Part shown: piece by piece, positions 1 through 55,958 of the stretch
How the letters are laid out: the number at the start of each line of letters is the position of its first letter
Numbering within the stretch: the stretch's first letter is position 1
IMG/VR virus record: IMGVR_UViG_3300014720_000044
Location: 1 to 55,958 of that record
Length of the DNA: 55,958 nt
Reading direction: 5' to 3' (one strand)
From: a virus
Taxonomy: Duplodnaviria > Caudoviricetes
Notes under the pieces: generated by a model
What the model was told of the DNA's origin: nothing
Databases searched by the model: none
What the model saw: only the letters and a program-made list of their open reading frames with translations
Made by a program: the position numbers and the translations under genes

Positions 1-2
1 CA

Positions 3-1097
3 TCAAATACTTACACAGATGGAAAAGTTGCAGACTTAGTAGATGCAGCACCAGATCTATTAAATACTCTTAATGAGTTGGCTGCAGCAATTGGCGACGA
101 TGCTAATTTTGCTACAACTCTTAGCACATCAGTAGGAACAAAGGTTTCAAAGGCTGGAGATACAATGACTGGACTTCTTGTCCTTTCAGCAGATCCAGCA
201 GCAGACCTTGGTGCAGCAACAAAGCAATATGTTGATGCAGCAGAAGCAGATGCAGTTTCAACTGCCTCAGCAGACGCTACTTCAAAGGCTAACGCAGCAC
301 AGTCAGCAGCAGTGGCAACCGCTTCAGCAGACGCTACTTCAAAGGCTAACGCTGCACAAGCAGCAGCCGAAGCAACCGCTTCAGCAGATGCAACTACAAA
401 GGCTAACGCTGCACAGTCAGCAGCAGTAGCAACCGCTTCAGCAGATGCAACTACAAAGGCTAACGCAGCACAGGCTGCAGCAATTGCACACGCAGATGCA
501 CTTACAACAGCAGATGTAGCAGAAAATACCAATCTTTACTTCACAGATAATCGTGCTAAAGATGCTGCTGGTTACATTCTTGAAAATGCAACTCAATCAA
601 ATGTTGTTATTTCTTATGATGAGATTACTCGTCAATTGACAGTAACAGCAGAAAATGGTGTTGCAGATTCTGATACAGATGATCTTACAGAAGGCACAAC
701 AAATCTATACTTCACAGATGCTCGTGCAGTTACCGCTCTTGAGGCAGTAACTCCAGACTTCCCTGCAGTAGAGATTAATTCAGTAGCAAAGCAAGTAGCA
801 GCAGAAGCATCTGTTCCTACTGCAAGCGAAAATACAGCAGTTTCATGGGCTAAGGCAAACTATCGTTCTGCCGAATTCCTTGTTAAGATTGCTAATGGAT
901 CACACACAGATATATCCAAGGTTATTTTGACACTTGACACTTCAGACAATGTCGCTATCACAGAATACGCAATGGTTGGAACAAATGGCAATCTTGGCAA
1001 TGTTTCAGCAGATGTTTCTGGTAACGATGTTCGTCTTCGTGTTACTACCCTTAACAATAACTCAACAGTTGCTGTTATTGGAACACTTTTGAAGTAA
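3..1097 (+). CDS. Fibre-like virion protein, 5'-truncated
   Basis: Frame is open from base 3 (SNTYTDGKVADLVDAAPDLLNTLNELAAAIGDDANFA), so the 78 start in the ORF track is not the true start. APxxLxTLxELAxA-DDxNF is a typical tail-fibre motif; also AATKQYVD and EGTTNLYFTDARA motifs. Confidence 0.75.
   Translation, partial: SNTYTDGKVADLVDAAPDLLNTLNELAAAIGDDANFATTLSTSVGTKVSKAGDTMTGLLVLSADPAADLGAATKQYVDAAEADAVSTASADATSKANAAQSAAVATASADATSKANAAQAAAEATASADATTKANAAQSAAVATASADATTKANAAQAAAIAHADALTTADVAENTNLYFTDNRAKDAAGYILENATQSNVVISYDEITRQLTVTAENGVADSDTDDLTEGTTNLYFTDARAVTALEAVTPDFPAVEINSVAKQVAAEASVPTASENTAVSWAKANYRSAEFLVKIANGSHTDISKVILTLDTSDNVAITEYAMVGTNGNLGNVSADVSGNDVRLRVTTLNNNSTVAVIGTLLK
261..488 (+). 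repeat. Four tandem 57-nt (19 aa) coding repeats, TASADAT[ST]KANAAQ[SA]AAxA
   Basis: Units start at 261, 318, 375 and 432; Ala-rich, coiled-coil-like. Confidence 0.9.
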
Positions 1098-1128
1098 TAA
1101 AATAAAATATAAAAAGGAGTGATAGATC

Positions 1129-1578
1129 TTGACAACCAATAATAAAGATTTCAAGGTTAAAAACGGTTTAGTCGTTACAGATGGCGGATCGTTTGGCGGT
1201 GCTGTTGTAGTTGGCAATCCAACACTTAGCACACATGCTGCAACCAAAGCCTATGTAGATTCTTTGGGTATGTCTGTCGGATCTATCGCTCCTTCTTCTC
1301 CAGACAATGGAGACCTATGGTTTGACACGGTAACTGAAAGAGTAAATGTATATTATTCTGGTACCTGGGCAACTATAGCAAGCATTGACGATACATTAAA
1401 TATTCCTGATCACATTCACGACACATCAATTGATGGAAATGGCCTAATTGTCACCACATTTGTTGATGCAGGTGCTTCTTATGATCCGCAAGGATCAGGA
1501 CAGGATGCTGGAGACCCAAATACATCATCATGGAATTTAATTTATGATGGTGGGGTTGCAACAGATAATTTTAATTAA
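1129..1578 (+). CDS. Small virion/fibre-associated protein
   Basis: AAGGAG upstream of a TTG start; KDFKVKNGL, AATKAYVD and P-x-x-GDLWFD motifs typical of phage fibre proteins. Confidence 0.65.
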   Translation: MTTNNKDFKVKNGLVVTDGGSFGGAVVVGNPTLSTHAATKAYVDSLGMSVGSIAPSSPDNGDLWFDTVTERVNVYYSGTWATIASIDDTLNIPDHIHDTSIDGNGLIVTTFVDAGASYDPQGSGQDAGDPNTSSWNLIYDGGVATDNFN

Positions 1579-1580
1579 TG

Positions 1581-1589
1581 TGATATAAT
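1581..1589 (+). promoter_or_regulatory. Extended -10 promoter element TGATATAAT
   Basis: TGn-TATAAT in the intergenic gap upstream of 1630; GAGGAG RBS follows. Confidence 0.6.
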
Positions 1590-1629
1590 ATGAAAGAAAA
1601 TGGGCAAAACCCATGAGGAGAGATAAATA

Positions 1630-3660
1630 ATGGCAACAAGAATGCAACAGCGCAGAGGAACTGCAGCAACATGGACTGCTGCTGATCCAATACTTGCAGC
1701 AGGTGAAATCGGTTTTGAAACTGATACAAATAAATTTAAAATTGGCGATGGTAGTAATCGCTGGGTAACTCTTGCCTACTTCGTAGATGGCAACTCGATT
1801 ATCGATGGCGCCCCAGGTCTACTTAATACTCTTAACGAACTCGCTGCAGCCGTTAATGATGATCCTAACTTCTTTGCCACTGTTGCAACTAATTTATCAA
1901 ATCACGAAGCAGATACTACAAATGTACATGGTATTGCAGATACAGCCAATCTTGTTGTAACAAATACAAATCAAACATTAACCAATAAGACAATAAATTT
2001 ATCTAATAACTCTGTCAGTGGCACAGTTGCTCAATTTAATACTGCCCTTTCAGATGGCAATTTTGCTACCTTAGAAGGTACAGAAACATTAAGTAATAAA
2101 ACATTGAGCAGCCCAACAATTATTGTTGGCGCTACCACTGTTTCAGACACAGAAATTTCTTATCTTGATGGTGTAACATCATCGATACAGACTCAGTTAA
2201 ATGCAAAAGCAGGTCTAACTGGGGCTTCCTTTACTGGAACACTTACAAATACAGCGTCAATATCAACTACTGATACTACAGCGTCAACTTCTCCTACAAC
2301 AGGATCTATCGTTGCTGCTGGCGGTATTGGTGTAGGCGGAGACGCACACATAGATGGAGACGTAGTAATTGGCGGTAACTTTACTGTTAATGGTACAACA
2401 ACCACAGTAAGTACACAAGACTTAGTAATACAAGATCCTTTGATTTATGTTGGAGAAAGTAATCCTTCAAATATAGTTGATCTTGGTATTGTTGCTTCAT
2501 TCGATGATGGAACATATCAGCATACTGGTTTTGTTCGTGATTCATCTGCTGGAACATGGAAATTATTTAAGGGCGTAACTGATGAACCAACCTCAACAGT
2601 TAATTTTGCACAAGGCTCTTTAGATGATCTTGCTGTAGGAGGACTATCTGCTACTTCATTAACAGTAGGAGATGTTTCAAATACAGAAATAGGATATCTA
2701 AATGGAGTAACTTCTGCAATACAGACTCAGATCAATGGCAAGATTTCTGCTTCAAGTTCAGATACACTAACTAATAAAACAATAAACATGACAAATAATG
2801 GTTTGTCTGGAACTATAGAACAATTTAATGCAGCGCTATCTGATGAAGATTTTGCTACATTAAGTGGAACAGAAACTTTACAAAACAAAACAATATCTTA
2901 TGCAAATAATACTATAACTGTTCAGGTTACAAATGTTTCTGATCTAACTGCTAACGCATCAGAAATAAATGTATTAGATGGCATAACTGCTTCAACTGCA
3001 GAATTAAATATTTTAGATGGAGTTACTGCAAGTGCTTCAGAAATTAATGTATTAGATGGGGCAACGGTATCAGCAGCAGAACTAAATATTCTAGACGGTG
3101 CTACTGTATCAACTTCAGAAATAAATTATTTAGGTGGAGTCACTTCTTCTGTTCAAACTCAACTAGATTCTAAGTCACCGTCGGCAAGTCCAACATTTAC
3201 AGGAACTGTTGTTCTTCCATCCACAACATCAATCGGTGATGTTTCTTCAGATGAAATATCAGTTCTTAATGGGCTGACAGCATCAACAGCAGAACTAAAT
3301 ACCCTCGACGGATTGACAGCATCAACCGCAGAGTTAAATATTCTAGATGGATTGACAGCATCAACTGCTGATTTAAATATTCTTAATGGTGTAACTGCTT
3401 CTACTTCAGAAATTAATATTCTTGATGGGGTAACTGCATCAACAACAGAAATAAACTATGTTGTTGGAGTAACCTCTGCTATACAAACTCAAATGAATGC
3501 TAAGGCTCCGTTGGCAAGTCCGTCGCTAACTGGTACTCCAACCGCTCCAACTGCTTCACTTGGAACAAATACAACCCAAATTGCAACAACAGCATTTGTT
3601 GATGCTGCAATTGAGGCGCTGGCAAGTAGAAATCTAATACTTGACGGTGGCGGGGTATAA
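1630..3660 (+). CDS. Fibre protein with Mtd_N-like N-terminal domain and 13 aa repeats
   Basis: N-terminus QRRGTAATW...PILAAGEIGFETDTxKFKIGDG resembles the major tropism determinant/hyaluronidase N-terminal domain; also APGLLNTLNELAAA, TxTLTNKT and SPxLTGTPTAPT fibre motifs. Confidence 0.8.
   Translation: MATRMQQRRGTAATWTAADPILAAGEIGFETDTNKFKIGDGSNRWVTLAYFVDGNSIIDGAPGLLNTLNELAAAVNDDPNFFATVATNLSNHEADTTNVHGIADTANLVVTNTNQTLTNKTINLSNNSVSGTVAQFNTALSDGNFATLEGTETLSNKTLSSPTIIVGATTVSDTEISYLDGVTSSIQTQLNAKAGLTGASFTGTLTNTASISTTDTTASTSPTTGSIVAAGGIGVGGDAHIDGDVVIGGNFTVNGTTTTVSTQDLVIQDPLIYVGESNPSNIVDLGIVASFDDGTYQHTGFVRDSSAGTWKLFKGVTDEPTSTVNFAQGSLDDLAVGGLSATSLTVGDVSNTEIGYLNGVTSAIQTQINGKISASSSDTLTNKTINMTNNGLSGTIEQFNAALSDEDFATLSGTETLQNKTISYANNTITVQVTNVSDLTANASEINVLDGITASTAELNILDGVTASASEINVLDGATVSAAELNILDGATVSTSEINYLGGVTSSVQTQLDSKSPSASPTFTGTVVLPSTTSIGDVSSDEISVLNGLTASTAELNTLDGLTASTAELNILDGLTASTADLNILNGVTASTSEINILDGVTASTTEINYVVGVTSAIQTQMNAKAPLASPSLTGTPTAPTASLGTNTTQIATTAFVDAAIEALASRNLILDGGGV
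2962..3486 (+). repeat. 39-nt (13 aa) ELNILDGVTASTA-type repeats in two blocks (5 and 6 units)
   Basis: Blocks 2962..3156 and 3253..3486 read from the translation. Confidence 0.85.
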
Positions 3661-3703
3661 AAATAAGATATAATGTACATAATAGTACTAAGGAGAGATA
3701 AAG

Positions 3704-5212
3704 ATGGCAATTAGAATGCAGCAAAGAAGAGGAACCGCAGCACAGTGGACCTCTGGAAATCCAACATTAGCAGCAGGCGAAATTGGATTTGAAACAGATA
3801 CAGGTAAGTTTAAGGTTGGAAACGGATCATCGACCTGGACTCAACTAAACTACTTCGTAGATGCAAACTCTATACTAGACGGAGCGCCAGGCGCCCTTGA
3901 CACACTTAACGAACTTGCTGCTGCACTTAATGACGATCCTACCTTCTTTACTACTGTTGCAACCAATCTCTCCAACCATGAAGCAGATACCTCAAACGTG
4001 CACGGTATTGCAGATACAACAGTTCTAGTAACACTAAGTGGAACTCAAACTCTAACAGGCAAGACAATTTCTGCAGTAGATAATACTGTAACAATTAATG
4101 CTGCCGATATTACTGATGTCACTGCTTCTGCAGCAGAATTAAACATTTTGGATGGTGTTACAGCCTCTACAGCAGAAATTAATCTTCTTGATGGTGTTAC
4201 AGCAACCACTGCTGAAATTAATACTTTGACAGGAATTACTGCAAGCGTATCAGAACTAAATGTTCTAGACGGAGTTACAGCGTCTACTGCTGAACTAAAT
4301 CTACTAGACGGCGTTACAGCATCCACTGCTGAATTAAATATTCTTGACGGTGTTACCGCAACTGCAGCAGAATTAAATATTCTTGCTGGAGCAACACTTT
4401 CTACTACTGAATTAAATTATGTAGATGGTGTAACCTCTGCAATTCAGACACAATTAAACACATTAGATACAGATAAGGCAGATCTTGCATCACCAACATT
4501 TACTGGTACAACAACAACAGATGATCTTGTTGTGGATGGAGACTTAACTGTAAATGGTACAAACTTTGTAGCAAGTGCAACATCTATCACAATTGAAGAC
4601 AATATTGTTCAATTGGCACATGAAAATGCTGCTAATACAGTAGACCTTGGTATTGTTGTTGGTTATAATGAATCAAGCACAGCAAAACACGCAGGTATTG
4701 TAAGAGATGTTTCTGCTAATAAATGGAAACTTTTTAAAGGTGTGACAACAGAACCTTCTACAACAGTAGATTTTACACAGGGATCTCTTGACGACCTTGA
4801 GTTAGCAAATCTTGCTGCAACAGAAGTTGCTGCTACAACTCTTAAGTATGGAGCAGGCGCACTAAGCGTTGAAACAGAAATTGACAAGAAGACTCCAGAA
4901 CTTTATACATTTACTACAGATGCAACTACAGCAAGAACACTTGCTTTAGGTGATAAGTTTGGATCTCTTAAGTTTACATCTGCAAGCGCAACAACTTTAA
5001 CAGTTCCAGCAAATGCTGATGTAGCATTCCCAACAGGCTCTTATGTTGAACTTTATCAGTTTGGCGCAGGACAGGTAACTGTATCTCCAGCATCTGGTGT
5101 AACAGTCAGATCTACTGACTCTCAGGTTAAACTAAGAACTCAGTACTCTTCAGCGGTTTTGATTAAGGTTGACACCAACGAATGGCTGTTGACTGGTGAC
5201 TTGACTGCTTAA
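3704..5212 (+). CDS. Second fibre protein with Mtd_N-like domain, paralogue of 1630..3660
   Basis: First ~105 aa closely match the 1630 product; same 13 aa repeats and WKLFKGVT-EP...QGSLDDL block; distinct C-terminal domain ending WLLTGDL; AAGGAG RBS. Confidence 0.8.
   Translation: MAIRMQQRRGTAAQWTSGNPTLAAGEIGFETDTGKFKVGNGSSTWTQLNYFVDANSILDGAPGALDTLNELAAALNDDPTFFTTVATNLSNHEADTSNVHGIADTTVLVTLSGTQTLTGKTISAVDNTVTINAADITDVTASAAELNILDGVTASTAEINLLDGVTATTAEINTLTGITASVSELNVLDGVTASTAELNLLDGVTASTAELNILDGVTATAAELNILAGATLSTTELNYVDGVTSAIQTQLNTLDTDKADLASPTFTGTTTTDDLVVDGDLTVNGTNFVASATSITIEDNIVQLAHENAANTVDLGIVVGYNESSTAKHAGIVRDVSANKWKLFKGVTTEPSTTVDFTQGSLDDLELANLAATEVAATTLKYGAGALSVETEIDKKTPELYTFTTDATTARTLALGDKFGSLKFTSASATTLTVPANADVAFPTGSYVELYQFGAGQVTVSPASGVTVRSTDSQVKLRTQYSSAVLIKVDTNEWLLTGDLTA
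4136..4447 (+). repeat. Eight tandem 39-nt (13 aa) ELNxLDGVTASTA repeats
   Basis: Read from the translation of 3704..5212. Confidence 0.85.
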
Positions 5213-5237
5213 AAAAATAAATAAATAAGGAGTAAGA

Positions 5238-7313
5238 ATGTCAAAGAAGATTGCGGGTAAGTCGTTTAAAGTAGTGTCACGCTTAAAGGCTTTGGTTAGT
5301 GTTATTGAAGGTTTTAACAGAGCAAATGCCGCCGACTCCGCAGTTGCTGGATCAGGATTAGGTAAAACTGATTCAGGTGCCACATGGAACGTATTTAGAG
5401 GATCCTGGGGTATTTCAAGCAATAAGGCTTCATCTTCTACATCGCATTCTTCATATCCATTAGCAACACTTAATTTTTCTAAGGAAGATGTAACTATAAC
5501 TGCAAAAGGCGTAGGTCCTGGCGTAGGAACTGCCTTCTGGGTAACAGATTCTGATAACTGGTGGGGAACATATGTAGACACTACAAATGTCTGCTCTGCT
5601 TATGGCACTCAGGCAAATACATACGGCGTTGTAGGTTCAACATGTAATGCATACGGAACTCAAGCAAATACTTACGGTGTTGTAGGATCAACTTGTAATG
5701 CATATGGAACTCAAGTAAATGCCTATGGCGTTGTAGGGTCAACTTGTAATACTTATGGAACAAAGGTTAATGCATATGGAACTGTCTGTAATGCTACTAG
5801 CACAAACTATGCAACTGCAATAGGTACATATGCAACTCAATGTAATGCAACATCAACAAATTATGCAACACAGGCTAATGCTTATGGAACTCAATGTAAC
5901 GCTTATACTTCAAATTACGGATGTGTAACTTACGCAACTCAGCAAGTAGGAAATACCTGTAACTCTTCTAGCCCAAACTATGGATGTAGTACATACGGAA
6001 CTCAGTTAGCAAATTATACCTGTAATGCTTTTAGTACTAACTATGGCACTAAAATAAATGCTTATGGAGCCACAGGAAGTACTTGTAATACATATTCATC
6101 TTCTTCTGGAGCAAACTATTCTTGTAAGACGTTTGCCACCAACTATTCCACATTTTGTGCTGCTTACGGCGGTTTGTCATATTCTTGTAACTCATATAAT
6201 TATACTTCAAGTGCAGGATCATCCTGTCAGGCTTTTTCATCTAGTTCTAATACAAACTATACATGTAACACATATGGAACTGGCTATACATGTAATTCTT
6301 ATAACAGTTTTTATTATAACTGTATAGCATATTCTAAGAACACAAACTGTAACGCTTATGGAAGTAGCAAGAGCACTAACTATAGTTGCAATGCGTATAC
6401 AGCGTTTACAACATATAGCCTAGGAAACTGTAAATCTTTCAGTTCATCTCCTATATGTCAAGCCTATGGAAATAGTGCAAGCACAAATTGTAATGCATAT
6501 TCTTCAAGCGCATTCACTACTTATACTTGTAACGCATATACGACAAACTTTGGTGCTACTGCATGGGGAACTCAAGCAACAGGAAGCACATGTAATTCTT
6601 CTAGTGCAAATTATGGACAGGTCTGTAATGCTTATGCTGTATCTGGTTATACCTGTAACGCTTCAAGTGCCAATTACGGAACTAATTGTAGCGCCAATGG
6701 TGTAGTAGGAAGTACATGTAACGCTTATGGAACAAAGGTTAATGCTTATGGAACTATAATTGCTGGATATACATGCAATACATTTGGAACTGTGGTTGCT
6801 AATTATGTAACAAATGTTGCTGGATATACATGTAACACATATGGCACACAGGCTAATGCTTATGGAACTCAATGTAACGCTTATACTTCAAATTACGGAG
6901 CAACTACATATGGAAATGTATGCAATACTTATACATCAAACTATGGACCTACTGCATATGGATATGTCTGCAATACTTATACATCAAACTATGGACCTAC
7001 TGCATACGGATATGTATGTAACACATATGCCAATAGCGACAGCGTTAAGGTTATAAAGAGTATTGCAGGAACAGTAAATACTGTTGCAAACTTCTCCTTT
7101 AATGCAGCGGTTCAGGCAGTAAAAACAATACTATCAGGAAATACAATCACTGTTCGTGGATATTCTAATGCAAATGCAACCACTCAAATTGGGTCAGATC
7201 AGTCTACCTCGTCTACTGGAGCCACAAAGGCCAAGAGTCATGGTATACTTAAAGGAGCAGTAACTTATAGCCCTGCTGCTACCAACGTAATTGACCAGTT
7301 TGAGGTGGAATAG
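5238..7313 (+). CDS. Cys/Tyr/Thr/Asn-rich repeat protein; probable fibre or adhesin with a mirror-symmetric Cys ladder
   Basis: AAGGAG RBS; 36 Cys confined to residues 119-594 in C-N-[AT]-Y-type repeats, flanked by Cys-free beta-rich N- and C-terminal parts. Function inferred from position in the fibre cluster. Confidence 0.8.
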   Translation: MSKKIAGKSFKVVSRLKALVSVIEGFNRANAADSAVAGSGLGKTDSGATWNVFRGSWGISSNKASSSTSHSSYPLATLNFSKEDVTITAKGVGPGVGTAFWVTDSDNWWGTYVDTTNVCSAYGTQANTYGVVGSTCNAYGTQANTYGVVGSTCNAYGTQVNAYGVVGSTCNTYGTKVNAYGTVCNATSTNYATAIGTYATQCNATSTNYATQANAYGTQCNAYTSNYGCVTYATQQVGNTCNSSSPNYGCSTYGTQLANYTCNAFSTNYGTKINAYGATGSTCNTYSSSSGANYSCKTFATNYSTFCAAYGGLSYSCNSYNYTSSAGSSCQAFSSSSNTNYTCNTYGTGYTCNSYNSFYYNCIAYSKNTNCNAYGSSKSTNYSCNAYTAFTTYSLGNCKSFSSSPICQAYGNSASTNCNAYSSSAFTTYTCNAYTTNFGATAWGTQATGSTCNSSSANYGQVCNAYAVSGYTCNASSANYGTNCSANGVVGSTCNAYGTKVNAYGTIIAGYTCNTFGTVVANYVTNVAGYTCNTYGTQANAYGTQCNAYTSNYGATTYGNVCNTYTSNYGPTAYGYVCNTYTSNYGPTAYGYVCNTYANSDSVKVIKSIAGTVNTVANFSFNAAVQAVKTILSGNTITVRGYSNANATTQIGSDQSTSSTGATKAKSHGILKGAVTYSPAATNVIDQFEVE

Positions 7314-7768
7314 TGAGTGATTATAAAGATAAAAGTCTCAAAGATTTTGAGAAAGAGTTTAAATCAGAAAAGCGTTATCGCTATTTATCAAAAATAAAAA
7401 ATGCAATAAATATTTTCCCACCATCTGTACCAAAAAATAATAAAGTAATGGATGGCCCAGATATCTCTAGTATTACTGAGCATATTGCATTTGTAATAGA
7501 TGATGAGATTGTTGAAATTATGCATTGCCAGCCAAAGTTGGCAGCAATTCTTTTGAGCAGTCCAACTATTGTAAAAATAGAAGATGGCAAATTTGCTAAA
7601 CCAGGATGGCAATATAAAGATGGAAAAATAATAAACCCTGCTGGCCAAGAGTCTGAAAATGTGCAACAACAAGAAAGAGATTATTTGCCAACATTTAAAG
7701 AATATTTATTAAATCAAGGAAGTCCAAAACTTTTAACATTTAAAGAATATATAGAAAGTATGAAATAA
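7313..7768 (+). CDS. Hypothetical protein
   Basis: GTG start overlaps the upstream stop, GAGGTG upstream; core IAFVIDDEIV...LAAILLSSP...GWQY. Confidence 0.7.
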   Translation: MSDYKDKSLKDFEKEFKSEKRYRYLSKIKNAINIFPPSVPKNNKVMDGPDISSITEHIAFVIDDEIVEIMHCQPKLAAILLSSPTIVKIEDGKFAKPGWQYKDGKIINPAGQESENVQQQERDYLPTFKEYLLNQGSPKLLTFKEYIESMK

Positions 7769-7769
7769 C

Positions 7770-8531
7770 ATGAAAAGAATATCATTTAATTTACGTCCTG
7801 AAGACAGTATTCTAGATATCCTGCCACCTGAGCCAGGAACTCAGTTTATTCCACAATGGTACAGAGATGGTGAAAAGTATATAGATAGAGAAACTGGTTT
7901 AAAAAATCCCAAAGATCCCTCAAAAAGAGCAGGGGGTATGAAGTCCTGCGTTCCATTTCTCGATGCTATGATTTCTGGATATATACAACAACTATCTGTT
8001 GCTATTAGAATAACCAAGAATAACGGAACAGATCCTGTTGAATGGGAATATGTAGAAAAAGACAAAGACGGAAATTATAATAATCTTAATATAGAGTTTG
8101 GCATTATTAATGAAAGAGATGGAGATTTAGGAGAAACAATTCCTAGACCTTTTGGATATTCTCATAATCATTTGGCATTTACTGGTAAGTGGGGATGGCA
8201 AGTTCCTAAAGGATGGAGCGTTTTGGTTACTCACCCATTAAACAGATTTGATTTACCCTTTACAACAATGAGCGGAATAATGGAAAGTGACAAGTTTATG
8301 TCTGCTGGTAATGTACCATTTTTCATTCAAAAAGATTTTACTGGTGTAATAGAAAAGGGCACTCCTTTATTTCAGATAATTCCAATAAAAAGGGCAAAAT
8401 GGCTTGGATATGTAAAAAGAAAAATAGTTGATGAAAAGGGCTTATTCTTTTCTAATAATGCAAGAGCAGTTCCTTATGGATTTTATAGAGACAAGATGTG
8501 GGAGAAAAAAGTATATGATATGGAAAAATAA
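7770..8531 (+). CDS. Uncharacterised protein, possibly dUTPase-like fold (DUF6065-like)
   Basis: Motifs PQWYR, KSCVPFLDAMISGY, THPLNRFDLPF, GIMESD, IEKGTPLFQIIP; family label is tentative. Confidence 0.65.
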   Translation: MKRISFNLRPEDSILDILPPEPGTQFIPQWYRDGEKYIDRETGLKNPKDPSKRAGGMKSCVPFLDAMISGYIQQLSVAIRITKNNGTDPVEWEYVEKDKDGNYNNLNIEFGIINERDGDLGETIPRPFGYSHNHLAFTGKWGWQVPKGWSVLVTHPLNRFDLPFTTMSGIMESDKFMSAGNVPFFIQKDFTGVIEKGTPLFQIIPIKRAKWLGYVKRKIVDEKGLFFSNNARAVPYGFYRDKMWEKKVYDMEK

Positions 8532-9321
8532 GATACAAAAAAGAGCAAATACTAGAACTGCTTCTTCAGAAGGAGTAATAGAATTTATAAATTTAGATAG
8601 GGTTGTAGAAGGTGAAATGTCTGGCAAACCAGACTATATTACACCAGCAAAGATAACTTTGCCAGAGTGGTATAGAAAACTTCCTATTACAGATAAATTA
8701 TTTGAAAAAGATAAGATTGAAGATCTTACTGCAAAAAGATGTATACCTATATTAGATGCCATGACTACTGGCTATCATATGGTAACTACTTCAGATTATT
8801 ATTTTAATTATGATAAAGAAAAAGAAGAGGGTAGTTTTTCTGGCAGGGAAGATATAATTTCTCAAAAGCCAATAAGTATGCATCCTCTATCTCAATTATC
8901 TACTGCAAAACTATCTCCAGAGTTTATTGAATATGCTTATAAATGGGGAAACACATGGACAATAAAGACTCCTCCAGGATATAGTTGCATTTTTACAAAT
9001 CCTCTTAATGGATTTGAAAGTCCATTTTATACTCTCGATGGCGTAGTCGATACTGATACTTATTTTCAGCCAATCTTATTCCCGTTTTTAATGAAGAAGG
9101 GATTTGAAGGACTTATTCCAGCAGGAACTCCAATAGTCCAGATAATACCTTTTAAGAGAGATGACTGGACTATGAAAATTAATAATAATTTTTCTCAAGA
9201 TTTATTTGATACATACTCTTCAGAAAAGAATTTATACGAAAGTCAAAGATACGATAAAGAAAAGAAACCACTTGGCGGTATGTATAAAAGAGATTATCGT
9301 GTCAAAAAGAAGTATATTTAA
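8515..9321 (+). CDS. Paralogue of 7770..8531, possibly dUTPase-like fold
   Basis: Motifs PEWYR, KRCIPILDAMTTGY, TPPGYS, GVVDTD, IPAGTPIVQIIP. Start moved from 8428 to the in-frame ATG at 8515, which has GGAG upstream and much less overlap. Confidence 0.65.
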   Translation: MIWKNKIQKRANTRTASSEGVIEFINLDRVVEGEMSGKPDYITPAKITLPEWYRKLPITDKLFEKDKIEDLTAKRCIPILDAMTTGYHMVTTSDYYFNYDKEKEEGSFSGREDIISQKPISMHPLSQLSTAKLSPEFIEYAYKWGNTWTIKTPPGYSCIFTNPLNGFESPFYTLDGVVDTDTYFQPILFPFLMKKGFEGLIPAGTPIVQIIPFKRDDWTMKINNNFSQDLFDTYSSEKNLYESQRYDKEKKPLGGMYKRDYRVKKKYI

Positions 9322-9370
9322 ATAACTATAAACTTATACTTTAGATAGAGTTTTGCTTTTTTGAAAACTC

Positions 9371-9379
9371 TGCTATACT
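9371..9379 (+). promoter_or_regulatory. Extended -10 element TGCTATACT upstream of the RNR gene
   Basis: Intergenic, followed by an AAGGAG RBS; adjoins an 8-bp inverted repeat (9347-9354/9364-9371). Confidence 0.6.
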
Positions 9380-9412
9380 TAGTCAATCGTCGTTTTTAAA
9401 AAGGAGAAACAC

Positions 9413-11443
9413 ATGTCAGATTTTTTTAGTTTTCGTTTGCCACAAGAGTTTGTAAATGATTATAAATCAAAGCCATCACCATTTGGTTTTGCAGACGCTG
9501 GTGGAAATTCATTAGGAGAGATTACGTTTATCCGTACCTACTCTCGTATTAAAGAGGATGGGACTAAAGAAAGATGGTATGAGGTATGTCGTAGAGTAAT
9601 CGAAGGCATGTATTCAGTGCAAAAGAATCATGCTAAAGAAAATAGACTACCTTGGAACGACTACAAAGCGCAGAAGTCAGCACAAGAAGCCTTTGATCGT
9701 ATGTTTAATTTGAAATGGACTCCTCCAGGCCGTGGAATGTGGGCTTTTGGCACTCCCTTAACTATGGAGAAAAGAAATTCTGCAGCATTACAAAATTGCG
9801 CCATGGTCTCTACAAAAGATATAGATCGTAATGATCCAGGTGCACTATTTGCATGGGTTATGGATGCTTTGATGATGGGTGTTGGAGTAGGCTTTGACAC
9901 GGTAGGGGCAGAAAAGAAAATGTCAATTTATAGTCCTACAGAACCAACAGTAACATATGAAATACCAGATACCCGTGAGGGTTGGGTAGAATCTATAAGA
10001 TTACTTTTAAATTCATTTTTAAGACCAAATCAGAACATTCAGGAGTTTAACTACGACCTTATTCGCCCCCTAGGAGCGCCTATAAAGGGCTTTGGAGGCA
10101 CAGCAAGCGGTCCTGCACCACTTATACAGTTGCATAAACAGATAAGGTCTGTAATCGGCGGTAGGGCTGGAGAGACTCTAGACTCTAGAGCCATAGTTGA
10201 TATTGTTAATCTAATTGGTACCTGCGTAGTAGCAGGAAATGTTAGAAGGTCTGCTACCTTGGCTTTGGGTGCAGCAGAAGATCAAGATTTTATGAATTTA
10301 AAAAATTCTGAGATATTTCCAGACCGCAACTCCTTTGATCCAGAAAATCCAGGGTGGGCATGGATGTCTAACAACTCCATTTCTGCGACGGTAGGTACAA
10401 GATACGAAGACTATACAGATCTAATCATTAATAACGGAGAGCCTGGTTTTATATGGCTTGATGTTGCAAGAAATTACGGGCGCTTAAAAGATCCCGCTGA
10501 TGGAAAAGATTACAGAGTCATGGGCTTTAATCCTTGTGCAGAACAACATCTTGAATCATATGAATTATGTACATTAGTTGAAGTTCATTTAAATCGTCAT
10601 GAGTCAAAAGAAGATTTCTTGCGAACATTGAAGTTTGCATATCTATATGGCAAGACCGTTACACTTGTTCCTACTCATTGGCAACAGACAAATGGCATTA
10701 TGCAACGTAACCGCCGTATTGGAACATCTCTAACGGGTATTGCTTCATTCTCAGACACACACGGCTTGCCTGTTGTGCGTCAATGGATGGACGAAGGATA
10801 TGAGACTATTCGTAAATATGATCATGCATATTCAGAATGGTTATGCGTTCGTGATTCCATTAGAGTCACAACTATTAAGCCGTCAGGGTCTGTATCAATT
10901 CTTTCAGGCGCAACTCCAGGAGTTCACTGGGCACCAGGAGGAGATTACTTCTTGAGAGCAATTAGGTTTGGAAATACTGACCCAATGTTGCATTTATTCA
11001 AGGCTGCTGGATATAAGATTGAGGCTGACCTTGTTTCTGCAAATACTAGCGTCGTATATTTCCCAGTTCATTCTGGACATCCACGCTCTGAAAAAGATGT
11101 TACATTGTTTGAGAAGATTGCGCTTGCTGCTACTGCTCAGAAATATTGGTCTGATAATGGCGTGTCTGTAACGCTTTCATTTGACAAAGAAACTGAGGCA
11201 AATCATATTGCGCCTGCGCTTCACATGTATGAGGGACAACTAAAGGCTGTTTCATTTTTGCCGATGGGAAATACAGTTTACCCACAGCAGCCATATACCC
11301 AAATTACAAAAGATGAATACGAGTCATATATTGGCAAGATCAAAAAGATCGATTGGTCTGCTATTTACGACGGTGTAGAAAATCTTGAGGCTCAGGGAGA
11401 GGCTTATTGCACTACAGATTCATGCGAAATAAAAATCTCGTAG
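9413..11443 (+). CDS. nrdJ: Class II (adenosylcobalamin-dependent) ribonucleotide reductase, RTPR-like
   Basis: RTYSR, PPGRG, GNVRRSA, catalytic NPCAEQ, TTIKPSGSVS, C-terminal redox pair CTTDSC; no beta-subunit gene nearby. Confidence 0.93.
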   Translation: MSDFFSFRLPQEFVNDYKSKPSPFGFADAGGNSLGEITFIRTYSRIKEDGTKERWYEVCRRVIEGMYSVQKNHAKENRLPWNDYKAQKSAQEAFDRMFNLKWTPPGRGMWAFGTPLTMEKRNSAALQNCAMVSTKDIDRNDPGALFAWVMDALMMGVGVGFDTVGAEKKMSIYSPTEPTVTYEIPDTREGWVESIRLLLNSFLRPNQNIQEFNYDLIRPLGAPIKGFGGTASGPAPLIQLHKQIRSVIGGRAGETLDSRAIVDIVNLIGTCVVAGNVRRSATLALGAAEDQDFMNLKNSEIFPDRNSFDPENPGWAWMSNNSISATVGTRYEDYTDLIINNGEPGFIWLDVARNYGRLKDPADGKDYRVMGFNPCAEQHLESYELCTLVEVHLNRHESKEDFLRTLKFAYLYGKTVTLVPTHWQQTNGIMQRNRRIGTSLTGIASFSDTHGLPVVRQWMDEGYETIRKYDHAYSEWLCVRDSIRVTTIKPSGSVSILSGATPGVHWAPGGDYFLRAIRFGNTDPMLHLFKAAGYKIEADLVSANTSVVYFPVHSGHPRSEKDVTLFEKIALAATAQKYWSDNGVSVTLSFDKETEANHIAPALHMYEGQLKAVSFLPMGNTVYPQQPYTQITKDEYESYIGKIKKIDWSAIYDGVENLEAQGEAYCTTDSCEIKIS

Positions 11444-11463
11444 TATGATAAAATAGACTCATA

Positions 11464-14400
11464 ATGTCTAGTCCATCAAATCTATACGCCGAAAACATAT
11501 TCGCAGAGCATCCTCAAATATTGTGGGCACTCGATGATAAAGCAGACTATGTTTCTTTAATTCCTGATGCAAACAGAGATACTCTTACTTGGACAATAGA
11601 TGGTGGCACCTCTCAATTAACCGAAGATTTTGTTGATGCGCCATTTCCAGATAGTGTTATTAACAAGATTACAGTTTCATCTGTTACATCAGAATTTTTT
11701 TCGGTAAGCCTAATAAGCCCAACAATAGTAAATCTTAATCAGTTAAACGAAACACTGAAGACATTTTCTATTGGTTCTTATTTTTATACAACAAGTCCAT
11801 ACGCATTGAGCGTTGAGATTGGCTATAGGTATTATGATTCAGCATTAGAAGAATATGTAGATGTATTAAAATCTTATGAAGCATCCATAAAAGATAAATG
11901 GTTCTTTATATCAGAAACATTCAGCCCAGAAGAAGAAAACTCTACCATACAATTACTGATAAAATTTAATTTCTTGGGTCAGTCTTCAACATTATCAGAT
12001 TATGATTTTTATATTAATGGAATAAGTATTGGACAATGGGCGGAAGAGTTTCAGTCAACATCATTAGGAGTTGATACTATTGACTTGCCTTCAAGTGTAG
12101 ATTTATCAATTAACCTTACAGACGATAAAGTAATTGAAGCAGATGCATACGGATTATCAGTTAGCCCTGGATATTATTTTGTTAATAAAAACTCTCTTGT
12201 TGCTAAAAATTTTGGAGTTTCTTTAGTTTTTGGATCTCAGAACGTTACAAAGATTTATAATAATCAGGGCAAGCCATCCATCATAGTTCCATCATTAGGT
12301 ATGATGTCTGAAAGCGGAAGATATAAAGAGTTTACTTTAGAGTTTTGGATTAGAGCAAATAATTCCTCATCCGAACCTAAAAGAATTATTGGGCCAATAG
12401 GGTCTTCTGACGGTATATATTTTGATGGCCCATTTTTAATATTAAAGATAGATAATAATTATGGATCTTATTACATAGGACAATGGGAAAGACCAATGCT
12501 TATAGATTGGCGATATGCCAACAACATGTCTTCGGTTTTAATTAATGGAGAAGAAGTAATATCTATTAATTTTAATAGCGAACTATTGTCATTACAAAGC
12601 GATAAATCTGCTACTCTAAAAGATAAAAACTGGATAGGGTTTTATGCATATCAGAATATAGAGCCTATAGAAATAGATTGTGTTGCTATATATCCATACA
12701 TGGTTCCATCTTTAGTAGCAAAAAGAAGGTTTGTATTTGGTCAAGGAGTTCAATTCCCAGAAAACTTAAATGCATCATATGGTGGAAGTTCTGTTGTTTT
12801 TGACTACCCTTTTGCAGACTATACAAAAAATTATTCATATCCCAATCTAGGTTCATGGACTCAAGCATCTCTAGATAATGTGATAGAAGAAAACGGATAT
12901 TTAACAATTCCGAATGTTCAATCTCCTGCAATAGTTACTAATAGTTTAACTAAAAAACAATCAGAAATGCTTGAAGATTGTAATGCTATAAACAATCCAG
13001 TTCTTGATCCAGACCTATTTTTAAGATTAAAGCCAAACTCTACTTGGAATAGCACTGACTCTTACTTATACTTTGACACCTTTTCTTTGATTAATCAAGG
13101 AACATCTGCGTTCTATGGCTTGTTTAAAAAAGACGCTGGCTTTTCTGGAACTCAAGTTTTAATGAGACTTGAAGATCAAAATTCTAATTATTTTTCTATA
13201 GAATGTGTCAATAATGATGTTAATTATATTTTAAAGTATGGAGAAAATGCTCCAGAAATTATATATCAATCAGTCGGAGTTCCAAATGAAAAAACATTCC
13301 CAGTTGGAATTATTACAAATACTTTTAAGAATTATTATGGAGAGAATGTTGCTCAATTTTTTGCTAATGAATCTTTGCTTAAGATGTATGTAGGTGGAAC
13401 GAAAGATTTTGAAAAAACATTTACTGGTAAAATTTATAAAGTTGCTTTATGCTCAGAAAAAAATATGTATGAAATACAGTCAGTATTCAATGTACTTGGA
13501 GTCCCAAAAGATTATGAAAACATATTTAATCTATACGGTCCAGGAATAGACTACGACGGCGGGGAGTATGATAGAGAGTTCTGGGATTATTATATTGGAC
13601 AGACACAGTCTAATGAAGATGAACTAGATTTAATTTCTCCTACTTTAGAAAACTTTTCGTTCTGTCCTTCATGCTTTATAGAAATAAAGTTAAAAGACCA
13701 CGATCCTAGTTTAGGTATAACCCCTAAAAAATATTTTGATAGTTTTTATATAGATGCTTCTGTTCGTGGGTCATGGAAAGACTATATTCCGCTTTCTTAT
13801 TTTGGACAATATGTATCTGATGAATACGACAATAAAGTGTTTGATCTTGATTTTATTCAGTTTAACATTAACTATCCAGCACCAACTAAATTTAAAGAAA
13901 CAGAAACAATAGATGCAGATGGATGGACATATGAAGAATTAAGTGCCAGTTATTCTTATCCAGAACAGAGAACCTATGAATCTTTAGATAATTATTTATT
14001 TACTGGTTATATCAATTATGAAGATCTGGCAGAAAAATCTGTAAAGACATATTCGTATGATACTTCAGATGCCATTGTTAAAACATATATTACTTTTGAG
14101 TATTTAGAGCAGGGGGCCAATGCGGTAGACTCATACTTTGTTAATACTGAAAGTGTTCCTAAAAATGGAGTTGTTGAGCCAGGATCAAATTGGATAAACA
14201 CTAAATATGAGGTTGTAGATAATGTTATTATTTATCCACCTAACGGCATAGATTTTAACGATCTTGCTATTAGAATTCACATTGAGTTTAATGTTGACGG
14301 AATAAATTATCATCCTATTCAAATTAAAAATTTAGAGTTAGCGTCTCAAGCATTCAATTACGTTGGAACAAATAGCATAGGCACAAGGTTTGGTACAAAT

Positions 14401-15234
14401 GTTTATCCTTATTCAACAAACGGATATTATTTTAATTATAAATCCAAGAATCCGTTTTTGATCTATAAAGGATCTTCGCCTTATTTATATTTAACTAGAC
14501 ATTCTGGAATTGAGATAAGAGGAGACTATGATCCTATTATAAATAGAGGAATAGCAGTTCCAGTTAATTTGAATCAATCAGAAGATTATGAAGTAATGGC
14601 TATGCAAAGTTTAATTAGGTTTAATGGAGACTTTTTCCCTTATGCTCCAACTAAACTAATGCAAATAAATTCAAAAAATAAAGTGATAAAACTTTACATG
14701 GTTCCAAACCACCCTACTGGAAAAAGAGCAAAAATTTATGCTATAGATGGAAACAGCGGAGAACTGTATGACGGAATATCTTTTTATATCAATGGAAAAA
14801 TTGTAAAAGATCCAGTAATTAATATTAATGAATGGGCAATGCTTGGAATGGGCTTCGGCACAATTCTAGACTTCAAATCATACTCTGGATCAATTATGAT
14901 AAATGGCCCTATCATTTTTAATAGCCTTTCTTTCTACCAAACAACCAACCTTAAAGAAATCCAAAAGGTAGAGAATAGACCCTGGGCACGTGTCAAGTTC
15001 TCGGCTGAGGGTACATTTGAATGGGATTATTGGAGCAACTTCTTCTTGTGGCAGGGCATGCTAATACAGTCTTCTTCAAGTTACTATGGAGTAAATCCAG
15101 AAAATGTATACAAAGCCTATACTGGTACAAATAAGATTATAGTTGGTGACGATGCTACTTTTAGTATTCAAGAGTATGAATATTCTATATTTAAGGATGT
15201 TAAATGGCAGTCCACAATCTCAGATGCCGTATAG
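11464..15234 (+). CDS. Large probable virion protein (1256 aa), beta-rich with a LamG/ConA-like segment
   Basis: Long ORF; FTLEFWIR and YINGxxV segments; TGATAAAAT at 11446-11454 just upstream. Confidence 0.6.
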   Translation: MSSPSNLYAENIFAEHPQILWALDDKADYVSLIPDANRDTLTWTIDGGTSQLTEDFVDAPFPDSVINKITVSSVTSEFFSVSLISPTIVNLNQLNETLKTFSIGSYFYTTSPYALSVEIGYRYYDSALEEYVDVLKSYEASIKDKWFFISETFSPEEENSTIQLLIKFNFLGQSSTLSDYDFYINGISIGQWAEEFQSTSLGVDTIDLPSSVDLSINLTDDKVIEADAYGLSVSPGYYFVNKNSLVAKNFGVSLVFGSQNVTKIYNNQGKPSIIVPSLGMMSESGRYKEFTLEFWIRANNSSSEPKRIIGPIGSSDGIYFDGPFLILKIDNNYGSYYIGQWERPMLIDWRYANNMSSVLINGEEVISINFNSELLSLQSDKSATLKDKNWIGFYAYQNIEPIEIDCVAIYPYMVPSLVAKRRFVFGQGVQFPENLNASYGGSSVVFDYPFADYTKNYSYPNLGSWTQASLDNVIEENGYLTIPNVQSPAIVTNSLTKKQSEMLEDCNAINNPVLDPDLFLRLKPNSTWNSTDSYLYFDTFSLINQGTSAFYGLFKKDAGFSGTQVLMRLEDQNSNYFSIECVNNDVNYILKYGENAPEIIYQSVGVPNEKTFPVGIITNTFKNYYGENVAQFFANESLLKMYVGGTKDFEKTFTGKIYKVALCSEKNMYEIQSVFNVLGVPKDYENIFNLYGPGIDYDGGEYDREFWDYYIGQTQSNEDELDLISPTLENFSFCPSCFIEIKLKDHDPSLGITPKKYFDSFYIDASVRGSWKDYIPLSYFGQYVSDEYDNKVFDLDFIQFNINYPAPTKFKETETIDADGWTYEELSASYSYPEQRTYESLDNYLFTGYINYEDLAEKSVKTYSYDTSDAIVKTYITFEYLEQGANAVDSYFVNTESVPKNGVVEPGSNWINTKYEVVDNVIIYPPNGIDFNDLAIRIHIEFNVDGINYHPIQIKNLELASQAFNYVGTNSIGTRFGTNVYPYSTNGYYFNYKSKNPFLIYKGSSPYLYLTRHSGIEIRGDYDPIINRGIAVPVNLNQSEDYEVMAMQSLIRFNGDFFPYAPTKLMQINSKNKVIKLYMVPNHPTGKRAKIYAIDGNSGELYDGISFYINGKIVKDPVININEWAMLGMGFGTILDFKSYSGSIMINGPIIFNSLSFYQTTNLKEIQKVENRPWARVKFSAEGTFEWDYWSNFFLWQGMLIQSSSSYYGVNPENVYKAYTGTNKIIVGDDATFSIQEYEYSIFKDVKWQSTISDAV

Positions 15235-15252
15235 TATGGTATACTTGTGGTT

Positions 15253-15621
15253 ATGAAACATCAAAATCCAAACAAACTCGGTAAGTCTAAGTTAAAAGTA
15301 ATAGATAAAAACTATGACTGGGGTATCTATGTTTGGAAAAAGGCTAATGGAAAATGGTTTACAGATGGCCAGGGAAATGTTTTAAATATACCTTCCATGA
15401 AGGGTGATATTTCCAAAATAGCAGAATTAAAGAAAGCAGCAGCATATTATGGACAGCCAGAGGGAGAGGCCGTATTTTTCCCAGGTCTAAGCAGAATCTC
15501 TGACGAAGAATACGCAGAGCAAAAGCAAAGAATGGCAGAAGGCTTAATCCCAAATCTTAATGACCTTGGCGCAGTACATGCTGCACAGCAAACTATTAAG
15601 CGATATGGAGCAGACGACTAA
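15253..15621 (+). CDS. Hypothetical protein upstream of portal
   Basis: ATG at 15253 lies 7 nt after TGGTATACT (15237-15245), consistent with a leaderless start; stop overlaps the portal ATG. Confidence 0.7.
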   Translation: MKHQNPNKLGKSKLKVIDKNYDWGIYVWKKANGKWFTDGQGNVLNIPSMKGDISKIAELKKAAAYYGQPEGEAVFFPGLSRISDEEYAEQKQRMAEGLIPNLNDLGAVHAAQQTIKRYGADD

Positions 15622-17213
15622 TGTCAGAAGATTTTGAATATATAATCGGAGCAAGAATCGATGAGCCATCGCAGCAGATAGATGACTTTAAATCATTAGA
15701 TCCATTTAATAAAACATGGGAAGATTTAAAAAATTTATCTGGCTTAGATAATAATTTTAAACGTCGTGCTGCAAGAATGTCTAAGGCTAACGATTCAACG
15801 CAACAATATCTAGATAGTGCACTTACTGATAGTATGGGTATAAGTGGATCTAAGTCAAAGGCTATCAATCCTGGCACAGTATTTAGAAATGGATACGGAC
15901 TCTTTGATGTTATTACTCCACCATGGAATCTATACCAACTTGCCAATTACTATGATACATCATTTGCTAACCATGCTGCTATTGACGCAAAGGTTCAAAA
16001 TATAGTTGGATTGGGTTATGATTTTGAGGTTTCTCCAAAGACTATGCTTCGTCTTGAGTCAACAATGGAAGATGATCAATTGTCAAGAGCAAGAAATAGA
16101 ATTGAACGAGCCAAGATAGAACTTCATGAGTGGCTTGAATCTTTAAACAATGACGATTCATTTACTACTACTATGATGAAGGTTTATACAGATGTTCAAG
16201 CAACAGGAAATGCATATCTAGAAGTAGGCAGAACTATTCGTGGAGAGATTGGATATATTGGACATATTCCATCTACGACTATGCGTGTTCGTCGTTTACG
16301 AGATGGCTTTGTTCAAATAATTGGACATAAGGTAGTATACTTCAGAAATTTTGGAGCAAAAAATCCTAATCCAGTTACAGCAGATGCAAGACCAAATGAA
16401 ATTATACACTTTAAAGAGTACTCACCGTTAAATACTTTTTATGGTGTTCCAGATATAATGTCGGCTATAAACTCGCTCCATGGAGACCAGTTGGCGTCGC
16501 AATATAACATTGACTACTTTAGTAATAAAGCAGTTCCTCGTTATGTTGTGACGCTAAAGGGTGCTAAGTTGTCGGCTGATGCTGAAGACAAGATGTTTAG
16601 ATTTTTGCAAACGGGACTTAAAGGACAATCGCATAGAACACTTTATATTCCTCTACCAGGAGACAATGATAACAATAAGGTAGAGTTTAAGATGGAGCCC
16701 ATTGAGAATGGCGTTCAAGAGGGATCATTTGAAAAATATCGTAAACAAAATAGAGACGATATTTTAATTGCTCACCAGGTTCCATTATCTAAGTTAGGTG
16801 GAGGAGATTCTGCTGCTATTGCTTCTGCTATAGCGCAAGATCGTACATTTAAAGAACAGGTATCTCGTCCAGCACAAAAAGAATTAGAAAAAATTGTTAA
16901 TAAGATTGTTGGAGAAAAGACTGATATTTTAGTCTTAAAATTTAAAGAGTTGACGTTAACAGATGAAATTGCTCAATCTCAAATACTTGAAAGATATGTA
17001 AAAACTCAGGTAATGATGCCAAATGAGGCAAGACAGGCATTGGGTTTGCCACAAAGAGAGGGGGGGGACGAGCCTTTCCAACTTAAGCCACAGGATGCTG
17101 CTAATGAAACAGCAAATAGGCAGCGGGACTCAGAACGAGCCAACAATCAGTCTGATGGACCAGCAACCATTACTGGTAGAAATCCACAGGGCGAAGGTAG
17201 AAGGACCACATAG
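15621..17213 (+). CDS. Portal protein
   Basis: TGNAYLEV, EIIHFK-YSP---YGVP, YFxNxAVP, ILxAHQVP and NEARxxLGLP motifs; precedes protease and capsid genes. Confidence 0.92.
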   Translation: MSEDFEYIIGARIDEPSQQIDDFKSLDPFNKTWEDLKNLSGLDNNFKRRAARMSKANDSTQQYLDSALTDSMGISGSKSKAINPGTVFRNGYGLFDVITPPWNLYQLANYYDTSFANHAAIDAKVQNIVGLGYDFEVSPKTMLRLESTMEDDQLSRARNRIERAKIELHEWLESLNNDDSFTTTMMKVYTDVQATGNAYLEVGRTIRGEIGYIGHIPSTTMRVRRLRDGFVQIIGHKVVYFRNFGAKNPNPVTADARPNEIIHFKEYSPLNTFYGVPDIMSAINSLHGDQLASQYNIDYFSNKAVPRYVVTLKGAKLSADAEDKMFRFLQTGLKGQSHRTLYIPLPGDNDNNKVEFKMEPIENGVQEGSFEKYRKQNRDDILIAHQVPLSKLGGGDSAAIASAIAQDRTFKEQVSRPAQKELEKIVNKIVGEKTDILVLKFKELTLTDEIAQSQILERYVKTQVMMPNEARQALGLPQREGGDEPFQLKPQDAANETANRQRDSERANNQSDGPATITGRNPQGEGRRTT

Positions 17214-17256
17214 TTTTCCACAAGTTTATCCACAAAATATTAATACTTGTGTAAAA
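17214..17256. promoter_or_regulatory. Cluster of three DnaA-box consensus matches
   Basis: TTTTCCACA 17214-17222 (+), TTATCCACA 17226-17234 (+), TTTTACACA 17248-17256 (-); all fit TTWTNCACA. Confidence 0.6.
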
Positions 17257-17278
17257 AGGCTCTATAATATATACTAGT

Positions 17279-18625
17279 ATGACTATATCTAAGGCTCAAT
17301 GGAATTCAGAGGGCGACAGCGTTCGCCTTTCCCTTCCTTTTGCGAAGGTTGATAAAGAAAGACGTACAGTCTCAGGTTTTGCATCCCTTGATAATATTGA
17401 TAAACAAGGCGATATCGTAACAGCAGAAGCGTCAATGAAAGCATTTTCAAGTTTCCGTGGAAATATCCGTGAGATGCATCAGCCATCTGCAGTTGGTAAG
17501 ATGGTTTCATTTAAGCAAGACCGCTACTTTGATCCAGAAACAAAAAAGTTTTATAATGGGGTATTTGTATCTGCATATGTTTCAAAAGGTGCACAAGATG
17601 CCTGGGAAAAAGTTTTAGACGGTACATATACAGGATTTTCGATTGGTGGCAAGATGAATAAGTGGGATGACGGTTATGATGAAAAGTCAGATACAACAAT
17701 TAGAATTATTAAAGACTATGATCTTGTAGAGTTGTCATTGGTTGACTCTCCAGCAAATCAATTTGCAAATATTATGCAGGTTGAAAAGGTGGATGGAGTT
17801 TCTGTAATTAAGGGTCAAGATGTAGTCTTAGAAAATGTTTTTTATGATGAAGAGTCTGGATTAGTAATGGTTTCAGATGAAGAATCAGTGATGAGTCCAA
17901 CAACTGGAAATCCAATGAAGAATATAGGTTTCGTTGAAAAAGAAGACAACGAAAAAGTAAATATGGTTAAATTCTTAGTTGATAGTGCTAAAGGCATTAA
18001 TACTTCTAAGATAACGAAGGAGGAAGATCCTATGTCAAGAAAAATAAAATCAGCAGAAGTTGAAAAAACAAATGCTGTAGTTGAAGATATGATCGCTCCA
18101 GAGGCAGATGCCGTAGTTGAGGCTCCTGCTGTCGAAGAAGTTGTTGAGGCTCTAGTAGAGACTCCAGCAACAGAAGAAGTTGCTGCAAAGTCTGAAGAAC
18201 TGCCAGCAACCGAAGAAGTTGTTGAAAAGTCTGAAGAGACAGAGGCAACAGAGGCAGTGGTTGAAGAAATTGCAGAAGTATCTAAATCAGATGAGGTTAT
18301 TGTTGAATCGGTTAGCGCTGTTTCAGAATCAGTAACTGAAATCAAGAATACACTTACATCAGCCTTTAGCGATCTCGTAGCAACAGTTAAATCCTTGCAG
18401 GATGAAGTTGCTTCGCTAACAAAATCCCTAGATGCAGTTAGATCAGAAGTATCTAACACACAGGGTTCAGTAAATGAGTTTGGTAAGCGAGTTGACGCAG
18501 TAGAAGCAGATACCGCTTTCCGAAAGTCTGGCGATCTCGGTGAGGTCGTACAGTACGAACCGCAAATGGTTCAAAAATCCCTATGGGGCGGACGTTTCCT
18601 CAAAACAGCCGACTTATTTAATTAA
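17279..18625 (+). CDS. Capsid maturation protease fused to a scaffold domain
   Basis: VSGFAS..DKQGD, REMH, GFSIGG and ELSLVDSPAN protease motifs, then an acidic coiled-coil C-terminal half. Confidence 0.88.
   Translation: MTISKAQWNSEGDSVRLSLPFAKVDKERRTVSGFASLDNIDKQGDIVTAEASMKAFSSFRGNIREMHQPSAVGKMVSFKQDRYFDPETKKFYNGVFVSAYVSKGAQDAWEKVLDGTYTGFSIGGKMNKWDDGYDEKSDTTIRIIKDYDLVELSLVDSPANQFANIMQVEKVDGVSVIKGQDVVLENVFYDEESGLVMVSDEESVMSPTTGNPMKNIGFVEKEDNEKVNMVKFLVDSAKGINTSKITKEEDPMSRKIKSAEVEKTNAVVEDMIAPEADAVVEAPAVEEVVEALVETPATEEVAAKSEELPATEEVVEKSEETEATEAVVEEIAEVSKSDEVIVESVSAVSESVTEIKNTLTSAFSDLVATVKSLQDEVASLTKSLDAVRSEVSNTQGSVNEFGKRVDAVEADTAFRKSGDLGEVVQYEPQMVQKSLWGGRFLKTADLFN
18032..18625 (+). CDS. Putative separately translated scaffold protein (in-frame internal start)
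   Basis: AAGGAGG shortly upstream of an in-frame ATG at the protease/acidic-domain boundary. Confidence 0.55.
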   Translation: MSRKIKSAEVEKTNAVVEDMIAPEADAVVEAPAVEEVVEALVETPATEEVAAKSEELPATEEVVEKSEETEATEAVVEEIAEVSKSDEVIVESVSAVSESVTEIKNTLTSAFSDLVATVKSLQDEVASLTKSLDAVRSEVSNTQGSVNEFGKRVDAVEADTAFRKSGDLGEVVQYEPQMVQKSLWGGRFLKTADLFN

Positions 18626-18649
18626 GTAAATCACTTAGGAGGTGACAAT

Positions 18650-19765
18650 ATGTCGGAAGAGATTAAGAAAAATCAACCAGGTGCAGGTGGCGTTCCAGGA
18701 AATTTTAATGGAGAAGGTGCCTTTGCCTCTGGAGGTATTGGTGGTGTAACAAATCCAGGTGCAGATACACTTGGCAACATCCCAACCGCAAACCTTGGTG
18801 TTACAACTGGTCCTAATGCCGTAAATCCTTCGGGTGATGCTGCAAGCGGAATTCTGCGTCCTGAACAGGCACAGCGTTTTATTGACTATGTCTGGGATGC
18901 AACTGTTCTCGCTCAAGATGGTCGTCGTGTGACGATGAGAGCGAACACTATGGAATTGGAAAAGATTAACGTAGGTGAGCGTGTTATCCGTGCTGCTGCT
19001 CAAGCAAGCGGTGCATACACAAACACTGGCGCTACTTTTTCTAAGGTAGAACTAACAACTAAGAAACTTCGCCTTGATTGGGAAGTTTCTGCTGAAGCAC
19101 TAGAAGACAATGTCGAGGGGGCTGCGTTAGAAGATCATCTTGTAAGATTGATGACTAATGCGTTCGGTAATGACATTGAAGATCTTGCTATCAATGGCGA
19201 CGAAGCAACTGCTCCGTTCCTTTCAATCATGAAGGGATTTATCAAGCGTCACAAGGATAATGGCGACTCACACGAGTCTGTCGTTACCGTTGCTGACAAC
19301 GCTTGGACACCAGAAGTAATGCAAAATGTTATTCTAGCAATGCCACGTAAGTACCGTGCACTTAAGAACAATCTTAAGTTCTACGCAGGTACAGATGCCT
19401 TTGCTGGTATCGTAAAGCACAACGGAACACTCGCTGATGCAGTAGCAGAAGCGTTTGCTGGTCGTGTTGCTGGTACATCCGCAAACCGTCAAGCATATCT
19501 TGATGGTGGCGCACAGACATTCGGTGGAGCACGTACAACACGTGTCCTCGGAATCGATGTACAAGAAGTTCCTTACTACCCTGCAGGATATGTCGATTTG
19601 ACATTCCCACAGAACCGTGTTTGGGGCTTCCAGCGTGATATCGTCGTCAACCGTGAATATGTAGCGAAGAAGGACACAATTGAATACACAGTATTCGTCC
19701 GCTTCGGTATTCAATGGGAAGAAGAAGACGCAATCGCCTGGGCAGACGCTGCTGCAGATGCATAA
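18650..19765 (+). CDS. Major capsid protein (HK97-like fold)
   Basis: GGAGGTG RBS; GILRPEQAQRFID, EALEDNVEG, DIEDLAINGD; position after the protease; followed by a terminator. Confidence 0.92.
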   Translation: MSEEIKKNQPGAGGVPGNFNGEGAFASGGIGGVTNPGADTLGNIPTANLGVTTGPNAVNPSGDAASGILRPEQAQRFIDYVWDATVLAQDGRRVTMRANTMELEKINVGERVIRAAAQASGAYTNTGATFSKVELTTKKLRLDWEVSAEALEDNVEGAALEDHLVRLMTNAFGNDIEDLAINGDEATAPFLSIMKGFIKRHKDNGDSHESVVTVADNAWTPEVMQNVILAMPRKYRALKNNLKFYAGTDAFAGIVKHNGTLADAVAEAFAGRVAGTSANRQAYLDGGAQTFGGARTTRVLGIDVQEVPYYPAGYVDLTFPQNRVWGFQRDIVVNREYVAKKDTIEYTVFVRFGIQWEEEDAIAWADAAADA

Positions 19766-19783
19766 TCTGTAATCAGTATCTTT

Positions 19784-19824
19784 TGAGAGGGGCAGGGGTT
19801 AGAACTCCTCCCCCTCTTATCTTT
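19784..19824 (+). terminator. Probable intrinsic terminator after the capsid gene
   Basis: GC-rich hairpin TGAGAGGGGCAGGGGTT/AACTCCTCCCCCTCTTA followed by TCTTT. Confidence 0.7.
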
Positions 19825-19831
19825 AGTATTC

Positions 19832-19840
19832 TGTTATAAT
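19832..19840 (+). promoter_or_regulatory. Extended -10 element TGTTATAAT
   Basis: Directly after the terminator and before a GGAGG RBS. Confidence 0.65.
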
Positions 19841-19861
19841 AGACACACAGGAGGTATATAA

Positions 19862-20311
19862 ATGTCAGAAGAAAATAATGAACAAATAATTGAAACTCCA
19901 ATTATTGAAGAAGCATCAGTTATTGAACCAGCACCAATTATCGAAGAGGCTCCAGTTTTTGAACCAGCCCCACATATTGTTGTTGAGGCACCACAGCCAC
20001 AACCAGAAGAAAATGTTATCACTGCACCATCTTTCCCAGTATCGGAAGTTCCAGCAATTGGAATTGTAGAGCATGGGGTTATTGGATCAACTGTTGCACC
20101 AGTCGCATCAGTAGTGCCAAAGCCTGAAAAACAAAAGGTAAAAGAGGAAACAGTGGCATTGTTCTCTACCAAGAATGTATCATGGTCAGAGGCTGGTAAG
20201 GTATATCGTGGATATAACTTTGTTTCAAAATCAGAAGCAGACAAATGGCTAACTCGTGATCATATTCGCTTGGCTACGCCAGAAGAAGTTGCAAAGGAAT
20301 TTGGTAAGTAA
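19862..20311 (+). CDS. Hypothetical head-associated protein with acidic Pro-rich N-terminus
   Basis: GGAGG RBS; IIEEA-type low complexity followed by a small globular domain. Confidence 0.7.
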   Translation: MSEENNEQIIETPIIEEASVIEPAPIIEEAPVFEPAPHIVVEAPQPQPEENVITAPSFPVSEVPAIGIVEHGVIGSTVAPVASVVPKPEKQKVKEETVALFSTKNVSWSEAGKVYRGYNFVSKSEADKWLTRDHIRLATPEEVAKEFGK

Positions 20312-20313
20312 TA

Positions 20314-21195
20314 ATGGAGATATTGAGAGTTCCGCCATATCCTGTATCAGTTGAGATAGAAATGCCAAGCGCATCAACATCTTATAACTATACAGTTACT
20401 GATTTGGCGGACTCCTCAACAGTAACAGGATCTGTAACTTCCAATGCCAATGAAATTGTTACAATAAATTTGCCATCAGGATATGATGATGACTATGAAG
20501 TAAAAGTAGGAAGCGTTACGGAATATTATTCTTTGAGACGCCCATATGTAAACCCGAACACAAAAGGTCAAACTGCGTCTGAAATTGCTGAGTACGCAAA
20601 AAATGAAGAACTAGCAAGAGCAATAGTTGACTCTGTCTTAGCAGATCAAGAATTTTATTTTAAAAAGACAGTATTTGAGACAACTGGTTTGGGCGCTGAC
20701 TATTTACCAATCTGGGATAAAGCAACAAAAATTTTAAAGGTTTATGAAAATAATGTATTAGTTTGGGATGCAGAAAATCCAGAAGACTATGAGTATGAAT
20801 ATGGTTTAACTGATGACGGAACTGCGGTAACTATAGTCTATCCAGATGCGATAAATAAAGATGAATCTGCTCCAATTATGTTGCCATCAAGCAATACCGA
20901 CTTGACAGAGTTTCAATTAAGTTACAGAGGATTTCCTAAAACATTTGATTATAAGGTAGTTATGGAAATTGGATATAAGGTCGTTCCTTCTGATATTGCT
21001 CGTGCAACAGAATTATTGATAGAAGATATTTCTTGTGGAAAACTTGATTATTATAAGAGATATATTAATCAATATAATACCGATCAATTTAGAATTCAAT
21101 TCGATAAGGCTGTTTTTGAGGGGACAGGAAATCTAATAGTAGATAAGATACTATCCAAGTACTCTAAGTCTATTAACTTTATTGGGGTGCTGTAA
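20314..21195 (+). CDS. Probable head-tail adaptor
   Basis: Position; C-terminal GY..VPSDI..AT..LI and GTGN..VD.IL..Y pattern. Confidence 0.65.
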   Translation: MEILRVPPYPVSVEIEMPSASTSYNYTVTDLADSSTVTGSVTSNANEIVTINLPSGYDDDYEVKVGSVTEYYSLRRPYVNPNTKGQTASEIAEYAKNEELARAIVDSVLADQEFYFKKTVFETTGLGADYLPIWDKATKILKVYENNVLVWDAENPEDYEYEYGLTDDGTAVTIVYPDAINKDESAPIMLPSSNTDLTEFQLSYRGFPKTFDYKVVMEIGYKVVPSDIARATELLIEDISCGKLDYYKRYINQYNTDQFRIQFDKAVFEGTGNLIVDKILSKYSKSINFIGVL

Positions 21196-21644
21196 TGGTA
21201 GTATGCGAAACAACAGACTTCGCCTTCCCCATGCTTGCAGATGTTTATCATCCAATTGTAGAGCAGGGAGTTTATGGAGAAGTTAAAAAGACTTGGATCT
21301 TAGATAGAACTATAGCCTGCTCTTTTAATGCAGCAGGAACAGCATTTAAAGAAGAAGTTCAGCCAAATATAAATATTACACAAGATAAAATTTTGTTAGG
21401 TCGTGTTAAAACAGATATACGTATGTCAAGCCTAGAAGCAAGAAATTCTATAACAAATGTAATAGTAACAAATATTCGTGATAAAAATGGAAATCATATT
21501 CACATGGAAACTTCTGGCCCAAGAGCAGGCAAGTCAACTATATTTGAAATAGCAACACAAGATCCTTTTTCTGGTCCATTTGGTAATGTAGAATATTATA
21601 AATTAGTTATTCGTAGATCTGAAAATCAGGCGGTAGACGTATGA
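21195..21644 (+). CDS. Probable head closure/stopper protein
   Basis: Size, position and beta-rich pattern; coupled start/stop. Confidence 0.55.
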   Translation: MVVCETTDFAFPMLADVYHPIVEQGVYGEVKKTWILDRTIACSFNAAGTAFKEEVQPNINITQDKILLGRVKTDIRMSSLEARNSITNVIVTNIRDKNGNHIHMETSGPRAGKSTIFEIATQDPFSGPFGNVEYYKLVIRRSENQAVDV

Positions 21645-22315
21645 TAATTAAATTTAATAATGCTGCTTTCAAAAAAGATATGAAGAATATCATAGACTAC
21701 TCTGTTGGATTTTTGGATGGAGTTCAGGGTGGCAAAAAGGCATTTTTAAAAATGCTTGGTTTAGAGACAGTAGAATTAATGAAAGAGTATATTGATTCTA
21801 GTGCAAGAGTTAATCCTCAAATATTGCATCATGTTTATGAATGGGAGAGAACAGGTAGTCCAGATGCAAGACTATATGATATTCAATATACCGTAAGCAA
21901 TCTTGGACTTTCCTTTAATTCTACTTTTAAGCAATCAACATCTATTAAAAATGGATCCCGTGTACCATTTTATGATAAAGCAAGAATTATGGAAAATGGA
22001 ATTCCAGTAACTATTAGACCAACCAGAGCGCAAGTTTTGGCTTTTGATATAAATGGAGAAGAGATTTTTACAAAACAACCAGTAGAAGTTTTAAATCCTG
22101 GAGGGGCAGAGGTGGAAGGTGGTTTTGAAAGAACATTCAATTCTTTCTTTAATAAATTTTTTACGCAAGCATTTTTAAGAGTAAGTGGTGTTGCACAATA
22201 TTTAGAAAATCCTATAGTATATAAAAAGAATTTACGTGCTGGTAAAAAGGGCGGTAAGGCAAAAGGATATCAAACAGGATATCGATGGATTGCAAGCGCA
22301 GGAGTTGGAAGATGA
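21641..22315 (+). CDS. Probable neck/tail completion protein
   Basis: Synteny only; ATGA overlap. Confidence 0.5.
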   Translation: MIIKFNNAAFKKDMKNIIDYSVGFLDGVQGGKKAFLKMLGLETVELMKEYIDSSARVNPQILHHVYEWERTGSPDARLYDIQYTVSNLGLSFNSTFKQSTSIKNGSRVPFYDKARIMENGIPVTIRPTRAQVLAFDINGEEIFTKQPVEVLNPGGAEVEGGFERTFNSFFNKFFTQAFLRVSGVAQYLENPIVYKKNLRAGKKGGKAKGYQTGYRWIASAGVGR

Positions 22316-22833
22316 CAGAATCAACATCAGTATTAAATACACCAGTTTTATGGATTAATCAATATCTTAAGGAAAAGATTACTTTGCTTACTGATTTAGA
22401 AGATGTTCCATTTTTCCCAACAGGTCCATCAACTTTAGAAACATTACAGAAGCAATTCCCAGAAGGTGGGACTATGGCTGTATGGGATAGAATGAAGAAG
22501 ATGCGCCGTGGCCCATTTCCACATATTAAATGTGAGCAGGTTTTATATTATTTCTATGCTACAGGAGAAAGTCCAAGCCTAAAAATGATACAAATTCAAG
22601 AGGCAGTTTTAAGGCTTTTAGACCGTGGAGATGAAAGTGCGAAAGATGTAAATGAATGGTCTAAAGGTAAAACTTTTGACGGAATGGGATGTAAGTTTTA
22701 CTTTCATGACTTTAAGATATATCAGTTAGAAGAGGCACGAGATATAGTTGACTTTGGAACAGCCCGAACATATGCGGGAAATAAGATAATTATCGACTAT
22801 GACTACCATCAAATGCAAGATATTATAGGGTAA
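22312..22833 (+). CDS. Probable tail terminator protein
   Basis: Immediately before the major tail gene; start moved to ATG 22312 (GGAG RBS, ATGA overlap). Confidence 0.55.
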   Translation: MTESTSVLNTPVLWINQYLKEKITLLTDLEDVPFFPTGPSTLETLQKQFPEGGTMAVWDRMKKMRRGPFPHIKCEQVLYYFYATGESPSLKMIQIQEAVLRLLDRGDESAKDVNEWSKGKTFDGMGCKFYFHDFKIYQLEEARDIVDFGTARTYAGNKIIIDYDYHQMQDIIG

Positions 22834-22914
22834 ATAATTTCATAAAAGGCTTGTATACTTAGAACTGAGGAAACACGCCTTTTATTTCTATAGAAAAAAA
22901 GAGGTGAAATATAA

Positions 22915-23541
22915 ATGGCTCTAGGTAATAGTAATAACATTATCGTAGGTGCAGCCCAACTATGGGTGCACGAGGCAGGTCCGTTAGCGGTTGGTGGTAA
23001 TCCAGCATTCGTTTCGGGCACAAAATACGCTACAACCATGGACGGAGATTCAGATTTCCGTAGCATTGGTTATACAATGAATGGTTTGGAAATTTCTTTC
23101 CAGCCAGATTTCGGTGAAGTTGCTGTTGATCAGGTTCTTGACGTTGCTAAGTTGTTCAAGCAAGGCATGCAGGTTAACCTAAATACAGCATTCGCAGAAG
23201 CAACATTGGAAAATCTTCTAATCGCCGTCGCAGGTGGTTCAGCAGATTTGACAGGTGACAAGGCAACATCAAATGGCCAGATCTTCAACATGAAGGCTGG
23301 TACACTCGGTGAGTGTCCTGTTGAGCGTGGTCTCGTTGCAGTAGGCCCAGGAACTGGTGATTGCGATGAAGGTTCAAATAAGGAAAGAGTTTATGTTGCA
23401 TATCGTGCACTCTCAATTGAGAATGTTACAGTATCTGCAAAGCGTGACGAAGCCACAATGTTTGAAGTTTCATTCCGTCTTCTTCCAGAAGACAGCACAG
23501 GTTCTTATGGTAAGATCATTGATCGTACTGTAACACCATAA
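22915..23541 (+). CDS. Major tail tube protein
   Basis: NIIVGAA, GYTxNGLE, V-VDQ, AEATLENL and F-V-FRLLP pattern; GAGGTG RBS; followed by a terminator. Confidence 0.85.
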   Translation: MALGNSNNIIVGAAQLWVHEAGPLAVGGNPAFVSGTKYATTMDGDSDFRSIGYTMNGLEISFQPDFGEVAVDQVLDVAKLFKQGMQVNLNTAFAEATLENLLIAVAGGSADLTGDKATSNGQIFNMKAGTLGECPVERGLVAVGPGTGDCDEGSNKERVYVAYRALSIENVTVSAKRDEATMFEVSFRLLPEDSTGSYGKIIDRTVTP

Positions 23542-23560
23542 TACAATTTAATAGCAGATT

Positions 23561-23590
23561 GCCCAGTCGAAAGGCTGGGCTTTTCTGTTT
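23561..23590 (+). terminator. Intrinsic terminator after the major tail gene
   Basis: GCCCAGTC-GAAA-GGCTGGGC stem-loop followed by TTTTCTGTTT. Confidence 0.85.
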
Positions 23591-23604
23591 GGTATAATGA
23601 ATAT

Positions 23605-24288
23605 ATGGCTACAACAATTTATGATAGTGCTTATATTAATTTAATAGATGGTACTAATATTTATATAACACCTTTAAAAATAAAATACCTACGTGAATTT
23701 TTAGTAGTTTTTGAAGATGTTAAAGAAACAAGGGGTGATGAGCAGGCAATCGCTGCACTTGCTAAATGTGCTTTAGTTGCTATGAAACAATATTATCCTG
23801 AAATAAAAACAATAGAGCAATTAGAAGATAGCGTAGATCTTCCAACTATTTATAAAATATTGGATATCGCAGCGGGTATAAAAATAGATAATAATTCTCA
23901 GGAAGAAGTAAAGACTCAGGCTACTGAAAGCGGATCCACTTGGGATACATTAGATTTAGTTAAACTAGAATCAGAAGTATTTCTATTGGGAATATGGAAA
24001 GATTATGAAGAACTTGAAACCTCGATGTCAATGCCAGAATTAACAGCAACCTTAAATATTAAAAGAGAATTAGATTATGCGGATAAAAAGTTTTATGCAG
24101 CAATACAGGGTGTTGACCTAGACAAGAATACTAAAAAGACTAATGCCTGGGAAGACATGAAGGCCAGGGTATTTAGTAAAGGTAAGGCTACAGACTCAAA
24201 TGACATCATGGCACTACAAGGAATTAATGCACAGCAGGCAGGGTTTGGAATTGGCATGGGCCTAGATTATGAGGAAATAAAAGACTAA
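23605..24288 (+). CDS. Tail assembly chaperone, long (GT-like) form
   Basis: N-terminal ~95 aa paralogous to 24339..24665, plus a C-terminal extension; ATG 6 nt after TGGTATAAT (23590-23598), no RBS. Confidence 0.7.
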   Translation: MATTIYDSAYINLIDGTNIYITPLKIKYLREFLVVFEDVKETRGDEQAIAALAKCALVAMKQYYPEIKTIEQLEDSVDLPTIYKILDIAAGIKIDNNSQEEVKTQATESGSTWDTLDLVKLESEVFLLGIWKDYEELETSMSMPELTATLNIKRELDYADKKFYAAIQGVDLDKNTKKTNAWEDMKARVFSKGKATDSNDIMALQGINAQQAGFGIGMGLDYEEIKD

Positions 24289-24338
24289 AAATAAAGGCTC
24301 CTTATGGTATAATTGACTTAACCTTATAAGGAGGAACA

Positions 24339-24665
24339 ATGGCTACAAATGTGCAAGAAGAAAAGACAATCGTACTGATTGACGGCACAAAAATTAAAGT
24401 AAGACCACTTAAGATATCACTACTTCGTCCATTTATGAAGAAGTTTGAAGGTATCGCAGCAGTGGCTGAAGATAATGAAAAATCAATGAACCTTCTCATG
24501 GAATGTGTTGCAATTGCTATGCAGCAATACAAGCCAGAGTTGGCGGAAGATTCTGCTGCTCTTGAAGAGAATCTAGATCTTCCAACAGTTTATAAGATCG
24601 TTGAAGAGGCTTCTGGTATCAAACTAACCGATGCTTCTTTAATCAGTAATCTTGTAAATGCATAA
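24339..24665 (+). CDS. Tail assembly chaperone, short (G-like) form
   Basis: Between the tail tube and TMP genes; own TGGTATAAT (24305-24313) and AAGGAGG RBS. Confidence 0.75.
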   Translation: MATNVQEEKTIVLIDGTKIKVRPLKISLLRPFMKKFEGIAAVAEDNEKSMNLLMECVAIAMQQYKPELAEDSAALEENLDLPTVYKIVEEASGIKLTDASLISNLVNA

Positions 24666-24693
24666 AAAATAAAATCTAAAGAGGTGCAATGGA

Positions 24694-27600
24694 ATGGCTG
24701 ATGTTCAATCGAATATTCATGTAAATATCGATACGTCTGAAGCGTTAGCCAGTATCAAACTTCTACAAAAGCAGATATCAGCATTCCATGCATCTATGGC
24801 GAAAAGTGGCGCTGCAGCAGCAGCCGTCTCCGCCAATATGCAGCAAAACCTAATAAACTCTCTTAATGCTACAGGCAAATGGTCTGCTTCTATGCGGACA
24901 GTTAAGACTACAACAGAATCATTTACAAATGCCCTAGAAAAAAATAAACTTTCAATGCGAGAATACTTTAGGTATTCTGCTGGAGCAACAAGAACATTTG
25001 GAAGATTTTTTAAATCAGAATTTGATACTATCAATAAGGTAGCAAGAGAACGAGTAAAAGATTTACAGACACAATATATAAAGATGGGTCGTGATGCAAA
25101 CGGTGCAATGAAGGCTATTGCCGTTAGACCACTAGCCCTAGACATGAAGAATCTTGGTACTCAAACTGCAATAGCAGCACAGAGACAGGCTATGCTTAAT
25201 CAATTGTTGAAGCAAGGCTCAACAAATATGCTTAATTTTGGTAAGAATACTCAGTGGGCTGGACGTCAGTTAATGGTTGGTTTTACAGTTCCTTTGGCTT
25301 ACCTTGGAACTGCAGCAGCAAAAACATTCATGAAGTTAGAAGAACAAGCAATTAGATTTAAGCGTGTTTACGGAGAGTTGTTTACAACTGGTCAAGAAAC
25401 TGATAAGATGCTTGCAGAGATACAGTTACTTGCAAAAGAATTTACTAAGTACGGCGTTGCTGTTGAAAAGACTATGGAGATGGCTGCAACAGCAGCAGCA
25501 AGCGGTAAGATGGGGGCAGAACTTCTTGCACAGGTTAATGAGGGAACAAGACTTGCAGTCCTTGGTGGAGTTGAACAAGAGCAAGCATTAGAAACAACTA
25601 TATCTTTAACTAATGCATTTGGTTTAGCAGCAGAAGAGTTAGCGGGTAAGATTAACTTTCTTAACGCAGTTGAAAACCAGACCGTCGTATCTATTGAAGA
25701 TTTAACAATTGCAATTCCAAAAGCGGGTCCAGTTGTAAAACAATTAGGTAGAGATGTAGAAGATCTAGCATTCTTCTTAACTGCAATGAAAGAAGGCGGT
25801 ATCAATGCATCGGAAGGCGCTAACGCACTTAAGTCTGGTTTAGCATCTTTGATTAACCCAACAGACAAAGCAAGCAAGATGCTTGCTGGCATGGGTGTAA
25901 ATATAAATGGAATTGTTGAAGCAAACAAGGGAAATGTTAAAGGCATCGTAATTGATTTTGCTAATGCTTTAAATACCTTAGACCCACTAAATCGTGCTCG
26001 TGCAATTGAACAATTATTTGGAAAATTTCAGTTCTCACGTTTGTCAACATTATTCCAAAATGTTATTCAACAAGGAAATCAGGCAAGTCGTGTTTTAACT
26101 TTAACACAAGCAACCACAGAAGAACTTGCTATATTGGCAGAACGAGAACTAGGAAGAGTAGAAGAATCTACTACTTATAAATTTAAGAAGGCCATAGAAG
26201 ATCTAAAAGTAACTCTTGCTCCAGTTGGAGAAGAATTCCTTAAGGCAATCACTCCAGTAGCAGAATTTGTTGGAAAGATGCTAGAAAAGTTTAATAATCT
26301 TGGCGACGGGACAAAGAAATTTGTTGTTATATTAACAACTCTGTTAGGTGGAATAGGTCCTATATTCCTAATGTCCTTTGGTCTTTTGGCTAACGGTTTG
26401 GCTAATATTATTAAACTATTTGTAAGCATGAAATCTGTTTTCAATCGTACTGGTCAATCTTCAACCATTTTAGGAAATCAAACTCAATTTTTAACAGTAG
26501 AGCAGGCTCAGGCAGCAGCAGTAGCATCATCACTTGATCAAGTGCATGTAAAACTACAACAAACATTTACTTCTGAAGCAGCAGCCCTAAATGCATTAAC
26601 TCAGGCGTATCAAAGAGCAATAACTGCACAAAGAGGTTTTGGTGGAGGAATAATTGGAAAGGGTCGTAAAGGATTTGCTTCAGGAACTAAAAAGGTAAAA
26701 CCATTTTATTTTTCAAGAGGAACAGACACAGTTCCTGCAATGCTTACGCCTGGAGAAGCAGTAATACCAGCAGGTCCAGCACAAGATCCTGCAAACAAAC
26801 CAGCAATTTCTCATATGATTGCAGGCGGAACTATGAAGCAATTTGCTGTTGGAAATATTAATGTTGGTGGAACTAATTATCCAGTACAGGCTAGAAATAG
26901 ATCAAGCGTTACAGCAATACAGTCTATTGTTGATCAAAGTTTAGGAACTGTTGATGATGCAATTAAGATTTCTCTTAGAGAATTAGTAAACGAAACTAGA
27001 GTAACGGTTGCTAAATTTAAAGAACAAATGAGACTTACTCTTGCTTCACAAGGCAAAGTCGCAGGACCACTTTTTGCTAAGTCTGATTGGGAGACTAGGT
27101 CAAGATCATATAATGCAAGCGGTGCAGGAGAAAGAAGAACAATTCAAGATCAATTAAGATCAGATCCATCTAAAGGTGGAAGAGGAATTGTAGCAGGACA
27201 AGCAGAATTAGATCAGGCAAATGCAGCAGCAAAAGCAATTAAAGCAAAAATGACAGAACTAGGAGCAACACAAAAACAAATTAATGCTGCTGTTCAATTA
27301 GATAGAGCACATGTTATAGAAATGTCAAATTCTAAGAAAAAATTATTGGCTGCATGGCATTCAGATGTATGGGTTGCTCAAACGGGCGCAGAGAATAATT
27401 TATCAAACTCATTAAAAAATTCAGAAAAAAATAGAAGAATTTATTTAGATGTATTAAAAAAGTCTGGAGCAACTCAGGCAGAAATTACTGCCATAACTGA
27501 TAAAGTTACAAAAGGTATTGCTTTAACAGGAAAAGAGTTGGAGATTCAGGGCAAGGTTCTTGCCAAAATAAATGCTGATATCGCATCTGGTCAAATCAAA

Positions 27601-30600
27601 GCAACATCAGTATCTAAAAACTTTAGACTTTATTCTGCAGCAGTTGCAGAAGCAGCAACAGCAAGAACTGCAGTTACAAAATCTCAAGGTCCTAAAATTG
27701 TAGCAGCAACAAAAAGAACAGAGGCCGAACTAAGAAGAGGAATTGAGAGAATTGCTCTTGCTATGCCAAAGGCTGCTGAAGAAGTTTTGCAGGTTGCGTC
27801 TCCGTCAAAAAGAATGCAAAAAGTTGGTCAAGAATCTGGTCGTGGTTTAGTTCTTGGAGCAAAAGAGTTTGTAGATGATGCAAGATTGGCTGGTACACAA
27901 TTAGGAACTGCAATTGCACAAGGAGCAATGTCTCAGTCTCAAATGGCAGCAGCATCAAGAGCAGCATTATATGGTACAGGTCCAATAGATCCAGCACAAA
28001 AGTCATTAAGAAGACAATTACAAAAACAAGCAAGATTAGATCGGATTGCACAAAAGAGACTATTCACTCAATCTAGTATTACTGGAATGGTCGCTGGTGG
28101 TGCAGCAGGCGGAGCAGCAGGTGGTGGAGGAAATAAAGGACGAGGTGGATTCTTTGGAAGATTCAGAAGACCAACTCCACAGGATCCAGATGGCGACGGT
28201 ATACCAAATCAAAGAGGCATTGGTATGGGTGGAGTCGGAATGGGTCTATCTATGGCAGCAATGGCTGGCTCTATGGCCCCTGGCAAGGTAGGAGAGATAT
28301 CTCAAAAATTAATGATGCCATTGATGATGTTGACAATGATAGGGCCTATGCTTAAGAGTCCAATTGGTGTAGCCGTTGTAGCAATAGGAGCCATGGCTGC
28401 TGCAATAATTAAATTAAGAATGGATTTTGATAAGGCTCAAGACTCTGCAATAAAATTAAGAGAGTCTATGATTGCAAGTAGAGACTCTATGCGTAACCTT
28501 GCCAAATTCTCTGGCAAAGTTACTGCTGGAGAAATTATGCAAAGAAGAAGTCAGGAAAGATTTGGATTAGTTGGCGCACAATCAGGAAAAACAACATTTG
28601 GAGAGTCTTACGTTCAAAGCAAAGAAGGCAAGGCAGTTATGGATGCCACAGTTGAATCATTAAAGACTCGTGGCGTCAAGTCTACAGGAGAAGATTTAAG
28701 CAATCAATTAATGAGCAGTGTCTTGGCGGGAGCGATAACTGCAGATCAGGCAAAATCAATAGCATTGAATATTGGACAAAAGACTGGGAATTATGGTTTA
28801 GGATTTTCAGTTACTGCTCAAATAAATGAATTAATTGGTCCTAATGGAGAAAATTTAGAAAAAGAACCCCTTGACATAAGAATGAAATTAATAGAGCAGA
28901 CAGAAAAACAAAATAAGCAATTATTTAATCAATTAGGAGATAGAGGCGTTGGCAGAGGCGGATTTATGAATCTTGGCGCAGTTAATCCAAAAGTTGCTTT
29001 AGGAGGAACAACCGCATTGGGTGCTGGTATAGGCGCTGCAATTGGAACAGCAATACTTCCAGGAGTAGGAACTGTTATAGGAACTGGATTAGGTGCTATT
29101 GCAGGTGCTACTACTGGATATTTTGCAACCAGAAATGAAAATAAAAAAGCAGGTCAAATGTCTGGCGCTGTTGTTGCATCTCAAAAAGGTGCGATGGAAC
29201 AACAACAGGAAATGCTTGACTCCTTAGATATTTATTATGAAAAGAAGATAAAAGAACTTGAAGTAGAAGGAAAGATTGCGGAAGCAAAAGCCCTTCAGAT
29301 AAAATATGATCAAGATAGAAATACTCTAGTTGACAAAGGTGCACAACTTAGTAAGGACATAATGACAAGTTATGGCTCTACAAGGGGTAATGTTAGAAGT
29401 GCTATGGATACTGGAATAAATAAACTTCTAACTCAAAGATTTAAGGGTACTGATGAGATTCAATATTTAGATGCTGCTAAGACATTATTAGCAGGCTCTG
29501 GCCTAACTGCAGAACAGCAATATTTAATTAAAGTAAAAATGTCTACTGGAGAATTAACTCCAAGCCAGCAAGTATTTTTATTCAGTAACTTTGGAGATGA
29601 TAAAGAAACAATTCAAAGATATATGGACATCGTGACTAACTTTAGTGCAAGAACTGGAGAAAATGCTACACGTGTCATGAATATGTTTACTAATCCAGAT
29701 GGAACTCCTAATACAAAAATGCAAGCAGAGTTTATAACTAAAGTTTCTGATCAAACCGATGATGCAGCGGCATCTAAATATGTAAACTTCTTTGCTGAAG
29801 TAGCAAACACAAATGGCGTTTTTGATATGACAGCAGTTCTTAATTATTATCTCCAAAATCCAGAGGTAGCATCTAGTGTTCAAGATATAATTGATAATAT
29901 TGATAAGAATAAAGGAAAATTAACATTAGATGTAATGACAAACTTCCTTCCAGAAAATGTAATGGGAGCAATTGACAAGACTTACTTTGACAAATTATCT
30001 CAAGATGAAAGAATGACATACCTTAAAGAAATTGCAACAATAGTAAATATTCCAGATCCAGTAATTCAGGCAGACCCTGAGTTTTTAAAGTGGCAAAAAG
30101 AGGGTGCGAACTATAACGGAGTTTCTTATTCAGGTAAAAGTATTGGCGAGCAGGTTGCTGCATATAGACAATTTCAGCCTTGGAAGGTAACTCAAGAATC
30201 AATTCAGCAAGCAGCAACACTTGATCCAGGTAACAATAAAGGTCCTAGTAAAGGGCCAAACGCTTCACCATTAGATGATTTGGTTAAGAAACTAAGAGAT
30301 GTTCGCAAGAATCAAATAAAGGTAACAGAGGGTTGGGCTGCTTCCCGTAAAGTTTTAGATTCACTATTCGGTGGCAAAAAGACCATTGATATATTTGGCG
30401 GTATAGAACAAGACCTCAATCGTCTAGGAGCCAAGGGTAACTTCATTGAATTAATAGTTGGCATGGATCCAAAAGAGTATGAAAATCGCAAGAGATCATT
30501 ATTTAGGTTTGATAATAAAGATAATATTATTGGATTAAAACGTGATGCTAAAACAATTCAAGAAGCATTAAACTCAATAGTGCTTGGAGATTTTGTTTCT

Positions 30601-32964
30601 GGAATGAAACAACAAAATACCCAACTAAAGGATCAGAAGAAAGCATTTAATACGTTAGTCAGTTCTGGAGTTAGTGTTAAGAACGCATACGACATGATAT
30701 CTGACGCAACTCTGGCTGCAGCAATTGCCTCTGAAAAAAATAGTAAGTCTGTTGCAAAATTAATTAAATATTATAAAGACCTTCAAAAAGCAAAAGACCT
30801 TGCAGCAGCAAAAGAAAATGTAAAAACAGATATAGAGGCAGAAGAGGCTCGTCAAAAGTTTTTGAAAGAATTCGATACTAGATTAAGTTCTGGAGAATTT
30901 GATAAATTTGGAAAAAGAACCTTTATTGAAGCAGCAGTACTTTTTGATGAAAATCTACAAAAGTTAGCAGAGTCAGGTGGATGGGGCACAAACTTTCAGA
31001 AGAGATTACAGCAAATATTAGACTCTATAGAATTTAAAGAGTCAATGTTTGAAAAAGGCTTCGGTAAAGCCATGGAAAGATTTAGTGTTTTAGAAGAAGC
31101 AATTGAACTTAAGTTTAAGTTCGATTCTGAAGACATAACAAATGCAATTCAGGAGGCTGAAGATAAGATTGCTTCAATCCAATATCAGATTGATGATTGG
31201 GAAGCAGGCTTAACATTAATTCAAGAGCAGGAAGATAAGATTAATGAAAAGTATGATGAAAGAGAGAAGGCTTTAGACTCACTTAAAAACCTCAATAGTG
31301 AAATAAGTAGACAGCAACAAGGTCAATTAACTCTTGCTGGTGCTCTTACACAAGGTGATATTGCTGCTGCTGCTCGTGCTGCTCAAGAGATGCGAGCACA
31401 ACAAGCAGAGAATGCTTTAAACAATCAGGGCAAGACTTTAGAAATTGCAAGAGAAAATGAATTAAAATCAATTACAACTGAGATTAATGGTCTTAAATAT
31501 ACTAGAACAGAAATCGAAGAAATAATCAAGAAGTTACAAAAAGACATATTTAATATTGAAGAAGAAACTTTAGAGCCACAAAGAGAATCTCTAAGACTTC
31601 TTGAAATTAAAAAGAGAGAGCAGATAAAGGGTCTTGTCGTTGCAGGATTAACTAAAGATGAATGGTTAGCAGTAAAGAATAATATTGATCAGGTTAAAAC
31701 ATCTAGTACTGATTATGATAAGGCAATTCAAGCAGCCCTTGATACAGTACAAAGTATTGTAGATTATTGGAAACAATTAGATGGTACATTTACTACTGAA
31801 CATATCATTAAAACAATTTATACATCAGAAGGAGGTTCGCAGGGTGGAAATGGTAACGGTAGTGATGATGTAGTCGTAGATAATGACACAAAAAGTTATA
31901 CCAACGATGATGACAACACAGAATCAGGAACAAAAGAATTCTTTGGCTCAAAGGATGACTCTCCTAGCAGTAACTCTACTAGCAGTAACTCTAATGGCAG
32001 TGGCTCTACTGGAGATGGCCCTAATACTGTAGCAACTGGAAATACCCCTGTAACATCAGCAGCATTAGTAACATTAACAAATTCTGGTATTTTAAATACA
32101 GATTTAATAAATGCTGCAACTCAGGCTCAAAATGAATATAACAAAGCAGTAGCAATATCTTTAAAGCCTGGAACATCTCCAAGTGATTTTGGTGCACAAT
32201 TAGCAGCAGCAGATAAAAAACTAGTTAATATATCAACATTAGCCGAAGAAAAAGATAAATATAATCAAATGGCAAAATCCACTCAAGGATCTACACCAAG
32301 TGACTTTGCTGCAGGTCTGGCAGCACAAGACGCTAAGGTTATAACTGCAATGAATCAAGTTGCAAGCACTCTTGTTGTACCAAAAATTGCAAAGTCTGCA
32401 GATGAAGCAAAAGCAGATGCAGAAAAAGCAGAAAGAGCAAGAGTCGATGCAGCAAAAGCAGCAGCAACAGCAGCAGCAATAAAGGTTGCCACCAGTACTC
32501 CAGCATCAGACAAAGCAAAAGCACAGGCCGATAAAGATGCCAAAGCAGCGGCAAATGCAAAAATTGGAGGCACTCAAAGCGGTGTAGTAGCAAACTTCTT
32601 AAACGAGCGGAAACCACCAACAAAGAAAGCAAGTGGTGGATTAATAAGACCATTATATAGACCGATGGGTGGATTAATACCATATATGAATGATGGAGGA
32701 TATACAAAATTTGTTCCTCTCGGATCTGATACTGTCCCAGCAATGTTGACCCCTGGAGAATTTGTTATGAGTCGATATGCTGTGCAAAACTACGGAGTAG
32801 ATAGAATGAAGGCAATTAATAATGGAGAAATGCCAGATGCTTCAGTGTATAATTATAGTATTGCTGTAAATGTAAGGTCTGATGCAAACCCTGACGAAAT
32901 AGCACGTGCTGTTATGTCTCAGATAAGACAGGTAGACTCTACAAGAATTAGGGGGATTAGATAA
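24694..32964 (+). CDS. Tape measure protein (2756 aa)
   Basis: TP901-type core (GINASEGANALKSGL..L..P, IEQLFG), Ala/Gly-rich helical content, hydrophobic Gly-rich segments, C-terminal DTVPAMLTPGEFV motif. Confidence 0.93.
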   Translation: MADVQSNIHVNIDTSEALASIKLLQKQISAFHASMAKSGAAAAAVSANMQQNLINSLNATGKWSASMRTVKTTTESFTNALEKNKLSMREYFRYSAGATRTFGRFFKSEFDTINKVARERVKDLQTQYIKMGRDANGAMKAIAVRPLALDMKNLGTQTAIAAQRQAMLNQLLKQGSTNMLNFGKNTQWAGRQLMVGFTVPLAYLGTAAAKTFMKLEEQAIRFKRVYGELFTTGQETDKMLAEIQLLAKEFTKYGVAVEKTMEMAATAAASGKMGAELLAQVNEGTRLAVLGGVEQEQALETTISLTNAFGLAAEELAGKINFLNAVENQTVVSIEDLTIAIPKAGPVVKQLGRDVEDLAFFLTAMKEGGINASEGANALKSGLASLINPTDKASKMLAGMGVNINGIVEANKGNVKGIVIDFANALNTLDPLNRARAIEQLFGKFQFSRLSTLFQNVIQQGNQASRVLTLTQATTEELAILAERELGRVEESTTYKFKKAIEDLKVTLAPVGEEFLKAITPVAEFVGKMLEKFNNLGDGTKKFVVILTTLLGGIGPIFLMSFGLLANGLANIIKLFVSMKSVFNRTGQSSTILGNQTQFLTVEQAQAAAVASSLDQVHVKLQQTFTSEAAALNALTQAYQRAITAQRGFGGGIIGKGRKGFASGTKKVKPFYFSRGTDTVPAMLTPGEAVIPAGPAQDPANKPAISHMIAGGTMKQFAVGNINVGGTNYPVQARNRSSVTAIQSIVDQSLGTVDDAIKISLRELVNETRVTVAKFKEQMRLTLASQGKVAGPLFAKSDWETRSRSYNASGAGERRTIQDQLRSDPSKGGRGIVAGQAELDQANAAAKAIKAKMTELGATQKQINAAVQLDRAHVIEMSNSKKKLLAAWHSDVWVAQTGAENNLSNSLKNSEKNRRIYLDVLKKSGATQAEITAITDKVTKGIALTGKELEIQGKVLAKINADIASGQIKATSVSKNFRLYSAAVAEAATARTAVTKSQGPKIVAATKRTEAELRRGIERIALAMPKAAEEVLQVASPSKRMQKVGQESGRGLVLGAKEFVDDARLAGTQLGTAIAQGAMSQSQMAAASRAALYGTGPIDPAQKSLRRQLQKQARLDRIAQKRLFTQSSITGMVAGGAAGGAAGGGGNKGRGGFFGRFRRPTPQDPDGDGIPNQRGIGMGGVGMGLSMAAMAGSMAPGKVGEISQKLMMPLMMLTMIGPMLKSPIGVAVVAIGAMAAAIIKLRMDFDKAQDSAIKLRESMIASRDSMRNLAKFSGKVTAGEIMQRRSQERFGLVGAQSGKTTFGESYVQSKEGKAVMDATVESLKTRGVKSTGEDLSNQLMSSVLAGAITADQAKSIALNIGQKTGNYGLGFSVTAQINELIGPNGENLEKEPLDIRMKLIEQTEKQNKQLFNQLGDRGVGRGGFMNLGAVNPKVALGGTTALGAGIGAAIGTAILPGVGTVIGTGLGAIAGATTGYFATRNENKKAGQMSGAVVASQKGAMEQQQEMLDSLDIYYEKKIKELEVEGKIAEAKALQIKYDQDRNTLVDKGAQLSKDIMTSYGSTRGNVRSAMDTGINKLLTQRFKGTDEIQYLDAAKTLLAGSGLTAEQQYLIKVKMSTGELTPSQQVFLFSNFGDDKETIQRYMDIVTNFSARTGENATRVMNMFTNPDGTPNTKMQAEFITKVSDQTDDAAASKYVNFFAEVANTNGVFDMTAVLNYYLQNPEVASSVQDIIDNIDKNKGKLTLDVMTNFLPENVMGAIDKTYFDKLSQDERMTYLKEIATIVNIPDPVIQADPEFLKWQKEGANYNGVSYSGKSIGEQVAAYRQFQPWKVTQESIQQAATLDPGNNKGPSKGPNASPLDDLVKKLRDVRKNQIKVTEGWAASRKVLDSLFGGKKTIDIFGGIEQDLNRLGAKGNFIELIVGMDPKEYENRKRSLFRFDNKDNIIGLKRDAKTIQEALNSIVLGDFVSGMKQQNTQLKDQKKAFNTLVSSGVSVKNAYDMISDATLAAAIASEKNSKSVAKLIKYYKDLQKAKDLAAAKENVKTDIEAEEARQKFLKEFDTRLSSGEFDKFGKRTFIEAAVLFDENLQKLAESGGWGTNFQKRLQQILDSIEFKESMFEKGFGKAMERFSVLEEAIELKFKFDSEDITNAIQEAEDKIASIQYQIDDWEAGLTLIQEQEDKINEKYDEREKALDSLKNLNSEISRQQQGQLTLAGALTQGDIAAAARAAQEMRAQQAENALNNQGKTLEIARENELKSITTEINGLKYTRTEIEEIIKKLQKDIFNIEEETLEPQRESLRLLEIKKREQIKGLVVAGLTKDEWLAVKNNIDQVKTSSTDYDKAIQAALDTVQSIVDYWKQLDGTFTTEHIIKTIYTSEGGSQGGNGNGSDDVVVDNDTKSYTNDDDNTESGTKEFFGSKDDSPSSNSTSSNSNGSGSTGDGPNTVATGNTPVTSAALVTLTNSGILNTDLINAATQAQNEYNKAVAISLKPGTSPSDFGAQLAAADKKLVNISTLAEEKDKYNQMAKSTQGSTPSDFAAGLAAQDAKVITAMNQVASTLVVPKIAKSADEAKADAEKAERARVDAAKAAATAAAIKVATSTPASDKAKAQADKDAKAAANAKIGGTQSGVVANFLNERKPPTKKASGGLIRPLYRPMGGLIPYMNDGGYTKFVPLGSDTVPAMLTPGEFVMSRYAVQNYGVDRMKAINNGEMPDASVYNYSIAVNVRSDANPDEIARAVMSQIRQVDSTRIRGIR

Positions 32965-33635
32965 TGGCAATAGGTAGTTATATTGCGGGTAGAAAGAAGT
33001 ACTCACGTCCACAGGCTATGCTATGGGCTAACGATCCTGGAACATTAGTAGAGGTAGGAAATCCTCCAAAGAAAATATACGTCCCTGCAGGATTTGAAAT
33101 AGGACAAGATCCTGGGTCAGAAACAGATAAATCTGTCTATGATCAATTCTTGATTTTGTCAGATGATAATAGACAAGAGATAGATTTTAGACCTACAAGA
33201 ATTGAAAGACGTGAGCGTATGATTAATGGAAGAATGAGGTCATACCACATAGCAGATAAACTAACTTTAAGTACTTCTTGGCAAATGCTTGCTTCTAGAT
33301 CTTATGGTTTGTTCCCAGAGTTTAATCCAACAACTGGAAAATCTCCTCACACTCAAAATAACAGTATTGAGTTTACAACCGACGGTGGTGCTGGAGGAGT
33401 AGAAATGCTAAGATGGTATGAAACTCATCAAGGTCCTTTCTGGGTTTACTTGGCATATGACAAATATACAAACTTTAAAAATCTTGACGGGGAGATAGAC
33501 AATGACTCTTATGCACATCTACCGCAATACAACCAATTGATACAAATGTACTTTGCTGACTTTAACTATACAGTTGTTAAAAGAGGCGGAAGTCATGATT
33601 TCTGGAATATTAATATAACGCTGGAAGAGGTATAA
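32964..33635 (+). CDS. Probable distal tail protein
   Basis: Directly after the TMP; RMINGRMRS and terminal ITLEEV pattern. Confidence 0.65.
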   Translation: MAIGSYIAGRKKYSRPQAMLWANDPGTLVEVGNPPKKIYVPAGFEIGQDPGSETDKSVYDQFLILSDDNRQEIDFRPTRIERRERMINGRMRSYHIADKLTLSTSWQMLASRSYGLFPEFNPTTGKSPHTQNNSIEFTTDGGAGGVEMLRWYETHQGPFWVYLAYDKYTNFKNLDGEIDNDSYAHLPQYNQLIQMYFADFNYTVVKRGGSHDFWNINITLEEV

Positions 33636-36600
33636 TGTTTCAGAACGAAGATCTAAAAAAGTATCTTGAAGAATCTGCTACAGTAAAAACACAAACTGCT
33701 GTAATAGCAGAATGGAATATGAATATTGCTAATAATATTTATAAGATAGGTAATTATAGATATCGTCCAACTGCTGAGGCAGGAACCAAGTATAAGATTA
33801 TTCCAAATACCTTCGACATCAACGATGCTGGTTATTTTTATACCAATGCAACAGATGCCGATATTAAGATAGATGGTGGAATAGATCCAGAAGATAATGA
33901 ACAGCCTTGGTTTTTATTAGAGCAAAATAAAAAAAATTCAATGCTATATTCATTAGAAGATTTTTTTAAAAAGTTTAGACCAAGATCTGGAATTAATAAA
34001 GCAGCATATTTTGAAAATAAAAAAATACATTTTTCTAATAAGAATATGTCTAATAGGCCTAGATATTATATGCCAGATAAGAATGATAATTTTAAATACT
34101 GGACATCATTTAGAACAGAAGACGGAATTGTTCGTGGTCAGGCAAATAAAACAATTAACGGTCAATATTTTATAGATGATGCATGTCCTTTTGTTGTTTA
34201 TGAAAATGAAGTTCCAGCAAACCGCATAGTTTTAAAAATGCAAACTAATGTTGGAGACGTAGATCTTGGTCCATTCTCAAACGGAGCAATATCTACTTCA
34301 GATCAATTTTATGGAGATAGCAATCGTACTACTCCAGTTAAATGGAAGGTTCAATATCTTAAAGATAATAGTTGGATAGATATAGTTTCTTTTGATAATA
34401 GTTCTACAAGAAGCGATGGTACTCCTATTATTAAAAGTGATGGATATGTAGAACTAGCCTATGGATTAAAAATTCCAGACAAATATAAAGAAATTTTTAT
34501 AAAAGCAGAAGAATTATTGAGCGAATCATTATTGCCAAAAGAAGCGATACATGGATATGCATATCTTGTTAAAAATAACAACACTGACCTTGGAAAATAT
34601 CATATATGGGTTCAGCCAAATATGTCTGAAGATGGCGAGTGGGAAATCTTTGATCCAGAATACGGATGGTATTTAGAAGAAGCGACCATTACAAGACTAA
34701 CTAATTTTGTAACAGATTTAACAAGCCCACCAGCATATATCTCTGAATCAGACGGTAAAGAATTATATAGAGAGTTTGCAAACATAAAAGGTATTAGGCT
34801 TGTTGTTGATACAATGAATGTTCGTGATTCTGTTTTAGACTTGATTGAGATATCTCCAAGGCTAGTAGCGGATCTTTCTGATAAAGTTACTCTTATTAAT
34901 ATAAAGAAAACTGCTTCGGATTTAGGAACGAGTGGTTTGCCAGTAGGTCAGTTGCTTGCTTCTGTGGGTAGTCTATCGCTGTTTGATTATGATGATGCAT
35001 TTAATGAAAATAATACAGGCAGTATTATTAATAAATATCTTGCTAACAATATTAAAATAAATGTATACGATATTATTATTGATATTAAGTTGAGTGATAA
35101 TAAAAGATACGACTATCTTGTTCCCATTAAAACTTTATACTCTGAAGGATTCCCTAGATATAATCCAACTGATAGAAAGGTTAATTTAGAACTTAGAGAT
35201 TTTTATTTTTATCTAGAGTCAATAAAGGCTCCCGAACTTTTACTTACAAATACATCTTTAAGTTATGCAGTTTCGTTACTGCTTGATTCTATAGGATTTT
35301 CAAACTATACCTTTAAAAGATTAGATTTAGAAAATGAACTTATCATTCCATTTTTCTTTGTTGCTCCAGATAAATCTGTAGCAGAAGTTTTAAATGATTT
35401 GGCAGTATCAAGTCAAACAGCAATGTTCTTTGACGAATATAATAATTTTGTAATGATGAGCAAAAATTATATTTTACCATCTAACAATGAAAGACCAATC
35501 GATGTGACCTTATATGGAACAGATGATTTCATTGAAGATGGCGCTATAGAAAACAAAAATAAAAATCCTAAACTAACTAATATAATTGACATCACTTCTA
35601 GTGACCAAAACGTTTTTAATGATGGTGTAATTTCTTATACATCTAGATATATCCAAAGATCATATGGCACCATAAAGCAGGCAAGCATGATTGATAATTC
35701 TGTGTCTGCGAAAAACTGGATATACAAACCAGTTCTTTTGTGGGAGGTAACTGGAGATCAAAATCTTAGGTCTATAAATGATGACGCTGCAAGTCAGTCT
35801 TCATATAACCTCTCAGCAATACCACTAAACTCAGATTTATCTGCAGATGTTCCAAAAGTTGTTTTTAATACTTTAATAAACAATGTAATCGATTTAGGAG
35901 AAGCAGTATATTGGCTAGGAAGACATGCTGGATATTTTTATGCTAATGGAGAAATAATAAGGTTTGATGCGGTTCAATACAACATTCCTGGCGCTGAAAA
36001 AATAGTTGTAAGCGAAGACAATAATGGAAGGCCATCATATAATACCGAAACTATAGGCTCAATAGGAAATGTTTGGATTAGCAGTAATCAAGAGTATCAA
36101 GAGTATATGTCTAAACTTCCATTTAATGGAAAAATATATCCAACTGGATTAATACGAATATACGCAGAGCCAAAATATGAAGAAAAAGATGGCATAACCA
36201 TTTTAAAAAATGGAGATGTTGCAAGGCATGGAAGAGGACAATTTGGTACCAATATTGTTTCACACTCTGCTGGACTTGACTCTTATTGGTCTAATAATTC
36301 TTATGTCCGTGGATTTGATATGAACTCACAACATCTTTTTGGATTAGTAGAAGGAGATATTTTAACAAACTCTAGCATATCTCTCTTAGGTCTAACTACA
36401 AACTCTGCTGGATCTAATAATGCAAGAGCAACACAAAATGTAAGAACTGGAGTTATTAAAAACTTTTTATCTTCTTCTTATACAAAAGAAGCACAAAACA
36501 ATACAATAAGGCCAACACAGGCTGGCTCTGTTCAGTCTTCAGCACTTGTAATGAATGGACCATCTTTTAGCACAACCGAAAAGTCTATTGATTTTGTTTC

Positions 36601-38062
36601 TTATCAATATAAAAAACTATCCACAAAGTTTAAGCATTTTGGAACCAGGGTAAGAATAATTGGTCGTGTTGAGTCTAGCGAAACAAGAGGTCAGACTCCA
36701 GTCAATGCTACCCCGTATTATGTGCTGTCTGGATCACAACCAAACCAAAACTTAAATATTTCTGGAGGATCTGGGGGACTTGCAGTAATGCTTAATCCAG
36801 ATACTAATGTAGGATATTATTTTGAAATAATAGCATTAACAGAAAAGAATATAAGTGAATATTCCTCCGAATCGGATAATTTACATAATATTATTTTTTA
36901 TAAGATCATGGCAGATTCTACTGGAAAAGCAGTTCCTATAAAATTGTGGGGCGGATTTGGAAATGTTATAGTTGATGATGGAAACTTTACTGGACAATAC
37001 AGAATGACAGGAGAAGAGAATCCAACAGTTTACGATCTTGCGGTAGAATATCAAGATATTGGTTCTATCAGAAGATTCTTTTTATACATAAATAATAAGA
37101 TTGTAAAGATAGTAGATGATTCTAGCCCACTTCCTATATATAATAATATGGCTTTGTTTGTTCGTGCTGGATCTAAGTGTATGTTTGAAAACATATATGC
37201 ATTAGCAAACAACTACAGTCAGAATACATCCTTTGACTTGGGAACACCAGTATCTGCTGCATTTGAAGACGAAGAAATAAATGCCAACGAATCATTTAGA
37301 AAATATGCAATGTCTGGACTGATTCAGTCTACATATCTTTCAGGTATAGACGCCAATCAGCCACCTAGTTTTAATATTTATTTTGATGAATTTGGAACTA
37401 TTATGCGAGAGGCTTCTTACTTTAAGATTAGATATGATAAAGCATATCCAGCACTATACTCTCAACTATCTCCAACATTTAACAGAATAAAAGGATATTC
37501 TGTTGCTGGGTTTAGGCCAGGAGCCTACGGTGCAGAATTTTTAATTTTTAATTCTACAGATACTTCGCTAAACTTAGATGAAACAAGTGGAAATTATTTA
37601 AGAATTCAGGGTGTCGCATTTACTCAACAATCTCAGAATGAATTAACTGTAAATGATTATTTTGCAAAGAATAGTAATTTATCAGATCCTCAAATAGGAA
37701 AAGATGGATTGCTTATATCTCCAAATAGATCTCAACAAGATTATGACAAAATTAAAACAAGCAGATTAACTTATGGCAAAAAAGAATTTTCAATACAGCC
37801 AGCATATATTCAAAAAGAAGATGATGCGAGAGAGTTAATGTCTTGGATGATACAAAAAATAATGAAGCCAAGAAAAAGCGTGGGGGTAAGAGTTTTTAAT
37901 ATGCCTATTATTCAATTGGGAGATATAGTTAATATTAACTATAAGAATGAAGAGGATAGGGATGTGCTCACTTCCTCTGATAAAAGATTTGTAGTGTATA
38001 ATATAGAATATCAAAAGGATGGTAGTGGGCCTAATATGACCCTCTATCTAAGTGAGGTATAA
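33635..38062 (+). CDS. Large minor tail/baseplate hub protein (1475 aa)
   Basis: Position; L..LA...QTAMFFDEY and PIIQLGDIV motifs typical of tail hub proteins. Confidence 0.7.
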   Translation: MFQNEDLKKYLEESATVKTQTAVIAEWNMNIANNIYKIGNYRYRPTAEAGTKYKIIPNTFDINDAGYFYTNATDADIKIDGGIDPEDNEQPWFLLEQNKKNSMLYSLEDFFKKFRPRSGINKAAYFENKKIHFSNKNMSNRPRYYMPDKNDNFKYWTSFRTEDGIVRGQANKTINGQYFIDDACPFVVYENEVPANRIVLKMQTNVGDVDLGPFSNGAISTSDQFYGDSNRTTPVKWKVQYLKDNSWIDIVSFDNSSTRSDGTPIIKSDGYVELAYGLKIPDKYKEIFIKAEELLSESLLPKEAIHGYAYLVKNNNTDLGKYHIWVQPNMSEDGEWEIFDPEYGWYLEEATITRLTNFVTDLTSPPAYISESDGKELYREFANIKGIRLVVDTMNVRDSVLDLIEISPRLVADLSDKVTLINIKKTASDLGTSGLPVGQLLASVGSLSLFDYDDAFNENNTGSIINKYLANNIKINVYDIIIDIKLSDNKRYDYLVPIKTLYSEGFPRYNPTDRKVNLELRDFYFYLESIKAPELLLTNTSLSYAVSLLLDSIGFSNYTFKRLDLENELIIPFFFVAPDKSVAEVLNDLAVSSQTAMFFDEYNNFVMMSKNYILPSNNERPIDVTLYGTDDFIEDGAIENKNKNPKLTNIIDITSSDQNVFNDGVISYTSRYIQRSYGTIKQASMIDNSVSAKNWIYKPVLLWEVTGDQNLRSINDDAASQSSYNLSAIPLNSDLSADVPKVVFNTLINNVIDLGEAVYWLGRHAGYFYANGEIIRFDAVQYNIPGAEKIVVSEDNNGRPSYNTETIGSIGNVWISSNQEYQEYMSKLPFNGKIYPTGLIRIYAEPKYEEKDGITILKNGDVARHGRGQFGTNIVSHSAGLDSYWSNNSYVRGFDMNSQHLFGLVEGDILTNSSISLLGLTTNSAGSNNARATQNVRTGVIKNFLSSSYTKEAQNNTIRPTQAGSVQSSALVMNGPSFSTTEKSIDFVSYQYKKLSTKFKHFGTRVRIIGRVESSETRGQTPVNATPYYVLSGSQPNQNLNISGGSGGLAVMLNPDTNVGYYFEIIALTEKNISEYSSESDNLHNIIFYKIMADSTGKAVPIKLWGGFGNVIVDDGNFTGQYRMTGEENPTVYDLAVEYQDIGSIRRFFLYINNKIVKIVDDSSPLPIYNNMALFVRAGSKCMFENIYALANNYSQNTSFDLGTPVSAAFEDEEINANESFRKYAMSGLIQSTYLSGIDANQPPSFNIYFDEFGTIMREASYFKIRYDKAYPALYSQLSPTFNRIKGYSVAGFRPGAYGAEFLIFNSTDTSLNLDETSGNYLRIQGVAFTQQSQNELTVNDYFAKNSNLSDPQIGKDGLLISPNRSQQDYDKIKTSRLTYGKKEFSIQPAYIQKEDDARELMSWMIQKIMKPRKSVGVRVFNMPIIQLGDIVNINYKNEEDRDVLTSSDKRFVVYNIEYQKDGSGPNMTLYLSEV

Positions 38063-38063
38063 A

Positions 38064-38723
38064 ATGGCAATCCCAAAAATAATAACTGATGGATCATATT
38101 CTGATTACCCTATAGCCTCTATTAATACTACAAGTATCAAATGGACAAAAGAAAAAGAAGACGAATATAGAAAAAATTTTGATAATAAATTAGCCGAATA
38201 TATGAAAGCAATAGAGGCGCTTTCCGCAATCCCTGATACTCCAGAAGGAAAAGATAAACTTCTTAGCAAGGCAGGAGTTGATAATAACGGAGTTAAGGTT
38301 GCTACTCCAGATTTAGTATTGTTTAATGAGGATGGCGTCTCTATAGAGTTAATGACTGACCTCATATTTGAAAATATAGGTGGCCAAGAGTTAATAAACA
38401 TAGTTAGATCAGATTTAGTCAATGGACAAAATGTTATCTACCAACCAATTAAAAATCTTAGCAGCGTATATTTTCAGTATAATCCACAAAATATTTTAGG
38501 ATTACAGGATATTGATTCTAATTATTTTAAACAATTTCCAATTAACTTTAATAACAAGGTCCCAGAATGTTGGACAGGCCCAAATTGCGCTAAAGTGTAT
38601 ATAGATTCAAATGGAGATTTAGTTATTAATGTTATAAATCTTGCAAAAGATGAACAGGTAGAGATATCTATCGTGGCAGATGGCAAGGTACTAGATGGTA
38701 CAATATATGAGGTGAATCCATGA
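38064..38723 (+). CDS. Probable minor tail protein
   Basis: Start moved to ATG 38064 after a GAGGT RBS; synteny. Confidence 0.55.
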   Translation: MAIPKIITDGSYSDYPIASINTTSIKWTKEKEDEYRKNFDNKLAEYMKAIEALSAIPDTPEGKDKLLSKAGVDNNGVKVATPDLVLFNEDGVSIELMTDLIFENIGGQELINIVRSDLVNGQNVIYQPIKNLSSVYFQYNPQNILGLQDIDSNYFKQFPINFNNKVPECWTGPNCAKVYIDSNGDLVINVINLAKDEQVEISIVADGKVLDGTIYEVNP

Positions 38724-39868
38724 TTACTGAAGAAGGAAAAAGAATATTAGCCAAGTACCTTATTGGTCAGGCTCCAGCATATGCATCATATATTGCCGTA
38801 GGCTGTGGGGCAAAGCCATTAGGAACAAATCAGTCTTTCGACTTAAATTCATATAGACAGAAAACAGCCTTAGACTTTGAAATGTTTAGAGTGCCTATTG
38901 TTTCAAGAGGATACGTAAATGAAAATAATGTTGAAAAAATAGTATTAACAGCAGAACTTCCAACAGATGAAAGATATGAAATATCTGAAGTAGGAGTATA
39001 TTCAGCAGGCGCCAACCCATCTGCTGGAGCATATGATAGTAGATCTTTGTTTGCTTTTACTGTTAATGAAAACTGGGAGTATCATGATCAGACTTCCGCC
39101 ACAGCATTGCCTGTAGTATATGAGCCATTAGATGGATCGGCAAATGATAATTCTATCAATCAAACATATTCTGCATTTCAAACCAACTCAGATAATACTG
39201 CTCTTGCCGATGAAAATAGAGTTGCTAGATATGAAAGAGCAAGATTTTTTAATAATATTGTAATGCTAAAGGGAGACTTTTCAGATTTAACTGTAAATGT
39301 AGCAGATGGAAAAGAATATTTAACTCCATCTTTAACATCAAGTCACCTTCATTTATTAGGAACATCTTTAGATTTTAATAAAAATGCTCCTACTGATCAA
39401 ATAAAACTTGCGTTTAGTGTAATAAATAAAAATCCTTCTTCATTAATAGTTCCAGATGCAGTTAGAATTTTAGTAGAATTTTCAGAAACTGATGTAAGTG
39501 GAACTGGCCAATCTGCTACATTTAATGTAATTATGAATAATGGAACTAGCACAGGAGAATATGATTTTTCAACTAATAGATATTATGTTATAACAAAAGA
39601 ATTGCAAGAACTTAAGAAAACAACAGGCTTTACTTGGAACAATGTTAGCATTATTAAAATTTATGCATCAGTATTGGATGGAACTTCTCCCTCTTCAGAT
39701 TTTTATGTTGGGCTAGATGCTATTAGATTTGAAAATGTATCAACAACAAATCCAGTATATGGCTTAACTGGTTATACTGTTTTAAAAAATACGAACGCAG
39801 AAACAGTTGTAAAAGAAGCAAACACTACAAACTATATAGAGTTTAGATTTGCTATGGATGTTCAATAA
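38720..39868 (+). CDS. Probable minor tail/baseplate protein
   Basis: MITxxGKxILAKYL, IAVGCG, L-FE-FR and ISEVGVYS motifs typical of baseplate/fibre-attachment proteins. Confidence 0.65.
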   Translation: MITEEGKRILAKYLIGQAPAYASYIAVGCGAKPLGTNQSFDLNSYRQKTALDFEMFRVPIVSRGYVNENNVEKIVLTAELPTDERYEISEVGVYSAGANPSAGAYDSRSLFAFTVNENWEYHDQTSATALPVVYEPLDGSANDNSINQTYSAFQTNSDNTALADENRVARYERARFFNNIVMLKGDFSDLTVNVADGKEYLTPSLTSSHLHLLGTSLDFNKNAPTDQIKLAFSVINKNPSSLIVPDAVRILVEFSETDVSGTGQSATFNVIMNNGTSTGEYDFSTNRYYVITKELQELKKTTGFTWNNVSIIKIYASVLDGTSPSSDFYVGLDAIRFENVSTTNPVYGLTGYTVLKNTNAETVVKEANTTNYIEFRFAMDVQ

Positions 39869-40362
39869 TGACAACGCCAGATCAGGGAATAAAGAAAGTA
39901 ATTATTCCAAAATCAGAATTGCCAGGATTTTTAGCCAAGAAGTACGAAGACGAGAATGGTAATCTTGTAGAGATAACTCAATATATATTAAGATATAGAT
40001 TCATATCAGAAGATAAAAATAGAACCTCTCATTGGTCTCCTTCGTATAGAATTAGTTCTGAGGATACGCCTCAAGAAATTTTAAATAGTATGGTTATAGA
40101 TACAAGCAATAGGGTAGTAAGTTTAACATGGCAGCCACAACCCAGCGTTTCTGGCTATTATATTTATGTTTGCTGGAATAATAATTTAAATGGGAACGGA
40201 GATCCAGATTGGCAATATTATGCTACAACTACTTCTCCAAGTTATTCTATAGTATACCCAATTGACAAAATACATATAAAGGTTGCAGTACAAGTAAGTA
40301 CCATACCTTTAGAAAGATTCAGTTCTGCCACCTTGTTTGAAAACCAGGGCAGTCTGGTATAA
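39868..40362 (+). CDS. Hypothetical tail protein, FN3-like
   Basis: VSLTWQP...GYYIYV pattern. Confidence 0.55.
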   Translation: MTTPDQGIKKVIIPKSELPGFLAKKYEDENGNLVEITQYILRYRFISEDKNRTSHWSPSYRISSEDTPQEILNSMVIDTSNRVVSLTWQPQPSVSGYYIYVCWNNNLNGNGDPDWQYYATTTSPSYSIVYPIDKIHIKVAVQVSTIPLERFSSATLFENQGSLV

Positions 40363-40378
40363 TGGTATAGGAGGAAAT

Positions 40379-40825
40379 ATGTCAAAAATACCACCACCAC
40401 AATTAGGCCAACCATTAGATGTTAAGTATATTAATGAGATAGTCAAAGTATTAAATGATCTATCAATACAAATATCTCCATCTATAAATAAATATGTTAC
40501 CGTAGATGTACCGAAAGACGGAACCACCCAAAGTGCGAGGGCTTCAGAAACCAGAATTATAGGTGGTTATGTAGATGTAGTAAAAAGTTCAAACCAGAGC
40601 ATTGGAAGCCAGCAATCATTTACCTATGCATTTCCAGCAGAATTTAAGTTTGCTCCAATAGTTACTGCTAGTCCAGTTAACGTAGGTGGAACAGAGGCTG
40701 GAGGAAATGTTTCTGTTGTTTTAAAAAAAGTAACAACATCCAAGGTAGACGGTGTTGTAAACTTTAATGCCCCTGGTCAAGTGTCTATTGGGGTTAACCT
40801 CTTGATAGTTGGTATTCCTAATTAA
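40379..40825 (+). CDS. Hypothetical minor tail protein
   Basis: Start moved to ATG 40379 after TGGTATAAT (40355-40363) and a GGAGG RBS; F---F---PIVTAS beta-rich C-terminus. Confidence 0.6.
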   Translation: MSKIPPPQLGQPLDVKYINEIVKVLNDLSIQISPSINKYVTVDVPKDGTTQSARASETRIIGGYVDVVKSSNQSIGSQQSFTYAFPAEFKFAPIVTASPVNVGGTEAGGNVSVVLKKVTTSKVDGVVNFNAPGQVSIGVNLLIVGIPN

Positions 40826-41016
40826 TGATAAAATGTAAAAAATGTTTCAAAAAAATGATGGTTGATAGAGTTTATAACTCTATATCTCATTTAGAAATTT
40901 TTTGTTTATTGTGTGGCTCTAGAAGATTTTTTCATCCACCATCAGATTCTAAGGAAGGCAAATGGCTGTTAGAAAAGGAAATCGAACGAGCGAAGAATAC
41001 AATCTCGCCCCTGTAA
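40825..41016 (+). CDS. Small zinc-ribbon protein
   Basis: CKKC...CLLCG; coupled to the upstream stop. Confidence 0.6.
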   Translation: MIKCKKCFKKMMVDRVYNSISHLEIFCLLCGSRRFFHPPSDSKEGKWLLEKEIERAKNTISPL

Positions 41017-41504
41017 TTCCAGGTAATAAAAAGGTTTGGTTTTTAAATGGTGATTTAGTTCGTATTCATCATTCTAATAGATCTAATGGAATAATGTCTT
41101 TATATAATATAACAAAAGATAGATTAGAAAGTTGTCTTTCAAATGATTTTAAAAAAAATAGAGAGAGGGCTTACACTGTTGGAGAAACTGCAGATCTTGT
41201 AAATAGGCATAAAAAATATTTACCAAGATTAATGAAACGTGGTGTGATTCCATTTCCTACAGGATCACAAAAGGGTGGGGCTAGAGGTTGGCAGGTAAGG
41301 TCTTATTATTCTGAGTCGCAAATAAAAGAGATTCGTGATATACTAGCATCTTATCATATCGGCAGACCAAGAAAAGATAAATTAATAACAAATGATATTA
41401 CGCCCAGCAAGGCTGAGTTGACACGAAGAATGGGCGATGGTATACTTACATATACGAGAACTGAAGACGGTAGATTTATACCAATTTGGTCAGAATCAAT
41501 ATAA
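40962..41504 (+). CDS. MerR-like HTH DNA-binding protein
   Basis: YTVGETADLVNRH...GVIP...RxYYSExQI; AAGGAAGG RBS. Confidence 0.7.
   Translation: MAVRKGNRTSEEYNLAPVIPGNKKVWFLNGDLVRIHHSNRSNGIMSLYNITKDRLESCLSNDFKKNRERAYTVGETADLVNRHKKYLPRLMKRGVIPFPTGSQKGGARGWQVRSYYSESQIKEIRDILASYHIGRPRKDKLITNDITPSKAELTRRMGDGILTYTRTEDGRFIPIWSESI
41418..41446 (+). promoter_or_regulatory. SigA-type promoter TTGACA-N17-TATACT with extended TG
   Basis: Near-consensus promoter inside the 3' end of the HTH gene, facing the replication block. Confidence 0.75.
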
Positions 41505-41518
41505 CAGAAGGGTATGAA

Positions 41519-41725
41519 ATGGAAGAAACAAAGGTATCAGTAACACTTGGGTACACACTCAACCTTGGAAATTTTCAATCACTAAGAATTGATCTTGGAG
41601 TTGTAGACTCAAGACGTGATAGCGAAAATACAGATCAAGCATTTGAGCGTGTATATAAGTTTGTCGAGGATAAACTTGCAGCAAAAGTCGCAGAAGCAAA
41701 GGTTGAACTAGAAGAAAGAAGTTAG
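41519..41725 (+). CDS. Hypothetical protein
   Basis: Start moved to ATG 41519; VSVTLGYTLNLGNFQSLRID pattern. Confidence 0.65.
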   Translation: MEETKVSVTLGYTLNLGNFQSLRIDLGVVDSRRDSENTDQAFERVYKFVEDKLAAKVAEAKVELEERS

Positions 41726-41726
41726 T

Positions 41727-42035
41727 GTGACAGACAAACAGAAGCGATTGGCTCTGTTAAGTCGGTTTGACAAACACTATAAGTTTAAACTAGGACAGAC
41801 GCCACAATATAATAAGTGGATAGAGCAGTGGTCTGCTGATGCACTCATTGAATCTTATGGCATGGATTTATGCTATGAGTTATTAGAGTATTATTTTGAG
41901 GTAACTGAAAATCCCACATGGAATCATTTTGCATATATTGCACATGATATACTGAAAGCAAAAGATCAATATAAAAGAGATTTACAAGAACGAGAAGAGC
42001 GTAGAGAAAAGGCTAAGGAGTGGTTAAGTGAATAG
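41727..42035 (+). CDS. Hypothetical protein upstream of the helicase
   Basis: Fills the gap and overlaps the helicase start. Confidence 0.65.
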   Translation: MTDKQKRLALLSRFDKHYKFKLGQTPQYNKWIEQWSADALIESYGMDLCYELLEYYFEVTENPTWNHFAYIAHDILKAKDQYKRDLQEREERREKAKEWLSE

Positions 42036-43254
42036 TACAGAATCTAGATTAATCTCCGCAGTCTTACAAGATAAACAAGCACATGTATTGTTACAGGCTA
42101 ATGTAGAAAATATCTTAGCAACACATGGCGATATTTGGCAATTCATTAGAAAGTATTTTGAGCAAAACGGAACGGTTCCGCCAGAGTCTTTAGTCGTAGA
42201 CAAATTTAGAGATTTTGAGTTAGTTAAAGATATCGGAACAACCAAACATCATCTAGAAGAATTACAGGCTGAATACCTTACAAATAGCCTTAAAGATATT
42301 ATTAGGTCTGCTGCCACAGATGTTCAGGGTGGCTTAGGAGTAGAGGCTTTAGAATCATTAATATCTAAAACATCAGAACTTAGAAAAAATACAGCAGCAA
42401 TCCGTGACATTGATGTTACAGATATTGATTCTGCAATTGCATATTTTGAAAATCTTAAGAAACAACAAGAGTCTGGCGCATTAGGAATTAAGACAGGTCT
42501 TCCAGGATTTGATAACTACCTACCTTCTGGAATCATGCCAGGGCAGTTAGGAGTGTTTCTTGCATATCCAGGCATAGGAAAGTCATGGTTGTCTCTTTAT
42601 TTCGCTGTGCAGGCTTGGAAACAGGGTCGTAGCCCAATGATTATAAGTCTTGAAATGTCTGAGGTAGAGGTTCGCAACCGTGTATTTGCAATTATGGGTG
42701 AGGGTGTTTGGTCACACAGAAAGTTAAGCGCTGGTCAAGTTGAGATAGATATGCTAAAGTCATGGCATACAAAAAATGTTAAGGGTAGACCAGAGTTCCA
42801 TATTATTTCTAATGATACAGGTGGAGAAATTACTCCTTCTGTTTTGCGGGGTAAGATAGATCAATATAAACCAGACTTTGTTATTGTAGACTATCTACAA
42901 CTTATGTCTCCTAATAGTAAATCAGATAATGAAACTATTCGTATGAAAAATCTTTCTCGTGAATTAAAGTTAATGGCTATTGCAGAAGAGGTTCCTATTA
43001 TTGCGATTTCGTCTGCTACCCCTGATGATGTCACTAAACTTGAAACTGTTCCAACACTTGGCCAAACCGCATGGTCTCGCCAGATCGCTTATGATGCTGA
43101 CTGGGTATTGGCTTTAGGGCGAGGTACTAATAGTGATATTATTGAATGCGTATTTCGTAAGAATCGTAACGGTTTTATGGGAGAATTCTTGGTTCAGGCT
43201 GATTTTGATAAGGGATATTACAGGTATAAAGATTATGAAGATAAGACAGTATAA
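42028..43254 (+). CDS. dnaB: DnaB-like replicative helicase
   Basis: Walker A AYPGIGKS, SLEMS, IVDYLQLM, YDAD, KNRNG. Confidence 0.92.
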   Translation: MNSTESRLISAVLQDKQAHVLLQANVENILATHGDIWQFIRKYFEQNGTVPPESLVVDKFRDFELVKDIGTTKHHLEELQAEYLTNSLKDIIRSAATDVQGGLGVEALESLISKTSELRKNTAAIRDIDVTDIDSAIAYFENLKKQQESGALGIKTGLPGFDNYLPSGIMPGQLGVFLAYPGIGKSWLSLYFAVQAWKQGRSPMIISLEMSEVEVRNRVFAIMGEGVWSHRKLSAGQVEIDMLKSWHTKNVKGRPEFHIISNDTGGEITPSVLRGKIDQYKPDFVIVDYLQLMSPNSKSDNETIRMKNLSRELKLMAIAEEVPIIAISSATPDDVTKLETVPTLGQTAWSRQIAYDADWVLALGRGTNSDIIECVFRKNRNGFMGEFLVQADFDKGYYRYKDYEDKTV

Positions 43255-43262
43255 TATGATAC

Positions 43263-43589
43263 ATGGCAACCTATCATCACAAGCCTATAAAGAAATTCGG
43301 ACTGGACGGTATCATTCATGACGACTCTTCTCTTGCTAGGCTTAAGGGAGAATATATCAGGCTTATCGTATCTGAGATGCGATTATCTGGTTATGTACCA
43401 AGGTTTGACATTGAGCCAGACTTTACAATAGAATATGATCATAATAAAAATTATTTTAACTTTGAATTAACAGTTTACGGAGTATATACAGGGAGAAAAC
43501 AAAGCGAATGGATACTAGGAATAGACGGACACAAACCAATACTTATACAAGAGAGCAAGTCAAAAGAGTACTCGCAGGAGCAGGTATAA
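43263..43589 (+). CDS. Hypothetical protein
   Basis: ATG 7 nt after TATAAT (43250-43255), leaderless-type start. Confidence 0.65.
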   Translation: MATYHHKPIKKFGLDGIIHDDSSLARLKGEYIRLIVSEMRLSGYVPRFDIEPDFTIEYDHNKNYFNFELTVYGVYTGRKQSEWILGIDGHKPILIQESKSKEYSQEQV

Positions 43590-44452
43590 CTGTAGAGTCT
43601 GAGGTAGACTCTGACTATATTATTTTTTGTCCATTTCACGCTAATCATAGAACCCCTGCTGGAGAAGTTCATAAAGATGGAGGAACATTCTTTTGTTTTT
43701 CTTGTCACAAGGTTGCAGACTTAATAGAATTAGTTATGCATATGTCTGGAAGAAGTTATTTTGAATCTGTTAGATTTATTAAAAGCAAAGAGCAAGAGTC
43801 TGATATAACTTTAGAAATTGATAAACAACTTTATAAGAGGCCAGACTACGTTCCTTATGATGAGGTAATAATAAAAAGATTAAACACACAAGCCTTGGAT
43901 GCTCCAAGAGCAGTTAGATATTTTGAAGGCAGATCTATTAATGAATCTTCAATGCGTAAATTTTATTTAGGCTATTCGGAAAAACAAGATATGGTCACTG
44001 TTCCTGTACATAGTCCAGATGCAATTTGTGTAGGATTTGTTGCTAGATCTATAGAGGGCAAAGACTTTAAGAATACTCCAGGTTTACCAAAATCTAAAAT
44101 ATTATTCAACTTGCATAGAGTAAAGACTTCTGATAGAGTATATGTAGTTGAATCATCATTTGATGCTATAAGACTAGATCAAGTAGGATTGCCTGCGGTA
44201 GCGACATTAGGTGCTAATGTTTCCAACACACAGGTAGAACTGTTGCAAAAGTACTTCAATGATATTGTTGTTATTGCGGATAATGATGCAGCAGGAGGAA
44301 ATATGAAAGACAAAATAGTTGAAAAGTTAGGATCAAGTATTTCTATAATTCAACTAGAAAAGCAGTATAAAGATATAGGCGATATGAGGGATGAAGATAT
44401 AAAGAATCTCGATTATCAATTTGACAAAGCAATACAATCTATGCTAAACTAG
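43508..44452 (+). CDS. dnaG: DNA primase (zinc finger plus TOPRIM)
   Basis: CPFH...CFSC zinc finger; VVESSFDA and IADND TOPRIM motifs; KDIGD. Confidence 0.88.
   Translation: MDTRNRRTQTNTYTREQVKRVLAGAGITVESEVDSDYIIFCPFHANHRTPAGEVHKDGGTFFCFSCHKVADLIELVMHMSGRSYFESVRFIKSKEQESDITLEIDKQLYKRPDYVPYDEVIIKRLNTQALDAPRAVRYFEGRSINESSMRKFYLGYSEKQDMVTVPVHSPDAICVGFVARSIEGKDFKNTPGLPKSKILFNLHRVKTSDRVYVVESSFDAIRLDQVGLPAVATLGANVSNTQVELLQKYFNDIVVIADNDAAGGNMKDKIVEKLGSSISIIQLEKQYKDIGDMRDEDIKNLDYQFDKAIQSMLN
44421..44450 (+). promoter_or_regulatory. Promoter TTGACA-N18-TAAACT with extended TG
   Basis: Within the primase 3' end, upstream of the SSB-like gene. Confidence 0.6.
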
Positions 44453-44473
44453 AAGAGAACAAAGGAGAAAAAC

Positions 44474-45136
44474 ATGAGCGTAATCAAGGGACTAAAAAAT
44501 ATCAATGCCCTGCTCGATAAGAAAACAGATGAAGGCGCATCAAAGGTTCGTTGGCTAAAGTTGGCTGATGGACAAGCAGTAAAAATCAGATTCATTGAAG
44601 AGTTGGATGAAGACTCTGCACACTATGATGCAAAGCGTGGTCTTGCACTGGTTGTTAAAGAACACACAAATCCAAAAGACTATAAGCGTAAGGCTGTAGA
44701 CACATTAGACACCGAAGGCCGTGACTGGGCTGAAGAGATGTACCGCAAGGATCCAAAGGGTAATAGTGGATGGCGTGGTCGTCTTCGTTTTTATTGCAAC
44801 GTACTTGTAGACGATGGCATTGAAGATAAGCCTTATGTTGCTATTTGGTCTATGGGCGTAAGTAAGCAGTCTGCATTTAATACAATTCGTGAGTATGCAC
44901 TTGAAACAGGTAGCATCTCAAATATTACATGGAAGTTAAAGCGTAATGGTCAGGGAACTGAAACATCTTACACTTTGATTCCTTCCGCTCCAGATAAGGA
45001 GCCATTTAAGTGGGAAGGCATTGAGCCATATCCATTGGAGAGAGCACTTCGTCGTGTTCCATACGCAGAGCAAGAGGCATTCTATCTTGGCTTTGACACT
45101 CCTTCATCTACAGCAGCGACAAACATCGACTGGTAG
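44474..45136 (+). CDS. Probable single-stranded DNA-binding protein
   Basis: KLxDGQ-VKIRF and KRxGxGTETSY pattern, terminal IDW; between primase and polymerase; AAGGAG RBS. Confidence 0.6.
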   Translation: MSVIKGLKNINALLDKKTDEGASKVRWLKLADGQAVKIRFIEELDEDSAHYDAKRGLALVVKEHTNPKDYKRKAVDTLDTEGRDWAEEMYRKDPKGNSGWRGRLRFYCNVLVDDGIEDKPYVAIWSMGVSKQSAFNTIREYALETGSISNITWKLKRNGQGTETSYTLIPSAPDKEPFKWEGIEPYPLERALRRVPYAEQEAFYLGFDTPSSTAATNIDW

Positions 45137-45139
45137 TAG

Positions 45140-48100
45140 ATGAATTACGTACCACTACATTTACATACTCACTTTTCACTATTCGATGGTATTGGGTTGC
45201 CAACAGAATATGTAGATCGTGCTCAAAAATTGGGTATGCCTGCAATTGCGATTACAGACCATGGCTCCCTTTCTGGCCACAGAGAAATGTATCGTGCTGC
45301 TAAAGCAAGTGGTATCAAGCCTATTCTTGGCATAGAAGGGTATATGTGTGAGGATCGATTTGATCAAAGAGACAAAGAAGATCGTACCACACCACTAGAT
45401 ATGGTTTATAATCATATTATCCTTCTAGCCAAGAACAAGGTAGGATTAGAAAATTTAAATAAGTTAAATGAAATTGCTTGGACAGAAGGATATTACAAGA
45501 AGCCACGAATTGATTTTGAAGTACTTTCTAAATATAAAGAAGGCATCATTGTTTCTTCGGCATGTCCTAGTGGCATTATCGCTAAGTCAATCGAACTTGG
45601 CGAACTTGCTATGGCAAAAAAATATATTAAGTGGTTTAAAGAAGAGTTCGGAGACGACTACTATCTTGAGGTAATGCCACACAATAATGAATTAATTAAT
45701 CAAACAATTTTGGAATTAGCAGACGAATTTAAGGTAAAGCCAATTGTTACACCAGACTGTCACCATGTCGATTCATCACAAAAAGAAATTCAAGAATTAA
45801 AACTCATTCTTAATACATATTCTAATAAGATTCAGAAAGATGCTACATACGAAAAGTCTAAAAAGCAAGGGGACTTAATGAAGCGCCTTGATTATCTCTA
45901 TGGCGCAGACAGACAGATGTCATTTAATAAATTTGACATTCACTTATTATCATATGAAGAAATTCAGGCTGCTATGGAAAAGCAAGCAATCTTTAGAACA
46001 GATATTTATGAAAATACTGTAGATCTTGCCAGCAAAGTAGAAGACTATGATATTAAAGATGGCCTTAATCTGCTTCCAGTTCAATATAAAAATCCAGATA
46101 AAGAACTAAAAGATCTTGCAGTTGCTGGACTCAAAGCAAAAGGGTTAGATAAAAACAAAGAATATATATCAAGATTAGAAGAAGAATTAAAAGTTATTCA
46201 AGATAAAAACTTTGGCCCCTACTTTCTTGTTGTGCAGAGTATGATTTCATGGGCAAAGAAAGAAGGCATCATGGTTGGTCCAGGTCGTGGATCTTCTGCA
46301 GGATCCCTTCTTTGCTACGCTCTTGGCATTACAGATATTGATCCTATTCAACATGGACTACTATTTTTCCGATTTATTAATCCTGAGCGTAATGACTTTC
46401 CAGATATTGATACAGATATTCAAGATTCTCGTCGTGACGAAGTTAAGGATTATCTTGTTAGACAATACAAGCATGTTGCTTCTATTGCCACGTTTTTAGA
46501 ATTTAAAGATAAAGGTGTAGTACGAGATGTTTCTCGTGCATTAAATATTCCATTGGCAGATGTAAATAAAGTTTTAAAGTTAGTGGATACTTGGGATGAG
46601 TATTGCTCTTCAAAAACTACTGCATGGTTTAGAGAGAAATATCCAGAGGTAGAACAATATGGCGAACAACTTCGTGGTCGTATTAGAGGTACTGGCATAC
46701 ATGCTGCTGGTGTTGTCACTAGTAAAAATCCTATTTTTAGGTACGCACCATTGGAGACACGTTCTTCTCCTGGTAGCGATGAGCGTATTCCTGTTGTGGC
46801 AGTCGATATGGAAGAGGCTGAGAAGATTGGTCTTATCAAAATCGACGCCCTTGGTCTTAAAACATTAAGCGTTATCAATGATACGATTAATATTATTAAA
46901 GAGCGAGAAGGCACAGAAATAAAATTACTTGAAATTGATATGTCTGATTCAAAGGTTTATCAGATGCTTTCTGAGGGGTACACCAAGGGTATTTTCCAAT
47001 GTGAAGCAACTCCATATACCAACCTATTGATTAAGATGGGGGTAAAAAGCCTATCACAACTCGCTGCCTCAAATGCTCTTGTCCGTCCAGGTGCTATGAA
47101 TACCATAGGAAAAGATTATATTGAAAGAAAGCACGGTAGGCAGGCAGTAAATTACCTACATCAGACTATGAAACCTTTCACAGAAGAAACATATGGGTGT
47201 ATCCTATACCAGGAACAGGTTATGCAGGCTTGCGTCGAACTTGGCGGTATGACAATGGCAGAGGCAGACAAGGTCCGAAAAATTATTGGTAAGAAAAAGG
47301 ATGCAAAAGAGTTTAATGAGTTCCAGGAAAAATTCGTTAGTGGTGCGTCTAGGTTTGTTAGCCCTAACACCGCTCGTGATCTTTGGCATGATTTTGAAGC
47401 GCATGCTGGGTATTCGTTCAACAAGTCGCATGCCGTTGCTTACAGTACTCTCTCGTATTGGACGGCGTGGCTCAAATACTACTATCCACTAGAATTTATG
47501 TATTCACTTCTCAAAAACGAGAAGGACAAAGATGCAAGAACGGAGTATCTAATTGAAGCGAAAAGAATGGGCATTTCAATTAAGTTGCCTCATATTAATG
47601 ATTCGGATAAAGATTTTAAAATTGAGGGTAAGGGGATTAGGTTTGGACTCTCCGCTATTAAGTATATTTCTGATACTATTGCTGATCGTTACATTGCTGC
47701 TAGACCGTTTACTTCTTTCAAGCAATTAGAAGAGTTTACTTTTACAAAAGGAAATGGTGTTAATAGTCGTGCACTACAAGCATTAAGAATTGTAGGTGCT
47801 GCTACATTCCCAGATAATCCTAGAAACGATAATGAAATTAGGGATAATCTTTATGAGTACCTTGGACTTCCTGAGTTTACACAAACAGTACCATCTCATT
47901 TCCATGCTTTTATAAATCCAGTAGAAGATTTTGAAGAAAAGGGATCTTTTATTCTTATGGGAATGGTTAAAGGAATTAAAAGAGGTAAAGGTTGGTCTCG
48001 TGTAGAAATTTTAGATAAGACTGGAAGTATTGGAGTTTTTGATGAAGAGCAAACAATCATTGAGGCTGGAAGAAGTTACTTAGCCCTATGTACAGATAAT

Positions 48101-48415
48101 CGAATTGTTAGTGCTGTTCCTGTAGATGAACTAAAGAACTCAAATTCTGCACTCATTAAATTCTTAAATTATAAAATGCTTCCGTATAAAGACGATGAAT
48201 TGTTTGTGGTATCATTTAAGCCTAGGATAACTAAAGCAGGTAAAAAAATGGCATCTCTTACTCTTGCAGATACCTCTAGAGAGTTACATTCTGTTACCGT
48301 TTTCCCAACGGCATTTGCAAAAGCATATATGAAAATTGAAGAAGGTAGTGCCTATAAATTTGAGTTTGGTAAGACCAAAGATGGAACTGTTATATTGGAG
48401 GATATAAATGTTTGA
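45140..48415 (+). CDS. dnaE: DNA polymerase III alpha subunit (family C)
   Basis: PHP motifs HLHTHFSLFDG and ITDHG; GRGSSAGS, catalytic PDIDTD, HAAGVV, KIDALGL, YSFNKSHAVAY. Confidence 0.96.
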   Translation: MNYVPLHLHTHFSLFDGIGLPTEYVDRAQKLGMPAIAITDHGSLSGHREMYRAAKASGIKPILGIEGYMCEDRFDQRDKEDRTTPLDMVYNHIILLAKNKVGLENLNKLNEIAWTEGYYKKPRIDFEVLSKYKEGIIVSSACPSGIIAKSIELGELAMAKKYIKWFKEEFGDDYYLEVMPHNNELINQTILELADEFKVKPIVTPDCHHVDSSQKEIQELKLILNTYSNKIQKDATYEKSKKQGDLMKRLDYLYGADRQMSFNKFDIHLLSYEEIQAAMEKQAIFRTDIYENTVDLASKVEDYDIKDGLNLLPVQYKNPDKELKDLAVAGLKAKGLDKNKEYISRLEEELKVIQDKNFGPYFLVVQSMISWAKKEGIMVGPGRGSSAGSLLCYALGITDIDPIQHGLLFFRFINPERNDFPDIDTDIQDSRRDEVKDYLVRQYKHVASIATFLEFKDKGVVRDVSRALNIPLADVNKVLKLVDTWDEYCSSKTTAWFREKYPEVEQYGEQLRGRIRGTGIHAAGVVTSKNPIFRYAPLETRSSPGSDERIPVVAVDMEEAEKIGLIKIDALGLKTLSVINDTINIIKEREGTEIKLLEIDMSDSKVYQMLSEGYTKGIFQCEATPYTNLLIKMGVKSLSQLAASNALVRPGAMNTIGKDYIERKHGRQAVNYLHQTMKPFTEETYGCILYQEQVMQACVELGGMTMAEADKVRKIIGKKKDAKEFNEFQEKFVSGASRFVSPNTARDLWHDFEAHAGYSFNKSHAVAYSTLSYWTAWLKYYYPLEFMYSLLKNEKDKDARTEYLIEAKRMGISIKLPHINDSDKDFKIEGKGIRFGLSAIKYISDTIADRYIAARPFTSFKQLEEFTFTKGNGVNSRALQALRIVGAATFPDNPRNDNEIRDNLYEYLGLPEFTQTVPSHFHAFINPVEDFEEKGSFILMGMVKGIKRGKGWSRVEILDKTGSIGVFDEEQTIIEAGRSYLALCTDNRIVSAVPVDELKNSNSALIKFLNYKMLPYKDDELFVVSFKPRITKAGKKMASLTLADTSRELHSVTVFPTAFAKAYMKIEEGSAYKFEFGKTKDGTVILEDINV

Positions 48416-48725
48416 TGAGTTAGCAGAAAAAGTTCATAAGAATGCAGTTGATAAAGGTTTTTGGGATAGGCCAGCAGACCCTATCTTTATAGCAAAGCAA
48501 ATGATGATGATTGTTTCTGAGGTATCAGAAGCCATGGAGGCTGTTCGTAAAGAGATGGACCCAGATCAGATATCAGACGAATTTGCTGACATTATCATTC
48601 GTACTCTAGATCTTTATGCTGGTATTGCAGAGGCGGGATATGTAAAGAAGTCTCTTGATTATGCTATTAAAGAAAAGATGGAACGCAACACACATAGACC
48701 AAAGAAGCATGGGGTAAGATTCTAA
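48408..48725 (+). CDS. MazG-like nucleotide pyrophosphohydrolase
   Basis: SEVSEAMEA and DEFADIIIR motifs. Confidence 0.8.
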   Translation: MFDELAEKVHKNAVDKGFWDRPADPIFIAKQMMMIVSEVSEAMEAVRKEMDPDQISDEFADIIIRTLDLYAGIAEAGYVKKSLDYAIKEKMERNTHRPKKHGVRF

Positions 48726-49738
48726 TGACAGTAACAATAGAGGATGTATTGGCACAACTCAATCCTAAATTAAGGAAAAACATTTTAGTTGGAGACGAGG
48801 TACCAAAAACAGAATATGCCGCTACTCCAAGTTATGGTTTAAACCGTGCCCTTAATGGTGGCCTTCCATATGGTAGACAGGTTCTTATTTGGGGAAGCAA
48901 GTCTAGTGCTAAGTCTTCTCTTTGTTTACAGACTATCGCTTTGGCACAGGCAGAGGGCAAGATCTGTGCTTGGATCGATGCAGAAATGTCATATGATAAA
49001 GATTGGGCAGAAAAATTAGGAGTAGATGTTTCTAAATTAATTGTTTCTCAGGCAAGAACTATTAATGAGATGGTTGATGTTGGAGTAAACTTAATAGAGG
49101 CTGGCGTAGATATTATTGTGGTAGACTCTATTACTTCATTGCTACCAGCAATTTATTTTGAGAAAGACTCTACAGAACTTAAACAATTAGAAAATACTAA
49201 ACAGATAGGTGCAGAGTCTCGTGACTTTAGTAATGCTTGGAAGATGCTCAATTATGCTAATAACAAAGTAAAGCCAACATTGCTTATTCTAATATCTCAA
49301 TCACGAAACAATATTAATGCAATGTATACAAGCCAACAGCCAACAGGCGGTCAGGCTACAAAGTTTTATTCATCTACAGTTGTTAAGTTGTTTTCTTCTG
49401 AATCAGAAAACCAAGCATTGAAAGGAAAAATATATGTTGGTGACAAGGCTATTGAAGAGAAGGTTGGCAGAAAGATTAGATGGGAACTCCAGTTTTCTAA
49501 AACCAGTCCTGCTTTTCAGTCTGGTGAATATGATTTCTATTTTAGAGGCGACAACTTGGGCATTGATGGGATCGCTGATCTTGTTGACACTGCTGAGTTA
49601 GTAGGGATAGTAGAGCGTACTGGTGCATGGTATCTATTGCCAGATGGCTCTAAAGTTCAAGGTAGAGATGGATTTGTTTCACGAGTAAGAGAGGATCTTG
49701 ATCTACAAGAAATGATTAAGGCTAAGATAAGTGGGTAA
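48725..49738 (+). CDS. recA: RecA-like recombinase
   Basis: GGLPYGR, Walker A variant GSKSSAKS, WIDAE, IVVDS, PTGGQATKFYSS, GAWY. Confidence 0.9.
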   Translation: MTVTIEDVLAQLNPKLRKNILVGDEVPKTEYAATPSYGLNRALNGGLPYGRQVLIWGSKSSAKSSLCLQTIALAQAEGKICAWIDAEMSYDKDWAEKLGVDVSKLIVSQARTINEMVDVGVNLIEAGVDIIVVDSITSLLPAIYFEKDSTELKQLENTKQIGAESRDFSNAWKMLNYANNKVKPTLLILISQSRNNINAMYTSQQPTGGQATKFYSSTVVKLFSSESENQALKGKIYVGDKAIEEKVGRKIRWELQFSKTSPAFQSGEYDFYFRGDNLGIDGIADLVDTAELVGIVERTGAWYLLPDGSKVQGRDGFVSRVREDLDLQEMIKAKISG

Positions 49739-49907
49739 GTATACTATTTACGAAGGAAAGTTTCCTTGTAAAAACTGCAAAGAAGAAGTAAAAACTATAA
49801 GAGTATACGCAAGCACTGGGATGGCTTCATGGATGTGCTCTCAAAAACATTTATCAGAAGTAGAACTATTTAAGGTTGGATATAAGAAAAAGAAAATACA
49901 TGAGTGA
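49731..49907 (+). CDS. Small zinc-finger-like protein (58 aa), absent from the ORF track
   Basis: GTG 49731 to TGA 49907: MGKYTIYEGKFPCKNCKEE...WMCSQKH; overlaps both neighbours by 8 nt. Confidence 0.65.
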   Translation: MGKYTIYEGKFPCKNCKEEVKTIRVYASTGMASWMCSQKHLSEVELFKVGYKKKKIHE

Positions 49908-50190
49908 GAGATCTGAAAGTAAAAGAATAGGAGCAAAGCAGCATAAGAATTCTGGTAGAAATACTAAGAAGGGCGACGCTACTTGGGAAAACTTTACAGT
50001 GGACTTTAAGGAGAACTCAAAATCTTTTACACTAAATCATGAAGTATGGGCAAAGGCAGTTACCGATGCTATCAGGAACGGCAACGATCCAGCGATAGTT
50101 GTGGTGTTGGGCGAGGGTAACAAGAAGGTCAGACTTGCTATAATAGAGTTAGAACTACTAGAACAGATGGTGAAAAATGGAACAGAATAA
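49900..50190 (+). CDS. Putative Hjc-like PD-(D/E)XK resolvase/nuclease
   Basis: NSGR...KGDA...VDFKE...W-K pattern; start moved to ATG 49900. Confidence 0.6.
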   Translation: MSERSESKRIGAKQHKNSGRNTKKGDATWENFTVDFKENSKSFTLNHEVWAKAVTDAIRNGNDPAIVVVLGEGNKKVRLAIIELELLEQMVKNGTE

Positions 50191-50482
50191 AACAACACTT
50201 GAATTAGTTAATGGGCTATCTGAAATTGCTGACTATATGCAGGATGAAGAATTGACTTCAGCCCTGACATTTATCGCTAAGTTAATATTAAAACCAGATA
50301 TCCCTATGAATGTGGCTGCTATGGAAATAGTAAGACTACAGGCAATAGCAGCAAAAATGTCATTCCGTGCTACCTGGATGGCTAATGTTGATAAGTCAGA
50401 CAGAGGCAAGAAGAATATATACTATACTGCAGCCGAATCAATAAACAGTTTGGTCTCTGCATTAAAGTACATCATTCGTTGA
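50177..50482 (+). CDS. Hypothetical helical protein
   Basis: Intact ORF in the operon, no recognised motif. Confidence 0.65.
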   Translation: MEQNKTTLELVNGLSEIADYMQDEELTSALTFIAKLILKPDIPMNVAAMEIVRLQAIAAKMSFRATWMANVDKSDRGKKNIYYTAAESINSLVSALKYIIR

Positions 50483-50510
50483 TCTGGTATAATTATATAA
50501 AAGGAATGAT

Positions 50511-51371
50511 ATGGCAAAAAATTTACTAAAGCAAGTTATGGTACAAAGTACCGAAAAGAAAAAAGCAAATTCTGGAGAAGACACAAGTTTTGTAGATGGT
50601 TTGGCAGATGCAATTAATGCTGGGTATCTTGCAAAAATAAAACCAAAATTTACTAAGAAGTCAAACTTTTCTGCTTCAGCACTAACATATGGGGCTGGAG
50701 AATGTCCACGATATTGGTATCTGGCCTTTGACGGTGCAGTTCATTACGATAATGCCGATGCTTATGGTGTGGCAAATAGAACTCAAGGAAGTCTAGGGCA
50801 TGGAAGAATTCAGGATGCCATAGAAGCATCTGGACTTCTTGCACAAGATATGGAGTTTGATAAACTTCAACGAAAATATAATAAACAAACTCATCCAGCA
50901 ATGGAGTTTAGAGTCAAGGTTGATGATCCACCATTTGATGGTTATGGAGACGTCATGCTTGACTATAAGGGTGAAAGGCTAGTTGGAGAAATTAAAACTA
51001 TGCCAAATGAGGGATTCGAATATAAAAAAGCAAGTCGAAAACCAAAGATGGCACATCTTATGCAGTTGTTGATGTATATGAAGGTATGGAAGATTGGTAA
51101 GGGAGTTCTAATTTATGAAAATAAAAATAATCATGAGTTGCTTACTTTACCAGTAGTAGTAAACAATCATTACCGTCGGTGGGTAGACCAGGCATTTGAT
51201 TGGATGAAAACAGTATACAAGTCTTGGCAAAATAGGGAGTTACCGCAAAAGCCCTATCGATCTAATTCTAAGATTTGTAAAGTCTGTCCAATTCAAAAAG
51301 CATGTGCAGAAGCAGAGACAGGGGTAATTAAACTTAAACCTCTGGAGTTGCTAGAAGATGAAGCATTGTAG
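50511..51371 (+). CDS. Cas4-like PD-(D/E)XK exonuclease
   Basis: N-terminal CPR, GxGD...EIKT, QLxxY, C-terminal CKVCPIQKAC giving four Fe-S-type Cys; TGGTATAAT at 50485-50493. Confidence 0.8.
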   Translation: MAKNLLKQVMVQSTEKKKANSGEDTSFVDGLADAINAGYLAKIKPKFTKKSNFSASALTYGAGECPRYWYLAFDGAVHYDNADAYGVANRTQGSLGHGRIQDAIEASGLLAQDMEFDKLQRKYNKQTHPAMEFRVKVDDPPFDGYGDVMLDYKGERLVGEIKTMPNEGFEYKKASRKPKMAHLMQLLMYMKVWKIGKGVLIYENKNNHELLTLPVVVNNHYRRWVDQAFDWMKTVYKSWQNRELPQKPYRSNSKICKVCPIQKACAEAETGVIKLKPLELLEDEAL

Positions 51372-51633
51372 TTGGTGCGATAATACTTTTAAATCAGATA
51401 TTTCATATCAGATATATTGTTCAAGTGAATGTCGTGAGGCAGCCACTAAAGAAAAAATATCAGAAAGATATATAGTATCAAGAAGGCAAAAGCGCAAGGG
51501 CAAAAACAGACGCTGTAAAATGTGTCAGGCAAAGTTGTCTATCTATAACGATGAAACACTTTGTAATAACTGTAATATTAATCCATCAGATGTTCAAAAA
51601 GCACTGAAAGAAATTAAAGGAAACTTAAAATGA
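51358..51633 (+). CDS. Cys-rich zinc-binding protein
   Basis: CSWC, YCSSEC, CKMC, CNNC. Confidence 0.65.
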   Translation: MKHCSWCDNTFKSDISYQIYCSSECREAATKEKISERYIVSRRQKRKGKNRRCKMCQAKLSIYNDETLCNNCNINPSDVQKALKEIKGNLK

Positions 51634-52199
51634 GTAGGCCAGAAAGAATATGTGCTATTGATGCAAGTACAAATAGTCTTGCCTATGCAACATTTCATGG
51701 AAAACACCTAAAAGAGTGGGGAAAGGTTAATTTTGAGGGAAAAGATATTTATGAAAAGGTTGTTGATGCTGGAAGAAAGTCTAAGGGCCTATTTGATCAT
51801 GTAATAAATGTAGATGCAATTATAATTGAGCATACTGTATTTATGAACAGCCCTAAAACTGCTGCAGACTTAGCCCTAGTTCAAGGTGCTTTGTTGGGTG
51901 CTGCTGGTCAATCTGGTATTCGTATTATTGGCAAGGTATCTACAATAACATGGCAAAACTATCTAGGGAATAAAAGACTTACAAAAGAAGAACAGATAAA
52001 GATTAGATCTTCAAATCCTGGCAAGTCAGACTCCTGGTATAAATCATACGAAAGAGATTTCAGGAAACAAAGAACTATTAAGTTATTAGATGTTATTTAT
52101 GATAAAAAAATAACAGATTATGATGTAGCAGACGCATGTGGAATAGGTCATTGGGCTATTAATAATTGGTCTAAGGCAATCGGGTTTGACAAGGAGTAG
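51630..52199 (+). CDS. RuvC-like Holliday junction resolvase
   Basis: AIDAST, IIIEH and DVADACGIG acidic motifs. Confidence 0.8.
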   Translation: MSRPERICAIDASTNSLAYATFHGKHLKEWGKVNFEGKDIYEKVVDAGRKSKGLFDHVINVDAIIIEHTVFMNSPKTAADLALVQGALLGAAGQSGIRIIGKVSTITWQNYLGNKRLTKEEQIKIRSSNPGKSDSWYKSYERDFRKQRTIKLLDVIYDKKITDYDVADACGIGHWAINNWSKAIGFDKE

Positions 52200-52201
52200 G
52201 C

Positions 52202-52357
52202 ATGGCTGGTAAACTATATACAAGTGAGGCTTGGCTTCGTAAAAGATTTGTTATGGACAAAAAGTCTCCTCAAGAAATAGCAAAGGAGTGCGGAACTAGT
52301 GTTGAAACTATTTATGTATACCTTGCTAAATTTGGATTAAGGAAATCAAAGCGATGA
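52202..52357 (+). CDS. Small HTH protein (51 aa), absent from the ORF track
   Basis: AAGGAG RBS; MAGKLYTSEAWLRKRFVMDKKSPQEIAKECGTSVETIYVYLAKFGLRKSKR; ATGA overlap with the next gene. Confidence 0.75.
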   Translation: MAGKLYTSEAWLRKRFVMDKKSPQEIAKECGTSVETIYVYLAKFGLRKSKR

Positions 52358-52689
52358 CAAAAGAACCAGTTTTTCCAGACTCAAAAGAATTTAATTGTCA
52401 AGAGTTATATCTTTTAACAGTAGGAACAGAAGCAGGTAGAGAAATTTGGGATACCTGTCATGAGATTGCACATATGCTAATTAAAAAGAATATTGCATAC
52501 GGAAACTCAGCCCTAGATCCTGTTCGTATATTTTCAAAGGCGGGACCAAGAGAGCAACTCCATGTCCGAATTGATGATAAATTAAATAGACTTATGAAGG
52601 GTACAGATTACCCAGGAGACAATGACATAGACGATTTGATAGGCTATTTAGTTCTTCTAAAGATTGCTAAGGAGAGACATGTCAACTGA
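52354..52689 (+). CDS. DUF1599/nucleotide-modification-associated domain protein
   Basis: KKNxAYGNS...RIDDKLxR...DLIGYLVL pattern. Confidence 0.65.
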   Translation: MTKEPVFPDSKEFNCQELYLLTVGTEAGREIWDTCHEIAHMLIKKNIAYGNSALDPVRIFSKAGPREQLHVRIDDKLNRLMKGTDYPGDNDIDDLIGYLVLLKIAKERHVN

Positions 52690-53215
52690 AGAAGATTTAG
52701 TCAAACATTTAGATCAAGTAAATAAAGTTGTTGAAGAGTATCTCAAAGGTAATGATGCAACTGTAATTTCTAAAGAGTTAGCCATTCCAAGAACTCGTGT
52801 AGTCCAATTAATAAATGAGTGGAAAGTTATGGCATCTGCTAATGATGCAATTCGTGCTCGTGCTAAAGAAGCATTAGCGTCAGCCGATGCACATTATAAT
52901 AAATTAATATCTAGATCTTATGAAGTTATTGATGAAGCAAGTTTAACTAATAATCTTGGTGCAAAAACTCAAGCAATTAAACTGGTGATGGATATTGAAT
53001 CAAGAAGAATCGATATGCTTCAAAAGGCAGGCTTGTTAGAGAATAAAGAACTTGCAGAGGAAATGGTAGAAATTGAAAAACGGCAAGAGGTTCTTGTTGA
53101 AATTTTAAAAGATATAGCGTCCGAATATCCACAAATACGTGATGAGATTATGCGTAGGCTGTCAAGCATTGCAAAACAAAATGAGACGGTGACTATCGTT
53201 CATGAAGTTCAATGA
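52679..53215 (+). CDS. Probable terminase small subunit (HTH plus coiled coil)
   Basis: Directly before terL; ISKELAIPRTRV HTH-like segment; start moved to ATG 52679 after AAGGAG. Confidence 0.55.
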   Translation: MSTEEDLVKHLDQVNKVVEEYLKGNDATVISKELAIPRTRVVQLINEWKVMASANDAIRARAKEALASADAHYNKLISRSYEVIDEASLTNNLGAKTQAIKLVMDIESRRIDMLQKAGLLENKELAEEMVEIEKRQEVLVEILKDIASEYPQIRDEIMRRLSSIAKQNETVTIVHEVQ

Positions 53216-54977
53216 TTTTTTAGAGGCTTTACAGGATAATCATTTTGAAGAAATTCCTGTAGATGTTAAAACATTTGTTGAGTCGCCAGAATATTTAGGA
53301 CAACCACCTTTATCTACAATTCAATACGATATTGTAGAAGCCATGAGTCAGATGTTATATAAAGAAGACCTACAGAGAATTATGGGCGAAGAAGATGGTG
53401 TTAGACATTATGAAAAATATACTAAGAATGAAATTATTTTACAATTAGGAAAGGGTAGCGGTAAAGACCATACTTCTACTGTAGCATGCGCTTATGTTGT
53501 TTATAAACTTCTGTGCCTTAAAGATCCAGCACGGTACTTTGGTAAACCACCTGGAGATGCTATAGATATTATCAACGTTGCGATTAACGCACAACAGGCT
53601 AAAAATGTTTTCTTTAAAGGTTTTAAAACTAAGATTGAGAAGTCTCCATGGTTTGCTGGAAAATATAATCCAAAGGCTGACTCTGTAGAGTTTAATAAAT
53701 CCATTACTGTTTATTCTGGTCATTCTGAGCGTGAGTCGCACGAAGGTCTTAATCTTATTATGGCAGTTCTTGATGAGATCTCTGGTTTTGCTACTGAAGT
53801 AGGAACTGGTAATGAACAAGGAAAAACTGCAGACAATATATATAAAGCGTTTCGTGCATCTGTAGATTCTCGTTTTCCAGATCTTGGTAAAGTGGTTCTT
53901 CTTTCATTCCCTCGTTTTCAAGGTGACTTTATTTCTCAAAGATATGATGAGGTTGTTGTTGATAAAGAGGTATTAGAAAAGTCACACACATTTATTATTA
54001 ATCCATTAATGCCAGAAACAGATCCAGATAATAGACTTGAGATTAAGTGGGAAGAAGATCACATCAAGGCTTATAAATATCCTGGAGTTTTTGCTCTCAA
54101 AAGACCAACATGGGATGTTAATCCAACAAGAAAGATAGATGATTTTAAGATTGCTTTTATCACAGACCTTGGAGATGCTATGCAAAGATTTGCTTGTATT
54201 CCAACATACTCTTCAGATGCATTTTTTAAACAGGTAGATAAAGTTCGTAATTGCATGACATTAAGAAATCCACTTGATCAATTTAGAAGATTTGAAGATA
54301 ATTTCAAACCAGATCCAGATAAAATATATTATGTACATGCTGACCTTGCACAAAAACATGATAAGTGTGCTGTAGCAATTGCACATGTTGATAAATGGGT
54401 AAACGTACAAGTTATCAAAGACTATCAGCAGATATCTCCAGTAGTTGTAGTTGACGCTGTAGCGTGGTGGGAACCTAAAATAGAGGGTCCAGTAAACTTA
54501 TCTGAAGTTAAGCAATGGATTCAGAATTTACGTAGATTAGGTTTCAATATAGGTATGGTTTCTTTCGATAGGTGGCAATCATTTGATATACAAAATGAAT
54601 TGCAGGCGGTAGGAATGAAAACCCAGACAGTATCGGTATCTAAAAAGCATTATGAAGACATGGCAATGTTAGTATATGAAGAAAGGCTTGCTATGCCATC
54701 TGTAGAAATTTTGTTCGAAGAATTGACAGAACTTAAAATTATGAGAAATGACAGAGTAGATCACCCAAGAAAAAAGTCCAAAGACTTGGCTGATGCTGTG
54801 TGCGGTGCTATTTTTGGTGCTATTTCTCATACTCCAAGGGATCAAAACCTTGAAGTTGAGATTCACACTTTCAAGGATAGGCCTAAGCAAGTTGACAGAC
54901 TTCCTGAGAACGTGATACAATATAAACCAATGCCAAAGGACGTCGAAGACTATCTTGGTAGGTTTAACTTACTATAA
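53202..54977 (+). CDS. terL: Terminase large subunit
   Basis: Walker A LGKGSGKD, QA, Walker B AVLDE, LLS coupling motif; nuclease HADLA, SFD, DHP...KDLADA. Confidence 0.92.
   Translation: MKFNDFLEALQDNHFEEIPVDVKTFVESPEYLGQPPLSTIQYDIVEAMSQMLYKEDLQRIMGEEDGVRHYEKYTKNEIILQLGKGSGKDHTSTVACAYVVYKLLCLKDPARYFGKPPGDAIDIINVAINAQQAKNVFFKGFKTKIEKSPWFAGKYNPKADSVEFNKSITVYSGHSERESHEGLNLIMAVLDEISGFATEVGTGNEQGKTADNIYKAFRASVDSRFPDLGKVVLLSFPRFQGDFISQRYDEVVVDKEVLEKSHTFIINPLMPETDPDNRLEIKWEEDHIKAYKYPGVFALKRPTWDVNPTRKIDDFKIAFITDLGDAMQRFACIPTYSSDAFFKQVDKVRNCMTLRNPLDQFRRFEDNFKPDPDKIYYVHADLAQKHDKCAVAIAHVDKWVNVQVIKDYQQISPVVVVDAVAWWEPKIEGPVNLSEVKQWIQNLRRLGFNIGMVSFDRWQSFDIQNELQAVGMKTQTVSVSKKHYEDMAMLVYEERLAMPSVEILFEELTELKIMRNDRVDHPRKKSKDLADAVCGAIFGAISHTPRDQNLEVEIHTFKDRPKQVDRLPENVIQYKPMPKDVEDYLGRFNLL
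54892..54921 (+). promoter_or_regulatory. Promoter TTGACA-N18-TACAAT with extended TG
   Basis: Inside the terL 3' end, facing the gene at 55003. Confidence 0.6.
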
Positions 54978-55002
54978 ACAAACAATAAGGAGAATAAATT
55001 AA

Positions 55003-55958
55003 ATGAAGTCATTTAAGAAAATCGCTCTAGCAATGGTTGCAGCCATGGCTATGGGCACATTAGTGTCAACACCTGCAAGTGCTAACACATTATCAGTAGT
55101 AGCAACTACATGGAATGCTGCTAAGGTTGGTGGCGCTGGGTACGACACACCTACAACAACTGGAACAACTACGGCGACTGCAATTGCTCGTCCAGCACCA
55201 GAAGACAACAAGATTGATAACGTAGATGTTATTCGTTTTGTTGCAACAGTTAACGCTGGAACTTCTGTTAGTGCAAGTGCAACAAATGCTACAATCGTTT
55301 CAGCACTACACTCAGACGCTTCTCCAGTATCTGCATTGTCAGGATCTTCATCTTTGACAGTTGCTACTGGAACAGGAACAGAGGCTGTATTTTTTGTATA
55401 CACAAAGACTACTGCAGTTGGAACAATTGTTTTGACAAATGGACCAACAACTCTTACATATTATATACAAGGTACTGTTGGTAAGATTAATAATCTTGCA
55501 GTTTCTGCTCCAGCATCTGCTTCTGCAGGAACTAAAGCAGATATTGTTGTAACCGCAACAGACGTATTCGGAAATAAGGTTTCTGGTAAGTCTATTACTG
55601 GTGCAGTATTCGCTGGACTTGGAACACTTGATTCCACAACAGCAACAACTGGAACAACACTGTCAGATTTTGGAACAGCAACCTTTAAGGTTACTTTGCC
55701 AACAACTGGCACACGTTCGCTGATTACATTTGCACCAACAACATCAACAGATGCAACATCTGCAGATGTAACTGGTCTACCTGCTCGTGTTCTTGCACCA
55801 TTTGCAGAAATTGCAGTTCGTGATCTTGTTTCAGAACTTGCTGCTGAGAAGGCTGCTCGTGCTGCTGATAAGGTAACTGCAGACGCTGCACTTGCTGCTG
55901 AGAAGGCTGCTCGTGCTGCTGATAAGGTAACTGCAGACGCTGCACTTGCTGCTGAGAA
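55003..55958 (+). CDS. Secreted Thr/Ala-rich surface-type protein with Ig-like segment, 3'-truncated, absent from the ORF track
   Basis: AAGGAG RBS; signal peptide MKSFKKIALAMVAAMAMGTLVSTPASA; VTATDVFGN Ig-like motif; frame open to the window end. Confidence 0.8.
   Translation, partial: MKSFKKIALAMVAAMAMGTLVSTPASANTLSVVATTWNAAKVGGAGYDTPTTTGTTTATAIARPAPEDNKIDNVDVIRFVATVNAGTSVSASATNATIVSALHSDASPVSALSGSSSLTVATGTGTEAVFFVYTKTTAVGTIVLTNGPTTLTYYIQGTVGKINNLAVSAPASASAGTKADIVVTATDVFGNKVSGKSITGAVFAGLGTLDSTTATTGTTLSDFGTATFKVTLPTTGTRSLITFAPTTSTDATSADVTGLPARVLAPFAEIAVRDLVSELAAEKAARAADKVTADAALAAEKAARAADKVTADAALAAE
55836..55958 (+). repeat. Perfect 54-nt tandem repeat (LAAEKAARAADKVTADAA), two full units plus a partial one
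   Basis: Units at 55836, 55890 and 55944; the window ends inside it. Confidence 0.92.

Follow-up and report, generated by a model that had tools for sequence, protein, structure and literature searches.

Mirror-matched cysteine spacing and repeat number on the two arms of a stalk-like insert in a lake-phage protein

How can the repeats and cysteine residues in one half of a gene come to match, in reverse order, those in the other half, when the sites concerned lie up to 1.4 kb apart? The question is raised by an ORF in the IMG/VR virus record IMGVR_UViG_3300014720_000044 (Duplodnaviria; Caudoviricetes), of which the whole stretch of 55,958 nt was analysed (the window). A preliminary description, made from the letters alone, had proposed that duplications and cysteine losses are coordinated between two arms of the encoded protein, and had attributed this to strong selection for register or to an unusual recombination route. 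The protein, hereafter the stalk protein, contains 36 cysteine residues, from aa 119 to 594 (nt 5592–7019), and two histidine residues in total. Its cysteine-periodic insert of ~480 aa is of low complexity and rich in Thr, Ser, Ala, Asn, Gly and Tyr. The locus is laid out as follows.

3704..5212, + strand: upstream tail-fibre-like gene with an Mtd_N N-terminal domain (Pfam and PHROG matches)
5238..7313, + strand: whole ORF (end includes the stop codon), 691 aa; a split beta-sandwich with an inserted stalk carrying the inferred cysteine ladder
5238..5591, + strand: N-terminal half of the base domain, aa 1–118, ending with the conserved NWWG.YVD strand
5592..6293, + strand: left (ascending) arm, Cys1–Cys18, aa 119–352; intervals 17 (three times), 14, 18 (twice), 9,12 (twice), 21, 13, 11, 10, 13, 13, 9
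5727..5921, + strand: left copy of a colinear block common to both arms, aa 164–228, opposite its right-arm homologue
6291..6323, + strand: inferred turn, the central interval Cys18–Cys19, aa 352–362 (CNSYNSFYYNC), the centre of mirror symmetry
6321..7019, + strand: right (descending) arm, Cys19–Cys36, aa 362–594; intervals 9, 13, 14, 9, 11, 13, 21, 11,10 (twice), 19 (twice), 14, 16 (three times)
6699..6899, + strand: right copy of the same colinear block, aa 488–554, with 65% aa identity to 5727..5921
7020..7310, + strand: C-terminal half of the base domain, aa 595–691, assigned from an AF2 (AlphaFold2) model and conservation in homologues

Read through the gene, the cysteine-to-cysteine intervals are 17, 17, 17, 14, 18, 18, 9, 12, 9, 12, 21, 13, 11, 10, 13, 13, 9, 10, 9, 13, 14, 9, 11, 13, 21, 11, 10, 11, 10, 19, 19, 14, 16, 16 and 16. 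When each Ci is set against C(37−i), the position sums of all 18 pairs fall within 713–716, whereas the next-best register of the same width of four holds nine cysteine pairs only, and the cumulative offset from arm to arm stays at or below 3 aa across 233 aa. Differences between mirrored intervals total 11, against a mean of 71 (S.D. 10.6) for shuffled intervals; not one of 200,000 shuffles was as mirror-like as the gene, and the result was again 0/200,000 with tandem blocks kept intact. The mirror is thus confirmed as real and far beyond chance, and all of the interval pairings claimed earlier were present (three 17-mers facing three 16-mers, two 18-mers facing two 19-mers, and 9,12 twice facing 11,10 twice). 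We infer that the central interval forms the tip of the stalk. The seven facing pairs of units in which an expected cysteine is replaced on both arms (ANTY/PTAY twice, VNAY/ATTY, VNAY/ANAY, IGTY/VANY, ANAY/VNAY and INAY/ATAW) also exist, with sums of 713–716, but in this gene they rise only weakly above the repeat background. A regular expression for such tetrads, [AVIPL][NTGA]x[YFW], which was composed after the data had been seen, finds nine per arm; seven of the nine on the left lie opposite one on the right, and two per arm have no partner. The real support for paired cysteine loss lies in the relatives and not in this single gene.

The ORF belongs to a large viral family without annotation (248 clusters at 50% identity, E≤1e-3), in which the cysteine-periodic insert spans 52–376 aa. 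Neither Pfam (at E≤0.01) nor PHROG assigned the ORF to a family, tblastn against 50,697 phage records gave no match, the family profile had no match to PDB sequences at E≤1, and no description of the family was found in a literature search that included PMC6957217 and PMC6802176, for which full texts were mostly unavailable. The insert cysteine count was even in 129 of the 137 complete 50%-identity representatives, zero in seven and odd in one. Among the 121 representatives with at least eight cysteine residues and an even count, 72 were more mirror-like than their shuffles at ≤0.05 and 31 at ≤0.001. Arm lengths measured from sequence anchors free of any symmetry assumption agreed closely between left and right (r=0.994, 22 distinct states) in 55 proteins with a common conserved tip motif.

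Changes between close relatives were paired as well. Inside 90% clusters, five of five paired cysteine changes (P0019/P0209, P0220/P0023, two pairs in P0253/P0339, and P0289/P0363) were mirror-equivalent, within 0–3 aa of the register constant. In subgroup A, the left/right counts of outer units were 5/5, 5/5, 3/3, 3/3, 5/5, 6/6, 9/9, 7/7 and 10/10, with one protein at 2/3, so that nine of the ten proteins had equal counts over six different values, and the inner interval strings carried the identical change on both arms. Small indels could also be paired: mirrored intervals of 10/7, 9/6 and 8/5 distinguish P0010, P0016 and P0018, and changes of −1/−1 and −2/−2 separate P0243 from P0350 and P0289 from P0362. 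Cysteine parity, paired cysteine changes, arm lengths and unit counts in the relatives therefore bear out the proposal of long-range covariation with selection for register. The agreement has a limit: cysteine and unit changes were nearly always matched across the arms, but indels of 1–4 aa were frequently unpaired, so that register is kept per unit and per rung and not per residue.

Common natural variants with single-arm indels or unpaired cysteine changes had been named beforehand as what would refute the coordination. Such variants are present, but they are not common. A single-arm unit indel or an unpaired cysteine was seen in 11 of 201 sequences, corresponding to eight of 52 cysteine patterns, all with an odd count; in addition, P0241 lacks one right-arm unit. 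Rare odd patterns of this kind are expected if mutation strikes one arm at a time. Because P0241 is represented by two member sequences on two contigs and a 25-cysteine state is carried by three different sequences, unmatched states can persist. Some subfamilies do not mirror interval by interval, with intervals (6,9) opposite (14,1) or 7-mers opposite 9-mers, and eight of the 121 representatives had a mirror score poorer than half of their own shuffles. For these non-mirroring subfamilies, a one-to-one ladder model is too simple. Seven representatives have no cysteine in the insert, and the two cysteine-free homologues examined retained repeats on both arms, indicating that disulfides are not essential to the architecture. 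Contigs from two Logan runs, which contain 95% of the sampled words and may represent the source sample, covered 5754–7313 without indels and broke at repeats; the three left 17-mers were uncovered, and such contigs neither phase the arms nor reveal rare variants. A relative ~85–95% alike in a third Logan run was gap-free over 5238–5900 and 6755–7058.

The insert divides a conserved domain. In an AF2 model of the stalk protein (150 alignment rows), pLDDT exceeded 90 at about aa 20–120 and about aa 590–691, and the two termini formed one sandwich. The N-terminal half contains residues that are near-invariant in homologues (F26, R28, W50, G55, Y73, P74, W101, D104 and W108), and the C-terminal half is likewise conserved, with G669 invariant. 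The stalk itself (aa 129–588) had pLDDT <50, as did aa 128–345 of the relative P0024 (81 rows), in whose model the strands beside the stalk run on as paired strands; rung geometry could not be read from either model. The base domain, modelled as a beta-sandwich, is probably of the concanavalin-A-like type, although the fold assignment is weak. A Foldseek search of the base domain against the PDB gave no match at E≤0.001 (best 7oa8, E 0.098), the top rows being lectin or glucanase jelly rolls, and concanavalin-A-like rows of an Atlas structure search reached TM 0.52–0.69 (normalised by row), all 'under the bar'. The Atlas listing also contained viral look-alikes of 194–199 aa without the insert. 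The two-sheet base resembles concanavalin-A-like lectin and glucanase domains (GH43_C2, 3-keto-disaccharide hydrolase-like and SO2946-like) without a significant match, and we know of no member of these families that bears such an insert.

These observations are, in our view, likely to be explained by an out-and-back stalk in which cross-links between the arms, most likely disulfides, hold the register, and in which ordinary repeat slippage is filtered by selection. About 115 aa at the N terminus and about 95 aa at the C terminus would fold into one beta-sandwich with the insert in between; since the insert starts from and returns to a single domain, its two arms are inferred to run antiparallel, out and back within one chain. 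Cysteine pairs Ci–C(n+1−i) would keep the arms in register as disulfides between them, formed when the particle meets oxic lake water. Gain or loss of a unit, or loss of a cysteine, on one arm would leave a bulge or a free thiol, and such a change would be purged unless a mirror-equivalent one arose on the other arm. After purging of this kind there would remain matched repeat numbers, matched interval lengths and cysteine losses in pairs, over distances of up to 1.4 kb. Within each arm the mutations would be ordinary, by tandem-repeat slippage or unequal recombination, and from time to time a block would pass from one arm to the other in direct orientation, by copying or gene conversion. Support for an intramolecular cystine ladder is only indirect, consisting of the mirror register, the even cysteine counts and the losses at mirror positions; disulfides have not been demonstrated. 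Phage proteins fold in the reducing cytoplasm, which counts against them.

Could a single DNA event instead alter both arms, with selection on separate events secondary? Tandem duplication of a self-pairing tip segment and gene conversion between facing homologous blocks are candidates for such a concerted route, and some repeats fit it. The blocks at 5727–5921 and 6699–6899 are colinear homologues that also lie opposite each other: their last 60 nt are 97% identical, and their ends sum to 718, compared with the gene register of 714. The longest arm-to-arm direct repeats of subgroup A also face each other, as in P0006 (58 aa, 100% identity, 3 aa off register) and in P0240, P0011 and P0232 (0–3 aa off register). 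A (7,4) sub-unit runs the same way along the left and the right arm and is not mirrored, which indicates direct copying. Copying from one arm to the other, in direct orientation, does take place. In the right copy of the colinear block the internal cysteine residues are displaced by five alignment columns, so that its spacing (19,19,14) mirrors the (14,18,18) of the left copy. Self-facing direct repeats are not a general rule, however, since an arm-to-arm direct repeat (score ≥10) was found in just five of 115 representatives, and its copies faced each other in two of those. The outer arrays whose numbers covary come from one sequence family on the left arm and another on the right (17-mers and 16-mers here, CATYSTVPGN and CNATNATAYP in subgroup A) and therefore cannot be copies of each other. 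Tandem DNA repeats are present on the left arm (period 51, 5597–5761) and on the right (period 57 at 6713–6868 and period 48 at 6880–7018), and the mirrored copies differ in identity (40/51 nt for L1–L2 on the left, 46/48 for R3–R2 on the right) and thus in apparent age. Single-arm variants exist, and the gene has no inverted repeats, which also rules out a DNA palindrome as the cause of the mirror. A concerted mutational route as the main cause is, on balance, unlikely; with mirrored copies of different apparent age and no inverted DNA repeats, the suggested unusual recombination route is not required.

The cysteine partners might be real yet lie on different subunits of an oligomeric fibre, or might bind metal instead of forming disulfides. 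Phage fibres are usually oligomers, and the failure of AF2 on the monomeric stalk is as expected for an obligate oligomer; a complex prediction for a homotrimer of the short relative P0090 scored 0.00, which neither favours nor disfavours oligomerization. A 2010 crystal-structure paper on the T4 gp37 needle is said to describe a chain that runs out to the tip and returns. That needle, a six-stranded host-recognition element in which His-x-His motifs coordinate iron, resembles the inferred stalk as an elongated out-and-back element with spaced ligand residues kept in register on both strands. It is a trimer lined by seven iron ions with histidine ligands (PMC6957217). A needle of the gp37 type was rejected for the stalk protein, which has 36 cysteine residues, two histidine residues in the whole protein, a base domain built from both termini, and no Pfam or PHROG similarity. 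Against partners on other subunits, the insert exits and re-enters one domain, so that its halves are tethered side by side anyway, and even cysteine counts with pairwise loss are more readily reconciled with bonds between two partners than with metal sites of four ligands. We consider this second alternative improbable. There is next to nothing left, finally, of the idea that the mirror is a chance outcome of low-complexity tandem repeats without structural meaning. The region is indeed repetitive, and other registers also match some non-cysteine tetrads (six pairs compared with seven in the cysteine register). Chance is refuted by the shuffles, by even counts in 129 of 130 cysteine-bearing representatives of a diverse family, and by paired changes at mirror positions.

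The favoured antiparallel ladder has partial counterparts elsewhere. Theta-defensins, protegrin and tachyplesin are cystine-ladder beta-hairpins of ~18 residues with two or three parallel disulfide rungs. The stalk would share their antiparallel strands and serial rungs, in which losing one cysteine strands its partner, but it differs from them in having 18 inferred rungs, at spacings of 9–21 aa along a length of 476 aa, and in being a tandem-repeat structure set into a folded domain. The ultralong CDR H3 of bovine antibodies, similarly, is a loop insertion in a beta-sandwich with ascending and descending strands matched in length and a projecting distal element; its stalk is short, and its disulfides lie in the distal knob, with no stalk rungs and no repeat array. 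The short repeats rich in Thr, Ser, Asn, Ala and Gly (12–15 aa, with regular cysteine or asparagine) of LbR_Ice_bind beta-solenoids (PF21300) are also similar, and the Tenebrio antifreeze protein is a Cys- and Thr-rich, ice-binding beta-solenoid. PF21300, a grass antifreeze beta roll with coils of 14–15 aa, was rejected for the stalk protein, which had no match at E≤0.01; one of 81 relatives, P0024, did match (30.2 bits, cut-off 30). A one-way solenoid fails to explain why unit length matches the opposite-arm unit and not the neighbouring one.

The gene sits, as judged by synteny alone, in a phage tail-fibre or host-recognition module, its place beside tail-fibre genes being conserved; presence in the virion would be an inference only. 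Two ORFs upstream of it have Mtd_N and tail-fibre PHROG matches, with Mtd_N in those two only. Its conserved neighbour is the C-terminal domain of the upstream tail-fibre-like gene (3704..5212), and among 80 related viral loci there are 39 with such a domain ending ≤200 nt upstream. A role as the target of a diversity-generating retroelement (DGR; an Mtd-like variable protein), which would call for a neighbouring reverse transcriptase and its template repeat, was rejected in the absence of an RVT_1 match within the 55,958-nt record; with the record at an estimated 52% completeness, this does not show that the whole phage lacks one. The actinophage marker WhiB was not found in the half-complete record either. 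Any host assignment would have only two supports: some homologues have sources named as Actinobacteria and Nanopelagicaceae MAGs, and the RNR gene matches Actinomycetia phage DSL-LC01 at 64% (nt). At the protein level the RNR shares 86% identity with its counterpart in L003–L005, whose stalk has 12 units per arm; stalks are completely different between otherwise close phages, suggesting that the stalk may be a host-range determinant.

We put forward only tentatively, as something quite possible that we would not yet call probable, that the family represents an undescribed fibrous class: a single-chain, out-and-back 'cystine-ladder ribbon' of tunable length that has grown out of a loop in a lectin-like domain and serves freshwater phages as a fast-evolving stalk for host recognition. 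The fibre-like shape is inferred, as is the recognition role. If this is true, length would be tuned per module, each module being a left and a right unit with one or two disulfides. The stalk fold is beyond AlphaFold2 modelling and has no sequence relative in the PDB, and a new fibrous architecture would probably emerge once its structure is solved. If the ladder is real, sequence alone would give fibre length and rung number across a large uncharacterized family of lake phages. The gene would then offer an unusually clear example from nature of compensatory evolution at long range, in which indels and cysteine pairs are matched at sites more than 1 kb apart in one gene, with matched states fixed and rare unmatched states visible in populations.

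The whole of the finding lies within a single gene, in which a Cys-rich repeat insert separates the two halves of a base domain:

5238-7313, + strand: stalk ORF, 691 amino acids

All 36 cysteine residues of the stalk protein lie within aa 119-594, and T, S, A, N, G and Y together make up 491 of its 691 residues, with only two histidine residues. The Cys-to-Cys intervals (17,17,17,14,18,18,9,12,9,12,21,13,11,10,13,13,9,10,9,13,14,9,11,13,21,11,10,11,10,19,19,14,16,16,16) form a near-perfect mirror image centred on the 18th interval. This pattern exceeds chance: the mirrored-interval differences sum to 11, compared with a mean of 71 (S.D. 10.6) for shuffled intervals, and none of 200000 shuffles was as low, nor did any of 200000 reach 11 when each tandem block was kept whole. 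When Cys i is paired with Cys 37-i, so that Cys1-Cys18 form the left arm and Cys19-Cys36 the right, the position sums are 713-716 for all 18 pairs, the next-best register giving nine pairs; measured from the two outermost cysteine residues, the arms are offset by no more than 3 aa across 233 aa. The intervals and replaced-Cys sites listed in a preliminary description, which had claimed paired repeat duplications and paired Cys losses on the two arms, were all found where it had placed them, and its seven tetrad pairs are all in the Cys register. The regular expression for such tetrads was, however, written post hoc after inspection of the data; it matched nine per arm, of which seven were paired and two on each arm were not, and another register gave six pairs. 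From the stalk gene alone, the case for paired Cys replacement is weak.

The stalk ORF had no match in Pfam, in PHROG or in a search of a phage collection, and the family profile, run against PDB sequences, also gave none. Relatives were obtained from metagenomic proteins: 40 in a first word-indexed search, 119 in a second search with the relative P0006 as query, and 248 clusters at 50% identity (E<=1e-3) in an exhaustive search. Most align in two end regions, ~115 aa at the N-terminus and ~95 aa at the C-terminus, with a middle part very variable in length. AlphaFold2 modelled both terminal parts of the stalk protein as one β-sandwich (pLDDT >90) and left aa 129-588 unmodelled (pLDDT <50). 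The relative P0024 likewise gave a confident base and an unmodelled stalk, the strands flanking its insert extending as pairs (E100-116, E121-128, E346-353 and E358-375) before confidence collapsed. Foldseek found no significant match in the PDB, the top rows being lectin/glucanase jelly rolls (best E 0.098); the ESM Atlas gave viral look-alikes of 194-199 aa, too short for an insert, and ConA-like domains with TM-scores of 0.52-0.69 normalised by row, all under the bar. The protein is read as a sandwich, ConA-like in type, one loop of which carries a long insert; the name of the fold is a lead and not a result. Because the insert exits and re-enters one folded domain, it runs out and back and its arms must keep equal length; insert topology, rather than anything in the DNA, explains the equal-arm requirement.

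Arm lengths were taken from sequence anchors, without assuming symmetry, in 55 proteins with a common conserved tip motif. Left and right lengths were correlated with r=0.994 over 22 distinct states, and the left-right difference was 18-28 in 19 of the 22 (outliers P0007, P0234 and P0241). Unit counts in one subgroup of relatives, subgroup A, matched in all but one protein.

Outer 9/10-residue units in subgroup A, left/right
3/3: 2 proteins
5/5: 3 proteins
6/6: 1 protein
7/7: 1 protein
9/9: 1 protein
10/10: 1 protein
2/3: 1 protein (P0007)

The (7,4) modules of this subgroup numbered 1/1, 2/2 or 3/3 on the left/right arms, and its inner interval strings carried identical changes on both arms. 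Between P0001 and P0002 there are inserts at two mirrored sites, and between P0316 and P0320 one unit is shifted past a landmark interval on both arms.

Cysteine parity was examined in the 137 of 150 listed 50%-identity representatives in which both domain halves, located by local HMMs, were complete. Their inserts are 52-376 aa long (median 140), and the insert Cys count was zero in seven, even in 129 and odd in one (P0041). Counts vary greatly among family members, from 4 to 50 for example, so that evenness has persisted over many changes. In the 121 representatives with an even count of at least eight, a simple mirror score beat the shuffles at <=0.05 in 72 and at <=0.001 in 31, and in eight it did less well than half of them; failures include subfamilies in which the two arms differ in Cys pattern but not in unit length, for example (6,9) facing (14,1). 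The unit types 'CC + 13-14 aa' and 'C-x5-C-x8' occupy opposite arms in the P0015 and P0020 groups, so that either orientation of the module is evidently possible. One cluster member, P0188 (519 aa), has a C-terminal extension of ~65 aa with one extra Cys, possibly produced by read-through or by fusion to the ORF that follows.

Variants were then compared within 30 clusters defined at 90% identity (243 members, 201 complete, 52 distinct Cys patterns). Paired Cys changes occurred in four clusters, and in five of five pairs the changed positions summed to about the register constant (0-3 aa off).

Paired Cys changes within clusters
P0019/P0209: changed-position sum 474, register constant 474
P0220/P0023: sum 511, constant 511
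P0253/P0339, pair 1: sum 453, constant 452
P0253/P0339, pair 2: sum 454, constant 452
P0289/P0363: sum 395, constant 392

The proposed pairing of Cys gains and losses therefore held at mirror positions in these five, but not in two odd-count patterns with unpaired Cys changes, P0369/P0370/P0374 (three different sequences) and P0459. Odd counts were found in eight patterns (11 sequences) altogether, the other six being single-arm losses of one unit: P0007, P0234, P0405, P0409 and P0416, each a single sequence, and P0443/P0445, two sequences whose longest contigs are equal in length. P0241 lacks one two-Cys unit on its right arm (two member sequences on two contigs). Some unmatched variants may have arisen through collapse of tandem repeats during assembly, which is unlikely for the three-sequence case. 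The expectation that indels match on both arms was borne out mostly for whole units, these rare single-arm losses apart, but indels of 1-4 aa were often unpaired (P0028/P0224, P0034/P0237, an 11-vs-7 interval in cluster P0289, and P0320/P0412); paired small indels were also seen (the P0010/P0016/P0018 series, P0243/P0350 and P0289/P0362). Judged from these sequence comparisons, register is enforced for units and rungs, with a slack of a few residues.

In the stalk gene, each arm carries its own tandem repeats:

5597-5761: tandem repeat, period 51, left arm
6713-6868: tandem repeat, period 57, right arm
6880-7018: tandem repeat, period 48, right arm

No inverted repeats were found in the gene, and a DNA palindrome is thus excluded as the cause of the mirror. 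The left-arm 17-mer copies L1 and L2 are identical at 40 of 51 nt, with one amino acid difference; their mirror partners, the right-arm 16-mer copies R3 and R2, are identical at 46 of 48 nt with none. Mirrored outer copies of such different apparent age do not look like products of one simultaneous event, although homogenisation of R2 and R3 by gene conversion could be an alternative source of the gap. Further in, colinear homologous blocks at 5727-5921 (left) and 6699-6899 (right) share 65% amino acid identity and oppose each other in the inferred hairpin. Two internal cysteine residues are offset by five alignment columns, so that 14,18,18 becomes the mirrored 19,19,14. The final 60 nt of the blocks form a direct repeat (5862-5921/6840-6899) of 97% identity, and in two runs the 54-nt Logan contig that covers 5868-5921 has roughly twice the depth, matching the expectation for a two-copy element.

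Arm-to-arm transfer in direct orientation thus also occurs, in these blocks and in subgroup A, where long direct repeats oppose each other almost exactly. In P0006, the two arms share a block of 58 aa (aa 171-228 and 402-459, 100% identity) whose copies oppose each other in the inferred hairpin; comparable blocks are present in P0240, P0011 and P0232, and the (7,4) sub-unit has the same reading direction on both arms rather than being mirrored. Facing direct repeats were nevertheless rejected as a general rule, as only five of 115 representatives had an arm-to-arm direct repeat scoring at least 10 (two of the five facing each other, compared with 0.4 expected by chance), and concerted copying is regarded as secondary rather than as the explanation. 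Ordinary mutation in one arm at a time, followed by selection for register, fits the separate tandem arrays of each arm, the derivation of arrays with covarying numbers from different sequence families on left and right, the unequal copy ages and the presence of rare unmatched variants. Of the two causes first proposed for the long-range covariation, selection for register has independent support, both across the family and at the population level, whereas no special recombination route is required.

The neighbouring genes were as follows:

1630-3660 and 3704-5212: two consecutive tail-fibre-like genes with Mtd_N N-terminal domains, upstream of the stalk ORF
7770-8531 and 8428-9321: two overlapping paralogous ORFs, both phrog_7084 (unknown function)

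After the stalk ORF come a small ORF, the two phrog_7084 genes (8428-9321 with a sub-threshold DUF6065 match), and then RNR, portal, protease and head protein genes. Among 80 related viral loci, a fibre C-terminal domain ends <200 nt upstream of the stalk gene in 39, a small ORF follows it in 50 and phrog_7084-like genes in 44. Only the C-terminal ~110 aa of the 3704-5212 product are conserved beside the stalk gene in related phages; this product also has tandem 'TA.ELN.LDGVTA'-type peptide repeats at ~aa 140-235. In the nearest phage relatives, contigs L003-L005, the RNR protein is 86% identical and the stalk (ORF 6001-7728) is wholly different: one arm has 12 units of 12-13 aa, set against 12 units of 11-12 aa on the other. 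Stalk evolution appears to be much faster than that of the remaining genome. Very large ORFs lie on the same strand at 24694-32964 (2756 aa), 33635-38062 (1475 aa), 45140-48415 (1091 aa) and 11464-15234 (1256 aa), the last without a Pfam or PHROG match. A freshwater actinobacterium is the probable host, although the grounds for this are weak. The window is an entire IMG/VR virus record with an estimated completeness of 52%, and a WhiB gene was not detected in this incomplete sequence.

Inter-arm disulfides, inferred without any measurement, are the simplest reading of the strict evenness, the pairwise loss at mirror positions >150 residues apart and the presence of only two histidine residues. 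The Cys-free relatives P0033 and P0036 carry runs of GSNYG-type 7-residue repeats on both insert halves, so the two-arm architecture is independent of cysteine; the homologue P0037 also lacks any Cys. The closest functional analogue is the T4 gp37 tip, a needle with an out-and-back topology. That tip is stabilised by an iron-His ladder (PMC6957217). The stalk protein is not a member of the gp37 needle class, as the defining features tested were unmet. Cystine-ladder hairpin peptides and the ultralong bovine CDR H3 stalk share its logic but not its scale. The antifreeze β-roll family PF21300 matched one of 81 relatives and not the stalk protein itself, and no description of the family was found in the literature, supplementary material being outside the scope. 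With its structure unsolved and its disulfides inferred, the stalk protein is best filed as an out-and-back phage fibre element, an undescribed disulfide-ladder repeat stalk.

Follow-up and report, generated by a model that had tools for sequence, protein, structure and literature searches.

Family-wide evidence strongly supports that a protein encoded in the window (the whole stretch of 55,958 nucleotides that was analysed, IMG/VR record IMGVR_UViG_3300014720_000044) carries a fold-back hairpin, in which cysteines of two antiparallel arms pair across the hairpin. Because insert cysteines are even in number, tip motifs lie at mid-insert, indels are mirrored and cysteines change in pairs, we arrive at a fold-back with cross-arm pairing. 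Overall, we consider it fairly probable that this is a tail-module protein with a sandwich base and a cysteine-stapled fold-back stalk, acting as a projecting adhesin or spacer.

The cysteine ladder of the window protein

The gene and the elements of its ladder are as follows.

5238..7313, forward strand: gene of the cysteine-ladder protein, 691 aa, stop codon TAG at 7311-7313 (ORF list, translation, cysteine map, homologues)
5592..7019, forward strand: 36-cysteine ladder as delimited by the initial annotation (cysteine map)
5586..6305, forward strand: ascending (left) arm, aa 117-356, cysteines 1-18 (cysteine map, rung pairing table)
6306..7031, forward strand: descending (right) arm, aa 357-598, cysteines 19-36 (cysteine map, rung pairing table)
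6291..6323, forward strand: tip, innermost pair C352/C362 around a 9-residue Tyr/Phe/Asn/Ser loop (pairing table)

The initial annotation had described a mirror-symmetric ladder, and re-reading of the translation bore this description out. The 36 cysteines lie between residues 119 and 594 (nt 5592-7019), with none elsewhere in the protein, and all 35 spacings are exactly as claimed: 17,17,17,14,18,18,9,12,9,12,21,13,11,10,13,13,9,[10] from cysteine 1 to 19 and 9,13,14,9,11,13,21,11,10,11,10,19,19,14,16,16,16 from cysteine 19 to 36. All 17 mirrored spacing pairs agree within 0 or 1 residue, with differences that sum to 11, and the two arms have lengths of 233 and 232 residues. By composition count, the 476-residue ladder segment is devoid of D, E, R, H and M (T78 Y64 N64 S59 A56 G50 C36 V23 Q15 F10 K7 I6 P4 L3 W1). 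The positions of the i-th and (37-i)-th cysteine add up to 713-716 for 18 of 18 pairs, thus the arms are in register within about 1.5 residues across 233 residues, and the centre of symmetry is residue 357.

A permutation test, as the annotation had suggested, gave a mirror statistic of 11 for the window against 71 +/- 10.6 for shuffled spacings. Equal symmetry was reached by 0 of 1,000,000 plain shuffles and by 1 of 1,000,000 shuffles in which tandem runs were kept together, and on these tests a chance origin of the mirror was rejected. Comparison of the arms in the same (direct) order gave 89 instead of 11, so that the symmetry is mirror and not translational. In agreement with the annotation, only the cysteine register is mirrored and not the amino acid sequence: the flanks of the cysteines read alike from N to C on both arms (G-3, Y-2, T-1, C, N+1, A/T+2, Y/F+3).

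Within this register the spacings range from 9 to 21 residues with 11 different values. Left-arm spacings are odd in 11 of 17 cases, and the arms are one residue apart in 11 of 17 intervals. The hydrophobic and aromatic residues of the window ladder show a lag-7 periodicity; a lag-2 periodicity of these residues is absent.

At the DNA level, a tandem-repeat search found three repeat blocks.

5597..5761, forward strand: tandem repeat, 51 nt x 3.2, 85% matches, 17-residue units of left-arm rungs 1-4
6880..7018, forward strand: tandem repeat, 48 nt x 2.9, 89% matches, 16-residue units of right-arm rungs 1-4
6713..6868, forward strand: tandem repeat, 57 nt x 2.7, right-arm units of 19 residues

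In the pairing table, the 16-residue units are the mirror partners of the 17-residue units, and the 19-residue units face 18-residue units of the left arm. A DNA palindrome as the cause of the mirror was ruled out, with 0 inverted repeats in the DNA.

A predicted β-sandwich split by the ladder

The ladder is flanked by two regions that were modelled with AF2, using a 43-row alignment in the case of the window protein.

5238..5585, forward strand: N-terminal half of a split ConA-like β-sandwich, aa 1-116 (AF2, HMM boundary)
7032..7310, forward strand: C-terminal half of the β-sandwich, aa 599-691 (AF2 pLDDT 81-97, HMM boundary)

The N-terminal half reached a pLDDT of 87-97 for aa 21-110, with strands up to residue 116, and contains the family-invariant residues F26, W50, G95, W101 and W108. 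Residues ~20-116 and 599-691 are predicted to fold jointly as one ConA-like β-sandwich at a pLDDT >90, and AF2 likewise predicts a joined sandwich in the 307-residue relative P0081. With both termini in one predicted sandwich, the ends of the insert must meet. The ladder is not a free-standing fibre; it appears as a 482-residue insertion that splits a predicted ConA-like domain. The insert itself has a pLDDT of ~35 in AF2, leaving the ladder unmodelled.

The Atlas structural neighbours of the sandwich are ConA-like families (TM 0.52-0.69 by row). Foldseek against the PDB returned as best match the mycobacteriophage Douge central fibre (E 8.9e-3) and nothing at E<=1e-3, scores that are lowered by the disordered insert which the whole-chain models carry. 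In BFVD, the sandwich model resembles tail proteins of Arthrobacter, Rhodococcus, Streptomyces and Gordonia phages (E 1e-6 to 3e-4), the matching domains belonging to minor tail and tail fibre proteins of actinophages. At the sequence level, Pfam gave no accepted match for the window protein, only a sub-threshold DUF3659 within the repeats; a PDB profile search with family alignment A1 gave 0 matches at E<=1, and no sequence-profile match to the ConA-like clan was obtained in Pfam or PDB sequences. The ConA-like domains to which the base is likened include the GH43 C-terminal domain, DUF1349, 3-keto-disaccharide hydrolase, legume lectins and rotavirus VP8*. We know of no domain of these kinds that carries such an insertion.

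An unannotated viral family with inserts of variable length

The window protein belongs to an unannotated viral family of at least 248 clusters (50% identity representatives) at E<=1e-3. No PHROG family matches it at E<=0.01, tblastn of the window protein and P0081 against 50,697 GenBank phages (low-complexity filter on) gave no match, and the literature searches turned up no account of a phage protein of this kind. The earlier statement that this is not a described family consequently holds for Pfam, PHROGs, PDB sequences, GenBank phages and the literature searched. The tentaclin paper concerns C-type lectin hairpins and was set aside as unrelated (PMC10743442).

The insert spans 51-482 residues in 182 relatives and the window protein, which has the longest. 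An insert-less ancestor was not found among the family members, the shortest of which measure 227-255 aa when the 194-199-aa Atlas clusters are left out. In 135 full-length 50%-identity representatives, the number of insert cysteines is even in 127, odd in 1 and zero in 7, i.e. even in 127 of the 128 with cysteines. The mirror test was applied to the 120 representatives with at least 8 cysteines, of which 31 gave p<=0.001, 54 p<=0.01 and 74 p<=0.05. Symmetry at other lengths, which the initial annotation had put forward for examination, is therefore found at p<=0.01 in 54 of 120, but p exceeds 0.05 in 46 of 120, partly because a mirror cannot be tested in spacing as uniform as theirs.

Several further types of variation could be identified. 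Among the family proteins listed, eleven are free of cysteines yet have long inserts, in P0037 and P0041 with arms of ~100 residues, so disulfides do not define the fold. P0148 and P0165 have very short cysteine spacing, with 5-residue periods. Many relatives show a conserved four-cysteine motif at the insert tip, and most have a basal clasp of four cysteines, made of C-x2-C towards the N-terminus and C-x-C towards the C-terminus; the window protein lacks this clasp. Pro-Gly occurs within inter-rung segments of relatives, and some relatives have N-terminal extensions with short repeated strand motifs in the alignment. In some subfamilies the arms have equal periods with cysteines placed differently (6+9 vs 14+1, 1+13 vs 8+6), and a straight one-to-one ladder cannot fit those subfamilies. 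The arms are unbalanced in two relatives, P0021 (by 27 residues) and P0014 (by ~15).

Mirrored indels, paired cysteine changes and tip motifs

Evidence independent of the cysteines comes from the conserved tip motifs, which occupy the middle of inserts 62-403 aa long, with left and right arm lengths correlated at r=0.976 (n=14) and r=0.993 (n=10). Length changes are mirrored as well. Between P0001 and P0002 (80% identical), the indels fall into three mirrored pairs; with positions counted from the N and the C boundary, respectively, these are +25 at 26 vs +25 at 23 residues, +14 at 77 vs +12 at 89, and +12 at 107 vs +12 at 108. Further mirrored indels were detected in P0031/P0027 (+11/+11), P0023/P0025 (+8/+8), P0010/P0008 (+20/+20) and P0077/P0024 (+29/+26).

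Cysteines at mirror positions are also exchanged in pairs by substitution: C116+C291 in P0163 vs P116+P280 in P0030, C133+C485 in P0008 vs A132+I346 in P0005, and C260+C367 in P0006 vs V247+T373 in P0008. Cysteine-free stretches of relatives are mirrored too (33 vs 35, 55 vs 60, 37 vs 35 and 49 vs 48 residues). The cysteine position sum is 326 for 4 of 4 pairs in P0081 and 627 for most pairs in P0006.

In the AF2 model of P0081, long paired strands (102-124 and 205-229) leave the sandwich with a pLDDT of 86-97 at the base, and a tip hairpin is predicted (149-162 and 167-180, turn 163-166), whose turn falls within 1.5 residues of the cysteine mirror centre at 163.0; mid-arm pLDDT is below 50 on both arms. 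A complex prediction in which the inner halves of the window arms (aa 226-356 and 357-487) were entered as two chains, run without controls, gave ipSAE values of 0.00 and 0.01, which count neither for nor against pairing. Cysteine parity per arm was dropped as a test of connectivity, since nested and sequential linking both satisfy it.

Genomic neighbourhood

The gene is located directly 3' of two Mtd_N-type fibre genes.

1630..3660, forward strand: tail-fibre-like gene, 676 aa, second of the module (PHROG tail fiber families)
3704..5212, forward strand: upstream tail-fibre-like gene, 502 aa, N-terminal domain Mtd_N/phage-hyaluronidase-like (Pfam Mtd_N 4.8e-15, PHROG tail families, PDB sequence matches)
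7313..7768, forward strand: conserved downstream gene d1, 151 aa, no Pfam or PHROG match (gene neighbourhood)
7770..8531, forward strand: conserved downstream gene d2, 253 aa, phrog_7084 (PHROG 3.6e-32)
8428..9321, forward strand: downstream gene d3, paralogue of d2, ORF start TTG at 8428, likely start ATG at 8515 (ORF list)

Fibre similarity is found upstream of the family gene in 63 of 79 loci. The N-terminus of the 3704..5212 product matches the N-termini of trimeric phage hyaluronidases (E 2.5e-6, PDB sequences), and its C-terminal domain recurs within 400 nt upstream of the family gene in 42 of 79 loci. In Pfam and PHROGs, neither Mtd_N nor any other fibre domain is recognised in the window protein, in contrast to these two upstream neighbours. 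On the downstream side, d1 lies within 1.5 kb in 39 of 79 loci and d2 or d3 follows in 59 of 79; d3 shows a weak DUF6065 match (24.8 bits, under the 26.6 cut-off). Stalk length did not correlate with upstream fibre length in 62 loci with crude ORF starts (Spearman -0.14, p=0.29); since such starts inflate some cysteine counts, the counts of this comparison were set aside. No thiol oxidase or thioredoxin-like gene was found among the window ORFs of at least 120 aa, in a record of about half a genome (CheckV 52%). A search of genome collections for a prophage host returned one match, a 12-kb MAG contig labelled Bacteroidetes, which is uninformative on the host.

Proposed architecture and its geometry

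The following architecture is inferred as regards its function, its oligomeric state and the way its disulfides form and connect. The product of ORF 5238-7313 would belong to the tail module of a long-tailed, uncultured phage, and its 482-residue insert would exit and re-enter the predicted sandwich side by side. The arms would run antiparallel in a one-to-one residue register out to the 9-residue aromatic tip loop (C352-C362), placing each cysteine opposite its mirror partner, the i-th with the (37-i)-th. In oxic water after virion release, the mirror cysteines could oxidise to up to 18 nested disulfides, converting the insert into 17 covalently closed rings in series, followed by the tip loop. 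Such a stapled stalk would be folded without charged residues or a hydrophobic core, and should withstand proteases and shear. Its length may evolve as repeat units are duplicated in tandem or deleted, with such changes kept only if matched on the opposite arm. Judging from neighbourhood and composition, it would most likely serve the tail-fibre module as a projecting adhesin or spacer; the Tyr/Asn/Thr-rich surface or the tip might contact host-surface glycans, with the lectin-like sandwich as a second functional end.

Virions assemble in a reducing cytoplasm, which speaks against ladder disulfides. Disulfide-linked virion parts have been reported in other phages (PMC10811340, PMC13576161). 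From the hairpin claim of the initial annotation we retain that the chain folds back and that mirror cysteines face each other, as indicated by tip motifs, mirrored indels, paired cysteine changes and even counts. The fully extended fibre of ~75 nm was not established: odd spacings, one-residue offsets between the arms, Pro/Gly in relatives and the missing two-residue periodicity are difficult to reconcile with a simple flat β-ribbon, in which even spacings would be needed because disulfides between strands have a strong preference for non-hydrogen-bonded sites. The actual stalk may measure roughly 15 to 77 nm.

A more compact stalk is possible, though less probable. The fold-back and the cross-arm links would be the same, in a coiled or zig-zag two-armed ribbon such as a double-stranded β-helix or two facing β-meander sheets, with ~0.5-1 nm added per repeat unit and a rod of ~13-20 nm in place of a ~75 nm thread. 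The seven-residue periodicity without a two-residue one, the often odd spacings with one-residue offsets, and the Pro-Gly kinks in units of relatives fit this geometry, as do the subfamilies with cysteines placed differently on two arms of one period. Moreover, the ~100-residue arms of the cysteine-free P0037 and P0041 are hardly viable as isolated two-stranded ribbons, and the uncharged Thr/Asn/Ser/Gly/Tyr/Cys composition recalls β-solenoid antifreeze proteins. However, the AF2 model of P0081 has straight strands of 14-25 residues (mid-arm at low confidence), the rung spacing of 9-21 in the window is awkward for a regular coil, and the strictly constant i+j register is a signature of direct two-strand pairing.

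Rather unlikely, in our judgement, is a fibre in which the hairpins of several subunits, e.g. of a trimer, bundle and cysteines may link chains too. The gene does lie in a module of trimeric-type fibre genes with the hyaluronidase-like N-terminus upstream, some relatives have the N-terminal extensions with strand motifs, and a lone uncharged Tyr-rich ribbon would be expected to be sticky. Nevertheless, even cysteine counts (127/128), mirrored indels and paired cysteine changes all fit one chain, and Pfam recognises no fibre N-terminal attachment domain.

Linking of adjacent cysteines within each arm, like beads on a string, with arms that are merely equal in total length, is improbable. Neighbouring cysteines are 9-21 residues apart, which is a common loop size, each window arm has an even number (18), and the 5-residue-period relatives P0148 and P0165 could link locally. 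Equal length alone, however, does not predict a rung register within 1-2 residues, nor indels mirrored at matching boundary distances, nor mirror-pair cysteine gain and loss ~100-350 residues apart, nor mirrored cysteine-free stretches.

It is very improbable that the cysteines are metal ligands or free thiols and that only Tyr stacking and hydrogen bonds keep the hairpin together. Cysteine-free relatives exist, the base clasp of most relatives resembles a possible zinc site and the assembly compartment is reducing; in the window, however, this clasp is missing, and two cysteines per rung with no His, Asp or Glu in 476 residues are too few metal ligands. An even cysteine count, here near-absolute, is a classic mark of disulfide pairing. 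Finally, although the gene is repeat-rich and its source is a metagenomic virus record, the idea that the mirror arose by chance, or as a by-product of assembly or of tandem repeats of low complexity, is practically negligible, given the shuffle tests, the missing inverted repeats, the recurrence of the mirror in numerous independent relatives whose units differ in length, and the consideration that assembly repeat collapse would destroy symmetry and not make it.

Implications of the proposed cysteine-stapled fold-back stalk

If the ladder is real, one chain yields a long, thin rod free of charges and of a core, of interest to phage structural biology and to protein design as a length-programmable, covalently stapled scaffold. 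It would also be a textbook-grade case of inferring a fold from mirrored indels and paired cysteine turnover, in a family which structure predictors cannot yet model, and an abundant unannotated component of host-recognition modules in uncultured aquatic phages. The question would then arise by what means and at what stage a virion put together in a reducing cytoplasm acquires 18 disulfides.

More tentatively, and with less chance of being right than the adhesin or spacer proposal itself, the protein might represent a new structural class of virion appendage: a single-chain two-armed ribbon of tens of nm with up to 18 nested disulfides. Here, nested disulfides would replace trimer intertwining, and length would be tuned tenfold (inserts of 51-482) by mirrored repeat expansions. 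Such an appendage would serve as a natural molecular ruler or antenna that can evolve, and it would be one of the few cases where a fold is reported by compensatory indels and not by substitutions.

Comparison with known systems

The term ‘cysteine ladder’ is in use for theta-defensins (PMC13408038). Like theta-defensins and protegrin/tachyplesin-type peptides, the proposed stalk would consist of antiparallel strands, a turn and nested disulfide rungs, with connectivity putative in our case. Theta-defensins and two-disulfide hairpin peptides comprise ~18 residues with 2-3 rungs two residues apart; the window ladder, in contrast, spans 476 residues with up to 18 rungs 9-21 apart and is inserted in a folded domain, and there is no sequence relationship. 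The hallmark of cystine-ladder hairpins, a cysteine mirror about the turn (i+j constant), is found in the window protein, in P0081 and in most pairs of P0006.

Disulfide-bonded β-solenoid antifreeze proteins of insects are rich in Thr/Asn/Ser/Gly/Cys (with Tyr in one), have few charges and carry periodic cysteines in short repeats. The window protein is like them in composition and periodic cysteines. In solenoids successive repeats are stacked and cysteines recur translationally, whereas the window shows a mirror (11 vs 89 in direct order) with irregular spacing, and the constant coil period with translational cysteines is absent (9-21 residues, 11 values).

Bovine ultralong CDR H3 loops form a two-stranded β-ribbon stalk that rises from a β-sandwich and bears a disulfide-rich knob (PMC8602281, PMC5994613), and reach ~70 residues (PMC5994613). 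The ribbon stalk off a sandwich would be analogous, as might be the tip four-cysteine motif of many relatives. Unlike the bovine loops, which have an Ig base, a rungless stalk and a knob, the family has a predicted ConA-like base, inserts of up to 482 residues and, in the window protein, a 9-residue tip loop.

Like trimeric tail fibres and distal adhesins, the window protein is encoded directly after fibre genes, varies in length, is rich in repeats and probably makes contact with the host surface. Unlike in trimeric fibres, length change is mirrored within one chain, and putative intrachain disulfides would stand in place of trimer intertwining.

Mirror symmetry of the cysteine ladder

All 36 cysteines of the Cys-ladder protein fall between residues 119 and 594 (nt 5592-7019), and a script run on the window found none elsewhere in the 691 residues. 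The 35 spacings between them, as listed in the initial annotation, were reproduced exactly from the translated ORF, and recomputation from the sequence gave the same confinement of Cys and the same absence of D, E, R, H and M from the 476-residue segment. The features concerned are:

5238-7313, + strand, Cys-ladder gene, ORF of 691 aa
Outermost rungs (mirror Cys pairs), left arm (Cys 1-18), tandem repeat of 51 nt x 3.2
Outermost rungs, right arm (Cys 19-36), tandem repeat of 48 nt x 2.9

Read inward from both ends, 17 of 17 spacing pairs differ by 0 or 1 (sum 11) and the arms measure 233 and 232 residues, as had been claimed. Adding the positions of each mirror pair (i-th and (37-i)-th Cys) gives 713-716 in 18 of 18 pairs, so that the two halves are in register to about 1.5 residues. 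In the permutation check of this symmetry, the observed value of 11 compared with 71 +/- 10.6 for shuffled spacings. None of 10^6 plain shuffles, and one of 10^6 shuffles preserving tandem runs, was as symmetric as the protein, and comparing the arm spacings in direct order instead of mirror order raised the statistic from 11 to 89. Altogether this indicates that the symmetry is real and specifically a mirror. A DNA palindrome as its source was ruled out, as the gene contains 0 inverted repeats.

It is only the Cys register that is mirrored, again as first described: the motif around each Cys (G at -3, Y at -2, T at -1, N at +1, A/T at +2, Y/F at +3) has the same orientation on both arms. From the 51-nt and 48-nt repeats it follows that three 17-residue units stand opposite three 16-residue units at the outermost rungs. 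Additionally, the arms share a direct repeat of 60 nt with 97% identity, whose copies (5862-5921 on the left, 6840-6899 on the right) do not stand opposite each other in the mirror; this suggests that a unit was copied between the arms recently.

A cysteine segment inserted in a predicted lectin-like domain

The protein had not been recognised as a described family, and the searches agree. It gave a sub-threshold match only in Pfam and none in PHROGs, the family profile matched no PDB sequence, tblastn of 50,697 GenBank phage records with the protein and with a short relative gave no match, and the literature searches turned up no description of a phage protein resembling it. Relatives were present in metagenomic protein collections: 43 by a word-indexed search, and 248 cluster representatives at E<=1e-3 (89 of them at <=1e-10) by an exhaustive HMMER search. 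Six family members in BFVD are labelled uncharacterised proteins of uncultured Caudovirales. About 110 N-terminal and 95 C-terminal residues are common to all relatives, and the middle varies. With HMM-defined boundaries, the insert ranged from 51 to 482 residues among 182 relatives and the window's protein, which has the longest; no insert-less family member was found. Some phage contigs (loci L037 and L056) hold a second family gene a few kb from the first.

AlphaFold2 placed both conserved ends of the protein in one beta-sandwich (pLDDT >90) and built no structure for residues 123-591 (pLDDT about 35). Structural neighbours of the sandwich in the Atlas were ConA-like families (GH43 C-terminal domain, DUF1349, 3-keto-disaccharide hydrolase), with TM by row of 0.52-0.69. 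Foldseek against the PDB returned weak matches only (best E 8.9e-3), again to proteins of this type: legume lectins, rotavirus VP8* and the mycobacteriophage Douge central fibre. In BFVD, the matches were minor tail and tail fibre proteins of Arthrobacter, Rhodococcus, Streptomyces and Gordonia phages (E 1e-6 to 3e-4). Since the predicted sandwich is made from both ends and has lectin-like neighbours, the Cys segment is an insertion in a predicted lectin-like domain and not a free-standing fibre.

The mirror across the family

For a family-wide test, full-length members were clustered at 50% identity, which gave 135 representatives. Their inserts held an even number of Cys in 127 cases, an odd number in one and none in seven. 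For the 120 that carry 8 Cys or more, comparison of the mirror statistic with shuffles gave p<=0.001 in 31, p<=0.01 in 54 (1.2 expected) and p<=0.05 in 74, with p>0.5 in 8. The symmetry thus holds in homologues of other lengths, which is the principal finding, and the Cys mirror emerges as a law of the family. Several of the non-significant representatives have merely uniform spacing; others share an equal repeat period on both arms with Cys placed differently. In P0016, P0017, P0019 and P0020, relatives whose arms share a 15- or 14-residue period, the placement differs from arm to arm (6+9 vs 14+1, 1+13 vs 8+6), and no simple ladder explains it.

Repeat periods among subfamilies are 5, 8, 10, 12 and 15 residues. 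Because unit lengths vary this widely, the mirror is not a fixed inherited pattern. In the case of the relative P0081, the position sum is 326 in 4 of 4 Cys pairs, and in P0006 it is 627 in most of 21. Long Cys-free stretches are mirrored as well (33 vs 35, 55 vs 60, 37 vs 35 and 49 vs 48 residues).

Support independent of Cys came from two subfamilies that carry conserved motifs at the tip (mid-insert). Left and right arm lengths, measured from the motif to the N and C boundaries, correlated at r=0.976 in one (14 proteins, inserts 62-278) and r=0.993 in the other (10 proteins, inserts 179-403). The motif offset was constant except in two outliers, P0021, which deviates by 27 residues, and P0014, which deviates by about 15. 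Pairwise alignments of close relatives showed indels as mirrored pairs. Between P0001 and P0002 (80% identical) these were +25 at 26 from the N boundary with +25 at 23 from the C boundary, +14 at 77 with +12 at 89, and +12 at 107 with +12 at 108; other close pairs gave +11/+11, +8/+8, +20/+20 and +29/+26. The two outliers show a one-sided indel against a balanced sister (P0022 and P0011), leaving unbalanced arms short of two left units or one right unit; they could be genuine bulged variants or products of repeat collapse in assembly.

Cysteines were also gained and lost by substitution at mirror positions distant in sequence. C116 and C291 of P0163 are Pro and Pro in P0030, C133 and C485 of P0008 are Ala and Ile in P0005, and C260 and C367 of P0006 (sum 627, its rung 16) are Val and Thr in P0008. 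Such paired turnover with an even Cys count is what nested cross-arm pairing predicts; links between sequential neighbour Cys do not predict it.

Additional Cys motifs were observed in the family. Most other relatives, P0005-P0015 included, have a four-Cys clasp at the insert base (C-x2-C on the N side, C-x-C on the C side), and one subfamily has a conserved four-Cys 'knob' at the tip. The window's protein has neither. Each might serve as a zinc site or form a disulfide knot.

Topology and geometry of the insert

The initial annotation had proposed a hairpin with nested pairs, forming a single-chain fibre of at most about 75 nm. Mirrored indels, paired Cys turnover and even counts strongly support, as a comparative argument, the hairpin and the nesting of its putative Cys pairs. 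The fold-back itself does not depend on disulfides, given the Cys-free members with long inserts: P0037, P0041, P0076, P0142 and seven more relatives have zero Cys, with inserts up to about 250 aa composed of Asn-Tyr-Gly-type heptads or Pro-Pro-Ser-Tyr-Tyr-Ala-Gly decamers.

AlphaFold2 of P0081 (307 aa, mean pLDDT 79) showed strands 102-124 and 205-229 projecting from the sandwich with the outermost pair C119 and C207, and a tip hairpin (149-162 and 167-180) with C154 and C172, whose turn lies at most 1.5 residues from the Cys mirror centre; residues 128-151 and 174-201 had pLDDT below 50. This model favours a ribbon of two strands. Several observations speak against its being plain and flat: many spacings are odd, corresponding intervals of the two arms are unequal by one residue in 11 of 17 cases, a seven-residue periodicity is present and a two-residue one absent, units of relatives contain Pro-Gly, vicinal Cys on one arm face C-x5-C on the other in some subfamilies, and the long arms of Cys-free members are heptads or Pro-rich decamers. 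A fold-back with arms in register and each Cys opposite its mirror partner is well supported as the probable topology. The contour length would range from roughly 15 nm for a coiled or stacked form to 77 nm for 233 residues of 0.33 nm each, and the 75-nm fibre becomes one of at least two candidate geometries.

Closest in principle are small cystine-ladder hairpin peptides and the bovine ultralong CDR H3 stalk-and-knob, both as analogies at no more than a tenth of the scale.

Genome context and putative role

The window comprises an entire virus record (55,958 bp, completeness estimated at 52%, GC about 37%) and contains portal, protease, major capsid protein and replication genes. The relevant features are:

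7313-7768, + strand, d1, downstream gene
7770-8531, + strand, d2, downstream gene
8428-9321, + strand, d3, downstream gene
9413-11443, ribonucleotide reductase gene (phrog_367, 2.6e-142)
11464-15234, 1,256-aa ORF, no Pfam or PHROG match
18650-19765, major capsid protein, 43.5% identical to Streptomyces phages of about 133 kb
24694-32964, tape measure, 2,756 aa (PhageMin_Tail 6.2e-24)

By the usual rule of about 0.15 nm of tail per tape-measure residue, this tape measure implies a tail of roughly 400 nm, which is unusually long. Hints of an actinobacterial host come from the capsid similarity and from one Cys-ladder relative that bears the label of an Actinobacteria MAG.

The Cys-ladder gene is preceded by two fibre-like genes whose N-termini are of the Mtd_N / hyaluronidase type, and three conserved genes follow it. 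Among 79 related viral loci, fibre similarity lay upstream of the family gene in 63, the C-terminal domain of the upstream gene directly upstream in 42, d1 downstream in 39 and d2 or d3 downstream in 59. Insert length and upstream ORF length were not correlated. We infer that the Cys-ladder protein is a putative tail-associated adhesin or spacer, projecting outward. No thiol oxidase was seen among window ORFs of 120 aa or more, so the simplest assumption would be that the ladder Cys are oxidised after lysis. Virion parts linked by disulfides have been reported in other phages (PMC10811340, PMC13576161).

The genes d2 and d3 are tandem paralogues (phrog_7084, weak sub-threshold DUF6065), whose relatives among GenBank phages were found only in 49 haloarchaeal tailed viruses at about 30% identity. 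The ribonucleotide reductase gene separates the fibre module from the head genes, an order that recurs in several related loci. A small ORF and the portal gene come just downstream of the 1,256-aa ORF, which occupies the position expected for a terminase and is kept in 10 of the 79 loci.
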